Shown in pieces: positions 1-64,000 of a stretch of 64,000 bases of DNA; within the stretch, counting starts at the first letter, position 1; each line of letters opens with the position of its first letter. The notes below the pieces were generated by a model. That model did not search any database. It was not told where the DNA came from and saw only the letters and a program-made list of their open reading frames with translations. Source of the stretch: an uncultured delta proteobacterium (lineage in GTDB: Bacteria > Desulfobacterota > Binatia > Binatales > Binataceae); contig CAVXXK010000001.1 in assembly GCA_963765675.1 (NCBI GenBank), positions 1,120,001 through 1,184,000 of the forward strand, written 5' to 3'. The translations under genes were made by a program, and so were the position numbers.

Positions 1-1
1 C

Positions 2-202
2 GTCGGCGGAGAGGTCGGCGGCTACACTTCTCTCCTGACGGAGAGCCGGCTTCACGCGGTTCAGCGCCTGCGCGCCGCCGCGGTCGAGAAAGGCGGCAAT
101 GCAGTTGTCGCGATGCGCTTCGATTGCAACGAGATCGGCGGCATCATGAGCGAGATCGCCGCCTACGGCACCGCAGTCACGATCCGCCCCAAGAAATCGT
201 AA
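2..202 (+). CDS. YbjQ/UPF0145 family protein, 5'-truncated at window edge
   Basis: Frame +2 reads VGGEVGGYTSLLTESRLHAVQRLRAAAVEKGGNAVVAMRFDCNEIGGIMSEIAAYGTAV..., the YbjQ C-terminal signature; TAA at 200-202. Confidence 0.85.
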   Translation, partial: VGGEVGGYTSLLTESRLHAVQRLRAAAVEKGGNAVVAMRFDCNEIGGIMSEIAAYGTAVTIRPKKS

Positions 203-228
203 TCAGTGCGCTTAGCCCCCGGGACCCC

Positions 229-894
229 TCAGACGCCGCGGGTATTGGGCGGCCAGATGTGCTTGTGCATCTGCAATTGCATTCGCGCGGGAAGGCTGTC
301 CTCGAGGATCCATCCTGCCAGCTTCTCGGGATCCATTTCGCCGAACGCCGGGCTGATCAGTATCGCGTTCACGCGCGCAGCCAGATCGCGTGAGCGAATC
401 GTCTCACGCGCCCATTCGTAGTCGACGCGGTCGGCGATCACGAATTTGATCTCGTCGTGCGGGCGTAGATGATCGAGGTTGCTCCACAGGTTGCGCTCCG
501 ATTCGCCGCTGCCGGGGCATTTCAGGTCCATGATCTTGATCACGCGCGGATCGAGACGGCTGACATCCGACGCGCCCGAGGTTTCGATCATCACCGTGTC
601 ATCCGCCGCGAGCAGTGCGTCGATTAGCGGATAGACGCCTTCCTGCAAGAGCGGCTCGCCACCGGTTATCTCAATCAGATTGCACAGATGACGTCCGACC
701 GCAGTCGAGATCTCTTCGATCGTCATCCGCTGCCCGCCGTAGAACGCGTACGCGGTGTCGCACCATCGGCAACGCAGATTGCATCCGGTCAGACGCACGA
801 AGACGCAAGGGCGCCCGGCGTGCGTGGACTCGCCCTGGATGCTGTAAAAAATTTCGGTGATATTGAGCCGTGCGGAAGTCATCGCCAAGGTCAT
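229..894 (-). CDS. queE: 7-carboxy-7-deazaguanine synthase (radical SAM)
   Basis: EIFYSIQGE...FVRLTGCNLRCRWCDT (CxxxCxxC), ITGGEPLLQ, C-terminal QMHKHIW. Confidence 0.92.
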   Translation of the reverse strand: MTLAMTSARLNITEIFYSIQGESTHAGRPCVFVRLTGCNLRCRWCDTAYAFYGGQRMTIEEISTAVGRHLCNLIEITGGEPLLQEGVYPLIDALLAADDTVMIETSGASDVSRLDPRVIKIMDLKCPGSGESERNLWSNLDHLRPHDEIKFVIADRVDYEWARETIRSRDLAARVNAILISPAFGEMDPEKLAGWILEDSLPARMQLQMHKHIWPPNTRGV

Positions 895-910
895 CGCAAG
901 ATTTTCGCGC

Positions 911-2125
911 TTAGCCGAACTTCGCGCGCGCCGCCGCGCGCGCTTCTTCCATCACGACGCGCAGCGCGACGCCATGATTTATCGCGGCGTGGCGGCAATC
1001 ATCATACTCCGGCGAGATCGTAACCTCCGCGCGCGAACGAGGATACGCGTGTGCGTGCGGATGAGGATGCGGCTGGTCGCCGGAGATTTTTACCCGGATC
1101 TTTCCGAAGCGCGTCTCGACTTCCTGGACCTCGCGATGCAGTTTCAGGCGCGAGGCCGAATGAAAACGCAACCCAATAGTCGAAGTCTCTTCGAAGATTA
1201 TCCGCGCCAGTTTGTCGCGGTCGGCGGCCTCGGCGATCACGCCTAGCGTCACCGCCGGACGCCCTTTTTTCATGATCGTCGGCGTGAGCGTCACGTCACG
1301 CGCGCCAGCGCCGAACAGGCGCTCCATCACGTGGTCGTAGATTTGCGGATTCAGGTCGTCGATATTCGCCGCGATCTCGATCATTTCGTCGCTCTCGAAG
1401 GGCGAATGCTCGCGACCGAGCATCATGCGCAGCACGTTGGGCCGATCCGCCAGCGTCCGCGACCCTGCGCCATAACCGATTTTCTCGATTTCAAAATTCA
1501 GCGGCAGCGTAGCTGGCCGCGCGAGCGCTTTGACGAACGCGGCGCCCGTCGGCGTCACCATCTCAGCCGCCCCGTCTCCAATGCGCACCGGAAATCCCGC
1601 GAGCAGCTCCGCGGTCGCGGGCGCCGGAACCGGAATGATCCCGTGCTGCGACCGCGTGAAGCCCGCCCCCGCCGGAAGCGGTGACACAATCAGGTCGCCC
1701 ACTCCCAGATGCTCGAGTCCCCACGCCGCGCCAACGATATCGATGATCGAATCGACGGCGCCGACTTCGTGGAAATGCACTTCGTCTGGCGTGGTGTTGT
1801 GAATTTTTGCTTCGGCGTCGGCGAGCACCTGGAAGATCGCGATCGCGCGGCGCTTGACTGGTTCGGCGAGTGTCGCGGCGCTTTCGATCATTGCGCGAAT
1901 CTCGCCGAAATGGCGCTCGGGCTGGCGCTCGGCAACTTCGACCTCGAATTTGACCGCCGAGATTCCGGAGAGCACGCGGCGGCGATGCGATAGCTGGTAG
2001 CCGGTGAGCGAAAGCGAGGCGAGCGCGCGCTCGAGCTCGGCGAAGTCCGCGCCGCAGTCGAGGATCGCGCCGACGATCATGTCGCCGGACAGGCCCGAGA
2101 AAGCGTCTAGATATGCGGTTCTCAT
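911..2125 (-). CDS. larC: Nickel pincer cofactor biosynthesis protein LarC
   Basis: Starts MRTAYLDAFSGLSGDM; VHFHEVGAVDSIIDIVG, PVPAPAT, MKKGRP, ETSTIG, PEYDDC motifs; the longer ORF to 2434 overlaps dksA. Confidence 0.92.
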   Translation of the reverse strand: MRTAYLDAFSGLSGDMIVGAILDCGADFAELERALASLSLTGYQLSHRRRVLSGISAVKFEVEVAERQPERHFGEIRAMIESAATLAEPVKRRAIAIFQVLADAEAKIHNTTPDEVHFHEVGAVDSIIDIVGAAWGLEHLGVGDLIVSPLPAGAGFTRSQHGIIPVPAPATAELLAGFPVRIGDGAAEMVTPTGAAFVKALARPATLPLNFEIEKIGYGAGSRTLADRPNVLRMMLGREHSPFESDEMIEIAANIDDLNPQIYDHVMERLFGAGARDVTLTPTIMKKGRPAVTLGVIAEAADRDKLARIIFEETSTIGLRFHSASRLKLHREVQEVETRFGKIRVKISGDQPHPHPHAHAYPRSRAEVTISPEYDDCRHAAINHGVALRVVMEEARAAARAKFG

Positions 2126-2195
2126 GTCCCGAGCTTTACATGCTATCAGGGCGCCGATAGAATCAATAACTCGGCTCGTGCCGGAACGACCAACC

Positions 2196-2555
2196 ATGAG
2201 GCAAAGAGACCTCAAGCTTTTCAGAAAACTGCTCGAAGACCGAAAGAGCGAGATCCTAGCCGAGGCGGAGCGCGCCGTCGGCTCGATGAACAGCGGCCCG
2301 GAAGAAGCTTTCGCCGACCCGACCGATCGCGCGACGCTCGAGTCGGATCGCAATTTTCTGCTCCGGATGCGCGATCGCGAGCGCAAGCTGCTCAGCAAAA
2401 TCGAAGAAGCGTTCGCGCGCATCGACGACGGCAATTACGGACGCTGCGAGGAATGCGGCGGAGAGATCGGCACCGAGCGGCTGCGCGCCCGTCCCGTCAC
2501 CACGCTGTGCATCGCGTGCAAATCCGCCCAGGAAGCCCGCGAGCGGCAGACCTGA
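2196..2555 (+). CDS. dksA: RNA polymerase-binding transcription factor DksA
   Basis: ADPTDRATLESDR coiled-coil tip, YGRCEECG...RLRARPVTTLCIACK zinc finger. Confidence 0.92.
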   Translation: MRQRDLKLFRKLLEDRKSEILAEAERAVGSMNSGPEEAFADPTDRATLESDRNFLLRMRDRERKLLSKIEEAFARIDDGNYGRCEECGGEIGTERLRARPVTTLCIACKSAQEARERQT

Positions 2556-2583
2556 GCACGCAATCGCTCGCGCGTTTCGTCTC

Positions 2584-3450
2584 ATGAAAATCACCAAGGC
2601 GGTTATTGTCGCGGCTGGATTGGGAACGCGGATGCTCCCCGCGTCGAAAGTTATTCCCAAGGAAATTTTGCCGGTGATCGATACGCCGGCGATCCAGGTG
2701 GTGGTCGAAGAGGCGGTCGCCTCCGGAATCCGCGACATCTTCGTCGTCGTCGCACCTGGGCGGACGATCGTGCTCGATCACTTCAAGGCCGCGCAAGAAC
2801 TCGAAATGCATCTTGAAGAGCGGGGCAAACACGAGGTCCTCGAGACCGTGCGGCGGACCAATACGCTCGCGCGCTTCACCCCCGTCGAGCAGGCCAAGCC
2901 GCTGGGACTAGGCCACGCGGTCCTGCAGGCGCGCGAGGTGATCGGCGACGAGCCGTTCGCGGTGATGCTGCCCGACGACATTTTCGACTGTCCGCGACCA
3001 TGCCTCGCTCAACTGATTGCGGCAGCCGAAGCCAAAGACGCGCCCGTGGTCGCACTGCTCAAAGTCGCGCGCAGCGAGATTCCAAAGTATGGGATCGTCG
3101 AAGCGAAGCCGGTTGGCGATCGGCTCTACGAGCTCACCGGTATGGTCGAGAAGCCGGCGATCGACAAGGCCCCGAGCGACCTCGCGATCATGGGGCGCTA
3201 CGTACTGACGCCCGATATCTTCGAACTGCTCGCCTCGGGAAAGCCCGGGGCGGGCGGCGAGATTCAACTGACCGACGCGTTGATGGCGTTGGCGCGCCGG
3301 CGCAAGCTCTACGGCTATCAATTCGAGGGTGTGCGTTACGACCTTGGCGACAGGGTTGGGTTTATCGCGGCGCAGGTTGGCTTCGGGTTGAAACGCCCCG
3401 ATCTGGCTGATAGGTTGCGCTCTTACTTGCAGACGATTCTAGCGTCATAA
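2584..3450 (+). CDS. galU: UTP--glucose-1-phosphate uridylyltransferase
   Basis: AAGLGTRMLPASKVIPKEILP, LGLGHAV, MVEKP, GGEIQLTDAL. Confidence 0.93.
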   Translation: MKITKAVIVAAGLGTRMLPASKVIPKEILPVIDTPAIQVVVEEAVASGIRDIFVVVAPGRTIVLDHFKAAQELEMHLEERGKHEVLETVRRTNTLARFTPVEQAKPLGLGHAVLQAREVIGDEPFAVMLPDDIFDCPRPCLAQLIAAAEAKDAPVVALLKVARSEIPKYGIVEAKPVGDRLYELTGMVEKPAIDKAPSDLAIMGRYVLTPDIFELLASGKPGAGGEIQLTDALMALARRRKLYGYQFEGVRYDLGDRVGFIAAQVGFGLKRPDLADRLRSYLQTILAS

Positions 3451-3474
3451 TCAGTACCAATCTCCGCACAGGAT

Positions 3475-3550
3475 GGGGCAGTAGCTCAGCTGGGAGAGCA
3501 CCACGTTCGCAACGTGGGGGTCGAGGGTTCAAATCCCTTCTGCTCCACCA
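3475..3550 (+). tRNA. tRNA-Ala(CGC)
   Basis: 76-nt cloverleaf GGGGCAG...TGCTCCACCA, anticodon arm CCACG-TTCGCAA-CGTGG, G3:U70 Ala identity pair, TTCAAAT T-loop. Confidence 0.97.
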
Positions 3551-4880
3551 TTTTTTCCTTGTAATTCAAAGGGTCTTTCCTCGAGTTTGCCCCTTCATGG
3601 GGCAAACGTGGGGCAAACTTCACTTTTCTGGCGTCCATTGGGTCGATCTTGGCAAGCTCCAATGCGTCAGCATGGCTCGCATGAATGAAGCGTCCGTAGT
3701 GGGTGCGAAGGGTACTCTCCATGACCCCGGTCTGCTCCGAAAGCCACGTCAGGTTCACGCCCTTGGTCAGGGCGACGGACACATAGGTGTCCTTTGTCGC
3801 ATAGAGGTCGCGCAGTCTAATTCCCAATGCGCGTTGCGCGGCGCAGAAGATCTTGTAGAAACTTCGTTGATCGATCGGACGGCCGAGTGAATTCTTGAAA
3901 ACATAATCGTCCGGCTCCGCGCGCAACTCGATCACCTGTTTCAGAACTTCTACATTTCGAGCGGTGAGCCGGACGACGCGTGCCGCAGCGGAAGTCTTGG
4001 GGGCGGACTCAGTGCTCAGGGAACGCGATCGCTCTACGAACAGAGTTCCCGCCGCCAGATCGAGAGATCGCACACGGAGAGCGACCGCTTCCGAGGGTCT
4101 CAATCCCGTGTAGAAGAGCGTGAAGAGAAACGCGTAGTAAGGGAAGTGAACGCCATCACGGTAAGCACCGAGGTTTCGGCCCAAACGCCAATGCTTGCGA
4201 AGAATGAATTCAAGCAGCCGATCCCGCTCATCTTCGATAAATGGATCAGGGCCCGGTACGACGCTCCGCGGCCATTCGACGTCCGTGAACGGAAATCCCG
4301 CGGCGATTCCGGCCTTCCGCGCGTCGCGCACCATTGCACGCAGCGAACTGTCGATGACGTTTCGCACAGTCTTCACGCTCAAATGCCGGTCGATTTGAAG
4401 CCGCGCTCTGAGTTCTTCAAGATGCCTCAGCGATAAATCTTTCAACGCCACATCGCCGACGTAAGGCAGGATGTAAGTATGGAAATGGTTGCGGTAGTCG
4501 CGAGCCCTTGAAGGGCGGACTATCGGTGGCACCCTTCGAGCGACCCAAGCCTCGTAATATTGGCCGATCGTGGGCTGGGCGTCGGCCTCGATGGATTCCG
4601 TTCCCCGAGACTCCGGGTGAAAATAGGCGTCCTTGCTGCCGTTCGGAAACCAGCTTAAGTAGTCGAAGTGGTCTGCCGCGATCTCCGCGCCGATAATCGC
4701 AGCCTGTTTGGAGAGGGCGGCGCGATTTTCGGGAATATCGCGCAGCGCGGTGGTTTCCGAGAACTTGTGAAGGCCGGTCGCCGATGGAATCCGCCACCGG
4801 AACCGCAAGCGCAAAAGTCCGCTGGCGGTCGCCTCGATCCAGCAACCCTGACGCCGCGCCTTCAGTTTACGAGGCGCCAT
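3486..4880 (-). CDS. int: Tyrosine recombinase/integrase with N-terminal arm-binding domain; C-terminus runs through attL antisense to the tRNA
   Basis: DHFDYLSWFPNGSK arm-binding motif, TGLRPSEAVAL (catalytic R), LYATKDTY, THY; located at att site. Confidence 0.88.
   Translation of the reverse strand: MAPRKLKARRQGCWIEATASGLLRLRFRWRIPSATGLHKFSETTALRDIPENRAALSKQAAIIGAEIAADHFDYLSWFPNGSKDAYFHPESRGTESIEADAQPTIGQYYEAWVARRVPPIVRPSRARDYRNHFHTYILPYVGDVALKDLSLRHLEELRARLQIDRHLSVKTVRNVIDSSLRAMVRDARKAGIAAGFPFTDVEWPRSVVPGPDPFIEDERDRLLEFILRKHWRLGRNLGAYRDGVHFPYYAFLFTLFYTGLRPSEAVALRVRSLDLAAGTLFVERSRSLSTESAPKTSAAARVVRLTARNVEVLKQVIELRAEPDDYVFKNSLGRPIDQRSFYKIFCAAQRALGIRLRDLYATKDTYVSVALTKGVNLTWLSEQTGVMESTLRTHYGRFIHASHADALELAKIDPMDARKVKFAPRLPHEGANSRKDPLNYKEKMVEQKGFEPSTPTLRTWCSPS
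3525..3548 (+). repeat. attL core (3' end of tRNA-Ala)
   Basis: Identical to 27695-27718. Confidence 0.9.
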
Positions 4881-5127
4881 TCAGGAACCCTCCTCGCTGA
4901 AGCGGTATTCCAGCGTGGTGCTGCGCGTCACGATGCTCAATGAAGCCGACAATCGCCTCCCATTTGAATACGGGCCTGCGTCCCACGTGGAAGAAGTGCT
5001 CGCCTTCACGCATGATGCCCTTAGCCATCATGGTGCGAATGGCCTGTTCGGTCCACGGCGTCAGTGCGGAGAGCTCGCGAATCGATATGTAAGGCTTGGG
5101 TTGGGTCGTAGTCTGATCGGGAGCCAT
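4867..5127 (-). CDS. Excisionase-like helix-turn-helix protein
   Basis: Small ORF overlapping int start: YISIRELSALTPWTEQAIRTMMAKG...EGEHFF..GRRPVFKWEAI, AlpA/Xis-like. Confidence 0.75.
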   Translation of the reverse strand: MAPDQTTTQPKPYISIRELSALTPWTEQAIRTMMAKGIMREGEHFFHVGRRPVFKWEAIVGFIEHRDAQHHAGIPLQRGGFLNGAS

Positions 5128-5213
5128 AACTAATGCGAACGACAGGGATGTTAAGAGTGCGCATAGTCGGCGCGCACCTGTCGTCGAACCGATCATAGGC
5201 TCAGTGCCATATA

Positions 5214-5231
5214 ATTGTCAAATTCCATAAT
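5214..5231. promoter_or_regulatory. Putative operator overlapping TTGACA -35 of xis-int promoter
   Basis: ATTGTCAAATTCCATAAT, 15/18 identical to the perfect palindrome at 13298-13315; minus-strand TTGACA at 5216-5221. Confidence 0.55.
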
Positions 5232-5257
5232 TCTTATATATCGGACAGGTTTCACGA

Positions 5258-5926
5258 TTAGGTCAGCAGCAGACCCAACCGCAGGAGCCGGACCCGCGCG
5301 GCCTGTTCAGAGACCTGGCAACGCCTCATGATCCGCGCGACCACGGCGCGCCCGGGCTCCGAATCAACGTCCAGCGGGAACTTGCTCCCATCCCGCATCG
5401 CGATCTCGCCGCCCATTACGAGCACGTACGACCGCGGCATCAACAGCGCGCCGCTAATGTATGCCGCCTGCCATTCCATCCAATCGTTCTCCGGAGCGGT
5501 CACGATGGTGTCGCGGTGGCAAGTCCATGATGGCGCGGCAGGTTCGCGCTGCGCTTCTGGCCCGGACTTTCTCCACAGCGGAGCGTGAAACCAAACGTGG
5601 CCGTACTCGTGTCCGAGAGTAGTGCGGAGCCGGTTTTTGTAGCGCGGATCCGAGAGTCGTTTCGCAATCAGTACTCTCGGCTTTCGGTCGAAAAAGAAGT
5701 CGGTATGTCCGTCTTCTTCTTGCGGGAGGTCGGCGTACATGTCGAGATCGTCGGCCTCGGCCTCAATCATGCGGATCAGGTCATCGGTTGGGATCGGAAG
5801 CCTGAAGCCGCCAGCGTGGAGATCCATGAAGTCCACGACGATCCGTTCGCATCGGTCATCAAGCTCCCCGGTCTTGAAGTAGAGACGCTTGATCGGGCGT
5901 CCGAGCGGATCGCGAAGCAGCTTCAT
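5258..5926 (-). CDS. ImmA/IrrE family metallo-endopeptidase
   Basis: RLRTTLGHEYGH (HExxH), EWQAAYISGALLMP; coupled to upstream HTH gene. Confidence 0.88.
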   Translation of the reverse strand: MKLLRDPLGRPIKRLYFKTGELDDRCERIVVDFMDLHAGGFRLPIPTDDLIRMIEAEADDLDMYADLPQEEDGHTDFFFDRKPRVLIAKRLSDPRYKNRLRTTLGHEYGHVWFHAPLWRKSGPEAQREPAAPSWTCHRDTIVTAPENDWMEWQAAYISGALLMPRSYVLVMGGEIAMRDGSKFPLDVDSEPGRAVVARIMRRCQVSEQAARVRLLRLGLLLT

Positions 5927-6252
5927 TTTCGCTTGCCGGTCGGCTTGACTCCCAGCGCCTTGCGGAACGCGCGGTAGGCAGCCTCGACCCGCGGCTGGTC
6001 GGCCTCGGTCTTCACGTCCGGGGGCTGGCGATTCGCATGAAAGTACAGCACATCGGGCGAGATGCCGACAATCTTCGCGAGCTGCTCGATCAGATGGTCG
6101 TCGGGCGGATAGCGGTGATCGTGCTCGACCGCGTTGAGGTGAGGCGGATCGACGGGCCGGCCGTCTTCACGCCTTAACCGGGCAGCAACTTCTCTCTGGG
6201 TGAGCCCCGCCTTTTTCCGAGCCTCTCTGAGCACCTGGCCAAACGTCTTCAT
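5923..6252 (-). CDS. XRE-family HTH repressor (ImmR-like)
   Basis: FGQVLREARKKAGLTQREVAARL; ATGA overlap with ImmA gene. Confidence 0.88.
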   Translation of the reverse strand: MKTFGQVLREARKKAGLTQREVAARLRREDGRPVDPPHLNAVEHDHRYPPDDHLIEQLAKIVGISPDVLYFHANRQPPDVKTEADQPRVEAAYRAFRKALGVKPTGKRK

Positions 6253-6433
6253 TCCGATTGATCCGCGCGAACCATCGCCACTCGCCGCCTCCTGATCGCT
6301 GAAGGTTAACAGAGTCCGCAGGAAATGTCATCGGAAATCCGAAATATAATAATTGTCTAATGCGAGGGAATCCGCGCACCGCCCAGCCGATCGACTCTCG
6401 TCGTAGGTCCGATCAGCGGCCGGATTCGGTTCT

Positions 6434-6721
6434 CTAACGTCCCGTCTTCGGCGCGCGCTTGCCTACGGCTCGGCGGGAATTCTTTACTGGCTCGAGTACA
6501 TTCACGCGCTGACGCATCTCGCGGACCATATCGACGATTTCCTCTCCCGAGACGTCGCTATCGATGCCCGCCACGTCGAGCGGCGAGCGACGCGAGCGTT
6601 CGGGCTGAATGAGGAACACCTGGCCGTCGCGGCGTTTCACCCGCACGGCGCCCTCGCGCCGCGCGCGTTCGAGAAGAGCGGCGAACTTCTGTCGTGCTTC
6701 GGAAAATGTATAGACCGTCAC
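6434..6721 (-). CDS. Phd/YefM-type antitoxin
   Basis: MTVYTFSEARQKFAALLERARREGAVRVKRRDG; coupled downstream of PIN gene. Confidence 0.8.
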   Translation of the reverse strand: MTVYTFSEARQKFAALLERARREGAVRVKRRDGQVFLIQPERSRRSPLDVAGIDSDVSGEEIVDMVREMRQRVNVLEPVKNSRRAVGKRAPKTGR

Positions 6722-7115
6722 GGTTGTATCTCCAATATTTTGATTCCCGCGCGGGCGGCGGCGGTCACCAACCCGTGATCGAGCGAGAGCAACGCGCAGT
6801 GATGCTGCATGGCGCAGACGAGCACATAGGCATCGTAAGCGTAGAGATCGAACTTCTGAGCCACTTCGAGCGCCCGATCAGGTCTATGTCTGAAAAGCGG
6901 ATCGGAATCTGCTGGTACGCTTCGAGTGCCCGGTGCGCGGCGCGAAGGGTGAGCCGACGGCGCTTGAACATGGCGGAAAATGCGTTGCCGACCTCCCAAT
7001 GAACCGAGGGCGGTGCAAGCAGATCCGCGGATGCGGTGGCTTTCACCAGAGCGGCGCGGTGAGGTTCGCGGACAAGAACCGCGATGATGACGGACGTATC
7101 GACCACGATCTCCAT
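6718..7115 (-). CDS. vapC: VapC/PIN toxin (one frameshift near 6875, possibly sequencing error)
   Basis: MEIVVDTSVIIAV...WEVGNAF in one frame, continuing ALEVAQKFDLYAYDAYVLVCA...LLSLD in the adjacent frame. Confidence 0.8.
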
Positions 7116-7233
7116 ACCTGTGCAATTGTACAATAAGACTCTCACAGTTTCCACCTGGCCCGCTGATTCGGGAGCATCCACCCGCGCGCGCCGGTCAATT
7201 ACCCTCCTTAGGCTCACAGCGAACGATCGAAGA

Positions 7234-7450
7234 CGAGCGTCCGCATCCCCGAAGGGGCAGGACGCGCTTGTGCGGTATGGGCTTGCGTGAACATTTTGAA
7301 GGCGCGCTCCCCTCAACCGAAATAGGGGGAGCGCGCAGGATTCCGGGACGCGCGAAGCGCAACGCTGCACGGCGTGACAAGCGAAGCGTCAGGCGAAAGC
7401 CGGTGGCGCACCGTGCCCGTGGAGCGAGCGCCACCGAATTTGGCGGCGGG
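7234..7450. other. Structured non-coding region, candidate single-strand origin (ssi/sso)
   Basis: Hairpins GCGTCC..CCCC-GAA-GGGG..GGACGC, GCGCGCTCCCCT..GGGGGAGCGCGC, CGGTGGCGC..GCGCCACCG and two GCGAAGCG motifs downstream of the relaxase. Confidence 0.4.
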
Positions 7451-7461
7451 CGGCAGGTTAA

Positions 7462-10192
7462 TCACCTTCGCATCCCGTGGCCCCGATTTAGAATGTGCCG
7501 CTGCTCATCCGGCAGGACCGTGAACGCGGAGTGGCGAACGCCAATCTGATGCGCGATCGCCATGGATTTCTCGCGGGTACGAGCGACGGCGGGTCTCAGG
7601 CGTGCGCGATTATCCGTGAAGATCGTGAGCGCGTTTCGCGCGCGGCTGATCGACACGTAAAACTGCTTCCGATTGACCAGTTCCGGCGAGAGCCGCGTAT
7701 CGATATCGACAATGACGCGATCGACGGTCGCGCCTTGCGCGGAGTGCGACGTGGAAGCGTACCCGTGGTCGATGTGACGTAGACGATCCGCCGCGACGCT
7801 CAATTCCTTGCCGTTGTCCAAGCACAAAACGGCGCGGCGAGCGTCTACAGCTTTGATTGTGGCGAAATCGCCATTGGCAACTCCGAGTGTCCGGTCGGGT
7901 GCGCGGAACTGTATACGGTCGCCTCGTGAGAGGAGTCCTTTGTTCCTCGCGAAAGACTTCGACGCCGAACAACCGAACTGGATTGTACTCGATGCACCGC
8001 CCGCGACCCGTGTTGATCGTAAGCATGTTCGCGTCTCGGTCGACTTTTTCGACATCCCCATAGGCGCCTTTGGCGATCGCGAACTGTTTGCTTCCGCGCG
8101 TGAAGCGAATCACGTCGCCCGCCTCATAGTTGTAGGCGATCGAGCGTTGCGCGCCAGAGAGGCCGCGATTCACCAAAATGGTCTGTTCAGTTCCGAGCGG
8201 CGATATGTGACCGCGCGCGATCAGCTCGGCTCGGATCGCTCTGTTCAACTCGCGTCGCTCGTCGTTCGCCGGACTGACGACCAGAACTCGCTCCCCTGAT
8301 TGATGGGCAGCAACGTACTCGCGCGCAATCTGTTTGCGGCGCTGATCGAGGTCGGCAACTTCGCGGATATCGCCGCGGTGCTCAAGAATCGCGAGCGACT
8401 CCGCTACTTCGCCTTTGGCGGCGTGCATCACCGCTTCGCGGAGCTCGGGATCGCGTTGGCGGCGGATGGTATCGAGCCGGGTGATCAGCATTCCGTCCTC
8501 TTGCATCTGATAGATGGGCCGCCCGGCTTCGATCGCATGATGCTGGCCTTGGTCGCCCACAAAGACGATCCTCGCGATGCTTTGCTCACGGGCCTTGTGG
8601 AGAAGCCGGTTAACCTGCCGGGTCGGGAGCAGGCTCGACTCGTCCACGATCCAGACTTCGTTTGAAGCAACTCGGGTTGATGGACTTTCGAGGAGGCTGG
8701 CGACGGTCCTGGCCGACACGCCGGCCTCGGCGAGCGACTTGACCGCACGCGTCGTGGGTGCGAACCCGCAGACGATGTATCCCTGGTTTTCCGCGAATTC
8801 GCGTATCGCGCCGACCGTCGTGGTCTTGGCAGCGCCGGCGCGGCCTTCGATTGAGGTGATCCAGTCGGTGGACGCAAGCGTGAGTTCGGCGACGGCAGTC
8901 TGATCAGGAAGCAAGTTGCGCTGGCTCGCCCATCGGCGGATCTCGTTCGAATTGCTGATCGCCACCGCCCTGCCCTGGCCCGCACGCATCAGTTCGATGT
9001 TCCCGCGCTCGAGCGCGATCATCTCTGGCGTCGTGTAGGCGCCTCGTGGCGAGTTCACAGAGTCGCCGGCGACAATCAGCCGGCCTTTTGCTGGAACTGC
9101 TCGCTCTCAGCGCGTATCTGATGAAGGTCAGCTCTACCCCATCGCGTGCTGCAGAGCCTTCGCTTCAAGCGCACGGCGATCAATGATTGCTTCGCGCTCG
9201 ATATTTTCGTCGATACTCTGGCGAATGGCTTCTCCCGCCTTTTCCGGATGTCGAAACTGGATGGGGCCGCGTTCGTGCGACTGCGAAAGGTGGCGCTCGA
9301 TCTCGATTCCATATTCCTGCGCACGCGAGCGCCACTCCGCCTTGAGACTCGCTTCGTCGCGATGATCCTTGGCCAGCCGCGTTCGATGCGCGATGTTCTG
9401 CGCCGCCTCAGCGCCCGCGAGCCCTTCACGGGCGAGGGTCTGTTCGATGTCCTGGCGACGACGGGAGAACGCCATCACCTGCTCGCGCGTGTAGCCGTCA
9501 AGCTCCCATCGTCCGTCTTGTCCGGCGATCGTGATTTCGTATCCAAGCTGTTGAACCTCTCGGGCTAGTTCGGAGCGGTAAACTGCGGTCGCGAAGCTCT
9601 GGGCGCGATAGATTTCAATGGGATCGAGGCCGCGCCACTGTCCGTCCGGGCGGCGGGTCATGTTGGCGATGACGACGTGCGTGTGAAGATGAGGGTCGGG
9701 ACCGTAGCCGTCTTGAACTCCACTGGCGGGCCGAGCGGCAATGTGATCGAAGCGCGCGGCGACGATATTGCTGGTCACGACCCATTCGCTGCCGCCTCGG
9801 CGGCGCGAGAGCGCATATTGTTCGAGCTCCTCCAGTGCGCGGCTGACTGCCTTACGGTGCGCCTCGATAAGGCGGTGATCATCTCCGGCCAGCCCTTGGA
9901 TGCTCACCGATTTGGGTGCGTTGAACGTGGCGTCCCAACCTGCGCGCCTGTCGTCGTAGCCGTTCGCTTTATGAACGAGCACCTCTCCGGACGCGGGATG
10001 AAGCCCGCGCAGTACAGAGCGGAAGTCTTCGGTCGCAACCTCGCCGGAGAGTCCCAACTCTTCAGCGCCGCGGCCGAACCATTGACCTACGACCCGCTGC
10101 TTCTCGGTGTAGTAGTCGTCCTGCGAGTACTTCTCTTCGTAATAGGTCTCGGCTTGGGCGGCGGTGAGCGCGCCTTTGGACATTACCAGCAT
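7462..10192 (-). CDS. MOB-F (TrwC/TraI-like) relaxase-helicase, split by frameshifts near 9135 and 7940
   Basis: N-terminal YY/DDYY, DATFNAPKSVS, PHLHTH (HUH); helicase GRAGAAKTT, VDESSL, VGDQGQH, HGYASTSHSAQGATVD across ORFs 9134-10192, 7610-9058, 7462-8061. Confidence 0.9.
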
Positions 10193-12013
10193 TAGTCCTG
10201 AATCCTCACCGGGGCGCCCGCGGTCCCGTTCGGAGGAGTCGGGCCGCGACTGATCGTCAGCGTCGCCAAGTCGGCGCTGGGCTCATCGCTGGCCGGCCTC
10301 GGAAGAGCGCGCGGAATGAACTCGACCTGCCGCCTGCGCGGAACGCACGGCTTCACTTTGACGCGGGCGCGATCGAGTCCGGCGATGCAGAGATAGCCTT
10401 CCAGCTTCGGCAGCCGCTGGATCTCCGACGCCATCACCACTGGCTCGGTCCGGCGCGCAGGATGGAGGTTGATACCGGTTGCCGTGCTCGGCCGTGCTTA
10501 TTCCGATCTCCTCGCGCAGCGCCTCGCGCTCGCCGATCTGCCGCGCGATGAAGGTGGCGGTCTCGGGCTCATCCACCCGCAGCAGGAGCTTGGTCGAAGG
10601 CATCGAGGCGAGCACCGCAGCCTGCTCGTGGCCATAGATCCGGCGCAGCTGTGCGATGCTCTGGAACCCCAGCACGGCGGCGAGTCCGCGCTTGCGTCCG
10701 CGCGTTACCAGCGTCTCGAGCTTCGCCTGACGGCCAAGCACCGGCAGCTCGTCCACCACGATCCAGACCCTTCGGCGATCGCCAGCGGAGTTGAGCAGGC
10801 GGCCGACAATGAGGTCGAGCCAGAGGTTCGCGAGCGGCAGCGCCGCCGAGTTGGACTCGTCGCGCATGGTCACGAACAGCCATCCTTCGGGATGCTCGGC
10901 CCATTGGAGCGCGCTCCATGGCGGTCGTCCGTCAGACGGCGGCAGGTACAGGAATGGTCTGGTCGCGTTGGCGACCGTCGCGATAATGCCGGCGCCCTGC
11001 TCGTGCGCGCCGGGATCAATCAGGCTGTATGCGGGCGTGCCGGAGATGGCCTGCTTCAACTTGTCGCGATCGAGTTCGAGCAGCTTCGGGATGCTCTGCG
11101 GCTCTCGCGGCGTGGCGACCTGAAGCAGGCTTTCGAGCAGGGTCCGGCTGGATTGCCGGAAGAAGTGGTCCGACCCACTCTCGTATCCGCGCGGCGGTTC
11201 GGGAATGAGGGACGCCGCGAGCGTCGCCGCGTCAGCCTGGTAGTAGCGCTCGCTCAATTCCAGCCACGGCGACCAGTACGGACAGCGCTCATCGACCGGG
11301 TTCAGGATCAGGTCTCCGCGCGCGGGCCGATAAAATTCCGACAGGTATTCGCACTCGGGATCGACCACGATCGCGAGCTCTCCGCGAGCCTGGATCTGGC
11401 GCAGCAGCGAGCGGATCGCCATCGACTTCCCCGCTCCGGTCGCGCCCGTGATGAGGAAATGCTCGCACTCGATCGAGCGCGGAATGCGCACTCGGGCGAG
11501 TTCGACTCCCGCCCGTTCGCTCCGCAACTCGCTGCGGTGAAGTTCGCGTGAGAGCTGGCGGGGACGGATCAGACTGAGGCCTCGCAGATGCTTCCCCTCG
11601 GGACGATCTTCGGGATCGCGGAGCAAGAGATAGCCGAGCGCGACGAGAGTCAGGCTCGCCGGTACCGCGCCCCAAACGCTGTAAGAGGCGAACCACTCCC
11701 CGAACGAGCGCCCCGAATAGAAGCGCCAGTTCAGGTATGCGTACACGCTTCCAATCGTGCAGCGATGGCCGTGGTACGGCAGCGAGAGGAAGTAGAGTGG
11801 AAGCTTCTGGGTGAAGAGCCAGGCGAGGAACCAGCGTCCGAAGTATTGATGCGCGCCCGCCACCAGCCGGCCACTCCAATACCAGACGAAGAAGAGATCC
11901 GAAGCCGCCCAGACGAGGATCCAAAGCAGCAGAAACCGGAGCCACAGGCGCAGCAGCATCGCGGCTGAACCGCAACTCAATTCGTACCTGATGGCAGTTC
12001 GTGACCAATTCAT
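10192..12013 (-). CDS. Type IV coupling protein (TrwB/TraD-like), frameshift near 10475
   Basis: N-terminal TM helices, EHFLITGATGAGKS Walker A, VVDELP Walker B, GRKRG..LGFQSIAQL; C-terminal VMASEIQRLPKLEGYL in ORF 10192-10440. Confidence 0.9.
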
Positions 12014-12363
12014 ATCGTGGTTCTCCTGAGCCGCTGCATGTAGCGCTCGGCTTCCTGTTGCGCGGTCTGGCGGATCTGATCGGTAATTTCGGAGCCGACC
12101 TGATGATCGAGCAGATGCTGGAGGGTGAGCCGCGTGCGGGTGAGATCGAAGAGAATCTGGTCGAGGCTGCGCTGCTGGTTGGGTTCGCTGGCCCGCTCGT
12201 CAGGATGAGCGCCGCGATCTCCGGCGAAGTGCTCGGCGAGCACAGCACGGATCAATTTGCGCGGCGCAATTCCTCTGTCCCGCGCCGTCTTCTCGATCCG
12301 TTCCAACAGCTGCGGCGCCAGGCGGACGGTATATGGAATTTCCGGCATCGGACTGCTCTTCAT
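12010..12363 (-). CDS. Ribbon-helix-helix relaxosome accessory protein (TrwA-like)
   Basis: YTVRLAPQLLERIEKTARDRGIAPRKLIRAVL; first gene of a trwABC-like operon. Confidence 0.7.
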   Translation of the reverse strand: MKSSPMPEIPYTVRLAPQLLERIEKTARDRGIAPRKLIRAVLAEHFAGDRGAHPDERASEPNQQRSLDQILFDLTRTRLTLQHLLDHQVGSEITDQIRQTAQQEAERYMQRLRRTTI

Positions 12364-12600
12364 TTGTTCAAGGCGTACACGCCGTACACTTCAATGATTC
12401 CAAGGACTTAGGCTGACGTGCTTCGCGCGGACAGGCGCGCCGTACACGCTCTCGTGTACGAAGAAGCGCGCGCGACCAACGTCACTTTCCGCCGGTCCGT
12501 GTACGTTTCGGTACACTTCGTTCATCCAGAGGGATGAGTGACGTGTCATTCGTAAACACGTGCGCAGCACGTCAGCCGGCACCTCGATTAGAGAACTCAC
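12364..12600. promoter_or_regulatory. Candidate oriT / RHH-binding region
   Basis: Six (C/G)GTACAC or GTGTACG copies (~12374, 12383, 12441, 12454, 12499, 12510), direct and inverted, directly upstream of the mob operon. Confidence 0.55.
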
Positions 12601-12626
12601 GGTTGCACCTTCGCGCTGCCATTGGA

Positions 12627-12869
12627 TTAAGCCGGATTTACGACACAGCGCGGTTGGCTGTCAGCGGTGCGCAACCATGATTGGAATTCACGGTCAGCAT
12701 CGAGAAAGGCGTCGAGAATCTCTGGAATGAGCACCCGCATGTCCACAGTCTCGCCATGGACGTGCTCGTAATACTGCGCGTAACGTTCGAGGTTGGCGTT
12801 CAGGTCGCCGGTCAGCATGACCCGGACCTGGACGGAGCGAAGGGGTTTGGTGATGCGTGCGAGTTTCAT
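12627..12869 (-). CDS. DUF2274 family protein
   Basis: L...LERYAQYYEHVHGE.VD...LIPEILDAFLDADREF, typical of DUF2274 at the end of trb operons. Confidence 0.8.
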   Translation of the reverse strand: MKLARITKPLRSVQVRVMLTGDLNANLERYAQYYEHVHGETVDMRVLIPEILDAFLDADREFQSWLRTADSQPRCVVNPA

Positions 12870-12913
12870 GTTGAACCTCCAAAACTGCGGAGTTTGAGTG
12901 ACTTCGAATTGAG

Positions 12914-13228
12914 TCAGGGGAAGACGTAATTCAACAGGTGGACGACAAGGAGAGCGATGCAGCCGCCGATTCCGGATCCGGCCAGCCGGCGCGCCTGCTC
13001 GTCGTACCCTCCAAGCGCGTAGAGGATTCCCGCGAGAGCAAACGCCAGCACGATGATCGCTGGCGCCATAGAATCAATCATGAAGTTCTGCAAGACAATC
13101 AGCGTCCGGTCCCACGGCAATCCGTCAGCAGTCGGACCGGCCAAGCAAGGACCTGCTGAGAGCAAGAAGGCGGACGCCACAGCAGTGGTCACAAGTCTGA
13201 TTGATGTGCGTGGGAATGATCGTTTCAT
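12914..13228 (-). CDS. trbC: TrbC/VirB2 family pilin
   Basis: Signal peptide then GLPWDRTL..LQN...APAIIVLAFALAG, two hydrophobic helices. Confidence 0.78.
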   Translation of the reverse strand: MKRSFPRTSIRLVTTAVASAFLLSAGPCLAGPTADGLPWDRTLIVLQNFMIDSMAPAIIVLAFALAGILYALGGYDEQARRLAGSGIGGCIALLVVHLLNYVFP

Positions 13229-13267
13229 CGCGGTTCCTTGTCCATCGAATGTTTCGGTGTTGACTGA

Positions 13268-13726
<459 letters not shown>

Positions 13727-13759
13727 GGCTTTTTCTTCATCACACGAGAGTGCTCAAGC

Positions 13760-14723
13760 TTATACAGGCCGCGCTCGTGCCACATTCATGAATTTTCCGT
13801 TCGCGACACGGCGCGCTCGGAAAATTTCGGCGACCCCTAGAAGGCGCAATTTGCTGCGATCTCCTTCGAACAGAGCCGGATGGGCCAGCAGGGCTTCTAT
13901 ACCTGCGCGGGACAGCGGCTGCAGCCAGATCGGCCAGACGAAAAACCATCCGTCACTTTCGCGAGTAGCTCCGACAACTTGCATTCGGCTCGCACGGGAT
14001 GCGGTCGAGAACGACAGAAACCCGATGGCGGCGAGACGATTCGCGCCGACCACCGTCGGCGCCGCGCCGGCGAGGCTGGGGTCATCGTATCTGAGCGCGT
14101 AGCGCTGATCGTCTTCGGGATCCCAACGGAATCCGTCCGCATCATCCTCGCGCCGCCAGGGCTGGAATAACGCTTCGGCGATTCTAGCGGCTTCGGTGAA
14201 ATCCGGAGGCGACTTGAGCTTCTGCAGGCGATTCGGAAGGCTGCCGCGCGCCACGTCGACCAGCCGTTCCAGAAAATTCTGATGTCCTTGTCCGAACATC
14301 ATTACCAAAGGCGCCGCAGAGAGGCGGCCGTCTTTTTTCTGGAGCTTCTGGGGCCACTCCGCCGTCAACGCCGAGGCGAGGGCGGCTCCAACGGATTTCT
14401 TCTGCATGCGAGTGGCGTATGAACGATAATCCTCGGCGGTAAAATCAACGTTCGTACGTTGATCAACGTCGAAATGCTGAGTGAGCTCCGCAAGTCCTTC
14501 ATTCGCCGCCTGCGCGATCTCTATCTGCTCCGGAAAAGCGGCGAGGTGTAACTGTGCCGCCCACGGCGGACCCTTCAGGAGATGCGCGGCTGCCAATCGG
14601 GCCGTGCGGTTTCGAGCGCGTGAAGAAGTCCGAGCAGCGCCAGAATGCTAATAGATTATCGGGTTCGAGGCCCGGCATCGGAAGCGATTGCGTGTCGCCT
14701 GCGGGATCGAGCGGCGTCATCAT
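13760..14723 (-). CDS. Type I-G large subunit Cas8g2/Csb3-like (two apparent single-base deletions near 14645 and 14578)
   Basis: ATGA-coupled to cas3; GLEPDNLLAF[L]ALLGLL...; RWDPEDDQRYALR, TVVGANRLAAIG, FVWPIW motifs. Confidence 0.75.
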
Positions 14724-17656
14724 GGTCGATCCTCGTCCTGTTCCGCCTCCGACCGGCGATGGTCGGCCAGACGCAATATCGCTTCGAGCCGCGCCAGGCC
14801 CCAAACGCTATAGCGGCGCTTGAGGCGTTCGGAGATATCGAGCCACGCCGCTGTCAGGTCGGCCAGTGAACGCGCGGGCTTGGAGACGATCGTGCCGTCC
14901 CCGAGATCGGTTGCGAAAGTTTCTCCCTCGCCCGGCCATTCACGTTCGGGCGACGGAAAGAACGGCCGGCCGTGGCCATGATGGGTTCCGATCAGCCAAA
15001 GAATAAGATCGGGATCGTTGGCGAGGCCGAAACGCGGATGCGCTTCTGCAAAGCGCAGCGAGGCGACCTCGTGGCGCGCTCCTTTTGGTAGACCGGCGCG
15101 GATACGCACCTCTTCCCAGGCGCGCGGACTGTCCGGCAGCTTGGCCAGCTTGGCGCTTTTGGCGAGGTCGGGTCCGAAAGTTGCGGCGATTTCGTCTGCG
15201 CCATAGAGCATGAGCTTGAAGTTAGGCTGCGCCTTTCCTGCATCATGAAGATAAGCGGCCAGAATCAGATCCTCCGCGACGCCGGAAGGCAAACCGGCCT
15301 GTTTGGCGAAGCGGCCCGCGTAACTCTCGACGCCCTTGGAATGCTCGCCAAGAGTGATGCTTTTTTGCGGACCGGCGCGGAGGCTTTCATCGTCTTCTGT
15401 AACGGCGTCGCCGCCAGAATCGCTTTGTGTTTTTCTGCGAAGGCTTAGCAGCTTGCGCTCGATGGCCAGCGGTCTTCCGTTCGACGCTCGGATAACCCGC
15501 GGCTTCGTAAAATCGGCTTCGTCAGTTCCTTCGGAATATTTTCCAAATTGATCGAGGATCACTTTGGCGGGCCAATCGGTCATTTCGGCAGTCGAACCGG
15601 CCTTCTGCTCGCTTAGTTCAGCTTTCGTAAGCCTGAAAATGTCTCGGCCACGTTGCTGAAGATTGGCTTTGCGCGCCAAGTCCTTAACTCGGTCTTTCGA
15701 TCCTGGCGCCCATCCCCACCGATCGCACCCGCCGCGCGACGCCGGAACGACGATTATGTCGCCCGGCCGCAGATCGCCCGCGATTAACTCGGTGCCTTTG
15801 TCGCTCTTGCCGCGCCACCGAAGCGCCTTGCATGGTCGCGACGAAAAACGCTGCGCCGACTCCTCGATCCCAGCCTCTACGTCCGCGAGCTCGCCAGCCG
15901 GTTGTCCGCGCAACCATCGCCGAGCCTCGGCTATCGGAACCGAAACCGCCTCCAGGCTGGACGGTGGGCAAACCGCGATGCGCTCTCGCCAGACCTCCTG
16001 TTTTTGTCCTTCATCGACCTCATCATCGAGATCGGCGCGCCATACGATTTCCACATCCGGTGGGCCGCTTTCCGGACCGTGCAGATACAGAGACACCTCC
16101 GGATCGGCGGCTGGTCTCGGCGAGGTGCGGCTCCAGAATTCGATCGCGCTCGGCAGCAAAACCGGAGCATCCTTTCGCGGAGCCAGACACGACGCCAGCG
16201 CTCCGCCTTGCGGAACCCAGGCGGCGGAACGCTCGATGCCAAAATCGATAACGTGCCGAGCTGCGTTGCCTCGATCCTGCACTTCGCTGTTTTCCATCAA
16301 AAGATTCCAGGTGGATTGCGAGGCGTGGCCATAGATTGGATCGGGCGGTGCACTTTTCCGGATCTGATCCGGAGACGCAATGATCGCGGCTCGCGCGTCT
16401 ATGTCGCGGCCCATGCGGTTGAGACGGCCGAAGCGTTGGCGGAGGCAATCCAACGGAGCGATTTCAGTGATCAAGGCGTCGAAATCCAAATCGGCACCCG
16501 CCTCTATGCACTGCGTGGCAACGACGAGCAGGGGAGCGGTTCGAGGTTTTCTTCCTGGCCCCGCCTGGACAAAAGGCAGCAGCCCGCGCGTGATTTCATC
16601 GCGATCGAGATCGCGCGTGCGGCCGATCAGCAAGGCGGCTTCCGGCGAGGAAAGCGAATCCTCCTGACACTCTGCCTCCGGGAACGGGCGCGCGACATTC
16701 TTTAGCAACGTCTCGAACACCAGACGCGCCCGTTTCACGCGATTTACGACCACAGCAACAACGCTGCCGCCACCGATCCTGGTGGCGAGTTCCCAAGCCT
16801 TGTCGGCCAACTCGCCTGGTAGAGCGGCCTCGCTCGCCTTCGTTTCGATCAGTTCGGCGGGCTTTGAGGCGCGCAGCCGCTTGCCGAGCCGCGAATTGCC
16901 ACGATCCTCGTCTGCGATCCGGAACGGGTGTTCGGCAGGCTCGCCGCGAGTATTCTCCGCATACGTCGCGGAAAGAGTCACGATGCCAAACGGCGCGGCA
17001 GCGGCATCCCCGCTCCATGGCTGCTTTCGAAAGATCAAAGTGTCGCGCGCCGTCTGAACAAACGGCTGAGAAAGATGCGCTTCATCGAGCAGGAGAAGCG
17101 TATCGCAGCCGAGCAGTCCCGCATGAATCGGCTTCATCGAATCCGAAACTCCATAGCCTCGGAACAGGAGCCGAGATCCAACCTGGTCCACAGTCGAAAC
17201 GACCACCGTGGGTTGCGCCGGGGTGCGCACCCAATCAGGTTCCTTGGGCATGCCGCCGCGCAGCCTCGCGACCGCGAGCGGATGGTCCTCGTCTTCGGCA
17301 AGAAAGCGCAGTCGGTCGGCGACGCGTCTCAGAACTCCTTCTTTCGCTTCCGCAAGCTTCGTTGCAATCATTTGCGCGCGGCCATAGGCGTCATCAACGA
17401 TCAGGCGTCGATCGACCACGAACAGGATCCGCACGGCGGCGTGGCGTTCGGCGCCGCGCGTTGCTTCCAGTGCCAAGTGAAACACCGCAACATCGATCGC
17501 GGCCGTCTTGCCGGCACCGGTTGGAATATCGAGGGCCCGGGGCCATCCTTCCGCGAAAACCCTCTGTGCCAGCCGCTCCTGCCAGGGAAAAGGCACCAAG
17601 CCATGCAGTTCACTGAAAAATTCGCGAAATTCGTCCGGGCGAAGATCAGGATTCAA
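14720..17656 (-). CDS. cas3: Type I-G Cas3 helicase with C-terminal HD nuclease
   Basis: PFPWQ, PTGAGKT, VDRRLIVD, STVDQVGSRLLFRGYG, DEAH, QRFGRLNR; C-terminal LHDAGK, RHE, HHG, LRLAD. Confidence 0.95.
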   Translation of the reverse strand: MNPDLRPDEFREFFSELHGLVPFPWQERLAQRVFAEGWPRALDIPTGAGKTAAIDVAVFHLALEATRGAERHAAVRILFVVDRRLIVDDAYGRAQMIATKLAEAKEGVLRRVADRLRFLAEDEDHPLAVARLRGGMPKEPDWVRTPAQPTVVVSTVDQVGSRLLFRGYGVSDSMKPIHAGLLGCDTLLLLDEAHLSQPFVQTARDTLIFRKQPWSGDAAAAPFGIVTLSATYAENTRGEPAEHPFRIADEDRGNSRLGKRLRASKPAELIETKASEAALPGELADKAWELATRIGGGSVVAVVVNRVKRARLVFETLLKNVARPFPEAECQEDSLSSPEAALLIGRTRDLDRDEITRGLLPFVQAGPGRKPRTAPLLVVATQCIEAGADLDFDALITEIAPLDCLRQRFGRLNRMGRDIDARAAIIASPDQIRKSAPPDPIYGHASQSTWNLLMENSEVQDRGNAARHVIDFGIERSAAWVPQGGALASCLAPRKDAPVLLPSAIEFWSRTSPRPAADPEVSLYLHGPESGPPDVEIVWRADLDDEVDEGQKQEVWRERIAVCPPSSLEAVSVPIAEARRWLRGQPAGELADVEAGIEESAQRFSSRPCKALRWRGKSDKGTELIAGDLRPGDIIVVPASRGGCDRWGWAPGSKDRVKDLARKANLQQRGRDIFRLTKAELSEQKAGSTAEMTDWPAKVILDQFGKYSEGTDEADFTKPRVIRASNGRPLAIERKLLSLRRKTQSDSGGDAVTEDDESLRAGPQKSITLGEHSKGVESYAGRFAKQAGLPSGVAEDLILAAYLHDAGKAQPNFKLMLYGADEIAATFGPDLAKSAKLAKLPDSPRAWEEVRIRAGLPKGARHEVASLRFAEAHPRFGLANDPDLILWLIGTHHGHGRPFFPSPEREWPGEGETFATDLGDGTIVSKPARSLADLTAAWLDISERLKRRYSVWGLARLEAILRLADHRRSEAEQDEDRP

Positions 17657-19113
17657 AAGTCTCGCTCCTCAGCCAGCGGCAGGCACAGACCAAAACCGTG
17701 AAAGCGACCGGCACCGATGAGCACGGGACCCTCGACCGGCTCGGGGAATCTCAGGATCACATGGCGGCGCGGCCGGCTGGCGAACTTTGCGCCGTCGGGG
17801 AAGCTCCAGTCAGGTCCGGGACGTTTTCCGCCCGGCGAGTACGCCGATGGAGCGCCCTGCACGGCGGGATGCTTGTGAATCTCGATCTCCACGGGCTCGG
17901 GCAGTCCGATATTGCCGCAGGCTGCGGCAATCAGGCGACCCTCTTCTATCGGATCTCCATGATCGGGATATCGGTCCAGGAGCACGGGTGTGGCGCTGGC
18001 CCACGAGATGGCGGCCCGGCACCAACGTTCGGGCTTGAGAGAGGCGCGCGATGGTGTAACCGTACGCTCGACGCGCCAGAGCATTGTGGAGGAGAGGCGC
18101 AACTCCGCATACGCCTCGCTGTCCTCATTGACAGGTGCAAATCCTCCGAGCGCGCGTAGAACGCGGTTCCGGTCAGTACCCTCCGCAGTGCGCGGCAGGA
18201 TAACCGCGAAGCCAAGCAAATCCCCTGTTGCATGAGACCATCCAACATTGGCAAGGGGAACGATCGCGAGATGCGGCCTGGAACTAGCTTCACCGCCGGG
18301 CGTATGACCCGAGATGATCTCCGGGCTCGGTTGCGGTCCATGCTTCATCAAGGAAGCGCGTACGCACTTCGCCACGTGCGCAAAAGCCAAGAGATCGGGG
18401 CGAACACCGCCCGCGTCTTCGAATACGAACCAATCCTGCGCGGCGCCGAAAACGCTTTTGGTCGCCTGCGTCGGCGGTGGCGGCTCGGGTTCGAGGTAAC
18501 GGATCGACATGCCGCTTTGCGGCCGCTCGTCTTTAGAGAGCCAGTCTTCCAGGCGCCGCAAACGACCGGGATGTGCGACTCGCAGCGCGACGTTTCCATC
18601 GGTGTCAGGGTGCCAGAGCAGCGAGCCGTCTTCCGTCGCATCGATGAAGGCGAAACGAACTAGGGAAGCAGAATGCCCGAGGCTCGCAACGCGATGGGCC
18701 AGAGCCTCAAGCGCAGTTCGGTGCTCGGACTGGCCGGGCGCTTCGTGCCAGATCAATCTAACGGTCGAATGGACCGGAATCGCGACCTGAAAGTTGCGGG
18801 CTTGCCGGGACCTGCGGTCGGGGAGCAGAGCAATCCTGTCCTTATCTCTGGGCGAATCGTTCGGCGGAACAAAAACCGTTGGTGTCGAGCGTTGGTCGCA
18901 GCCCCGCATCGGATCAGCTTCTATGCGGGGTGCGGTAAGAGATTCCAGCCATTCAAGGGCCGCGCGCTCCTTGACATCACACCCGCCGTAACCCCAAGCC
19001 TGCACCAATGCCGAGAACGCGCGCTCCGGATGCGGCGGCCATTCCGCGGCAGAATTGTCCGGCAACGCGGCGCGGTAAACGCCGGTGAGCAACTCGATTT
19101 CGAGTGCAAGCAT
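17653..19113 (-). CDS. csb2: Type I-G Csb2 (Cas5/Cas6 fusion)
   Basis: EWPPHPERAFSALV, SLGHSAS, WASATP, C-terminal GPVLIGAGRFHGFGLC glycine loop. Confidence 0.93.
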   Translation of the reverse strand: MLALEIELLTGVYRAALPDNSAAEWPPHPERAFSALVQAWGYGGCDVKERAALEWLESLTAPRIEADPMRGCDQRSTPTVFVPPNDSPRDKDRIALLPDRRSRQARNFQVAIPVHSTVRLIWHEAPGQSEHRTALEALAHRVASLGHSASLVRFAFIDATEDGSLLWHPDTDGNVALRVAHPGRLRRLEDWLSKDERPQSGMSIRYLEPEPPPPTQATKSVFGAAQDWFVFEDAGGVRPDLLAFAHVAKCVRASLMKHGPQPSPEIISGHTPGGEASSRPHLAIVPLANVGWSHATGDLLGFAVILPRTAEGTDRNRVLRALGGFAPVNEDSEAYAELRLSSTMLWRVERTVTPSRASLKPERWCRAAISWASATPVLLDRYPDHGDPIEEGRLIAAACGNIGLPEPVEIEIHKHPAVQGAPSAYSPGGKRPGPDWSFPDGAKFASRPRRHVILRFPEPVEGPVLIGAGRFHGFGLCLPLAEERDF

Positions 19114-19119
19114 CGCGCG

Positions 19120-20409
19120 TCATTCCTTCGCGGGCTCGGCGTCCGTTTCCTCTTCGGCTTTTCCCTGGAGAGCCAATTCGCGGCTCGCGCTGACCAGTTG
19201 CACCAGCTTCGCTTGCGGCTTCAGAACAAGATCCTCCTCGTTCCAGCCGAGTCCCGCAGCCCTCGCAGCCCCAACGGCCTCGGTCGCCAAACGGGTAGCC
19301 TGGCCGAAATCGAGGTCCACCATTTCGATGGCGCCGTTGGTATCGATGATTTCGAAGCCGGGCGCGGAATTCCCCTCAGGGATAAGATCGCATCGCGAGC
19401 GCAGAAAATATCCATTGCGATCCTGCGCGGCGACGGCGGCAAGGCCTAAGGCGGCCAGTGCAGTCTGCGCCGCCCAATCCGCAGCCAAACCGCTGGAACC
19501 GGCCACGAAGCGCAAGCGGCGCAAGGCCGCGAAAGAAAGCACGAAGCTATGCAGCACGTAGTCGACGCTGACTCCGAGTAATGCAACGGTCGGCGCGATA
19601 TTGGAATGATTGATCTCCGACGGCCTCACTTCCTTTGGCGCATCTTTACCCTTTTTCTCTTTCGGCGGCTCGAGAGACCAATCACCGTTTGGAAATTTGT
19701 AGACCGTTATGCCGCTTCGGATGCCGAGCGGATCGATACGGCTGCCCGTCCGCTTTCCCGAAGGTTGGTCAAGCACTTCAAGCTCGCCGGTACGGCGATT
19801 GAGGAACGGTTCGCGCTCCGTTGCCACTCCGACGCCAACGATCTCCGATACGACGCAGCGAGGAAACTTAGCGCCGAGACCGCCGCCTTCTGAGGTTGAA
19901 TTCCAAGCGCCGAATACCAGCGCGGTCGGCGAAAGCTCATAGACAGCGCGCGCATTGTTTGATTTTGCTTCTGTGAGACGGCGACCTTGTTCTGTCTCCC
20001 GGAAGCGGATGCCGTTCAGTTCGGAATCCCGGATGATCGCGTCGAAAACACGATGCGGCGCATCGAGCGTGGTGATGCGGCCGATGTCAGCAACCTCGGT
20101 GTTCGAAAAATCGACGGTGATCATTGGGAAGTTAAGAGCGCCCGTCTCCCGCGCGACCTTCAGCGCCTCCTCTAGGCGGTTAGCCTGACTCTGCACGCTG
20201 TCGATCAATACGCAGAGCACATTCTCGCCCCCGATTCGTCGCCGCTCGAAGACATGGCGCGGCGGCACATTACGGCCGCCACGGTCACCTGGATAGGTTG
20301 GCGGGAAGATCTTGTCGCCGGGGCCGCCAGTAGGCTGTAGCTTCCGAACGCGCCGGATTGCGGCCGCGTTCGCAACTGAGGTGCGCAATTTTTCCAATGT
20401 AACGATCAT
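19120..20409 (-). CDS. csb1: Type I-G Cas7 (Csb1/Cas7g)
   Basis: KIFPPTY, LIDSVQSQANRLEEAL, APHRVFDA, SPTALVFGAWNS, LRSRCDL. Confidence 0.93.
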   Translation of the reverse strand: MIVTLEKLRTSVANAAAIRRVRKLQPTGGPGDKIFPPTYPGDRGGRNVPPRHVFERRRIGGENVLCVLIDSVQSQANRLEEALKVARETGALNFPMITVDFSNTEVADIGRITTLDAPHRVFDAIIRDSELNGIRFRETEQGRRLTEAKSNNARAVYELSPTALVFGAWNSTSEGGGLGAKFPRCVVSEIVGVGVATEREPFLNRRTGELEVLDQPSGKRTGSRIDPLGIRSGITVYKFPNGDWSLEPPKEKKGKDAPKEVRPSEINHSNIAPTVALLGVSVDYVLHSFVLSFAALRRLRFVAGSSGLAADWAAQTALAALGLAAVAAQDRNGYFLRSRCDLIPEGNSAPGFEIIDTNGAIEMVDLDFGQATRLATEAVGAARAAGLGWNEEDLVLKPQAKLVQLVSASRELALQGKAEEETDAEPAKE

Positions 20410-20695
20410 CGGTATTCTCCTCTGCGGCTACTTTCGAGAGCCAACCTCGGCGATGGGGCTTCGTGAGCGCATCAGCGTTTTCGAAAGGCTGCTCGCCATC
20501 GCGTGTGATTTCCAAGAAACGCGATTCGGATTGAGTTAACTCGACGATTTCGCGAGCGGAATAACGGCGGGAATGAATCGCCCGCTCATTTATGGTTACG
20601 CGGTCGTTCGTTATAAGGAATCTAAGAGTGATCTGCGCCATGTGTTTTCTCGCCGCATGGTTACAAAGATGCGTGAGATTTACCAGTCCTTTTTT

Positions 20696-20734
20696 GCGAA
20701 TGCAACCCCCGCCCTTACCCACCCCTGATTGGAA
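20696..20734 (-). promoter_or_regulatory. Self protospacer with TTC PAM overlapping putative csb1-operon promoter
   Basis: Minus strand TTC-CAATCAGGGGTGGGTA matches crlRNA spacer at 14 of first 16 nt; TTGCAT -35-like hexamer at 20705-20700. Confidence 0.7.
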
Positions 20735-20739
20735 AGAGA

Positions 20740-20768
20740 TTGATTCTGGCGTATGGGCCTGCTAGCTT
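20740..20768 (+). promoter_or_regulatory. Sigma70-type promoter of the CRISPR-like RNA
   Basis: TTGATT-17 bp-TAGCTT with TG extension. Confidence 0.6.
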
Positions 20769-20774
20769 TAAGTT

Positions 20775-31900: not shown

Positions 31901-32340
31901 CGCAGCTTAAGGCCGGCGGCTCCGAATACATAACCGATCGGTGTCTTACATTTGTCGCGACGGCGTTAGGCCGCGCCGGTCGGTTCGAAGAGGGACTCGC
32001 GGCGTTAGAGGAGGCATTCCTTTTCATCGATAGGACCGGCCAACGGTACTACGAGGCGGAGTTGCATCGCCTGAAGGGTGAAATGTTGCTGGGCCACGAC
32101 GCCTCGAATGCGGCTGCAGCCGAGCACTCCTTTCACTCGTCGCTCGATGTCTCGCGCAAGCAACGAGCCAAATCGTGGGAGTTGCGCGCAAGCACCAGCC
32201 TTGCGCGGCTGCTGCGAGACTTGAATCGCCGCGAAGAGGCGCGCCCGCTGCTCGCCGAAGTCTACGCGTCGTTCACTGAGGGCTTCGACACCGCAGACTT
32301 GAGAGATGCCAAGGCGCTCCTTCAGGAACTAAGCGCATAG
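28910..32340 (+). CDS. Zinc-ribbon class III adenylate/guanylate cyclase-AAA ATPase-TPR protein (frameshifts near 30760 and 31500-31650)
   Basis: Double CxxC ribbon, ERKTVTSLFADIKGS, GDG, AEAGVGKSR, FEDLHWLD, GNPFF, C-terminal SWELRA..SLARL...FTEGFDTADL. Confidence 0.88.
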
Positions 32341-32380
32341 GTGCGATGCAGGTCGACGCGAGCGCAAGACCGCCCGAACT

Positions 32381-33100
32381 GTGAAAAAACCAGGATCAAA
32401 GTCCAGACGAAGCGTATCTTCCGAAGACGCTCTGGACAGCAGACGCACGGCTTCGCAAGCGGAGCGCATCCTCAATTTCTGGATGACGCCCGGTCATGCC
32501 GCCGAAGATACTATCCATCTTTGGTCACGATGGTTCGTGCCCAATCCAGAGTTCGACAGGCTTTGTAAGTCTCTTTTCCTCAACAGTTACCGAGACGCAG
32601 CGTTTGGCCGCCTGGACAGCTGGAAAAAAGCCCCCAGAAGCTGTCTCGCGCTGGTATTATTGCTGGATCAATTTCCACGCAACATGTTCCGCGACACCGC
32701 CCGAGCGTTTGCGACTGACACTAAAGCACGCGAGGTCAGCCGCCACGCAATTGCATCCGGATTCGATCGCGAATTGCCGCCAGTCATGCGGATGTTTTTG
32801 TATCTGCCGTTCGAACACAGTGAAGATTTGCACGATCAAATAGAATCGGTACGCCTCGCCCTCGTTCTTGCAAATGACTTTGGCGAACCCGCGGAAGGTG
32901 CCGCAGTTCGGACGTCCGCCGAGTCGCACCTAAAGATGATTCGGCGATTCGGCAGGTTTCCGGGCCGCAACCAGGCGCTCGGCCGACAATCAACAAAAGA
33001 AGAGATCGAATTCCTTAGAGGTCAGCACCACAAAGCTGACGATTCTCGCCGGCTGTTCGCTTCGGAATCCAGTCTCGGCAGACGAAAGGAATCGGACTGA
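32381..33100 (+). CDS. DUF924 family protein
   Basis: LALVLLLDQFPRNMFR, FLYLPFEHSE, RFGRFPGRN..LGR. Confidence 0.88.
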   Translation: MKKPGSKSRRSVSSEDALDSRRTASQAERILNFWMTPGHAAEDTIHLWSRWFVPNPEFDRLCKSLFLNSYRDAAFGRLDSWKKAPRSCLALVLLLDQFPRNMFRDTARAFATDTKAREVSRHAIASGFDRELPPVMRMFLYLPFEHSEDLHDQIESVRLALVLANDFGEPAEGAAVRTSAESHLKMIRRFGRFPGRNQALGRQSTKEEIEFLRGQHHKADDSRRLFASESSLGRRKESD

Positions 33101-33269
33101 ACGCGATCTCGAAGCGCTCCTCGGATCCGATTGTCAGGAATAAAGAGAAACATTCAGGGCGAATGCCGGGCGAGGATGCTCTCTGCAGCAGTGCTGCTTT
33201 AATCTCCAGGCAAATTCGTCGCCAAATCCGCGGACAATTTTTCGATGAAAAGGCGAAGTAGGGGTCAGC

Positions 33270-33294
33270 GGTTCAAATCCCTTCTGCTCCACCA
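33270..33294 (+). repeat. Third copy of tRNA-Ala 3' end
   Basis: GGTTCAAATCCCTTCTGCTCCACCA identical to 3526-3550. Confidence 0.9.
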
Positions 33295-33645
33295 TCCAGT
33301 CTTTCGATTTTAGAACAAATCAGAGAATCGCTCGAAATCCGCGCCTGTGCGTGCGGTTTACGATCGGAGGCGGACACGGAGAACGCCTCTTGCCGCACGA
33401 TTCGCGTGGATCGGCCAATTCCTCTCTCGGCGCGATTTGCCTAGGTCCGTCCGCGGCCTCCAGGCTCCTCTGCTATTTTCTTCGCGCGACCGCGCTCAGG
33501 AGTTTGTCACTAGGACGTAAAATTTTCTCTTGACCGGGGCGAAAGCTCCCACCATTATGGCCAAATTCTACCGATTGTATTTCAAGCAACTCCTAGAGAA
33601 GAAGTTCGCCAGTTGGAGAAAATCCGGGTGAAAGGTTTGATAAGA

Positions 33646-35193
33646 ATGAGATTGGGGGCGTTCGCCCTCTTGCTGACCATTGGATGCGCCGCCTGCGGCG
33701 GCTCAAGCTCTTCAGGCGGTTCCTCTGGAGGTGGCGGGACGTCAGCCACTTTCAAGCCAGGGCCCTGTCCCGCTCCCGAAGCAGACGCATTGGCGAAACT
33801 CAACGCGAGTTGCGGAACGCTGACGGCTCCGCAAAATCGCAACAAGCTGAGTGAAGGCAAAGTTCAACTGCCGGTCGCGATCATTCCTTCGCAGAGTCAG
33901 CCGGCGCAGTCGGATCCGATCGTTTACATGGCGGGCGGTCCGGGAGCCAACGCCATCGGGCAGGCGCAAGATCTCGTCAACGTAGGCCTCAACCAGAAGC
34001 GCGACCTCATCATCATGAATCAGCGCGGGGTTGCCTACACCGTGCCCAATTTGGCGTGTCCGGAAATCGATATGGCCTTCGCCACCGCGGTTGGACTGCC
34101 TTACGATTCGCCGGACCACAAGACTCTGCACGTCGCGGCGACCAAGGCATGCCACGATCGGCTCGTAGGTCAGGGAATCGATCTGAGCAACTTCAACACC
34201 GCTGAAAACGAAGCCGACTTCGACGATCTGCGCAAAGCCCTCAAGATCAAGCAGTGGGACGTATACGGATTGTCCTATGGCACCGATCTCGCGCTCAGCC
34301 TGATGCGCGACTATCCGGATGACATCCGCGCTGTGATCATCGATGCGGTCCTGCCTCCCAGCGCGGTGAGTCTGGGATGGACGTGGACCAACGAGAATGA
34401 GGCCATCAACAACATCTTCCGCGCGTGCGCCAATCAGCCAGCCTGCGCCACCAAGTATGGCGATCTGAGCGCGCAATTCACGGCGCAGGTCCAGCAACTC
34501 GAAGCCACTCCGGTGACGTTAACGGTGACGATCCCGGGAACCGAGACGACTACGCCGGTGGTGCTCGACGGCGGCGCGATACTCAATTGGATAGGGTCGC
34601 TTCCAGATCCCGTGGTGCCAATAGCTTCCATTCCGGCGGCGATCGCAGAGTTGGTAGGGGGCCAGCCGACACAAATCGCCGAGGCGCGGGCCGTCGCCGC
34701 GAACCCTGCCGTGATCGGAGCAGTCGGCTACGGGCTTTTTTATGGTGTGATCTGCAGTGAGTGGATTCCATTTGAGCCCACCTCTCAGATTCTGGTGCAG
34801 GGACAACTGGCTTTCCCAGCCTATCCACAGAGCGTCCTGTCCCAGCCGCCGGGGTTGCCGTTTATGACCCAAGATTGCGCGGTGTGGGACGTTCCGTCAG
34901 CGTCTGGATCTGTGCGTCAGGTCACGGTTAGCTCAATACCCACGCTTGTGCTCAACGGAAGCTTCGACGGAAAAAGCGCCCCGCAGTGGGGCATCTATGC
35001 TGCCGGCACTCTCCAGAATTCGACTACGGTTACCGTTCCGAGCTCCGGACATGGAGCGCTGTTCCTGATCCAATTGCCGCCTGATGTACCGGCAAGGGCA
35101 TGCATCGAGGGCGTCGTGGCCTCGTTCCTCTCGAATCCGATCGCCCCGGACACCAGTTGTGTTGCGGGGTTGACTGACGTGCCGTTTAACTGA
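33646..35193 (+). CDS. Alpha/beta hydrolase (TAP-like peptidase) lipoprotein
   Basis: Lipobox-like AACGG, AGGPG, NQRG, GLSYG nucleophile, GSFD, SSGHG. Confidence 0.85.
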   Translation: MRLGAFALLLTIGCAACGGSSSSGGSSGGGGTSATFKPGPCPAPEADALAKLNASCGTLTAPQNRNKLSEGKVQLPVAIIPSQSQPAQSDPIVYMAGGPGANAIGQAQDLVNVGLNQKRDLIIMNQRGVAYTVPNLACPEIDMAFATAVGLPYDSPDHKTLHVAATKACHDRLVGQGIDLSNFNTAENEADFDDLRKALKIKQWDVYGLSYGTDLALSLMRDYPDDIRAVIIDAVLPPSAVSLGWTWTNENEAINNIFRACANQPACATKYGDLSAQFTAQVQQLEATPVTLTVTIPGTETTTPVVLDGGAILNWIGSLPDPVVPIASIPAAIAELVGGQPTQIAEARAVAANPAVIGAVGYGLFYGVICSEWIPFEPTSQILVQGQLAFPAYPQSVLSQPPGLPFMTQDCAVWDVPSASGSVRQVTVSSIPTLVLNGSFDGKSAPQWGIYAAGTLQNSTTVTVPSSGHGALFLIQLPPDVPARACIEGVVASFLSNPIAPDTSCVAGLTDVPFN

Positions 35194-35334
35194 CCACGCG
35201 GAGCCCGGTAGTAAAAAATTTCCACAGAACGATGAACCCAGAGTTGAGAGTCACCCGCGCACTGATAGAGACAGGGATTTCGGCTGACTGGGGGAAAGGC
35301 GGGCGGTGCTGCGCCCACAAAGTTGGAGACAGGC

Positions 35335-36870
35335 ATGAGTGGCTTCTTGCGATCGATGCAGAGAGTGCGCGTCGCACTATTGACCGCCGTTTTGGTTCTA
35401 TTTGTGGCTGCGTGCGGAGGATCTTCAGGTAGCAACTCGGCGCCGGGAGTCGCCTCGGCCAAATTAGAGTCCGGGCCCTGCCCTTCGCGGGTCGCTTCGT
35501 CTCCAGCTTTCGCCAATGCGCAATGTGGACAGTTGATAGTGCCGGAGAATCGTCACAAGCCGAACGGAAAAACCATTAGCATTTCCGTCGCCATAATTCC
35601 TTCGATAACCCAACCCCCGAAGCATGAACCTCTTTTCTACATAGCAGGCGGTCCCGGCGGCGATGCGATGGGAGACGCAGAGTTTCTGGTTCCAATATTA
35701 AACCAGACCCAGGATCTCATCGTCTCAGCCCAGCGCGGAACCCTGGACGCGACGCCAGCGCTTCTGTGCCCCGAAATCGACGCATTCAACGCCGAGGCGG
35801 TGAGTCTCGTCTACGATGCACCATCGACCGGGACCCTGCACGTCGCGGCAACCAAGGCATGTCACGATCGATTGGTCTCGGAGGGAATTGATCTGAGCGC
35901 CTACAACACGTTTGAGAACATCCAGGACTTCATGGATTTGCGCAGGCTTCTGAAGGTGTCCAAGTGGAGCATCTTTGGAACTTCGTACGGCACTTACGTA
36001 GCGCTCGCCCTGATGCGTATGCATCCGGAGAACCTAGTGACCGTGACCATCGACTCCATCGCGCCCCCCAGCGTGGCGAGCCTCGGATGGACCTGGAGCA
36101 GCGCTGGCGAAGGCTTCAACAATCTGTTTGATGCGTGCGCCGCTCAGCCTTCCTGTGCTACCAAGTACGGAGACGTAAGTAGCAAGTTCACGAGCCAGGT
36201 CCAGCAGCTCGAGGCAAATCCGATAACCATCACGAGCGAGTACACACCAGGTGGTCCGCCGGTTCAGGTCGTACTCGATGGCGGTGCGCTGGTGAACTGG
36301 TTTGTAGCAGGCGGTCGCTCACTTTTCCCGTCGGTACCTTCGGCGATCCAGGAGTTGGTCAACGGTAATCCGGTTCAGATTGCTGCCAACCGCGCCGCCC
36401 TGGCAAACCCGGCGACGGAAAGCACACAGGGGTACGGCTTGACCTATGGGGTGTTTTGCAGCGAATGGATTCCGTTTGAGCCGCAATCAGAAATACTGGC
36501 GAAGGGCCTGATCGCGTTTCCTGACTATCCGGACTCAGTTCTCTCGCAGGCGCCGCAACTTCCGTTCGCGACTGAAGATTGCGCGGTCTGGGACGTCCCC
36601 AAGGCGCGCTCCTCGATCAGAGAGGTCACGACAAGCAGCATCCCGACGCTGGTGATAGCCGGCACTTTCGACGCGAAGACCTCGCCGATGTGGGCGACAT
36701 ACGTAGCTAAAACTCTATCCAACTCGACTACTATCATCATTCCGGGCATAGGCCATCTCGTAACGCCGCAGTCCGACTGCGCGCAGACCGTGTTCAAGTC
36801 TTTTCTCGACAATCCCACCTCCCCAGATACGAGCTGCGTGAATGGGCTAGAACCGCCACCGTTCCAATAG
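35335..36870 (+). CDS. Alpha/beta hydrolase (TAP-like peptidase) lipoprotein, tandem paralog
   Basis: VAACGG lipobox, AGGPG, GTSYG, GTFD, GIGH; colinear with previous gene. Confidence 0.85.
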   Translation: MSGFLRSMQRVRVALLTAVLVLFVAACGGSSGSNSAPGVASAKLESGPCPSRVASSPAFANAQCGQLIVPENRHKPNGKTISISVAIIPSITQPPKHEPLFYIAGGPGGDAMGDAEFLVPILNQTQDLIVSAQRGTLDATPALLCPEIDAFNAEAVSLVYDAPSTGTLHVAATKACHDRLVSEGIDLSAYNTFENIQDFMDLRRLLKVSKWSIFGTSYGTYVALALMRMHPENLVTVTIDSIAPPSVASLGWTWSSAGEGFNNLFDACAAQPSCATKYGDVSSKFTSQVQQLEANPITITSEYTPGGPPVQVVLDGGALVNWFVAGGRSLFPSVPSAIQELVNGNPVQIAANRAALANPATESTQGYGLTYGVFCSEWIPFEPQSEILAKGLIAFPDYPDSVLSQAPQLPFATEDCAVWDVPKARSSIREVTTSSIPTLVIAGTFDAKTSPMWATYVAKTLSNSTTIIIPGIGHLVTPQSDCAQTVFKSFLDNPTSPDTSCVNGLEPPPFQ

Positions 36871-36939
36871 TCGCTCGCGAACGCGAACGGCTTCGACTAG
36901 CTGCTGGACGGGGCTTAGGGTGAATCGCGAAGATGCGCC

Positions 36940-37060
36940 AGCGCAACTCGCCTACGACGAAGCTCTTCGAGACGTAATAGCGATAGCGGCGCCCTCCCTT
37001 TCCTCCTCCTCCATGCACGTGTAGCGGGTCGCCGTTTTCGTCGAATAGTTTGCCCGCGAG
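36940..37060 (-). pseudogene. Remnant of large serine recombinase
   Basis: KGGRRYRYYVS motif typical of the recombinase zinc-ribbon region; no intact ORF. Confidence 0.45.
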
Positions 37061-37620
37061 CGGACTTCGCAGGGCTTCAATCTTGCGTCCATCACCCTGA
37101 CGTGCCTGTCAGGTGTCCACGTGCGCTCGAACCGCGCCACGAATCCAGTCTCGACCGCCTGAGTGGCCTGACCGGGTTCGGATCGCGGCTGACGCGAAAG
37201 CGTGGCGAACATTCTCTCTCCGGATATCCGGTTTCTTCTTGGCCCAAATACTCCGCCAAGTGCGCAGACAATTTAGTCGATGAAAAACCGAAAGGGTGGT
37301 CGAGGTTCAAATCCAGCTTGGACCAGTCTCTCAATTTTTGCACGCTTCGACTCAACCGATGCGTGGCCCATCGGAAACCCGATCGGGAATGCGCAGGGTT
37401 GACGGCTGAGCTGGCGCCCTGCCTTCAATAACCAATCGCATCTCGAAGTCGCGAGCTACGCCTATTTCTGCTGGCTGCTATACGAGGCTGTAACTTTATA
37501 TGGCGGAATAAGTAACTGTGCCGTGTAGAGGACGCCCTTGACATGATTTCTTATTCTTTGCCATTTTGCTTGTCTTGGGTTGGTTCCTGTTGAGTGTAAC
37601 TTAGGGCGCGTGCCGTTAGC

Positions 37621-40062
37621 ATGATTACCCAGAGGACACCGAAGGACCGGAAAGTCGGAAACCGACTCCTGCTGCGCGCCTCAGTTACCGCTGCCACCCG
37701 CTGCATCTTTTTGCCCTGTTCTCAATGGGCTGCCGTTCTTGTATTCATGGCCGGCCTAATTGCCGTTCTCACCAATACAGCAGCCGCGCAAACTATAGCG
37801 ATGCACGGCACGATCCCATTCGAAGCCGCGCGGAATATCGCGATCCGGCGCGCCGACGCGGCGATGCCGCTCGAGCTCGAGATTACGCTTGCGGTTCATA
37901 ACCGCGCAAAGCTCGATCACCTGTTGGCCGAGCAGCAGGATCCCAGGTCGCGCGAATATCATAAGTGGCTCAGCCCAGAGCAATTCCGCAAGCGCTTCGG
38001 TCCTAGCGATGCTGACTCGAAACACCTAAGAGAGTGGCTCGTATCGCGCGGATTTCGGGTCATCGACGATAGCGGCGAAGGATTCATCAGATTCAGCGGG
38101 ACTGTCGCGATGGCCGAGCGCGCCTTTGCCACGCGGATTGCCCTGTTCGAGGACGGCAGCAAATTCGCGAACATCGATGAAGTGCAGCTCCCGTCGCAAT
38201 TCAACGGCCTCGTCGCCGACATCGTCGGACTCAATAATTTGGGGCACCTGCGGCCGACCGTATCGGCTCCGCGAGTTTTGTCAGCACTGACCACATCCGC
38301 GGAATTGCAGAACGTGTTGGGCGGAATCTTTTCCACAACAGTTTCCGAGAGTGCAGACAGCGTACAACCAGAGCATCGTGAATCACCACTGTATGACAGT
38401 ACCAGCTGGGGATTGCACTTTGCGCCGTCGGATTTTTATACCTTCTACGATGAGACACCGCTGCTGAGCGTTGGAATCAACGGCGGTAACAACGATTGCA
38501 TCGCAATCTTCTCAGAATCCGACACATCGTCGGATTTCTATTCCATATTTGACAACGTGTTTGACCTGAGCCCGGCAGGGGTGACTATCGACGACATAGG
38601 GACTCCTCCCGGCCAGGTCCTCGGCGCGGAGAGCGAGTTGCTGCTCGACATCGAATGGTCGCACACAGTTGCACCCGGTGCCCCGATTACGGTCTATGCC
38701 GCCGATCATGGAACCGGCGCGACCGATGCAGTAGCCCTCAGCCAAGCGGTTGGCCGGGCAGTTAGCGACAATCACTGCGGAACCATCAGCATCAGCTATG
38801 ACGACTGCGGCGACCCGGAGTCGTTCTATACAAACACCATGGGCGACATATTTGCCCAAGCCGCGTCGCAGGGGCAGAGCGTGTTCGTTTCGGCTGGTGA
38901 CAACGGCTCGGACGATTGCCAAACTGGTTCACAAAACGTGAACGAACTCTCGACCAGTCCAAACGTCGTGTCGGTCGGCGGGACCCAGTTTCTTCCCAAC
39001 TACTCCAGCCAAGGCAATGACGAAGGTTTTGTAGAAGAACTCACATGGAACGATGGTAACGGCGAGCCGGCGCAGGAAAGCCTCGGCCAGGGTGCAACCG
39101 GCGGCGGAGTCAGCCGGTTCTTCTCGAAGCCGCAATTTCAACAGGGAGTCACGCCTGCCGATGGAATGCGCGATATCCCGGATGTGGCGATGTTGGCCAG
39201 CGATTCGGAGCCCGGAGTCTTTGTCGAAGACGATGTTAGAGGCCAGCCCGGTTTAGAGGTCTTTGGTGGAACCAGCGTTGGAGCGCCGGTATGGGCCGGA
39301 ATCTCGAAGCTGGTGATGCAGAGTAACGGTGGTCACCGTTTGGGCAATTTGAATCCACTCATCTATCAACTGGCTTCCGCGACTAACGGCGTCCAGATAT
39401 TTCGCGACGTGGTCAGCGGGAACAATGCAGTCGATAGCCAAGTGAGTTTCGAGGAGAATGTCGAAGTCCCGGGATTCAGTGCGGGTCCCGGCTACGATCA
39501 GGTGACAGGCTGGGGCACGGTTGACATCGCGAACTTCGTGAAGATTGCTGCCGGCGCGACTCCGACTCCGACTCCTACCGGTTCGCCAACTCCAACCTCG
39601 ACCCCTCATCCGACTCCGACGCCGACTAATACCCCGCAGAGGACTGCGACCAGAACCCCCACACCAACCGCGACCGTCACCGCAACCAATACCCCGATTC
39701 CCACACCCACTCCAACCTTCGTAGTGGAGAAACTCACGCTATCGACCAACTCGCTGTCTTTTGGCAAGACGCCGCTGCTCAGCAGTAAATCGAGGGTTGT
39801 AACTATAAGGAACGTCGGCAATGCGAAGACTGGCAAGACCGTTATCATTGGCACCCCGAGAATTTCGGGTCCGGGAGCCACGGCGTTCTCCGTGACAAGT
39901 GACTGCCAAACGCCGCTGGCGCCAAAAGAAAGCTGCAAGCTTTCAGTCACGTTCAACCCTGGTCAGATTCTTTCGCAGCAACAAGCTACGCTCACCGTTA
40001 TCAGCAATACGGCCGGGCTTCCACGGACTGTAACTCTTCAGGGCTCGGGCCGACGGAAGTGA
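37621..40062 (+). CDS. S53 (sedolisin/kumamolisin) peptidase with pro-domain, PT linker and C-terminal Ig-like domain
   Basis: Pro-domain QQDP...YHKWLSPEQF..RFG; ELLLDIEW, SAGDNG, IPDVA, GGTS, GYDQVTGWG. Confidence 0.9.
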   Translation: MITQRTPKDRKVGNRLLLRASVTAATRCIFLPCSQWAAVLVFMAGLIAVLTNTAAAQTIAMHGTIPFEAARNIAIRRADAAMPLELEITLAVHNRAKLDHLLAEQQDPRSREYHKWLSPEQFRKRFGPSDADSKHLREWLVSRGFRVIDDSGEGFIRFSGTVAMAERAFATRIALFEDGSKFANIDEVQLPSQFNGLVADIVGLNNLGHLRPTVSAPRVLSALTTSAELQNVLGGIFSTTVSESADSVQPEHRESPLYDSTSWGLHFAPSDFYTFYDETPLLSVGINGGNNDCIAIFSESDTSSDFYSIFDNVFDLSPAGVTIDDIGTPPGQVLGAESELLLDIEWSHTVAPGAPITVYAADHGTGATDAVALSQAVGRAVSDNHCGTISISYDDCGDPESFYTNTMGDIFAQAASQGQSVFVSAGDNGSDDCQTGSQNVNELSTSPNVVSVGGTQFLPNYSSQGNDEGFVEELTWNDGNGEPAQESLGQGATGGGVSRFFSKPQFQQGVTPADGMRDIPDVAMLASDSEPGVFVEDDVRGQPGLEVFGGTSVGAPVWAGISKLVMQSNGGHRLGNLNPLIYQLASATNGVQIFRDVVSGNNAVDSQVSFEENVEVPGFSAGPGYDQVTGWGTVDIANFVKIAAGATPTPTPTGSPTPTSTPHPTPTPTNTPQRTATRTPTPTATVTATNTPIPTPTPTFVVEKLTLSTNSLSFGKTPLLSSKSRVVTIRNVGNAKTGKTVIIGTPRISGPGATAFSVTSDCQTPLAPKESCKLSVTFNPGQILSQQQATLTVISNTAGLPRTVTLQGSGRRK

Positions 40063-40436
40063 TTCGTCTCTTGCCACTCCCGGATCTTTTCTCAAAAGTC
40101 CGATTACTGAATTGGATATGACCTACCTGTATAGCACTCATTTAAACTGTAAATCCGACTTTTAATCAGCAAATCAGCTTATCAAAAATCTACTCTTACC
40201 TACCTGACAGTCCCGAAAGTTTACAATCTGTTGGCTTGGCTTAAGTTGGCTCTTGCGCTACATCGTGCGGCAAAGAGCACGGACTTGACCATACGGTTGC
40301 GGAGTCAAGTAAGCGCGATTCATCGTCACGTTAACTCTGACCAGCGTGCGTGGGAGAAGGAACGTGAAAGTTGCCAGTTCCATAATTCGTGAGTCGGCAT
40401 GCCTCATGAAAATCGCACCGCGCGGAATGGTGAACG

Positions 40437-40667
40437 ATGGCGCGAGTAAGAGCAAGTAAAATCCTCACGGTCCAGGAGGTCAGCAACTATCTGCGTGTGC
40501 ATCCATCCACGATTTACAAATTGCTGAAGCGACATGAGCTACCAGCGTTCAGAATCGGCGGCTCGTGGCGATTCATCGACACAGACATCGACAAATGGCT
40601 GGCGCGTATTGAGACCGGCTTCACCGCCACGCCGGTGCAACCAGATGCGATGAAACCCTTGAAGTAA
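40437..40667 (+). CDS. Excisionase-like HTH DNA-binding protein
   Basis: ILTVQEVSNYLRVHPSTIYKL...LPAFRIGGSWRF...IDKWL. Confidence 0.85.
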   Translation: MARVRASKILTVQEVSNYLRVHPSTIYKLLKRHELPAFRIGGSWRFIDTDIDKWLARIETGFTATPVQPDAMKPLK

Positions 40668-41033
40668 GGTCCCCCACCTGTTCGTACCAATCGCAATATC
40701 CAAAACGCTTTGGCGACTGAGCCGTATCGCTTAGTTGAGAAATCACAGCGGATTGTCCGCTTCTCAATTGGATTATTTCGCTGCTTTCAATTGCTTCCTC
40801 GTGGGAAGCGCAGCACGACAATAGGCGACAAAATTCTGCTGCATTAACCATCGTTTCTACAAACCGTCGAGTTCTCACTCTTGTAGTGCTTTTAAGTGGA
40901 ACAATTATTTTTATTATACAAGCTTGACATAAAGCTGGTCACAACATAGCAAGTACTGTGTTCGAGCTGTTTGAAGGTATCAATTTGTTTAGCCGAGTGT
41001 TGACGAAGAATGCTGCTCAGGATGGGTTCCTGA

Positions 41034-44000
41034 ATGTTACAACGCAGAATTTTTCCCAACTTATTCTTGGCTGTGGCCTTGCTCGGCGGAGCAGCGGTCA
41101 TCACCGTCGCGGCTATCGGCAATAACCAGCGGCGTCAATCGCTCCAGCCTGCTATCTCTAAGTCCTACATCGAAACGCGAATCTCGAAAGCTTATGGCAG
41201 ATTGGCGCTATCCTTCGAGCCAAACGTCGGCCAGGCGGAACACGGCATAGATTACCTCTCTCGCTCAACCGGCTTCACGGTCTATGTGGCGCCGACTTCG
41301 GCGACGTTTGATTTTGCGGATGGCGACTCCGGCTCAGCAAGTGAGCGTCGCGAGCTGCGCATAAGATTCGAAGGCGCCGACGCACACGCGCTTCGAACCT
41401 TCGAACATCAACTGCCTGGTGTAGTGAATTACTATATCGGGAACGACCCGGCGAAGTGGCATTCGCAGGTCCCGACCTTCGCCAAAGTCGGTTACCGGGA
41501 CGCTTGGCCGGGAATCGACCTTGTTTATCACGGCACCAGGGGCCGGCTCGAATTCGACCTCGAGGCGTCACCAGGAGCCAATCTGTCGCGGGCGCAGTTT
41601 GGCCTAAGTGGTATCGGCCGGGTCGAGATCGATCGCAGCGGAAATGCGATCTTGCATTTCGCCACCGGCTCGCTGGTACTGCACAAGCCCGACGCGTGGC
41701 AGGATTACGGCGGTGTACGCCATCCGGTTGAAGTTTGCTACCGCTTGAAGAGTGGATCGCGTCTCGCGTTTACGATCGGCGCCTATGACCATACGCAGCC
41801 GCTGGTGATCGATCCTTCCTTCACCATGTCGACTTTCGTCGGCGGCCACGTCGCACAATCGAATGCAATTGCGGTGGACGCCAACGGATGGACCTATCTG
41901 ACTGGCTGGGCCAACGACAACTGCGCGAGCTGCACCAAAGATACAGGATTGTTCCCGACCACAGTCGGTTCCAGCCCCACGTTTACCAAAAGCAACACCG
42001 GCGACGCCTGGGTCGAGGTGCTCACACCGACCGGTACCGCGGTAGCATACGCAACGCTTATCGGCGGCAGCGAGTTCGACGAGGGTACTGCGCTCGCGCC
42101 CGACAACTCAGGTTCGGGGATCTCGCCTGGAAACGTATACGTGGTGGGCAATACTCAATCGACCGACTTTCCATTTAGCAACTCTCAGCCCGGGGTGGAA
42201 TTCGGCAAGGGCGATGCATGGATCGCCAAGTTCGGCCCGACCGGAACAAAGCAATTTGCCACGGAAATTGGTGGAAACCAGAGTGACGTCGCAAACGGAG
42301 TGGCCGTCCAGCCCGGATGCGCCAGCACCGCGTTGAGGCCCTGCACTCCGGTGATAGTGGGCGCGACCTTCTCGAACAACTTCGAGTCTTCCAAAACTGG
42401 TACTCTGCTCGGCTCCGAGGATGCATTTCTCGTATCGATCAATAGCGATGGAGGTGTGACAGCGTCGCAGGTGGACGGCGCCAGCACTCCCGCGAGCGCC
42501 GCCGCGTACGGAAACAGCGTCGCGATCGATGGCAGCGGCGCGATTTACGTAACCGGAGGCACTGACGCCGAAACTTTCCCCACCGCCAACTCGGCGGTGC
42601 CATTCGGAGGCACTGCGGACGCGTTCGTGATGAAGCTTCCGCCGCCAGCTCCCACTTTCTCCGCCCCTATCTGGTCGCGATTTCTCGGGGGCTCGGGTTT
42701 TGATGAGGGCTTGGGGATCGCACTGACGCCAGGTTGCCAGTCGAACTGTACCGTGTTCGTTGAAGGCAACACCTTCTCGCCCGACTTTCCCGATACAACC
42801 AGCGCAGTCTTCCAGGGCACGGGCGATACATTCGTTACGGAGCTCAGCGAAGATGGCGCGACGAATCTCTATTCCACCATGCTTGGCGGCCTCCCGGACA
42901 AGACCCTGGGCGCAATCAATGGCATCGCGGTCGATAGCAGTGGCGACGCCTTTGTGGTGGGGACCACCAGCGCGAGAAACCTGCCTTTGGTAGCCGGCTC
43001 CAATCAGTTCCAGGCCGCCAACGGCGTCGTGTTCGAGAGCACTAATAATTTCAGCACTTCCACCTTCGCCAACTTTCCAGCCTCTGCGGGGTCGGTGATC
43101 AAATTCCAGGGCGCTATACCTGCGGTCTATGCAGCAACCGAGCGCGGAGAGATCTTTAGCAGTAGCGACGGGAACATCATCTGGAACCAGGCGGCCGCCG
43201 CTGGTCTGCCATCGGGTCCAATCACTTCCTTTGTCGTCGACACGAACTTTTCCTCTCCGCTGATGTTGGCGGCGACAGGCAGCGGATTATACATCTCCAC
43301 CGACGGTGCAGCCGCCACCTTCTCCGCCACTGGAATCAATGATCAACTGGTCACCTGGACCGCCGACATCTCATCGAGCTCGAAACCACAACTCTCCAGC
43401 ACGACGGTACTGGCAGGCGTTGTGGGAGGAATTGAAGTGAGCACCGATGGCGGCACATCATTTGACCCGAGCTGTGAAGTCAAAGGATTCCCGACTAACA
43501 ACTCGATCATTGTCTATGACTGGGTGCTCGAGTCCTCGACTGGAGTTGCATATTTCGCGACCAACGAGGGCGTCTGGGCCTCTACGTCCGATGTGGTAGG
43601 GAACGCCTGCGGGTTCAGCGTAAGTCAGACTGGACTCTCGACGGTTGCAGCCCTGTCCATTCAAGCGGACCAGAAGAGCACGATCATTTATGCGGGTACA
43701 TTCGAGGACGGTCTCTATGTAAGCACGGATGGCGACAATTTCTCTTCTCTGAGTCTCGGTTTTCCTGCACCGACAGTTTCGGTTCTCGCCAACGCGGCAG
43801 CGAACGCGACACCGAATACAATTCTCGCGGGCGTGACCAGCCTCTCTGAGGCGAGCATCCTCATCTGTACCGACGGAGGAATCTCCTTCAGTACCGAAGC
43901 GAACGGGGTCCTGGATTCCAAAGGGGCCGTGAGCGCCATTGGCGCAGACGATGCTGCCGCCAATCTCGATGAGGACGCCTTTGTCGCAGAAATTGCCGCC

Positions 44001-45110
44001 AGCGGCGGCGCTCCGCAGGTGGTCGAGTACGTCGGTGGTGACAACTATGACACCGGATCTGGAATCGCGGTTAACGCCGCCGGAAGTCTTATCTTCGTAA
44101 CGGGTTCAACCTTCTCGGGAGACGGAACTTTTCCGATTGTGGATGCCATACAGAGTCAGTTCGGCGACTCAGACAGCGGTGGCTTCGTCAATGGGTTCGT
44201 TACTCAGATCAGCCAGCCCGCCGGACCGCCGTCAAGTGCAACGCCGACCAACACTCCGACCGCCGGTACGCCGACTGCGACTGAGACGGCGACGACAACT
44301 CCAAGTCCGAGCCCCTCACCCACGGTCAGCTCTACTTCCTCCGCGACCGCAACTTCAACCCCAACTCCGACGGCAGCCGCGTCGCCTACGCTGACTCCGA
44401 CCGCGACCGCATCCGCTACAGCGACACCAACCGCGGCGCCGACTCCGGTCAGCGCCAGATTGACGGCTTCGCCGAAATCGCTGGATTTCCCGGATGAAAT
44501 CGTTCTCGGCAGTAACGGCACACCAAGCCGAGCGATGAATGTCACTCTGCGCAATTCCCGGACGTCGAAACAGGATCAGCCGATCACCATATTGACCATG
44601 AGTGCGAGTCCTCCGTTCGCAGCCGCGCAAACGTGCGTCGGCCAAGCTATTCAGCCCGGCGCAACGTGCCAGGTCGCGGTCACCTTTACGCCCTCCAGCG
44701 CTGGAGTTGCGCCGGAGGGGTCGCTGGTAGTGACTAGCAACGCGAGCGATCCGTCAGTCTCAGTGAAACTCAAGGGCAAGGCTAAGACCGCTGGCATAAC
44801 GATCACTCCCAAATCACTAAGCTTCGGCAAGGTAGCGATCGGCGAGTCGAGCGCCGCGATGACGGTGACCCTTACCAACGAGAATCCACTTGTTATGACA
44901 CTCGCCGCACCTACTCTGACTGACCCGAGAGGTGAGTTTGCAATCGACACGACCAATTGCACCGCGACTCTCGCCGTTAACGGTGGAACGTGTTCCATCA
45001 GCGTACTATTCCATCCGACCGCGAAAGGATCGGCGAAGGGCGAACTCCATCTCAACGACGACGCGGCGGGTAGCCCACAGCAGGTGAAGCTAAGCGGGGT
45101 TGGTGGTTGA
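41034..45110 (+). CDS. Large secreted SBBP/beta-propeller repeat protein with PT linker and two C-terminal Ig-like (choice-of-anchor D-like) domains
   Basis: LSFEPNVGQ, VNYYIGNDPAKW, YDHTQPLVIDP, repeated IAVD..G..YVTG.T.S.DFP; Thr/Pro linker. Confidence 0.85.
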   Translation: MLQRRIFPNLFLAVALLGGAAVITVAAIGNNQRRQSLQPAISKSYIETRISKAYGRLALSFEPNVGQAEHGIDYLSRSTGFTVYVAPTSATFDFADGDSGSASERRELRIRFEGADAHALRTFEHQLPGVVNYYIGNDPAKWHSQVPTFAKVGYRDAWPGIDLVYHGTRGRLEFDLEASPGANLSRAQFGLSGIGRVEIDRSGNAILHFATGSLVLHKPDAWQDYGGVRHPVEVCYRLKSGSRLAFTIGAYDHTQPLVIDPSFTMSTFVGGHVAQSNAIAVDANGWTYLTGWANDNCASCTKDTGLFPTTVGSSPTFTKSNTGDAWVEVLTPTGTAVAYATLIGGSEFDEGTALAPDNSGSGISPGNVYVVGNTQSTDFPFSNSQPGVEFGKGDAWIAKFGPTGTKQFATEIGGNQSDVANGVAVQPGCASTALRPCTPVIVGATFSNNFESSKTGTLLGSEDAFLVSINSDGGVTASQVDGASTPASAAAYGNSVAIDGSGAIYVTGGTDAETFPTANSAVPFGGTADAFVMKLPPPAPTFSAPIWSRFLGGSGFDEGLGIALTPGCQSNCTVFVEGNTFSPDFPDTTSAVFQGTGDTFVTELSEDGATNLYSTMLGGLPDKTLGAINGIAVDSSGDAFVVGTTSARNLPLVAGSNQFQAANGVVFESTNNFSTSTFANFPASAGSVIKFQGAIPAVYAATERGEIFSSSDGNIIWNQAAAAGLPSGPITSFVVDTNFSSPLMLAATGSGLYISTDGAAATFSATGINDQLVTWTADISSSSKPQLSSTTVLAGVVGGIEVSTDGGTSFDPSCEVKGFPTNNSIIVYDWVLESSTGVAYFATNEGVWASTSDVVGNACGFSVSQTGLSTVAALSIQADQKSTIIYAGTFEDGLYVSTDGDNFSSLSLGFPAPTVSVLANAAANATPNTILAGVTSLSEASILICTDGGISFSTEANGVLDSKGAVSAIGADDAAANLDEDAFVAEIAASGGAPQVVEYVGGDNYDTGSGIAVNAAGSLIFVTGSTFSGDGTFPIVDAIQSQFGDSDSGGFVNGFVTQISQPAGPPSSATPTNTPTAGTPTATETATTTPSPSPSPTVSSTSSATATSTPTPTAAASPTLTPTATASATATPTAAPTPVSARLTASPKSLDFPDEIVLGSNGTPSRAMNVTLRNSRTSKQDQPITILTMSASPPFAAAQTCVGQAIQPGATCQVAVTFTPSSAGVAPEGSLVVTSNASDPSVSVKLKGKAKTAGITITPKSLSFGKVAIGESSAAMTVTLTNENPLVMTLAAPTLTDPRGEFAIDTTNCTATLAVNGGTCSISVLFHPTAKGSAKGELHLNDDAAGSPQQVKLSGVGG

Positions 45111-45219
45111 GGCGATCGCGAGCCGAATTAAGCATCCGAAATTTCGCCGGCAGTATGGTGACCGACCGGTTCGATCCATATCGCCGCAGCTTACTCGGCA
45201 GCTCTCCAGGAAATCGTTG

Positions 45220-46011
45220 ATGCGCCTATCAAATCGATGGCTTTCAGTTATTGCGCCGCTGGCGCTTTTGAGCCTCGCTGCCTGCCACTCGCATAGCGCG
45301 CAGAACGGCCAGAACGCGCAGGATGCGTCAGCTCCGGCGGCGAGCGTCGACCGGGGTGCCGATCAGAAGCAGGCAGCGTCTTCGAACCCGGCACCGAAAC
45401 TGGTTCTGGTCTACCGATTCCACATCCCTTCGGACTTGTTGATGGAGAGATTCTCGACTGGCGTCAGCTCTCGCGGCCGCGATACCACCTGGGAGCGGCA
45501 AATTGCTCTAGCTAACGAGGTTCAAGATGGGGTGGCACGCGACCTGGTCGATCGTATCAGTGCTCTCGGTATCCCGGCCAAGCGTTCCAGCAGCTCGCTG
45601 AACCCGACGCCGGTTTGTCTCATCCTCCAGGGACAATTCGTCAGCCGCGATCAGCTCGATCCGAGTCACCGCAACGTCATTGGATTCGAGCCAAGCCAAT
45701 CCGTGGTTGTCGTACACGTCACGCTGTCTCAGCTGGTTGCGAACAAAAGCTCAGTGGTGATGGCGTTTACGACTCGCGCGCACAGTGCTCCGATGCCGGA
45801 TGCACTAGTGAACGTTGGGGCAGGACTCGGCGGTGCCGGGAACCACAACGGCAATTCCGCGCCTACCGCAATTGAGCACTACGGGCCTCAGGTCGAAGAT
45901 CTCGCGAGCCAGAGCGCCGGTCAAATTTCGGCCCAGCTTGCACAGTACTTCAGCCAACAAGGTTGGATCAGCCCTGCCACACTGAGGAGCCAAGCCACGT
46001 CCAATCGCTAG
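45220..46011 (+). CDS. Putative lipoprotein (DUF4410-like)
   Basis: LAAC lipobox; ILQGQFVS...RNVIGF; YFSQQGWI C-terminus. Confidence 0.6.
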   Translation: MRLSNRWLSVIAPLALLSLAACHSHSAQNGQNAQDASAPAASVDRGADQKQAASSNPAPKLVLVYRFHIPSDLLMERFSTGVSSRGRDTTWERQIALANEVQDGVARDLVDRISALGIPAKRSSSSLNPTPVCLILQGQFVSRDQLDPSHRNVIGFEPSQSVVVVHVTLSQLVANKSSVVMAFTTRAHSAPMPDALVNVGAGLGGAGNHNGNSAPTAIEHYGPQVEDLASQSAGQISAQLAQYFSQQGWISPATLRSQATSNR

Positions 46012-46075
46012 CTGAATCGGCAGCAGAATTCGCCCGCACGCTCTGTATACGCGGCGTGGCGCGGATCCTAACGCA

Positions 46076-46870
46076 CTACGGTTTTGCCGGTTGGGCGGCG
46101 CTTCCTCCAATTTTTCCTCCAGCGGCCCGGGTCGATGCACGCTTGGAATTCGACTTGAAGCCCGGCGGGATTGCGAAAGTTTCGGGAGGAAGGTCCGTCA
46201 CTTCAATCTTTGAGACCTCAATCTTGCTCGTCAGCGGATGCCGTTTTGCGAGCTTTTGCTGAATCTCAACCCCCTCATTGGGAATTTTCTTTCCCTTGGG
46301 CAGGGGGCTGGCGAGCATCTCCGTAGCCGAATCAATTGCTAGCGGAATGCCTGGCGGAATAGAGATCGAAGACGGCGTCAGTCCCGCGTTCTTCAACTTT
46401 TCTGTCATGGCCGAGCGGTATTCACTGAACTCGCGGGCGCCCGGCGCGCTGCTGGAAACGCATTCGGTAGTCGTGTAACGCACATTCGGCGCTTCAATTA
46501 AACCCGCGTAATCGTCGCACGCGTAGCCTGCGATCTTGTGCGACCTCCCGGTCTTTTTAAGGTCAAACATCCCTTCGCTACGCGCGAAAATCTCGCCCAT
46601 CGGTCCGGTCGGAGGGAATGGCGCTTCCGTGTATAGCTTGTGCGCCAAATCGAGCTGATACATCTTTCCTGCATCCAAGTCGGTGATGATTGCGCCTTGG
46701 TAGAGAACAACTTTGCGCTTATGACCCTGTATCCACGTAGTCTCATTAAACGTTCGATCTTTTGCCCCGCCGCTGGTCTGCCGCTGCTCAGTGATGGTCA
46801 CTCCCGCTGAAGCGGGAATCGCCATCAGAACAAGCACGATCGCCAACGGTGCGCCGATTGTCAGTTTCAT
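46076..46870 (-). CDS. Secreted DUF4412-like protein
   Basis: Signal peptide; IITDLDAG, KTGRSHKIAGYACDDY, FAIPPGFK. Confidence 0.7.
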   Translation of the reverse strand: MKLTIGAPLAIVLVLMAIPASAGVTITEQRQTSGGAKDRTFNETTWIQGHKRKVVLYQGAIITDLDAGKMYQLDLAHKLYTEAPFPPTGPMGEIFARSEGMFDLKKTGRSHKIAGYACDDYAGLIEAPNVRYTTTECVSSSAPGAREFSEYRSAMTEKLKNAGLTPSSISIPPGIPLAIDSATEMLASPLPKGKKIPNEGVEIQQKLAKRHPLTSKIEVSKIEVTDLPPETFAIPPGFKSNSKRASTRAAGGKIGGSAAQPAKP

Positions 46871-47285
46871 GATTCAGTACCCTCCGTTTTTCTATGCGTC
46901 TTCAGAATGACCGAAAATTCGACGGAGCGGACTCCCGCGTTTGGGGTTGCGCCGGCTTTAGGCAAATGGCCGATCGTTTTGTTGCGCCGGTTAGCCAAGA
47001 AAACGCATGACTGTGTATGCGGTCGCCGTCCATCTGTCAATGTGCAGTGCGTCAATCACAGTTCCCGACCGTTCCGCGGATCGGACCAATCCGCAGCACA
47101 TTTGGCGCGCATGAAAGTAGATTATTCGACGCTCACTGGCAGCGAATTGAGTTCTTGCCGGAATAATCAATTGTCGTGATACCGCCATGAAACTACGGGC
47201 CGTCTCGACGCAAGTCCGGCGGAATTCTATCCTTGCCCCGAATGAGGTCAATTCACCATTTGCAGTCGCTCTCCGAAGAGGCCCT

Positions 47286-47807
47286 ATGTCGAAGTTGATG
47301 CTTGCTTTCGGCTCATTCGTGATCGGTGCAATCTCCACGTTCGTCGTACTTACCGGCAGTCAGGCATTGATCTGGGCGCAATCTCCTGCGGCATCATCGT
47401 CATCGTCGCCGTTAGGTTCAGCTGTACGCCCCGAGACGATTTCGGTAGACGCGCGAGTACCCAGGGTTCCAGAAATTCCGGTACGGTTCGCCAACCTGTC
47501 GTTCCCGGCTAACCAATCGGAGCAGCTTGACGGTCTGAGTTGCACGGGATGCGCCTTCAGCGATCCGTTGCTCATCTATGGAGGGGGCGAATACCAGTTG
47601 ATCAATACGACCTTCGCCAGAGGCACCCTACGGATCCAACTCGTAGGTGCGGCACAGAACACGTTCAATCTTCTCCAGCAGCTTGGACTTCTCCGTGAAC
47701 CGTCCTTCAAAGGACGGGTGCCGAAGTCCAAGGTGCCTCCCACTCAGACGGTCGAGCTCGACAAAACGATTACGATCAGCCTGAGCAGCGTTCACAGCCA
47801 GCGATAA
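47286..47807 (+). CDS. Hypothetical exported protein
   Basis: GAGG RBS, N-terminal hydrophobic segment, CxxC. Confidence 0.55.
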   Translation: MSKLMLAFGSFVIGAISTFVVLTGSQALIWAQSPAASSSSSPLGSAVRPETISVDARVPRVPEIPVRFANLSFPANQSEQLDGLSCTGCAFSDPLLIYGGGEYQLINTTFARGTLRIQLVGAAQNTFNLLQQLGLLREPSFKGRVPKSKVPPTQTVELDKTITISLSSVHSQR

Positions 47808-48034
47808 AATCGCAGAGCGCTTTTTGTCCGCAGAGCGCACTCCGGCGACAGCCAAAACTGTCGACCCGGGCGAGTTTTGAGCGATTGGCCGAATTTAGAC
47901 GTTGAAGTGGATAGAAATTGCCAATGCGAAGGGACCAGTCGCGGCTAGGTATGAGGGCATGATTGAGACGATTCGGCGGCTAACATTAAGTTAGCTAAAC
48001 TTGCTTTAAGCTGAAGTTCTTTGTCAATCCCGCT

Positions 48035-48120
48035 GAAAGAAAGGAGCGCCAGCCGTAACCCATCTTAGCAGGAGGAGGAACGGACTGGCGCCCCGGCCCT
48101 CGGTATTACCTCGGGACCAT
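48035..48120 (-). ncRNA. Putative anti-Shine-Dalgarno small RNA
   Basis: Promoter TTGCTG-18-TAGATT (48155-48126), 5' hairpin, 10-bp terminator stem plus TTTCTTTC; contains 29 nt complementary to 48733-48761. Confidence 0.65.
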
Positions 48121-48762
48121 CAAACAATCTAGCAAACGCGGTAATCTGTCAGCAATCGGGCGAACCAAAGTTTAAACCCGCGCATTTCTACCGAACTCTC
48201 AACCGGCGTTGCGATCTGTTCTTAGAATTTGGTCGAGAGGTTAGGTACGTCGCCTCAAATCAAAATTGTTGGTAAATACGATCGTAACTTCGTTCAGGCA
48301 AGTTGTTTCTAGGGTATGCCTATCCAAACTGGCCACTGCTCTATAAACGGCGAGATGTATTTTAATATGCCGTCCCATCACAAAATTCATCGCAACGTCG
48401 CAAAAGTAAGATATCAGGAAAAAAACGGTTTTTTAGCTGATTGTTATAATAATTGTCACTGAGTAGGTGATACCTAGATGAAACCGTATCCCCGTAGGGG
48501 CTTTCGCTCTGTTATTGGGTGTGTAAGAGGAAAACAAAGAGACAATTTTTATGACATTTCGATCACAATTTGTGCTTTGACTCATGCTTGCAACACGGCT
48601 GTACAAGTGGGATAAACCACGAGACGCAACGAAAACACGCGAAAGAAGTGCAAGAGCAAGCCTTAAGCATTCCTGAGCGCTTCGGAGGTTCGCAAGCAGA
48701 AAAGACACCGAATTAGTTTTAGCTCTAATAGTCCGTAACCCATAGCAGGAGGAGGAACGGAA

Positions 48763-49446
48763 ATGCGTAAGAGCCCAATCAACCAAACGGTCTTAGCATG
48801 GGCCGGCGTACTGGCGATAGCGCTGGGCGCCGTGATCTTGCTTGGACCAACAGCCCAGGCGGGTACGTTGCGCCGGGCTGGAACCAACCAAACCGGTTCA
48901 GGCGGTGCCGATCCTGGCACGTTCCTGACCGGTTATTTTGACACCGCACCTGGTTCCGAAGCATTTGGCGCCGGAGATAACGCTCTGCGGATCGAGAATC
49001 CGACGGCGGCCAACGGCAATCTGTGCGCGATGATCTACATCTTCGATGCGAGCGAAGAGCTCGGCGAATGTTGTGGATGTGTCCTGACTCCCAACCAACT
49101 GCTGCAGGATAGCGTTGACACTATTATCGGCAGCGCGTGGGAGATCAGCGGCGGGACCCCGGAGCAGGGCGTGATTCAGATCGTGAGTGCACTGCCCAAT
49201 GTGGGAACGACCTGCAACCCGGCGGCTGCCTACACCCCGACTGCGAACCTCAACGGCTGGGTGACCCATGCGCAGACGGTTGGCGGAATCACCGGCCTGA
49301 CTGAGGTGAGCCTGACGGATAACGGAGCAGCCGATGCGACTGAGGCGGCCTACCTCATCTCGACCTGCGGCGACATTCTGAGCAACGGCTCAGGCAAAGG
49401 TGACTGCACTTGTCCGACTCAGCCAGATGGAGTTCTCGCACCGTAG
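48763..49446 (+). CDS. Secreted Cys-rich hypothetical protein, paralog 1
   Basis: Strong RBS, signal peptide, LCAMIYIFDASEELGECCGC, 8 Cys. Confidence 0.85.
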   Translation: MRKSPINQTVLAWAGVLAIALGAVILLGPTAQAGTLRRAGTNQTGSGGADPGTFLTGYFDTAPGSEAFGAGDNALRIENPTAANGNLCAMIYIFDASEELGECCGCVLTPNQLLQDSVDTIIGSAWEISGGTPEQGVIQIVSALPNVGTTCNPAAAYTPTANLNGWVTHAQTVGGITGLTEVSLTDNGAADATEAAYLISTCGDILSNGSGKGDCTCPTQPDGVLAP

Positions 49447-49483
49447 CCGCGGGCAGTACACGAGGACACGGGAGGAACAAATT

Positions 49484-50206
49484 ATGAAAAGTAAGTCTAT
49501 AAAGAGTATGGCTCTGGCATGGACGGGCGCTCTGGCCATCGCGTTTGGGGCTGCGCTCGTCCTGAGTCCGACTGCCTATGCGCAGCCGGGTACTTTCCTG
49601 ACGGGGACTTTCGATCTTACGGCCGGTTCCGAAGCATTTGGCGCAGGAGATAATGCTCTGCGGATCGAGAACCCCACCGCGGCAAATGGCGATCTGTGCG
49701 CGATGGTCTACATCTTCGATGCGAGCGAAGAGCTCGGCGAATGTTGCGGTTGTGCCCTAACCCCGAACCAGCTGCTCTCGGACAGCGTTGAGACAATCCT
49801 GAGCGACACCTGGGAGATCAACGGTGGGACACCTGCGCAGGGCGTGATCCAGATCGTGAGCGCACTGCCCAATGCGGGGGCGGACTCGTGCAACCCTGCG
49901 AAGGCGTATACCCCGACCGCGAACCTTAACGGTTGGGTAACCCATGCGCAGAGAGTCGGCAGCGTTGGCGGTCTTACCGAGGTGAGCCTGACTGACAACG
50001 GAGCGGCCGACGCGACCGAGGCATCATTCCTGATCGCGGAGTGCGGAGACATCCTGTCCAATGGCTCGGGCTTTGGGAGCTGTGCTTGCCCGACTCAGCC
50101 CGACGGGACGTATACCGAAACCGCGGTGAAGACTGCCGGAACCGCAGTGAAGACAAAGCTAAGCAAAGTCAAGGCGTCCAATAGTCATGGCGTCGGAGTG
50201 AGATGA
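49484..50206 (+). CDS. Secreted Cys-rich hypothetical protein, paralog 2
   Basis: GGGAGG RBS, signal peptide, same Cys pattern, basic C-terminal extension. Confidence 0.85.
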   Translation: MKSKSIKSMALAWTGALAIAFGAALVLSPTAYAQPGTFLTGTFDLTAGSEAFGAGDNALRIENPTAANGDLCAMVYIFDASEELGECCGCALTPNQLLSDSVETILSDTWEINGGTPAQGVIQIVSALPNAGADSCNPAKAYTPTANLNGWVTHAQRVGSVGGLTEVSLTDNGAADATEASFLIAECGDILSNGSGFGSCACPTQPDGTYTETAVKTAGTAVKTKLSKVKASNSHGVGVR

Positions 50207-50245
50207 CGATCGGTGCGCTACGCGTACGCTCAAGGAGGAATCGAA

Positions 50246-50926
50246 ATGCGTAAAAGTTCATTTAATCAAACGGTTGCAACATGGGCCGGCGTACTGGCGA
50301 TTGCACTGGGCGCCGTGATCATGCTTGGACCAACGGCCCAAGCGGGTACGTTGCGTCGGGCCGGGACCAACCAAACCGGTTCAGGCGGTGCCGATCCTGG
50401 CACGTTCCTGACCGGTTATTTTGACACCGCACCTGGTTCCGAAGCATTTGGCGCCGGAGATAACGCTCTGCGGATCGAGAATCCGACGGCGGCCAACGGC
50501 AATCTGTGCGCGATGATCTACATCTTCGATGCGAGCGAAGAGCTCGGCGAATGTTGTGGATGTGTCCTGACTCCCAACCAACTGCTGCAGGATAGCGTTG
50601 ACACTATCATCGGCAGCGCGTGGGAGATCAGCGGCGGGACCCCGGAGCAGGGCGTGATTCAGATCGTGAGTGCACTGCCCAATGTGGGAACGACCTGCAA
50701 CCCGGCGGCTGCCTACACCCCGACTGCGAACCTCAACGGCTGGGTGACCCATGCGCAGACGGTTGGCGGAATCACCGGCCTGACTGAGGTGAGCCTGACG
50801 GATAACGGAGCAGCCGATGCGACTGAGGCGGCCTACCTCATCTCGACCTGCGGCGACATTCTGAGCAACGGCTCAGGCAAAGGTGACTGCACTTGCCCGA
50901 CTCAGCCAGATGGAGTTCTCGACTAG
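50246..50926 (+). CDS. Secreted Cys-rich hypothetical protein, paralog 3 (near-identical to paralog 1)
   Basis: AGGAGG RBS; mature region identical to paralog 1 except the extreme C-terminus. Confidence 0.85.
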   Translation: MRKSSFNQTVATWAGVLAIALGAVIMLGPTAQAGTLRRAGTNQTGSGGADPGTFLTGYFDTAPGSEAFGAGDNALRIENPTAANGNLCAMIYIFDASEELGECCGCVLTPNQLLQDSVDTIIGSAWEISGGTPEQGVIQIVSALPNVGTTCNPAAAYTPTANLNGWVTHAQTVGGITGLTEVSLTDNGAADATEAAYLISTCGDILSNGSGKGDCTCPTQPDGVLD

Positions 50927-51013
50927 AGCGTTCTCATGCGAAGCCGCGCCGCCGGGCTTTTCCGGCGGCCGGCATCGCAAACAGTGACGAAAATCGCAAC
51001 AGGAGATCAGACT

Positions 51014-52189
51014 TTGAATCATTTAAAGATCAGCAAGCTTATAGCAGTCGCTCTCCTTGCCGGCGTAGTCAGTTTCGGTACTGCCTCCTTGGGCGACGAT
51101 CGGCCGGTCGGTTCGGCACCGGCAGTGGCTCAAGTAGGCAATGTACAAATCAGCCTCGACAAAGTTGAACAGAGTTCGGGATCGAGCCTGACTCAAGCGC
51201 GCGGCAGAGTCCTCAACGCGCAGTATCAATACTATGTCGCGCAGCATGAAGCACTGGAAAAGCTGATCGACAAGGAAGTCCTCGAGCAACAGGCTCGCAA
51301 GGAGAAGGTAACCGTCGAAGAGCTCCTCCGCCGACACATCAAGGACACCATCAAGGATCCCAGCGAAGAGACGATGAGAATCTATTACATCGCCCTTCAA
51401 ACGGATCAGCCCTACTCTGATCTACGCGGCAAGATCCGCGACCATATTCGCGACTTGGAGGAGCGCAAGTTGGTCGCCGACTACGTCAAGTCGCTTCGCG
51501 CTCAAGACAAGATCCAGATCATGCTCGAACCTCCGCGAGAGGAGGTGGCTACCGGCGCCACGCCCACGATGGGACCGGCCGCCGCTCCGGTGACGGTGGT
51601 GGAATTTGCGGACTATCAATGCCCCTATTGCCGCGGCACCGAAGCCAATGTCGACAAACTCCGCGCGCAATTCAAGGATCAGGTGCGCTACTCATACCGC
51701 GACTTCCCCCTCCCCAATCATCAGTTCGCGGAAAAGGCTGCCGAGGCGTCCAGATGCGCGGCTGATCAGGGAAAATTTTGGCAGTACCACGATCTTCTGT
51801 TCACCGGCGATGGCAGCGACCTCAACGTAGCAGGTCTCAAGGCATTAGCGAGCAAGGAAAAACTCGACACCGCCAAGTTCGACCAGTGCCTGGACTCGAA
51901 CAAGGAACAAGCCGCAGTCCAAGCGGATCTTAAACAGGGTGAATCGCTAGGCGTCTCGGGAACTCCGAGCTTCTTTGTCAATGGTTATTTCATCAGTGGC
52001 TCGGTGACCTACGACACGCTGAGAGAACTGGTAGAGCAGCAGATTGCCGACGCGCATGCTGCGTCCGGTTCCACGATTGGAGAGCGATCCGGCACCGCGC
52101 ACTCGGCCAACAGCGCCGACTGTAATACGGCTCGCTCGGCCTCTATGGATCGCGCCGCGAGCGGGAAAATCTGCAGATTTCCTGGATAA
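51014..52189 (+). CDS. DsbA-family thioredoxin-fold protein with SurA-like N-terminal region
   Basis: VVEFADYQCPYC, RDFPL, KFWQYHD, GVSGTPSFFVNG; TTG start after AGGAG. Confidence 0.88.
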   Translation: MNHLKISKLIAVALLAGVVSFGTASLGDDRPVGSAPAVAQVGNVQISLDKVEQSSGSSLTQARGRVLNAQYQYYVAQHEALEKLIDKEVLEQQARKEKVTVEELLRRHIKDTIKDPSEETMRIYYIALQTDQPYSDLRGKIRDHIRDLEERKLVADYVKSLRAQDKIQIMLEPPREEVATGATPTMGPAAAPVTVVEFADYQCPYCRGTEANVDKLRAQFKDQVRYSYRDFPLPNHQFAEKAAEASRCAADQGKFWQYHDLLFTGDGSDLNVAGLKALASKEKLDTAKFDQCLDSNKEQAAVQADLKQGESLGVSGTPSFFVNGYFISGSVTYDTLRELVEQQIADAHAASGSTIGERSGTAHSANSADCNTARSASMDRAASGKICRFPG

Positions 52190-52540
52190 GCAGTCGCGCG
52201 GAAAGCTATCGGATCAGCGGTTGAAAACATGGTCTCGAAGGCAGCAATAGATGCGAGCGCAAACCACTGGTGGGTTTATTTGAAGCTGCATGGACTAGCC
52301 TCACGCAGCCGACTTGGCGCGTGCGTGTATGCGGGGGCTGAGAGCGCACACGACTCTCATGCTGCCGCGGAATCGAGCTTCGCTAGCTTGTCCGGCCCTT
52401 CGACTCTCCTCGGCTCGATAACCGATTGAGATGAACAACTCGAGTGACAAGGCCTCGCGCGCGAGGCACGGCAGGACTCGCTCATCAGCATGGATTCGCA
52501 TAGGCACGATATCGCTGTCACAAAAAGGTCGAATCAATTT

Positions 52541-55500
52541 ATGAAGAAGTTAGCCAGACAAAAATCGTCTCTGTATGTCACCGGCTTGCTCGCCATAATT
52601 GGCGCCCTAATCCTGCTGCTTTCTTCGGGCTCGCATGTAATGACAGCGGAGGCATGGATGCACGCGCGGCAGTCGAATAAGACGACTACGCCGCAGGAGC
52701 GGCAGGCGGCACGCGAGGAGTACTGGGCGAGCCGGCACGGATTGCAGTACGGGTTTCCCAAGCACGCGCTTAGCGAGGCGGTATCGCAGATGCGCGCGAT
52801 GGAAAGCGCGCGGCAGAGCAAGCAAGCGGGGTCGTTGTCGCAAGTGGTGGGGACGCCAGATGTATCGGAGTTGACCTGGAACTTCATCGGTCCGCAGCCG
52901 ATTACCGAGAAGTCCAACTTTACCGGCAAGGTGTTCGGCAGTGACTTTGCCGCCACCGGGCGGATAACTTCGGTGGCCGCAGACGCCAACGGAGTGATAG
53001 TGGCGGGGGCGGCGTCGGGAGGGGTGTGGCTGAGCACCAACAATGGGACGACATTTGCACAGATCTTCAATAGCGAACCAACCCAGGCGGTGGGCGCGAT
53101 TGCGCTGGACACCACCACCACGCCGAGCACGATCTATGTGGCCACCGGCGAGGGCAACGGCTCATTGGACTCGCTATACGGGCAGGGCGTCTTCAAGTCG
53201 TCGGATCTGGGAGAGAGTTGGACGTCGCTGGGGTCGAGCGGCCAGTTCGATCACGCCTCGTTCACCAGTCTTGCGATCGACACCACCACCACGCCTGGGA
53301 CTCCGCGCCTGTTCGCGGGAGCGACCAATGGGCTGAGCGCGAGCGAAGCCGATGCGGCGATCTTTGAAACCGAAACCGGCGACACCGGCCTATGGTTCTC
53401 CGGCAACGGCGGCACCACCTGGACGCAGTACCCCGCGTCCACATTCGGCAACTGTGAAATCATAGGCGGCGTCAACTCTCCGTGTCCCGCCGACGACGTG
53501 AAAATTGATCCCAGCAATCCGCAGAATGTCTACGTCGCGATCGATTCCAACGATGTCTACTATTCGCATGACGGTGGCCAGACCTTCACGGCCGCATCAT
53601 TCCCCGGCGGCAGCATCGCGCAAGGACGCCAAAGTCTGGCAGTTGGTTCCCCGAAGAGTGCCGGGCTGCCGGGCGTGGTTTACGCGATGATCGGAGCCGA
53701 AAATGGCTCCAGTTATACAAACCTGTTCGTTTCGTTCGACGGAGGCGTTACGTGGAATCCGACCACCGGTCCGAACGCCATCCTGACACCGACGGTTCCG
53801 TCCTTCACCCAAAATGGCTTGGTGCTAGACGGCACCGGCGTGGGTAATGTCTCACAGTCGTATTTCGACCAGGCGATGCTGGTCTCACCCAGCAATTCCA
53901 AAGTCGTATATTTTGGGGGCGTTGGCCTATACGAGTCGACCAACTGGGGCAACCAATGGAGCTTCCTGCCGTCCAACGGAGGTCTACATCCTGGTCAGCA
54001 CGCGCTGGTCTTTGATCCATCGACCGGCCAGATCCTGGTTGCGAACGACGGCGGCTTGTACAGCTTCAATCCCGCGACGCCGAATACCTTTACTTCCCTG
54101 AACGCAAGCATCAGCGCGAGCCAGATCCAGGGGATCGGCGTGCATCCGACCAACAGCAATGTGATGATCGCCGGACTGCAGGACAACGGCACCCAGCTTT
54201 ACAGTGGTGAAGTCGGGACCTGGTCTGGCGCCGACAGCGAGAGCGGCGATGGCGGGTTCGCGCTGATCGATCCGAACGATCCCACCCACGTCTATCACGA
54301 CTTCTCGATCGCCGAACTGAGTGGTGCGCTGATCTCGGAATCGATCAATAGCGGCTCGACCTGGTGCAGCGCGACGGTGACTGGGCCGAACCCGTGCAAC
54401 GCCCCTGATGCCTGGACTCCTAACCTCAAAGCGGCCATGTCCGCAGCGGATGACCCGGGTCCTGCGTTCTATCCACCGATGGCGGTCGATCCAAAAACCG
54501 CCTACCGTGTGCTGTTCGGCGCTCATGCAGTCTACGTCTCGACCAATGGAATGCAGACCTGGACCTTGCAGAGCAATCAGGACCTGACCAGCGACGGGAT
54601 CGACGGTGCTGACGTCTGCACTGATGCGACCTGTTCGCTCGAGGATATCGAGTTCGCGCCGTCGGACCACACCAAAGCGTGGGCGGTGGCGATGAGCAAT
54701 CTCTCCGGCTCGGTCGCCTTTGCGGTCAGCAACACCACCCAGGCGAACATCTTTGTGAACGGGAGTAACCCGAACGGCGGACTGTGGACCGACGTCACCG
54801 ATGCGATCAACAGTGTGTTTCCAGTGGTAAATACGCAGGCCACTGGCATCGCAGTCGATCCGAACAATTCCAATGTCGCATACCTGAGCCTCTCCGGGTT
54901 CCACGCTGACACCGAAGTCGGACATATCTACAAGACGATCAACTTTGGCAAATCCTGGACCGAAGCCGACGGCTCGACGGCCAACGGCAACACTCCCGGT
55001 TCATCGCCTTTGCCTGACGTGCCGGTGCTGAAGATCCTTGTTGATTCGACCGATACCAGCGGAAGTTGCGGTGGCTCGCCGTGCAGCAACAGCATCTACG
55101 CGGGAACCGACATCGGGGTGTTCCACAGCGCGGACGGGGGCAACACCTGGCAACCGTACAATCTGAATGTGATTCCCGCGGTACCGGTGTATGACATGGC
55201 CCAGAACACTCCGGGCAACATCTTCGTCGGAACCCACGGACGCGGGGTCTATCAGCTCGCGCCGGTAACCAGTGCCACCCCGACCCCGACTCCAAGCACC
55301 AGCCCGACCCCGACCGCCACTGCGACGTCAACCGCTGGCGGCAGCCCGACTCCGAGCGCGACCGCGACTCCAACCGGCACTCCGTCGCCAACCCAGACCG
55401 CTACCCAGACCCCCACTCCGATGCCGACTCCTACCCCGGTGGTCGAAAAGCTCACGATTTCGCCTAAGACGCTGAGCTTCGGCAAAGTCCGAGATGGCGC

Positions 55501-55783
55501 GAGCAAGTCTAAGCTCGTCACCATCAAGAACGCGGGCTCGAAGAAGAGCGGCAACACGGTGCAAATTGGAACGCCGACAATTTCGGGTTCCGGAGCGGCG
55601 GATTTTTCGGTGACGAGCGGCTGCCAGGTCCCGCTCGCGCCACAAAAGAGCTGTAAGCTTTCGATCACATTCAGCCCTGGGCAGGCCACGAGCACGGAGG
55701 ACGCCACGCTCGGGGTCCTAGACAACGTAGCGGGACCGGAAGTGATGATTCCGATGACGGGGAGCGGTAAGGCCCCGAAATGA
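52541..55783 (+). CDS. Secreted BNR/Asp-box beta-propeller (VPS10/glycosyl hydrolase-like) protein with PT linker and Ig-like C-terminal domain
   Basis: Repeated S.DGG.TW, GRITSVA, YVATGE, NDGGLY, GTHGRG. Confidence 0.85.
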   Translation: MKKLARQKSSLYVTGLLAIIGALILLLSSGSHVMTAEAWMHARQSNKTTTPQERQAAREEYWASRHGLQYGFPKHALSEAVSQMRAMESARQSKQAGSLSQVVGTPDVSELTWNFIGPQPITEKSNFTGKVFGSDFAATGRITSVAADANGVIVAGAASGGVWLSTNNGTTFAQIFNSEPTQAVGAIALDTTTTPSTIYVATGEGNGSLDSLYGQGVFKSSDLGESWTSLGSSGQFDHASFTSLAIDTTTTPGTPRLFAGATNGLSASEADAAIFETETGDTGLWFSGNGGTTWTQYPASTFGNCEIIGGVNSPCPADDVKIDPSNPQNVYVAIDSNDVYYSHDGGQTFTAASFPGGSIAQGRQSLAVGSPKSAGLPGVVYAMIGAENGSSYTNLFVSFDGGVTWNPTTGPNAILTPTVPSFTQNGLVLDGTGVGNVSQSYFDQAMLVSPSNSKVVYFGGVGLYESTNWGNQWSFLPSNGGLHPGQHALVFDPSTGQILVANDGGLYSFNPATPNTFTSLNASISASQIQGIGVHPTNSNVMIAGLQDNGTQLYSGEVGTWSGADSESGDGGFALIDPNDPTHVYHDFSIAELSGALISESINSGSTWCSATVTGPNPCNAPDAWTPNLKAAMSAADDPGPAFYPPMAVDPKTAYRVLFGAHAVYVSTNGMQTWTLQSNQDLTSDGIDGADVCTDATCSLEDIEFAPSDHTKAWAVAMSNLSGSVAFAVSNTTQANIFVNGSNPNGGLWTDVTDAINSVFPVVNTQATGIAVDPNNSNVAYLSLSGFHADTEVGHIYKTINFGKSWTEADGSTANGNTPGSSPLPDVPVLKILVDSTDTSGSCGGSPCSNSIYAGTDIGVFHSADGGNTWQPYNLNVIPAVPVYDMAQNTPGNIFVGTHGRGVYQLAPVTSATPTPTPSTSPTPTATATSTAGGSPTPSATATPTGTPSPTQTATQTPTPMPTPTPVVEKLTISPKTLSFGKVRDGASKSKLVTIKNAGSKKSGNTVQIGTPTISGSGAADFSVTSGCQVPLAPQKSCKLSITFSPGQATSTEDATLGVLDNVAGPEVMIPMTGSGKAPK

Positions 55784-55805
55784 CAGGGAGGAAGCTGTCA
55801 TTAGA

Positions 55806-55848
55806 ACTCCGCGGGGGCAAGATTGGCGCCCCTTGCCTCCCGCGGAGT
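55806..55848. terminator. Hairpin between convergent genes
   Basis: ACTCCGCGGGGGCAAG...CTTGCCTCCCGCGGAGT. Confidence 0.55.
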
Positions 55849-55907
55849 GTCAGAGCTTCGGAAAGAAGACTTAGGAAAGCGGCGAGACATCGGCCGGCAC
55901 GTGGGCC

Positions 55908-58119
55908 TCAACTCCCATTGAGGACGGCCGTTGCCTTGTTCAGCCGATCGCTATACGCGTTGAGCGCCTCGGCAGTGAGCTCGACGTATCTGTTGGCGTC
56001 GGTCCAGCGTCGGTCTTCGATCGCCTCGCGAATACCGGGTAAGGTCTTGGCTCCGTAGCCGGTGAAGCGACCGGGTGCGTAAACGAGATTCTTGTACCAG
56101 CTCCTACCGGGCAGCCCCACCTCGGGCGCGAGAGTCTGGTCGATGTTCAACATCAACACCTGCAGGCGCGCAATCTGACCGGCGGACAGGCTTGAAGCGT
56201 TTTTCGCGAGCGCGTCGTCGTAAGCCTTGGCGGCGCGCTTCAGACGACTTACGGAGTTCTCGAGCGCCGCGAACTCCAGGTGCGGGACACGATCCAGCGC
56301 CGTGGGCAGCCCGCTCGACTTGGTGGGATCGGACGCCAGCTGGAATGCTCGGTCGCGTAGCAGCTTGGCTTGCGTGTCAGCCTCCTCCCGTTCGTCGACC
56401 GAGAGTTTCTTCACCTGATCGAGATAGTCCGAGACCGCGTTGGCGAAATCGCTCGCGTTCTGGACGGGAACCTCGGAATCGGCGACGCGCAGTACTATCC
56501 GTCCCGACCGTCTTTGCCAGCATCGCGTCATATACGAAACCCGGATCGACGAAGCGGCTGTGATGCTCGAAAGTGTCGTAACGAGAGTGGTAGACGCCAT
56601 TGGAATGGCCCTCTTCGCCGAAAGCAACATCCAGCGCAGGCACACCCAGGTGATCAAGAAAGGCTGAAAAGTCGGAACCCGAACCCAGTGCCCCGATAGG
56701 GAAGTCCTTGTCCGGATCGGCTGCGATCTTCGCCTCGTTCTTGACTTGCTCCGTGGCGCTCGGTGCGAGCGCAGCGATTCGCATCTTGGCGCGCAGCCGC
56801 TGGCCGATGGAAACGCCGGTTTCAGGATCGACTACATCGGCGGCGACTTCGTTCACCAGGTGCTGGAAGTCGGGGCTGCCCCCTACCTCCAGAAAGCCTC
56901 GTTCGTTGGAGTCGGAGTTTATATAGAGGACGACTTTCTTTTTCAGTTCAGTCGCGTGCTGCTCCGCCCATTCGGTCGAGCCCAAGAGCATGGGCTCCTC
57001 GGCGTCCCAACTCGTATAGACGATCGTACGCTTGGGCCGCCAACCCTGCTTGGCGAGGCGGCCGAACGCCTTGGCTTCGGCCAGCAGCGCGACTTGACCC
57101 GACAGTGGGTCGGTGGCGCCGAACACCCAACCGTCGTGATGATTGCCACGGACCACCCACTGGTCCGGCCAGGTCGCGCCCTTCATGGTCGCGATAACGT
57201 CATAGATTGGCCGGATCTGCCAATCGGACCTCACCGCCAGATGGACTAGCGCAGGCCCTGGTCCAACGCGATAGGTGATTGGCAGCGCGCCACGCCAGGC
57301 GGGAGGAGCGACAGGACCTGCCAGCGCCGCGAGGAAAACCTGAGCGTCGGCGTATGAGATGGGCAGCGTGGGAATCTTCAAGATGGTCGGCGCGTCGGAA
57401 ATCTTCAGCCGCTTGGCGTCCTTCGTCGCACCGACCCCAGGCGTTAACGGATCGCCGGGATAGAGCCCCACGTCGAGCACGGAGCCGCGTTGTATACCAC
57501 GAGGCGGCCGCATTGGACCGTTGGGATAAGTCTCGTCGATGGAATAACCGTCTTGGGCAGGGTCGGAGTATATGATGCAGCCTATCGCGCCGTGATCCTG
57601 CGCGAGCTTGGGCTTCAGCCCGCGCCATCCAGAGCCGTAGCGCGCGATGACGATCTTGCCCTTTACGCTAACGCCGAGACGCTGGAGCGTCTTGTAGTCG
57701 TCCAGCATCCCATAGTTAACATAGACCAGGCCGGCGGTGACGTCGCCATCATGCTGGTAATCGACGTAGGCTGGAAGCGCGGGATCGGTCGCGGTCGCAC
57801 TGGAATCGCCAGGGATCGGTGGCTCTTGCAGCGTGGCTTTGAACGTACGCGGACCGACCAGCTCCAAGGTCTCGCTTATAGGCTTGGGGTAGAGCACCCA
57901 GAAAGTTTCAATGTGCGCATCCCAGCCCCAACTCTTGAACCAGGCAAGGATTTGATAGGCGTTGGCTTTGTCGTGCGGCGAGGAGACGTGGTTCGGCTGC
58001 GCGGCAAGTAGCTTCATCCAGTCGCGCAGATCGTCCGGGCGAATTAGCGCGTCAAAGTTATGTTCGAGCGTGGCCTCATTTGACGATGTCGAGGTTGGTG
58101 CGGCGAGGGCCACGCTCAT
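55908..58119 (-). CDS. M28 peptidase (glutamate carboxypeptidase II-like, PA and TfR dimer domains), frameshift near 56500; start approximate
   Basis: GNHHDGWVFGATDP, WDAEE, GSGSDF, YHSRYD; C-terminal GLPGRSWYKNLVYAPG. Confidence 0.88.
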
Positions 58120-58206
58120 CCAAAGAAAGCCCGCCGTCGCGAGCGAGATGATCAGCTTCGATCTAATTTTTAGTTCCCGGCTTGTCTAATTCTCAGGGAG
58201 ACCAAC

Positions 58207-58425
58207 CTAGGCGCGTTTCTTTTTTTTCTCCGCCCAGCGTTTTTTCATCGCCTCCGACAGTCGCTTCCTGCCTGCCGGAGTGATCCCGCTGCGCTTTGGG
58301 CGACCGATGCGTTTGCTTGGGGTCGCGCCGGCTGCGGTCGCTCCGACAGCGGCGAGGGCGCTAATCGCGCGATCGATCCGGTCACGTTCGCTCTTTAACT
58401 CTGCAAGGATTCTCACAAGATCCAA
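58207..58425 (-). CDS. Small basic hypothetical protein
   Basis: GGAGAG RBS, coiled-coil N-terminus, GRKRLSEAMKKRWA tail. Confidence 0.65.
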   Translation of the reverse strand: MDLVRILAELKSERDRIDRAISALAAVGATAAGATPSKRIGRPKRSGITPAGRKRLSEAMKKRWAEKKKKRA

Positions 58426-58750
58426 TGTTGCTCTCCTTATAGTACCGCTTATACAGCGCGCCCTTGGTGCCGCTTGCGCCCCGGAACCGCGCCTAACATT
58501 TCATCTATGGTGAGGGCTTGCAATCCTTCATGGCCTTAAGGACGGTCTGATTCGCGACACAAGAGTGCAACCCAGGCACGAAGCGAATCGAGTCTCTGAG
58601 GCATGATTGGTGGGCTGCTTGCGGTCATTTGGTTCTTTTTGAACGAAATCGAGTAAGCTCGATTATGTCCGCTATCGCGATTCCAACGCGGCCTCAGTGA
58701 GAAATAATCGCTTGTCTCGGTAATGCGGCGAGTGATGAAGTGAGCCTCTC

Positions 58751-59113
58751 ATGTTGACTTGGGACAAGACCGCCGTTCTCAAAGATACGCGAGCATTCAT
58801 CGAGCACCTCCAGAGGTTGGAGGCGGAGGGTTGTCGATGGCTGGTTGTTCCGCTCGCAGAGGATGAATCTTCAGGATTGTTCAGGTGCAGTAAGTGCGAG
58901 ACGGTCGCTCCGGACGCGGCACCCCTTTATTCACTAGCGACGCACATCGCGTTTGAACAGGAAGTGCTGCGCGCTATCGAGGCGAGTAACTCGCACACCG
59001 AATACGAGAGCCGCGTTTCCCGCATCGTCGAAGAAGAACCCACTCCTATGGTATGCGGAACCTGTTGCCCCCGCGCCAGGCCCCACCGTCACGACCTGAA
59101 CCATGCCTTCTAG
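58751..59113 (+). CDS. Hypothetical protein with CxxC motifs
   Basis: CSKC ... CGTC. Confidence 0.5.
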   Translation: MLTWDKTAVLKDTRAFIEHLQRLEAEGCRWLVVPLAEDESSGLFRCSKCETVAPDAAPLYSLATHIAFEQEVLRAIEASNSHTEYESRVSRIVEEEPTPMVCGTCCPRARPHRHDLNHAF

Positions 59114-59396
59114 TGTTTCGAGTCGTTTCAAGCTCAAGGGCCGCAATCTCCCTCCAACACTGCGAAGACAGAGAGAGCAATGGAGTGGACGGCGGCCAAA
59201 ATTGCGTTGCGCGTTTGCCTGAGACCCGAAGATTGACAATCTTACATGATGTGCTGTAGGCGTTAGTTGTTAGTCGCAGGCGAGGGCAGGTACCGGCTGA
59301 ACCTGCATATTATCTAACCTGTCAGCCGTCATATGTTTTTTCCCCCGGCGTGGTTCTCGGTCGTGCTCTGTGTCGTTGGTCAGACAGGAGTGGCTT

Positions 59397-62205
<2,809 letters not shown>

Positions 62206-62332
62206 GGCTCAACGGACAAGTGAGTTAGTCTTCGATTGGAGGTCGAAGACTCCGAGTATTTTCCGAGAGGAGAGAGCCGCCCTAGAACGGCTCCTGACCT
62301 GGCTCTATGATGGCGGCGTTGCACAGTCGTAT

Positions 62333-63529
62333 ATGAGCGAGCTTGACGATATCAAAGTCTACGGTGAGACCGACGTGGGCTGGTGTGCGCTAACTTTGCC
62401 CAACGAGACAGTGGACGATATGGGCCATCCGTTCGTACGAGAGAAAGGTTTCAGTGCGGCGGATCCCAGGGCTCCAAAGCGTCGGGTTTACGAGGATCCA
62501 GAGGTTTGCACTTTGCGCGAGCATCTGCGCACGCGTAATGGAATTCCGGGCGTTGAAATTCTTGAACCGCACGAGATCGAGAGGGCGGCGCAGATTTTTT
62601 TTCGTGACGGTTTCGTGGTGGTGAGAGACGCCTTGAATACCGGCGAGCTCGAACGTTTCCGCTCCGCGAGCGCCATGGTGCTGAAACAGATTCTGCAGAT
62701 TCCAGGTGTTGGTGGGCGCAAGTACTTAACCGAGTCATACCGGCTGCCTCACCGCTATAGCTATGGAACCGCGTCCGTATCGCGACACTTGCTGCATGAT
62801 CCGGTGTGGGCATCGATGATTGATCTGCCAACCACGACTCCGATTCTCACCCGGATCTTTGGCGGATCTGACTACCGAGTCCTCGGCGCTGGGGGCGATC
62901 TGTGCCTGCCAGGTGCTATCGAGTATCAGGCGCTGCACTCGGATGGAGACCGGGAGCATTTCCAGATGCCGCCCGCGCGCGTCGAGCAGGCCCGGCGACT
63001 TGGTATTGAAGTGCTTACCGACACCACCGCGGCAGGGCAGGATGTTCGAATCCTCCAGCGGATCATAGAGCGGACGCCGCCGGTCGTGACGATTAACTTT
63101 CTGATGACTGAAATGACGTGGGAGAACGGGCCTATCCGCCAGATTCCCGGAACGCAGGGGCGGCCAGGCCATCCGCCGTCTCCAGCCAACGAGCCAGACT
63201 GGATGCGGCTCTCCACGCTGGTCGGCGCGCCGGCGGGTGCGGCGATCTTCCGCGATACGCGAGCGTGGCATGGCGGGACGCCCAATCTGAGCCGCGAAAT
63301 ACGGGCGATGCCCAACGTCGAGTACACGGCACCTTGGTACGAAGACCCGAACTTCCAACCTGCGATGCCATACGAAATCTGGGCTGCTCTATCGTCGCAT
63401 GCGCAGCGAATTTCGTTGCTCAGCCGATTCCCACCAGGAGTATGGCCGGTGGGTGCGGGAGTGATGCATCCGCTGGCGAGTGAACGGCGCGCGGCGAGAA
63501 CGTCGAGCGGCCCGGTCCGACGCGAATGA
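62333..63529 (+). CDS. Phytanoyl-CoA dioxygenase (PhyH)-family Fe(II)/2OG enzyme
   Basis: FFRDGFVVV, LHSD, NGPIRQIPGT, RAWHGGTPN. Confidence 0.82.
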   Translation: MSELDDIKVYGETDVGWCALTLPNETVDDMGHPFVREKGFSAADPRAPKRRVYEDPEVCTLREHLRTRNGIPGVEILEPHEIERAAQIFFRDGFVVVRDALNTGELERFRSASAMVLKQILQIPGVGGRKYLTESYRLPHRYSYGTASVSRHLLHDPVWASMIDLPTTTPILTRIFGGSDYRVLGAGGDLCLPGAIEYQALHSDGDREHFQMPPARVEQARRLGIEVLTDTTAAGQDVRILQRIIERTPPVVTINFLMTEMTWENGPIRQIPGTQGRPGHPPSPANEPDWMRLSTLVGAPAGAAIFRDTRAWHGGTPNLSREIRAMPNVEYTAPWYEDPNFQPAMPYEIWAALSSHAQRISLLSRFPPGVWPVGAGVMHPLASERRAARTSSGPVRRE

Positions 63530-63622
63530 CGAAAGGGAAGTCGAGTTCATTGCCGCCGCGCCAGTCGCACGCAGATTCGACCCGCGCGCCCGGTAACAAT
63601 CGACAGAGGAGGAGCAAGAACC

Positions 63623-64000
63623 GTGAAGATCGGAATCATGATCGCGGCTACCGCCGAATCCGGCGACATCGCGGAGATCGCGCGCGAGGTTGAAAATCTC
63701 GGTTACGAATCGTTCTTCATTCCGGAGCACCCGGTCATTCCGATCGACTTCAAGACGCCGCTGCCCGGCGGCGGAGGCGGCACGCTCCCAGAGCATTACG
63801 GGCGATGGCTCGATCCGTTCGTCGCACTCGGCGTTGCGGCCGCCGTCACGAAGCGCGTCAAGCTCGGCACCGGAATTTGCCTGCTCCCGGAGCGCGAACC
63901 GATAGTCACTGCGAAGACGATCGCCACGCTCGATGTGATCTCCGGCGGACGCGTCATCCTGGGTGTCGGTGCGGGATGGCTTCGCGAGGAGACGGAGGCG
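63623..64000 (+). CDS. LLM-class (F420-dependent) oxidoreductase, 3'-truncated
   Basis: GTG start after GGAGGAG; ESFFIPEH, DPFVAL, KLGTGI, AKTIATLDVISGGRVILGVGAGW. Confidence 0.9.
   Translation, partial: MKIGIMIAATAESGDIAEIAREVENLGYESFFIPEHPVIPIDFKTPLPGGGGGTLPEHYGRWLDPFVALGVAAAVTKRVKLGTGICLLPEREPIVTAKTIATLDVISGGRVILGVGAGWLREETEA

Follow-up and report, generated by a model that had tools for sequence, protein, structure and literature searches.

The intergenic region ahead of an operon for secreted, cysteine-rich proteins in an uncultured member of the Binataceae appears to encode a narrowly distributed, locus-linked antisense small RNA (sRNA) that would block translation initiation of the operon's first gene, a reading to which, judging from sequence comparisons, we assign a probability of roughly 0.55. 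The region lies within a 64,000-nucleotide stretch of DNA (hereafter, the window), taken from a metagenome-assembled genome (MAG) of 4.5 Mb in 16 contigs that is 95.6% complete and has a G+C content of 61.5%. According to this reading, an RNA of about 85 nt would be transcribed from the minus strand, from about position 48120 down to 48035, by a promoter with a TG-extended -10 element, and would consist of a small 5' hairpin, a long hairpin and a U-run, with the long hairpin doubling as the terminator. Its 23-nt loop would be an antisense version of the leader ahead of the first gene in a divergent operon (three secreted Cys-rich paralogues followed by a DsbA-like oxidoreductase), pairing with leader positions -30 to -2 by means of an anti-Shine-Dalgarno (anti-SD) block and an upstream GGGUU:AACCC block, and thereby covering the ribosome-binding site and blocking the initiation of translation. 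The long duplex would probably also expose the mRNA to RNase III, for which the genome carries a gene, and expression of the operon as a whole would probably be lowered, be it through lost translation or through cleavage of the duplex. The sRNA gene itself would have arisen by direct duplication of the leader DNA, with the copy now read the opposite way, such that sRNA gene and target travel as one duplication unit. We infer transcription, termination, repression and the involvement of RNase III from the anatomy, conservation and predicted pairing of the element, a search for RNA sequencing runs over 47810-49450 having listed none.

The predicted transcript (48035-48120, minus strand) measures about 84-86 nt, its 5' end being placed from the position of the -10 hexamer and its 3' end from the U-run. 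Ahead of it lies a putative promoter (48126-48155, minus strand) composed of a -35 hexamer TTGCTG (48155-48150), an 18-nt spacer, a TG dinucleotide (48134-48133) and a -10 hexamer TAGATT (48131-48126). The 5' hairpin (48095-48118, minus strand) has an outer stem that is invariant among homologous copies and an internal loop and inner stem that vary. The predicted recognition/terminator hairpin (48043-48094, minus strand) is built of a 10-bp outer stem (48043-48052 paired with 48085-48094), a bulged U, a 4-bp inner stem (CCGT/ACGG, with arms at 48053-48056 and 48080-48083) and a 23-nt loop (48057-48079) presenting UCCUCCUCCUGCU...GGGUU; directly past the hairpin, the U-run (48035-48042, minus strand) reads TTTCTTTC. 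The minus-strand sequence folds into these two hairpins at -45.4 kcal/mol (z -2.9), and the long stem includes a G-U pair at a place where the plus strand would have a mismatched A-C. No open reading frame (ORF) of 30 or more amino acids in the program-made ORF list overlaps the element on either strand, and a search of 47000-51500 against Rfam 15 (cmscan, E up to 10) returned no family at 48035-48761, its two weak matches being to snoRNA models elsewhere (50873-50910 and 51241-51287). The intergenic region that holds the element (47808-48762; 955 bp) has a G+C content of 46.9%, against 61.5% for the genome.

A preliminary description of this DNA had claimed that positions 48053-48084 repeat the leader of the downstream gene exactly, apart from a 3-nt insertion, and this holds: all 29 of the other bases are identical to 48733-48761, with an inserted CTT at 48064-48066, and the genome contains just these two copies. 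When 48020-48140 was compared with its own genome (blastn; 4,516,620 bases), the element matched only itself and the leader (E 3.8e-5), a pair that also appears as family D5 in the repeat finder output. The target site in the leader of gene 1 (48733-48761, plus strand) spans -30 to -2 from the ATG and includes the Shine-Dalgarno (SD) run GGAGGAGGA at 48748-48756, and the duplex predicted between it and the sRNA loop comprises 29 Watson-Crick pairs and a 3-nt bulge, at about -57 kcal/mol. In an 8-mer-seeded duplex scan of 1,819 genome sites, the gene-1 leader ranked first among all trans sites (-56.6 kcal/mol, the next being -43.6). The net cofold gain of the pair, calculated after unfolding both partners and on the presumption that the terminator stem opens, is -28.1 kcal/mol, as opposed to -2.4 +/- 1.6 for 100 shuffled leaders. 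Because the leader is weakly structured (z +0.7), with a centroid fold consisting of a small 5-bp hairpin that displays the SD in its loop, a loop-loop start of pairing is plausible in these models. Pairing with the gene-1 leader, as originally proposed, is thus favored by the modeling, the leader being the top trans site and its complementary blocks being retained among copies; but a weaker action on genes 2 and 3, also proposed, is not, as their net gains (-0.7 and -1.5 kcal/mol) do not exceed that of the shuffled leaders.

The intergenic region (47810-48800) has no DNA matches in any of 40 relatives, and the Cys-rich protein family is itself patchy, being present in 10 of 60; in L005, the closest homologue (59% identical) from the initial set of 60 relatives, the upstream context differs, with neither leader nor element. 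Scanning public genomes with the Cys-rich protein led to a MAG from a different genus of the same family (CAWJFQ01; G061, the same as G159), which contains at least six loci with about 80% amino-acid identity. A search of this genome with the element returned four homologous copies of 78-88% identity, each situated 270-650 bp upstream of a paralogue with the same class of leader as gene 1 (termed here class A), in the same orientation as in the window and pointing away from that gene. One of these loci, L024, is fully syntenic with the window, from the upstream 190-aa gene through the element, the triplet and the DsbA-like gene to the next gene; here the element is 88% identical over 101 nt, compared with 72-79% for the flanking coding genes. 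A further, decayed copy that has lost its 5' arm and loop occurs on a metagenome contig (L039). L031 (3001-3677), a paralogue with a class-A leader, lacks the sRNA element within 3 kb upstream, and its match comes as three tblastn segments with overlapping coordinates, which suggests frameshifts.

A covariance model (R1) built from the five aligned copies (alignment A2) has strong matches in only two of 151 genomes of the family, namely the window genome (one copy, scoring 102.9 bits) and CAWJFQ01 (four copies), and the window copy has every feature by which we define this sRNA family (two hairpins, an anti-SD loop, a U-run and a divergent position beside a class-A-leader gene of the Cys-rich family). 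Weaker matches in three other genomes (G110, G170 and G017; E 6e-4 to 1e-2) are probably due to chance, none being located beside a gene of the Cys-rich family; that in G170 (L059) is situated beneath a long open frame and has a loop similar to the anti-SD block, for which reason it is dismissed less firmly. Two pattern scans of 185,579 species genomes recovered the CAWJFQ copies and otherwise nothing credible: five matches in other phyla were taken as chance on taxonomy alone, and two more, situated beneath long open frames and lacking a flanking stem, were likewise taken as chance. Given that strong matches to the model are confined to two of 151 genomes and that the scans add nothing credible to them, the sequences point to an sRNA family that is real but very narrow.

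Across the five copies, which are paralogues from only two genomes and hence not independent, 91.4% of the cells in the long (terminator) helix are paired, and when the 3' partners are shifted along by 1-3 columns, the paired fraction of the structure as a whole falls from 83.6% to 33-48%. A single compensatory change, in which one stem pair is converted from G-C to A-U on both sides, occurs in two copies. Covariation in homologous loci, which the preliminary description had put forward as a check, is therefore present in this one pair but lacks statistical backing: in the column-shuffle control, 230 of 500 shuffles reach the observed percentage of paired cells and 45 of 500 reach the covariation score, a non-significant outcome that is to be expected from only five related sequences. 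The pattern of tolerated changes is more telling as to strand, in that a G-U pair in a minus-strand stem corresponds to an A-C mismatch on the plus strand. In nine cells of the terminator helix, a minus-strand G-U corresponds to a plus-strand A-C, whereas the reverse asymmetry is limited to two cells, both belonging to the degenerate copy L026; in total, canonical pairs fill 92 of 110 cells when the minus strand is read and 83 of 110 when the plus strand is read. Similarly, the RNAalifold consensus is -30.4 kcal/mol for the minus strand, where the two-hairpin structure is recovered, and -21.0 for the plus strand, and in the 5' hairpin the four outer pairs are invariant in all five copies, one of them a U-G whose plus-strand counterpart would be a mismatched C-A.

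These asymmetries bear on the possibility that the functional product is instead a structured RNA of the plus strand, whose SD-like, GGA-rich loop might act as a CsrA-sponge decoy (the alternative offered in the preliminary description), as a ribosome decoy or as a 3'-UTR element of the gene at 47187-47807. The plus strand does fold well (-39.9 kcal/mol, z -3.1, with none of 200 shuffles as good), and its loop contains three overlapping GGA motifs, recalling the sponge RNAs of the CsrB/RsmZ type, which display GGA motifs in hairpin loops. Unlike those RNAs, however, the element has one such hairpin only, and the strand evidence favors the opposite strand: A-C mismatches interrupt the plus-strand stem, and the plus-strand consensus is 9.5 kcal/mol worse. 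Nor is there a U-run downstream on the plus strand, and the upstream gene falls outside the duplicated unit in three of the four CAWJFQ01 copies, at odds with a role in its 3' UTR. CsrA (PF02599) was found neither in the window genome (95.6% complete) nor in CAWJFQ01, although control genomes matched, a result that weakens the CsrA-decoy reading in particular, and we consider a plus-strand product in any of its three versions improbable. A CTG-initiated ORF of 15 codons past the SD-like loop on the plus strand was dismissed, its frame (judged by eye) not being kept in L025.

On the minus strand, neither the promoter nor the terminator of the element was called by a simple consensus scanner, because the promoter hexamers match at 8 of 12 positions and the hairpin loop is above the scanner's 8-nt limit. 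The terminator candidate consists of a 14-bp interrupted stem followed by the U-run, and its loop, 23-26 nt across copies, is unusually large for an intrinsic terminator. In two 20-kb sections of the window (1-20000 and 40001-60000), terminator-like sites were no more frequent than in shuffled sequence (14 versus 18.4 and 12 versus 18.6), such that termination by a hairpin plus U-run is best called putative in this host, and canonical intrinsic terminators may be uncommon in its genome. Promoter-like sites in the same two sections were barely more numerous than in shuffles, or fewer. Comparison among copies nevertheless lends support to both signals: in alignment A1, conservation covers the -35 core and the TG/-10 stretch on either side of a variable spacer, with -35 to -10 spacings of 18, 20, 18, 18 and 16 nt and -10 variants TAGATT, TAGATT, TAGACC, TAAATC and CAAGTC (of which CAAGTC belongs to the degenerate copy), and the T-run after the stem is kept in four of the five despite substitutions, reading TTCTTCTG, TTTTTTGG and TTATTTTG in the homologous copies and TTTGGAC in the degenerate one. 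The minus-strand unit first outlined from the window sequence (promoter, 5' hairpin, recognition/terminator hairpin and U-run) thereby gains the support of five copies from two genomes.

The hairpin might, alternatively, be nothing other than the 3' end of a longer minus-strand antisense transcript that starts in or near gene 1 and crosses the entire intergenic region, in which case the promoter at 48126-48155 would go unused and any regulation would come about through cis-antisense overlap and not through the duplicated loop. A terminator-like hairpin and the minus-strand evidence fit such a transcript equally well, and the promoter is weak, with its partial match to consensus, its failure to be called and its variable spacing. 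Left unexplained, however, would be the two leader-complementary loop blocks kept in all five copies as well as the conservation of the -35 core and the TG/-10 around a variable spacer, and the DNA that the longer transcript would have to cross is unconserved from the element to about 48620 even at the orthologous locus, where blastn leaves 48141-48620 unaligned with L024. We regard the longer transcript as unlikely.

The remaining intergenic DNA has several features of its own. About 300 bp at roughly 48160-48560 are shared by the window and L024 and missing from the shorter paralogous loci. A conserved block, AAGAAGTGCAAGAGC, occurs together with its neighbors in the presumed 5' UTR (window 48640-48700; L024 1350-1410; also in L026, L027 and L039), has a GTGAT...ATCAC palindrome ahead of it in four loci, and could be a promoter/operator of the operon or a structure in its mRNA. 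A plus-strand operon promoter guessed at 48588-48622 (a TTGCAA-like hexamer, 17 nt and GATAAA, in the window and L025) was set aside, as this form is not conserved elsewhere. Finally, L024 contains on its plus strand, at 1155-1170, a TTTCCTCCTC run that is anti-SD-like in cis and is absent at the equivalent place in the window.

Two classes of leader were distinguished at the CAWJFQ01 loci. The class-A leader, carried by their first genes and shared with gene 1 of the window, consists of GTAACCCA, a variable linker and AGCAGGAGGAGGAA, and the class-B leader, which differs from it, is carried by internal genes and is like that of gene 3; within the triplet, gene 1 alone has the sRNA-matching leader. 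All five sRNA loops retain the two leader-complementary blocks, that is, the anti-SD block and GGGUU:AACCC, forming 22-29 Watson-Crick and 0-4 G-U pairs with the leader next to each, while the linker that separates the blocks varies in both length and sequence. In L024, three of the five differences between element and leader are C-to-T changes by which pairing is kept as G-U. Any loop combined with any class-A leader yields predicted duplexes of -34 to -57 kcal/mol, compared with -22 to -35 for the leaders of internal genes, and the net gain is small (-4.6 and -4.9 kcal/mol) for two of the five adjacent pairs. Co-variation of each sRNA with its own adjacent leader was not found, the L024 loop being best or tied on all eight class-A leaders, and in the absence of such pair-specific matching, the modeled duplexes suggest that the sRNA copies probably act on all class-A leaders in trans.

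Retention of these blocks also speaks to the view that no sRNA acts at all, and that the element is a non-functional relic of duplication that came to lie beside a palindrome, or else one of a pair of DNA operators bound by a regulator. Duplication is frequent in this family (three copies of the gene here and at least six loci in CAWJFQ01), copies of the element decay (L026, L039), the covariation control is not significant, and recent gene conversion could be why element and leader match exactly in the window. At the orthologous locus, however, the element is better conserved than the coding DNA that flanks it, and the compensatory stem change, the strand-specific G-U pattern and the retained T-runs also speak against this view. 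The conservation of the blocks while their linker varies is what is expected of pairing blocks and not of neutral decay. In the degenerate copy L026, the stem is broken, the -10 has degenerated and the T-run is gone, a joint loss in keeping with the decay of a single functional unit. A relic or an operator pair therefore seems to us a doubtful explanation, about on a par with the longer transcript, and we favor the antisense sRNA.

Parallels to this arrangement exist among characterized regulatory RNAs. RsaE/RoxS of the Firmicutes pair through C/U-rich unpaired motifs with G-rich ribosome-binding sites and do not require Hfq, and these sRNAs are unlinked to their multiple targets and recognize them by short seeds. 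The window element resembles them in opposing a predicted C-rich loop to a G-rich ribosome-binding site, but differs from them in being linked to its target and in its 29 nt of complementarity, which extends past the SD; no Rfam family was matched. Hfq (PF17209) was not found in the window genome, a 95.6%-complete MAG in which its absence is unproven.

The arrangement at the locus is closer to that of divergent type I toxin-antitoxin systems. In tisB/istR-1, shoB/ohsC, zorO/orzO and dinQ/agrB of E. coli, as outlined in PMC4147584, a divergent, non-overlapping sRNA gene lies upstream of its target and is complementary to the target's long 5' UTR, with repression at the level of translation and, in some cases, cleavage of the duplex by RNase III. 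The sRNA gene in the window is similarly upstream of its target and read away from it, but unlike at these loci, as they are outlined there, the predicted pairing covers the SD itself, up to -2. The same source describes the par locus of pAD1 (RNA I/Fst and RNA II), where direct repeats are read in opposite directions and pairing blocks ribosome binding, and where the two RNAs converge and share a terminator, the target being a 33-aa toxin (PMC4147584). The complementarity in the window likewise derives from direct DNA repeats read in opposite directions, whereas, relative to that account of par, the sRNA and target genes diverge and are about 650 bp apart. What type I systems target, according to the portion of the literature summarized in PMC11264685, is a small toxic protein, as a rule shorter than 60 aa and usually hydrophobic, and it is here that the resemblance ends: although the sRNA matches the mRNA of its neighboring gene in antisense, its complementarity lies at the SD of a 227-aa ORF whose product is secreted and which has two paralogues and a DsbA-like gene downstream, and there is no sequence relationship to type I loci and no Rfam match. 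The likeness to a type I antitoxin noted in the preliminary description consequently extends to the divergent arrangement and the complementarity but not to the nature of the target, and the element is not a member of the type I systems as defined.

The presumed target operon begins with gene 1 (48763-49446, plus strand), which specifies a 227-aa protein of an uncharacterized family, with a signal-like N-terminus and eight cysteines. It is followed by gene 2 (49484-50206, plus strand), a paralogue that is 77% identical to gene 1 and has a different leader, and by gene 3 (50246-50926, plus strand), a paralogue that is 98% identical to gene 1 and has a class-B leader; the three proteins are 227-240 aa long, and each has a signal-like N-terminus and eight cysteines. 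The same pattern of identities among genes 1, 2 and 3 is seen in L024, which would mean either that the triplet is older than the separation of the two genera or that gene conversion has homogenized genes 1 and 3. The Cys-rich family matched no Pfam family and, by profile, nothing in the PDB; its 75 homologues are all unnamed or labeled "hypothetical", and a query of the Atlas through the homologue P0041 led only to unnamed clusters from Acidobacteriota. In one relative (G052) the family has expanded to 39 matches, some of them within ORFs of 300-630 aa, and most relatives have none.

Nine nucleotides past gene 3 lies a gene for a DsbA-like thioredoxin with a SurA-like N-terminal domain (50936-52189, plus strand; Pfam Thioredoxin_4 1e-33, DSBA 2.6e-20 and SurA_N_3 1.7e-8), which is syntenic in L024 and probably belongs to the same operon as the triplet. 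This DsbA/SurA-like fusion is likely dedicated to the Cys-rich proteins, as a helper in their folding or disulfide formation. On either side of the locus, a very large protein is encoded that is predicted to be secreted and has Pro/Thr-rich linkers (41034-45110, 1358 aa; 52490-55783, 1097 aa), the latter of which is also syntenic in L024.

On a more speculative note, and with little confidence, the locus could be seen as an addiction-like or otherwise tightly gated module of a new type, in which the sRNA holds back a large exported Cys-rich protein that is harmful to its producer or serves as a secreted weapon, and in which sRNA, leader and gene multiply together. If that were true, the module would follow a toxin-antitoxin logic akin to that of type I systems, with a "toxin" that is secreted and is not a peptide, and no regulatory RNA would have been described earlier for the uncultured phylum to which the Binataceae belong. 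Antisense occlusion of a ribosome-binding site is in itself a well-known mechanism. A full-text literature search found no paper on a small RNA in Binatota, and the sRNA proposed here, if confirmed, would represent a family of regulatory RNAs that Rfam does not contain, from a lineage for which metagenomes are the only source. Its origin would be readable from the sequence, as a duplicate of the leader that was captured in a hairpin and is read backwards, and that duplicates and decays along with its target. The sRNA would also extend the divergent, locus-linked arrangement of type I antitoxins to an operon whose products are secreted and rich in disulfides, and would offer a handle on when that operon is expressed.
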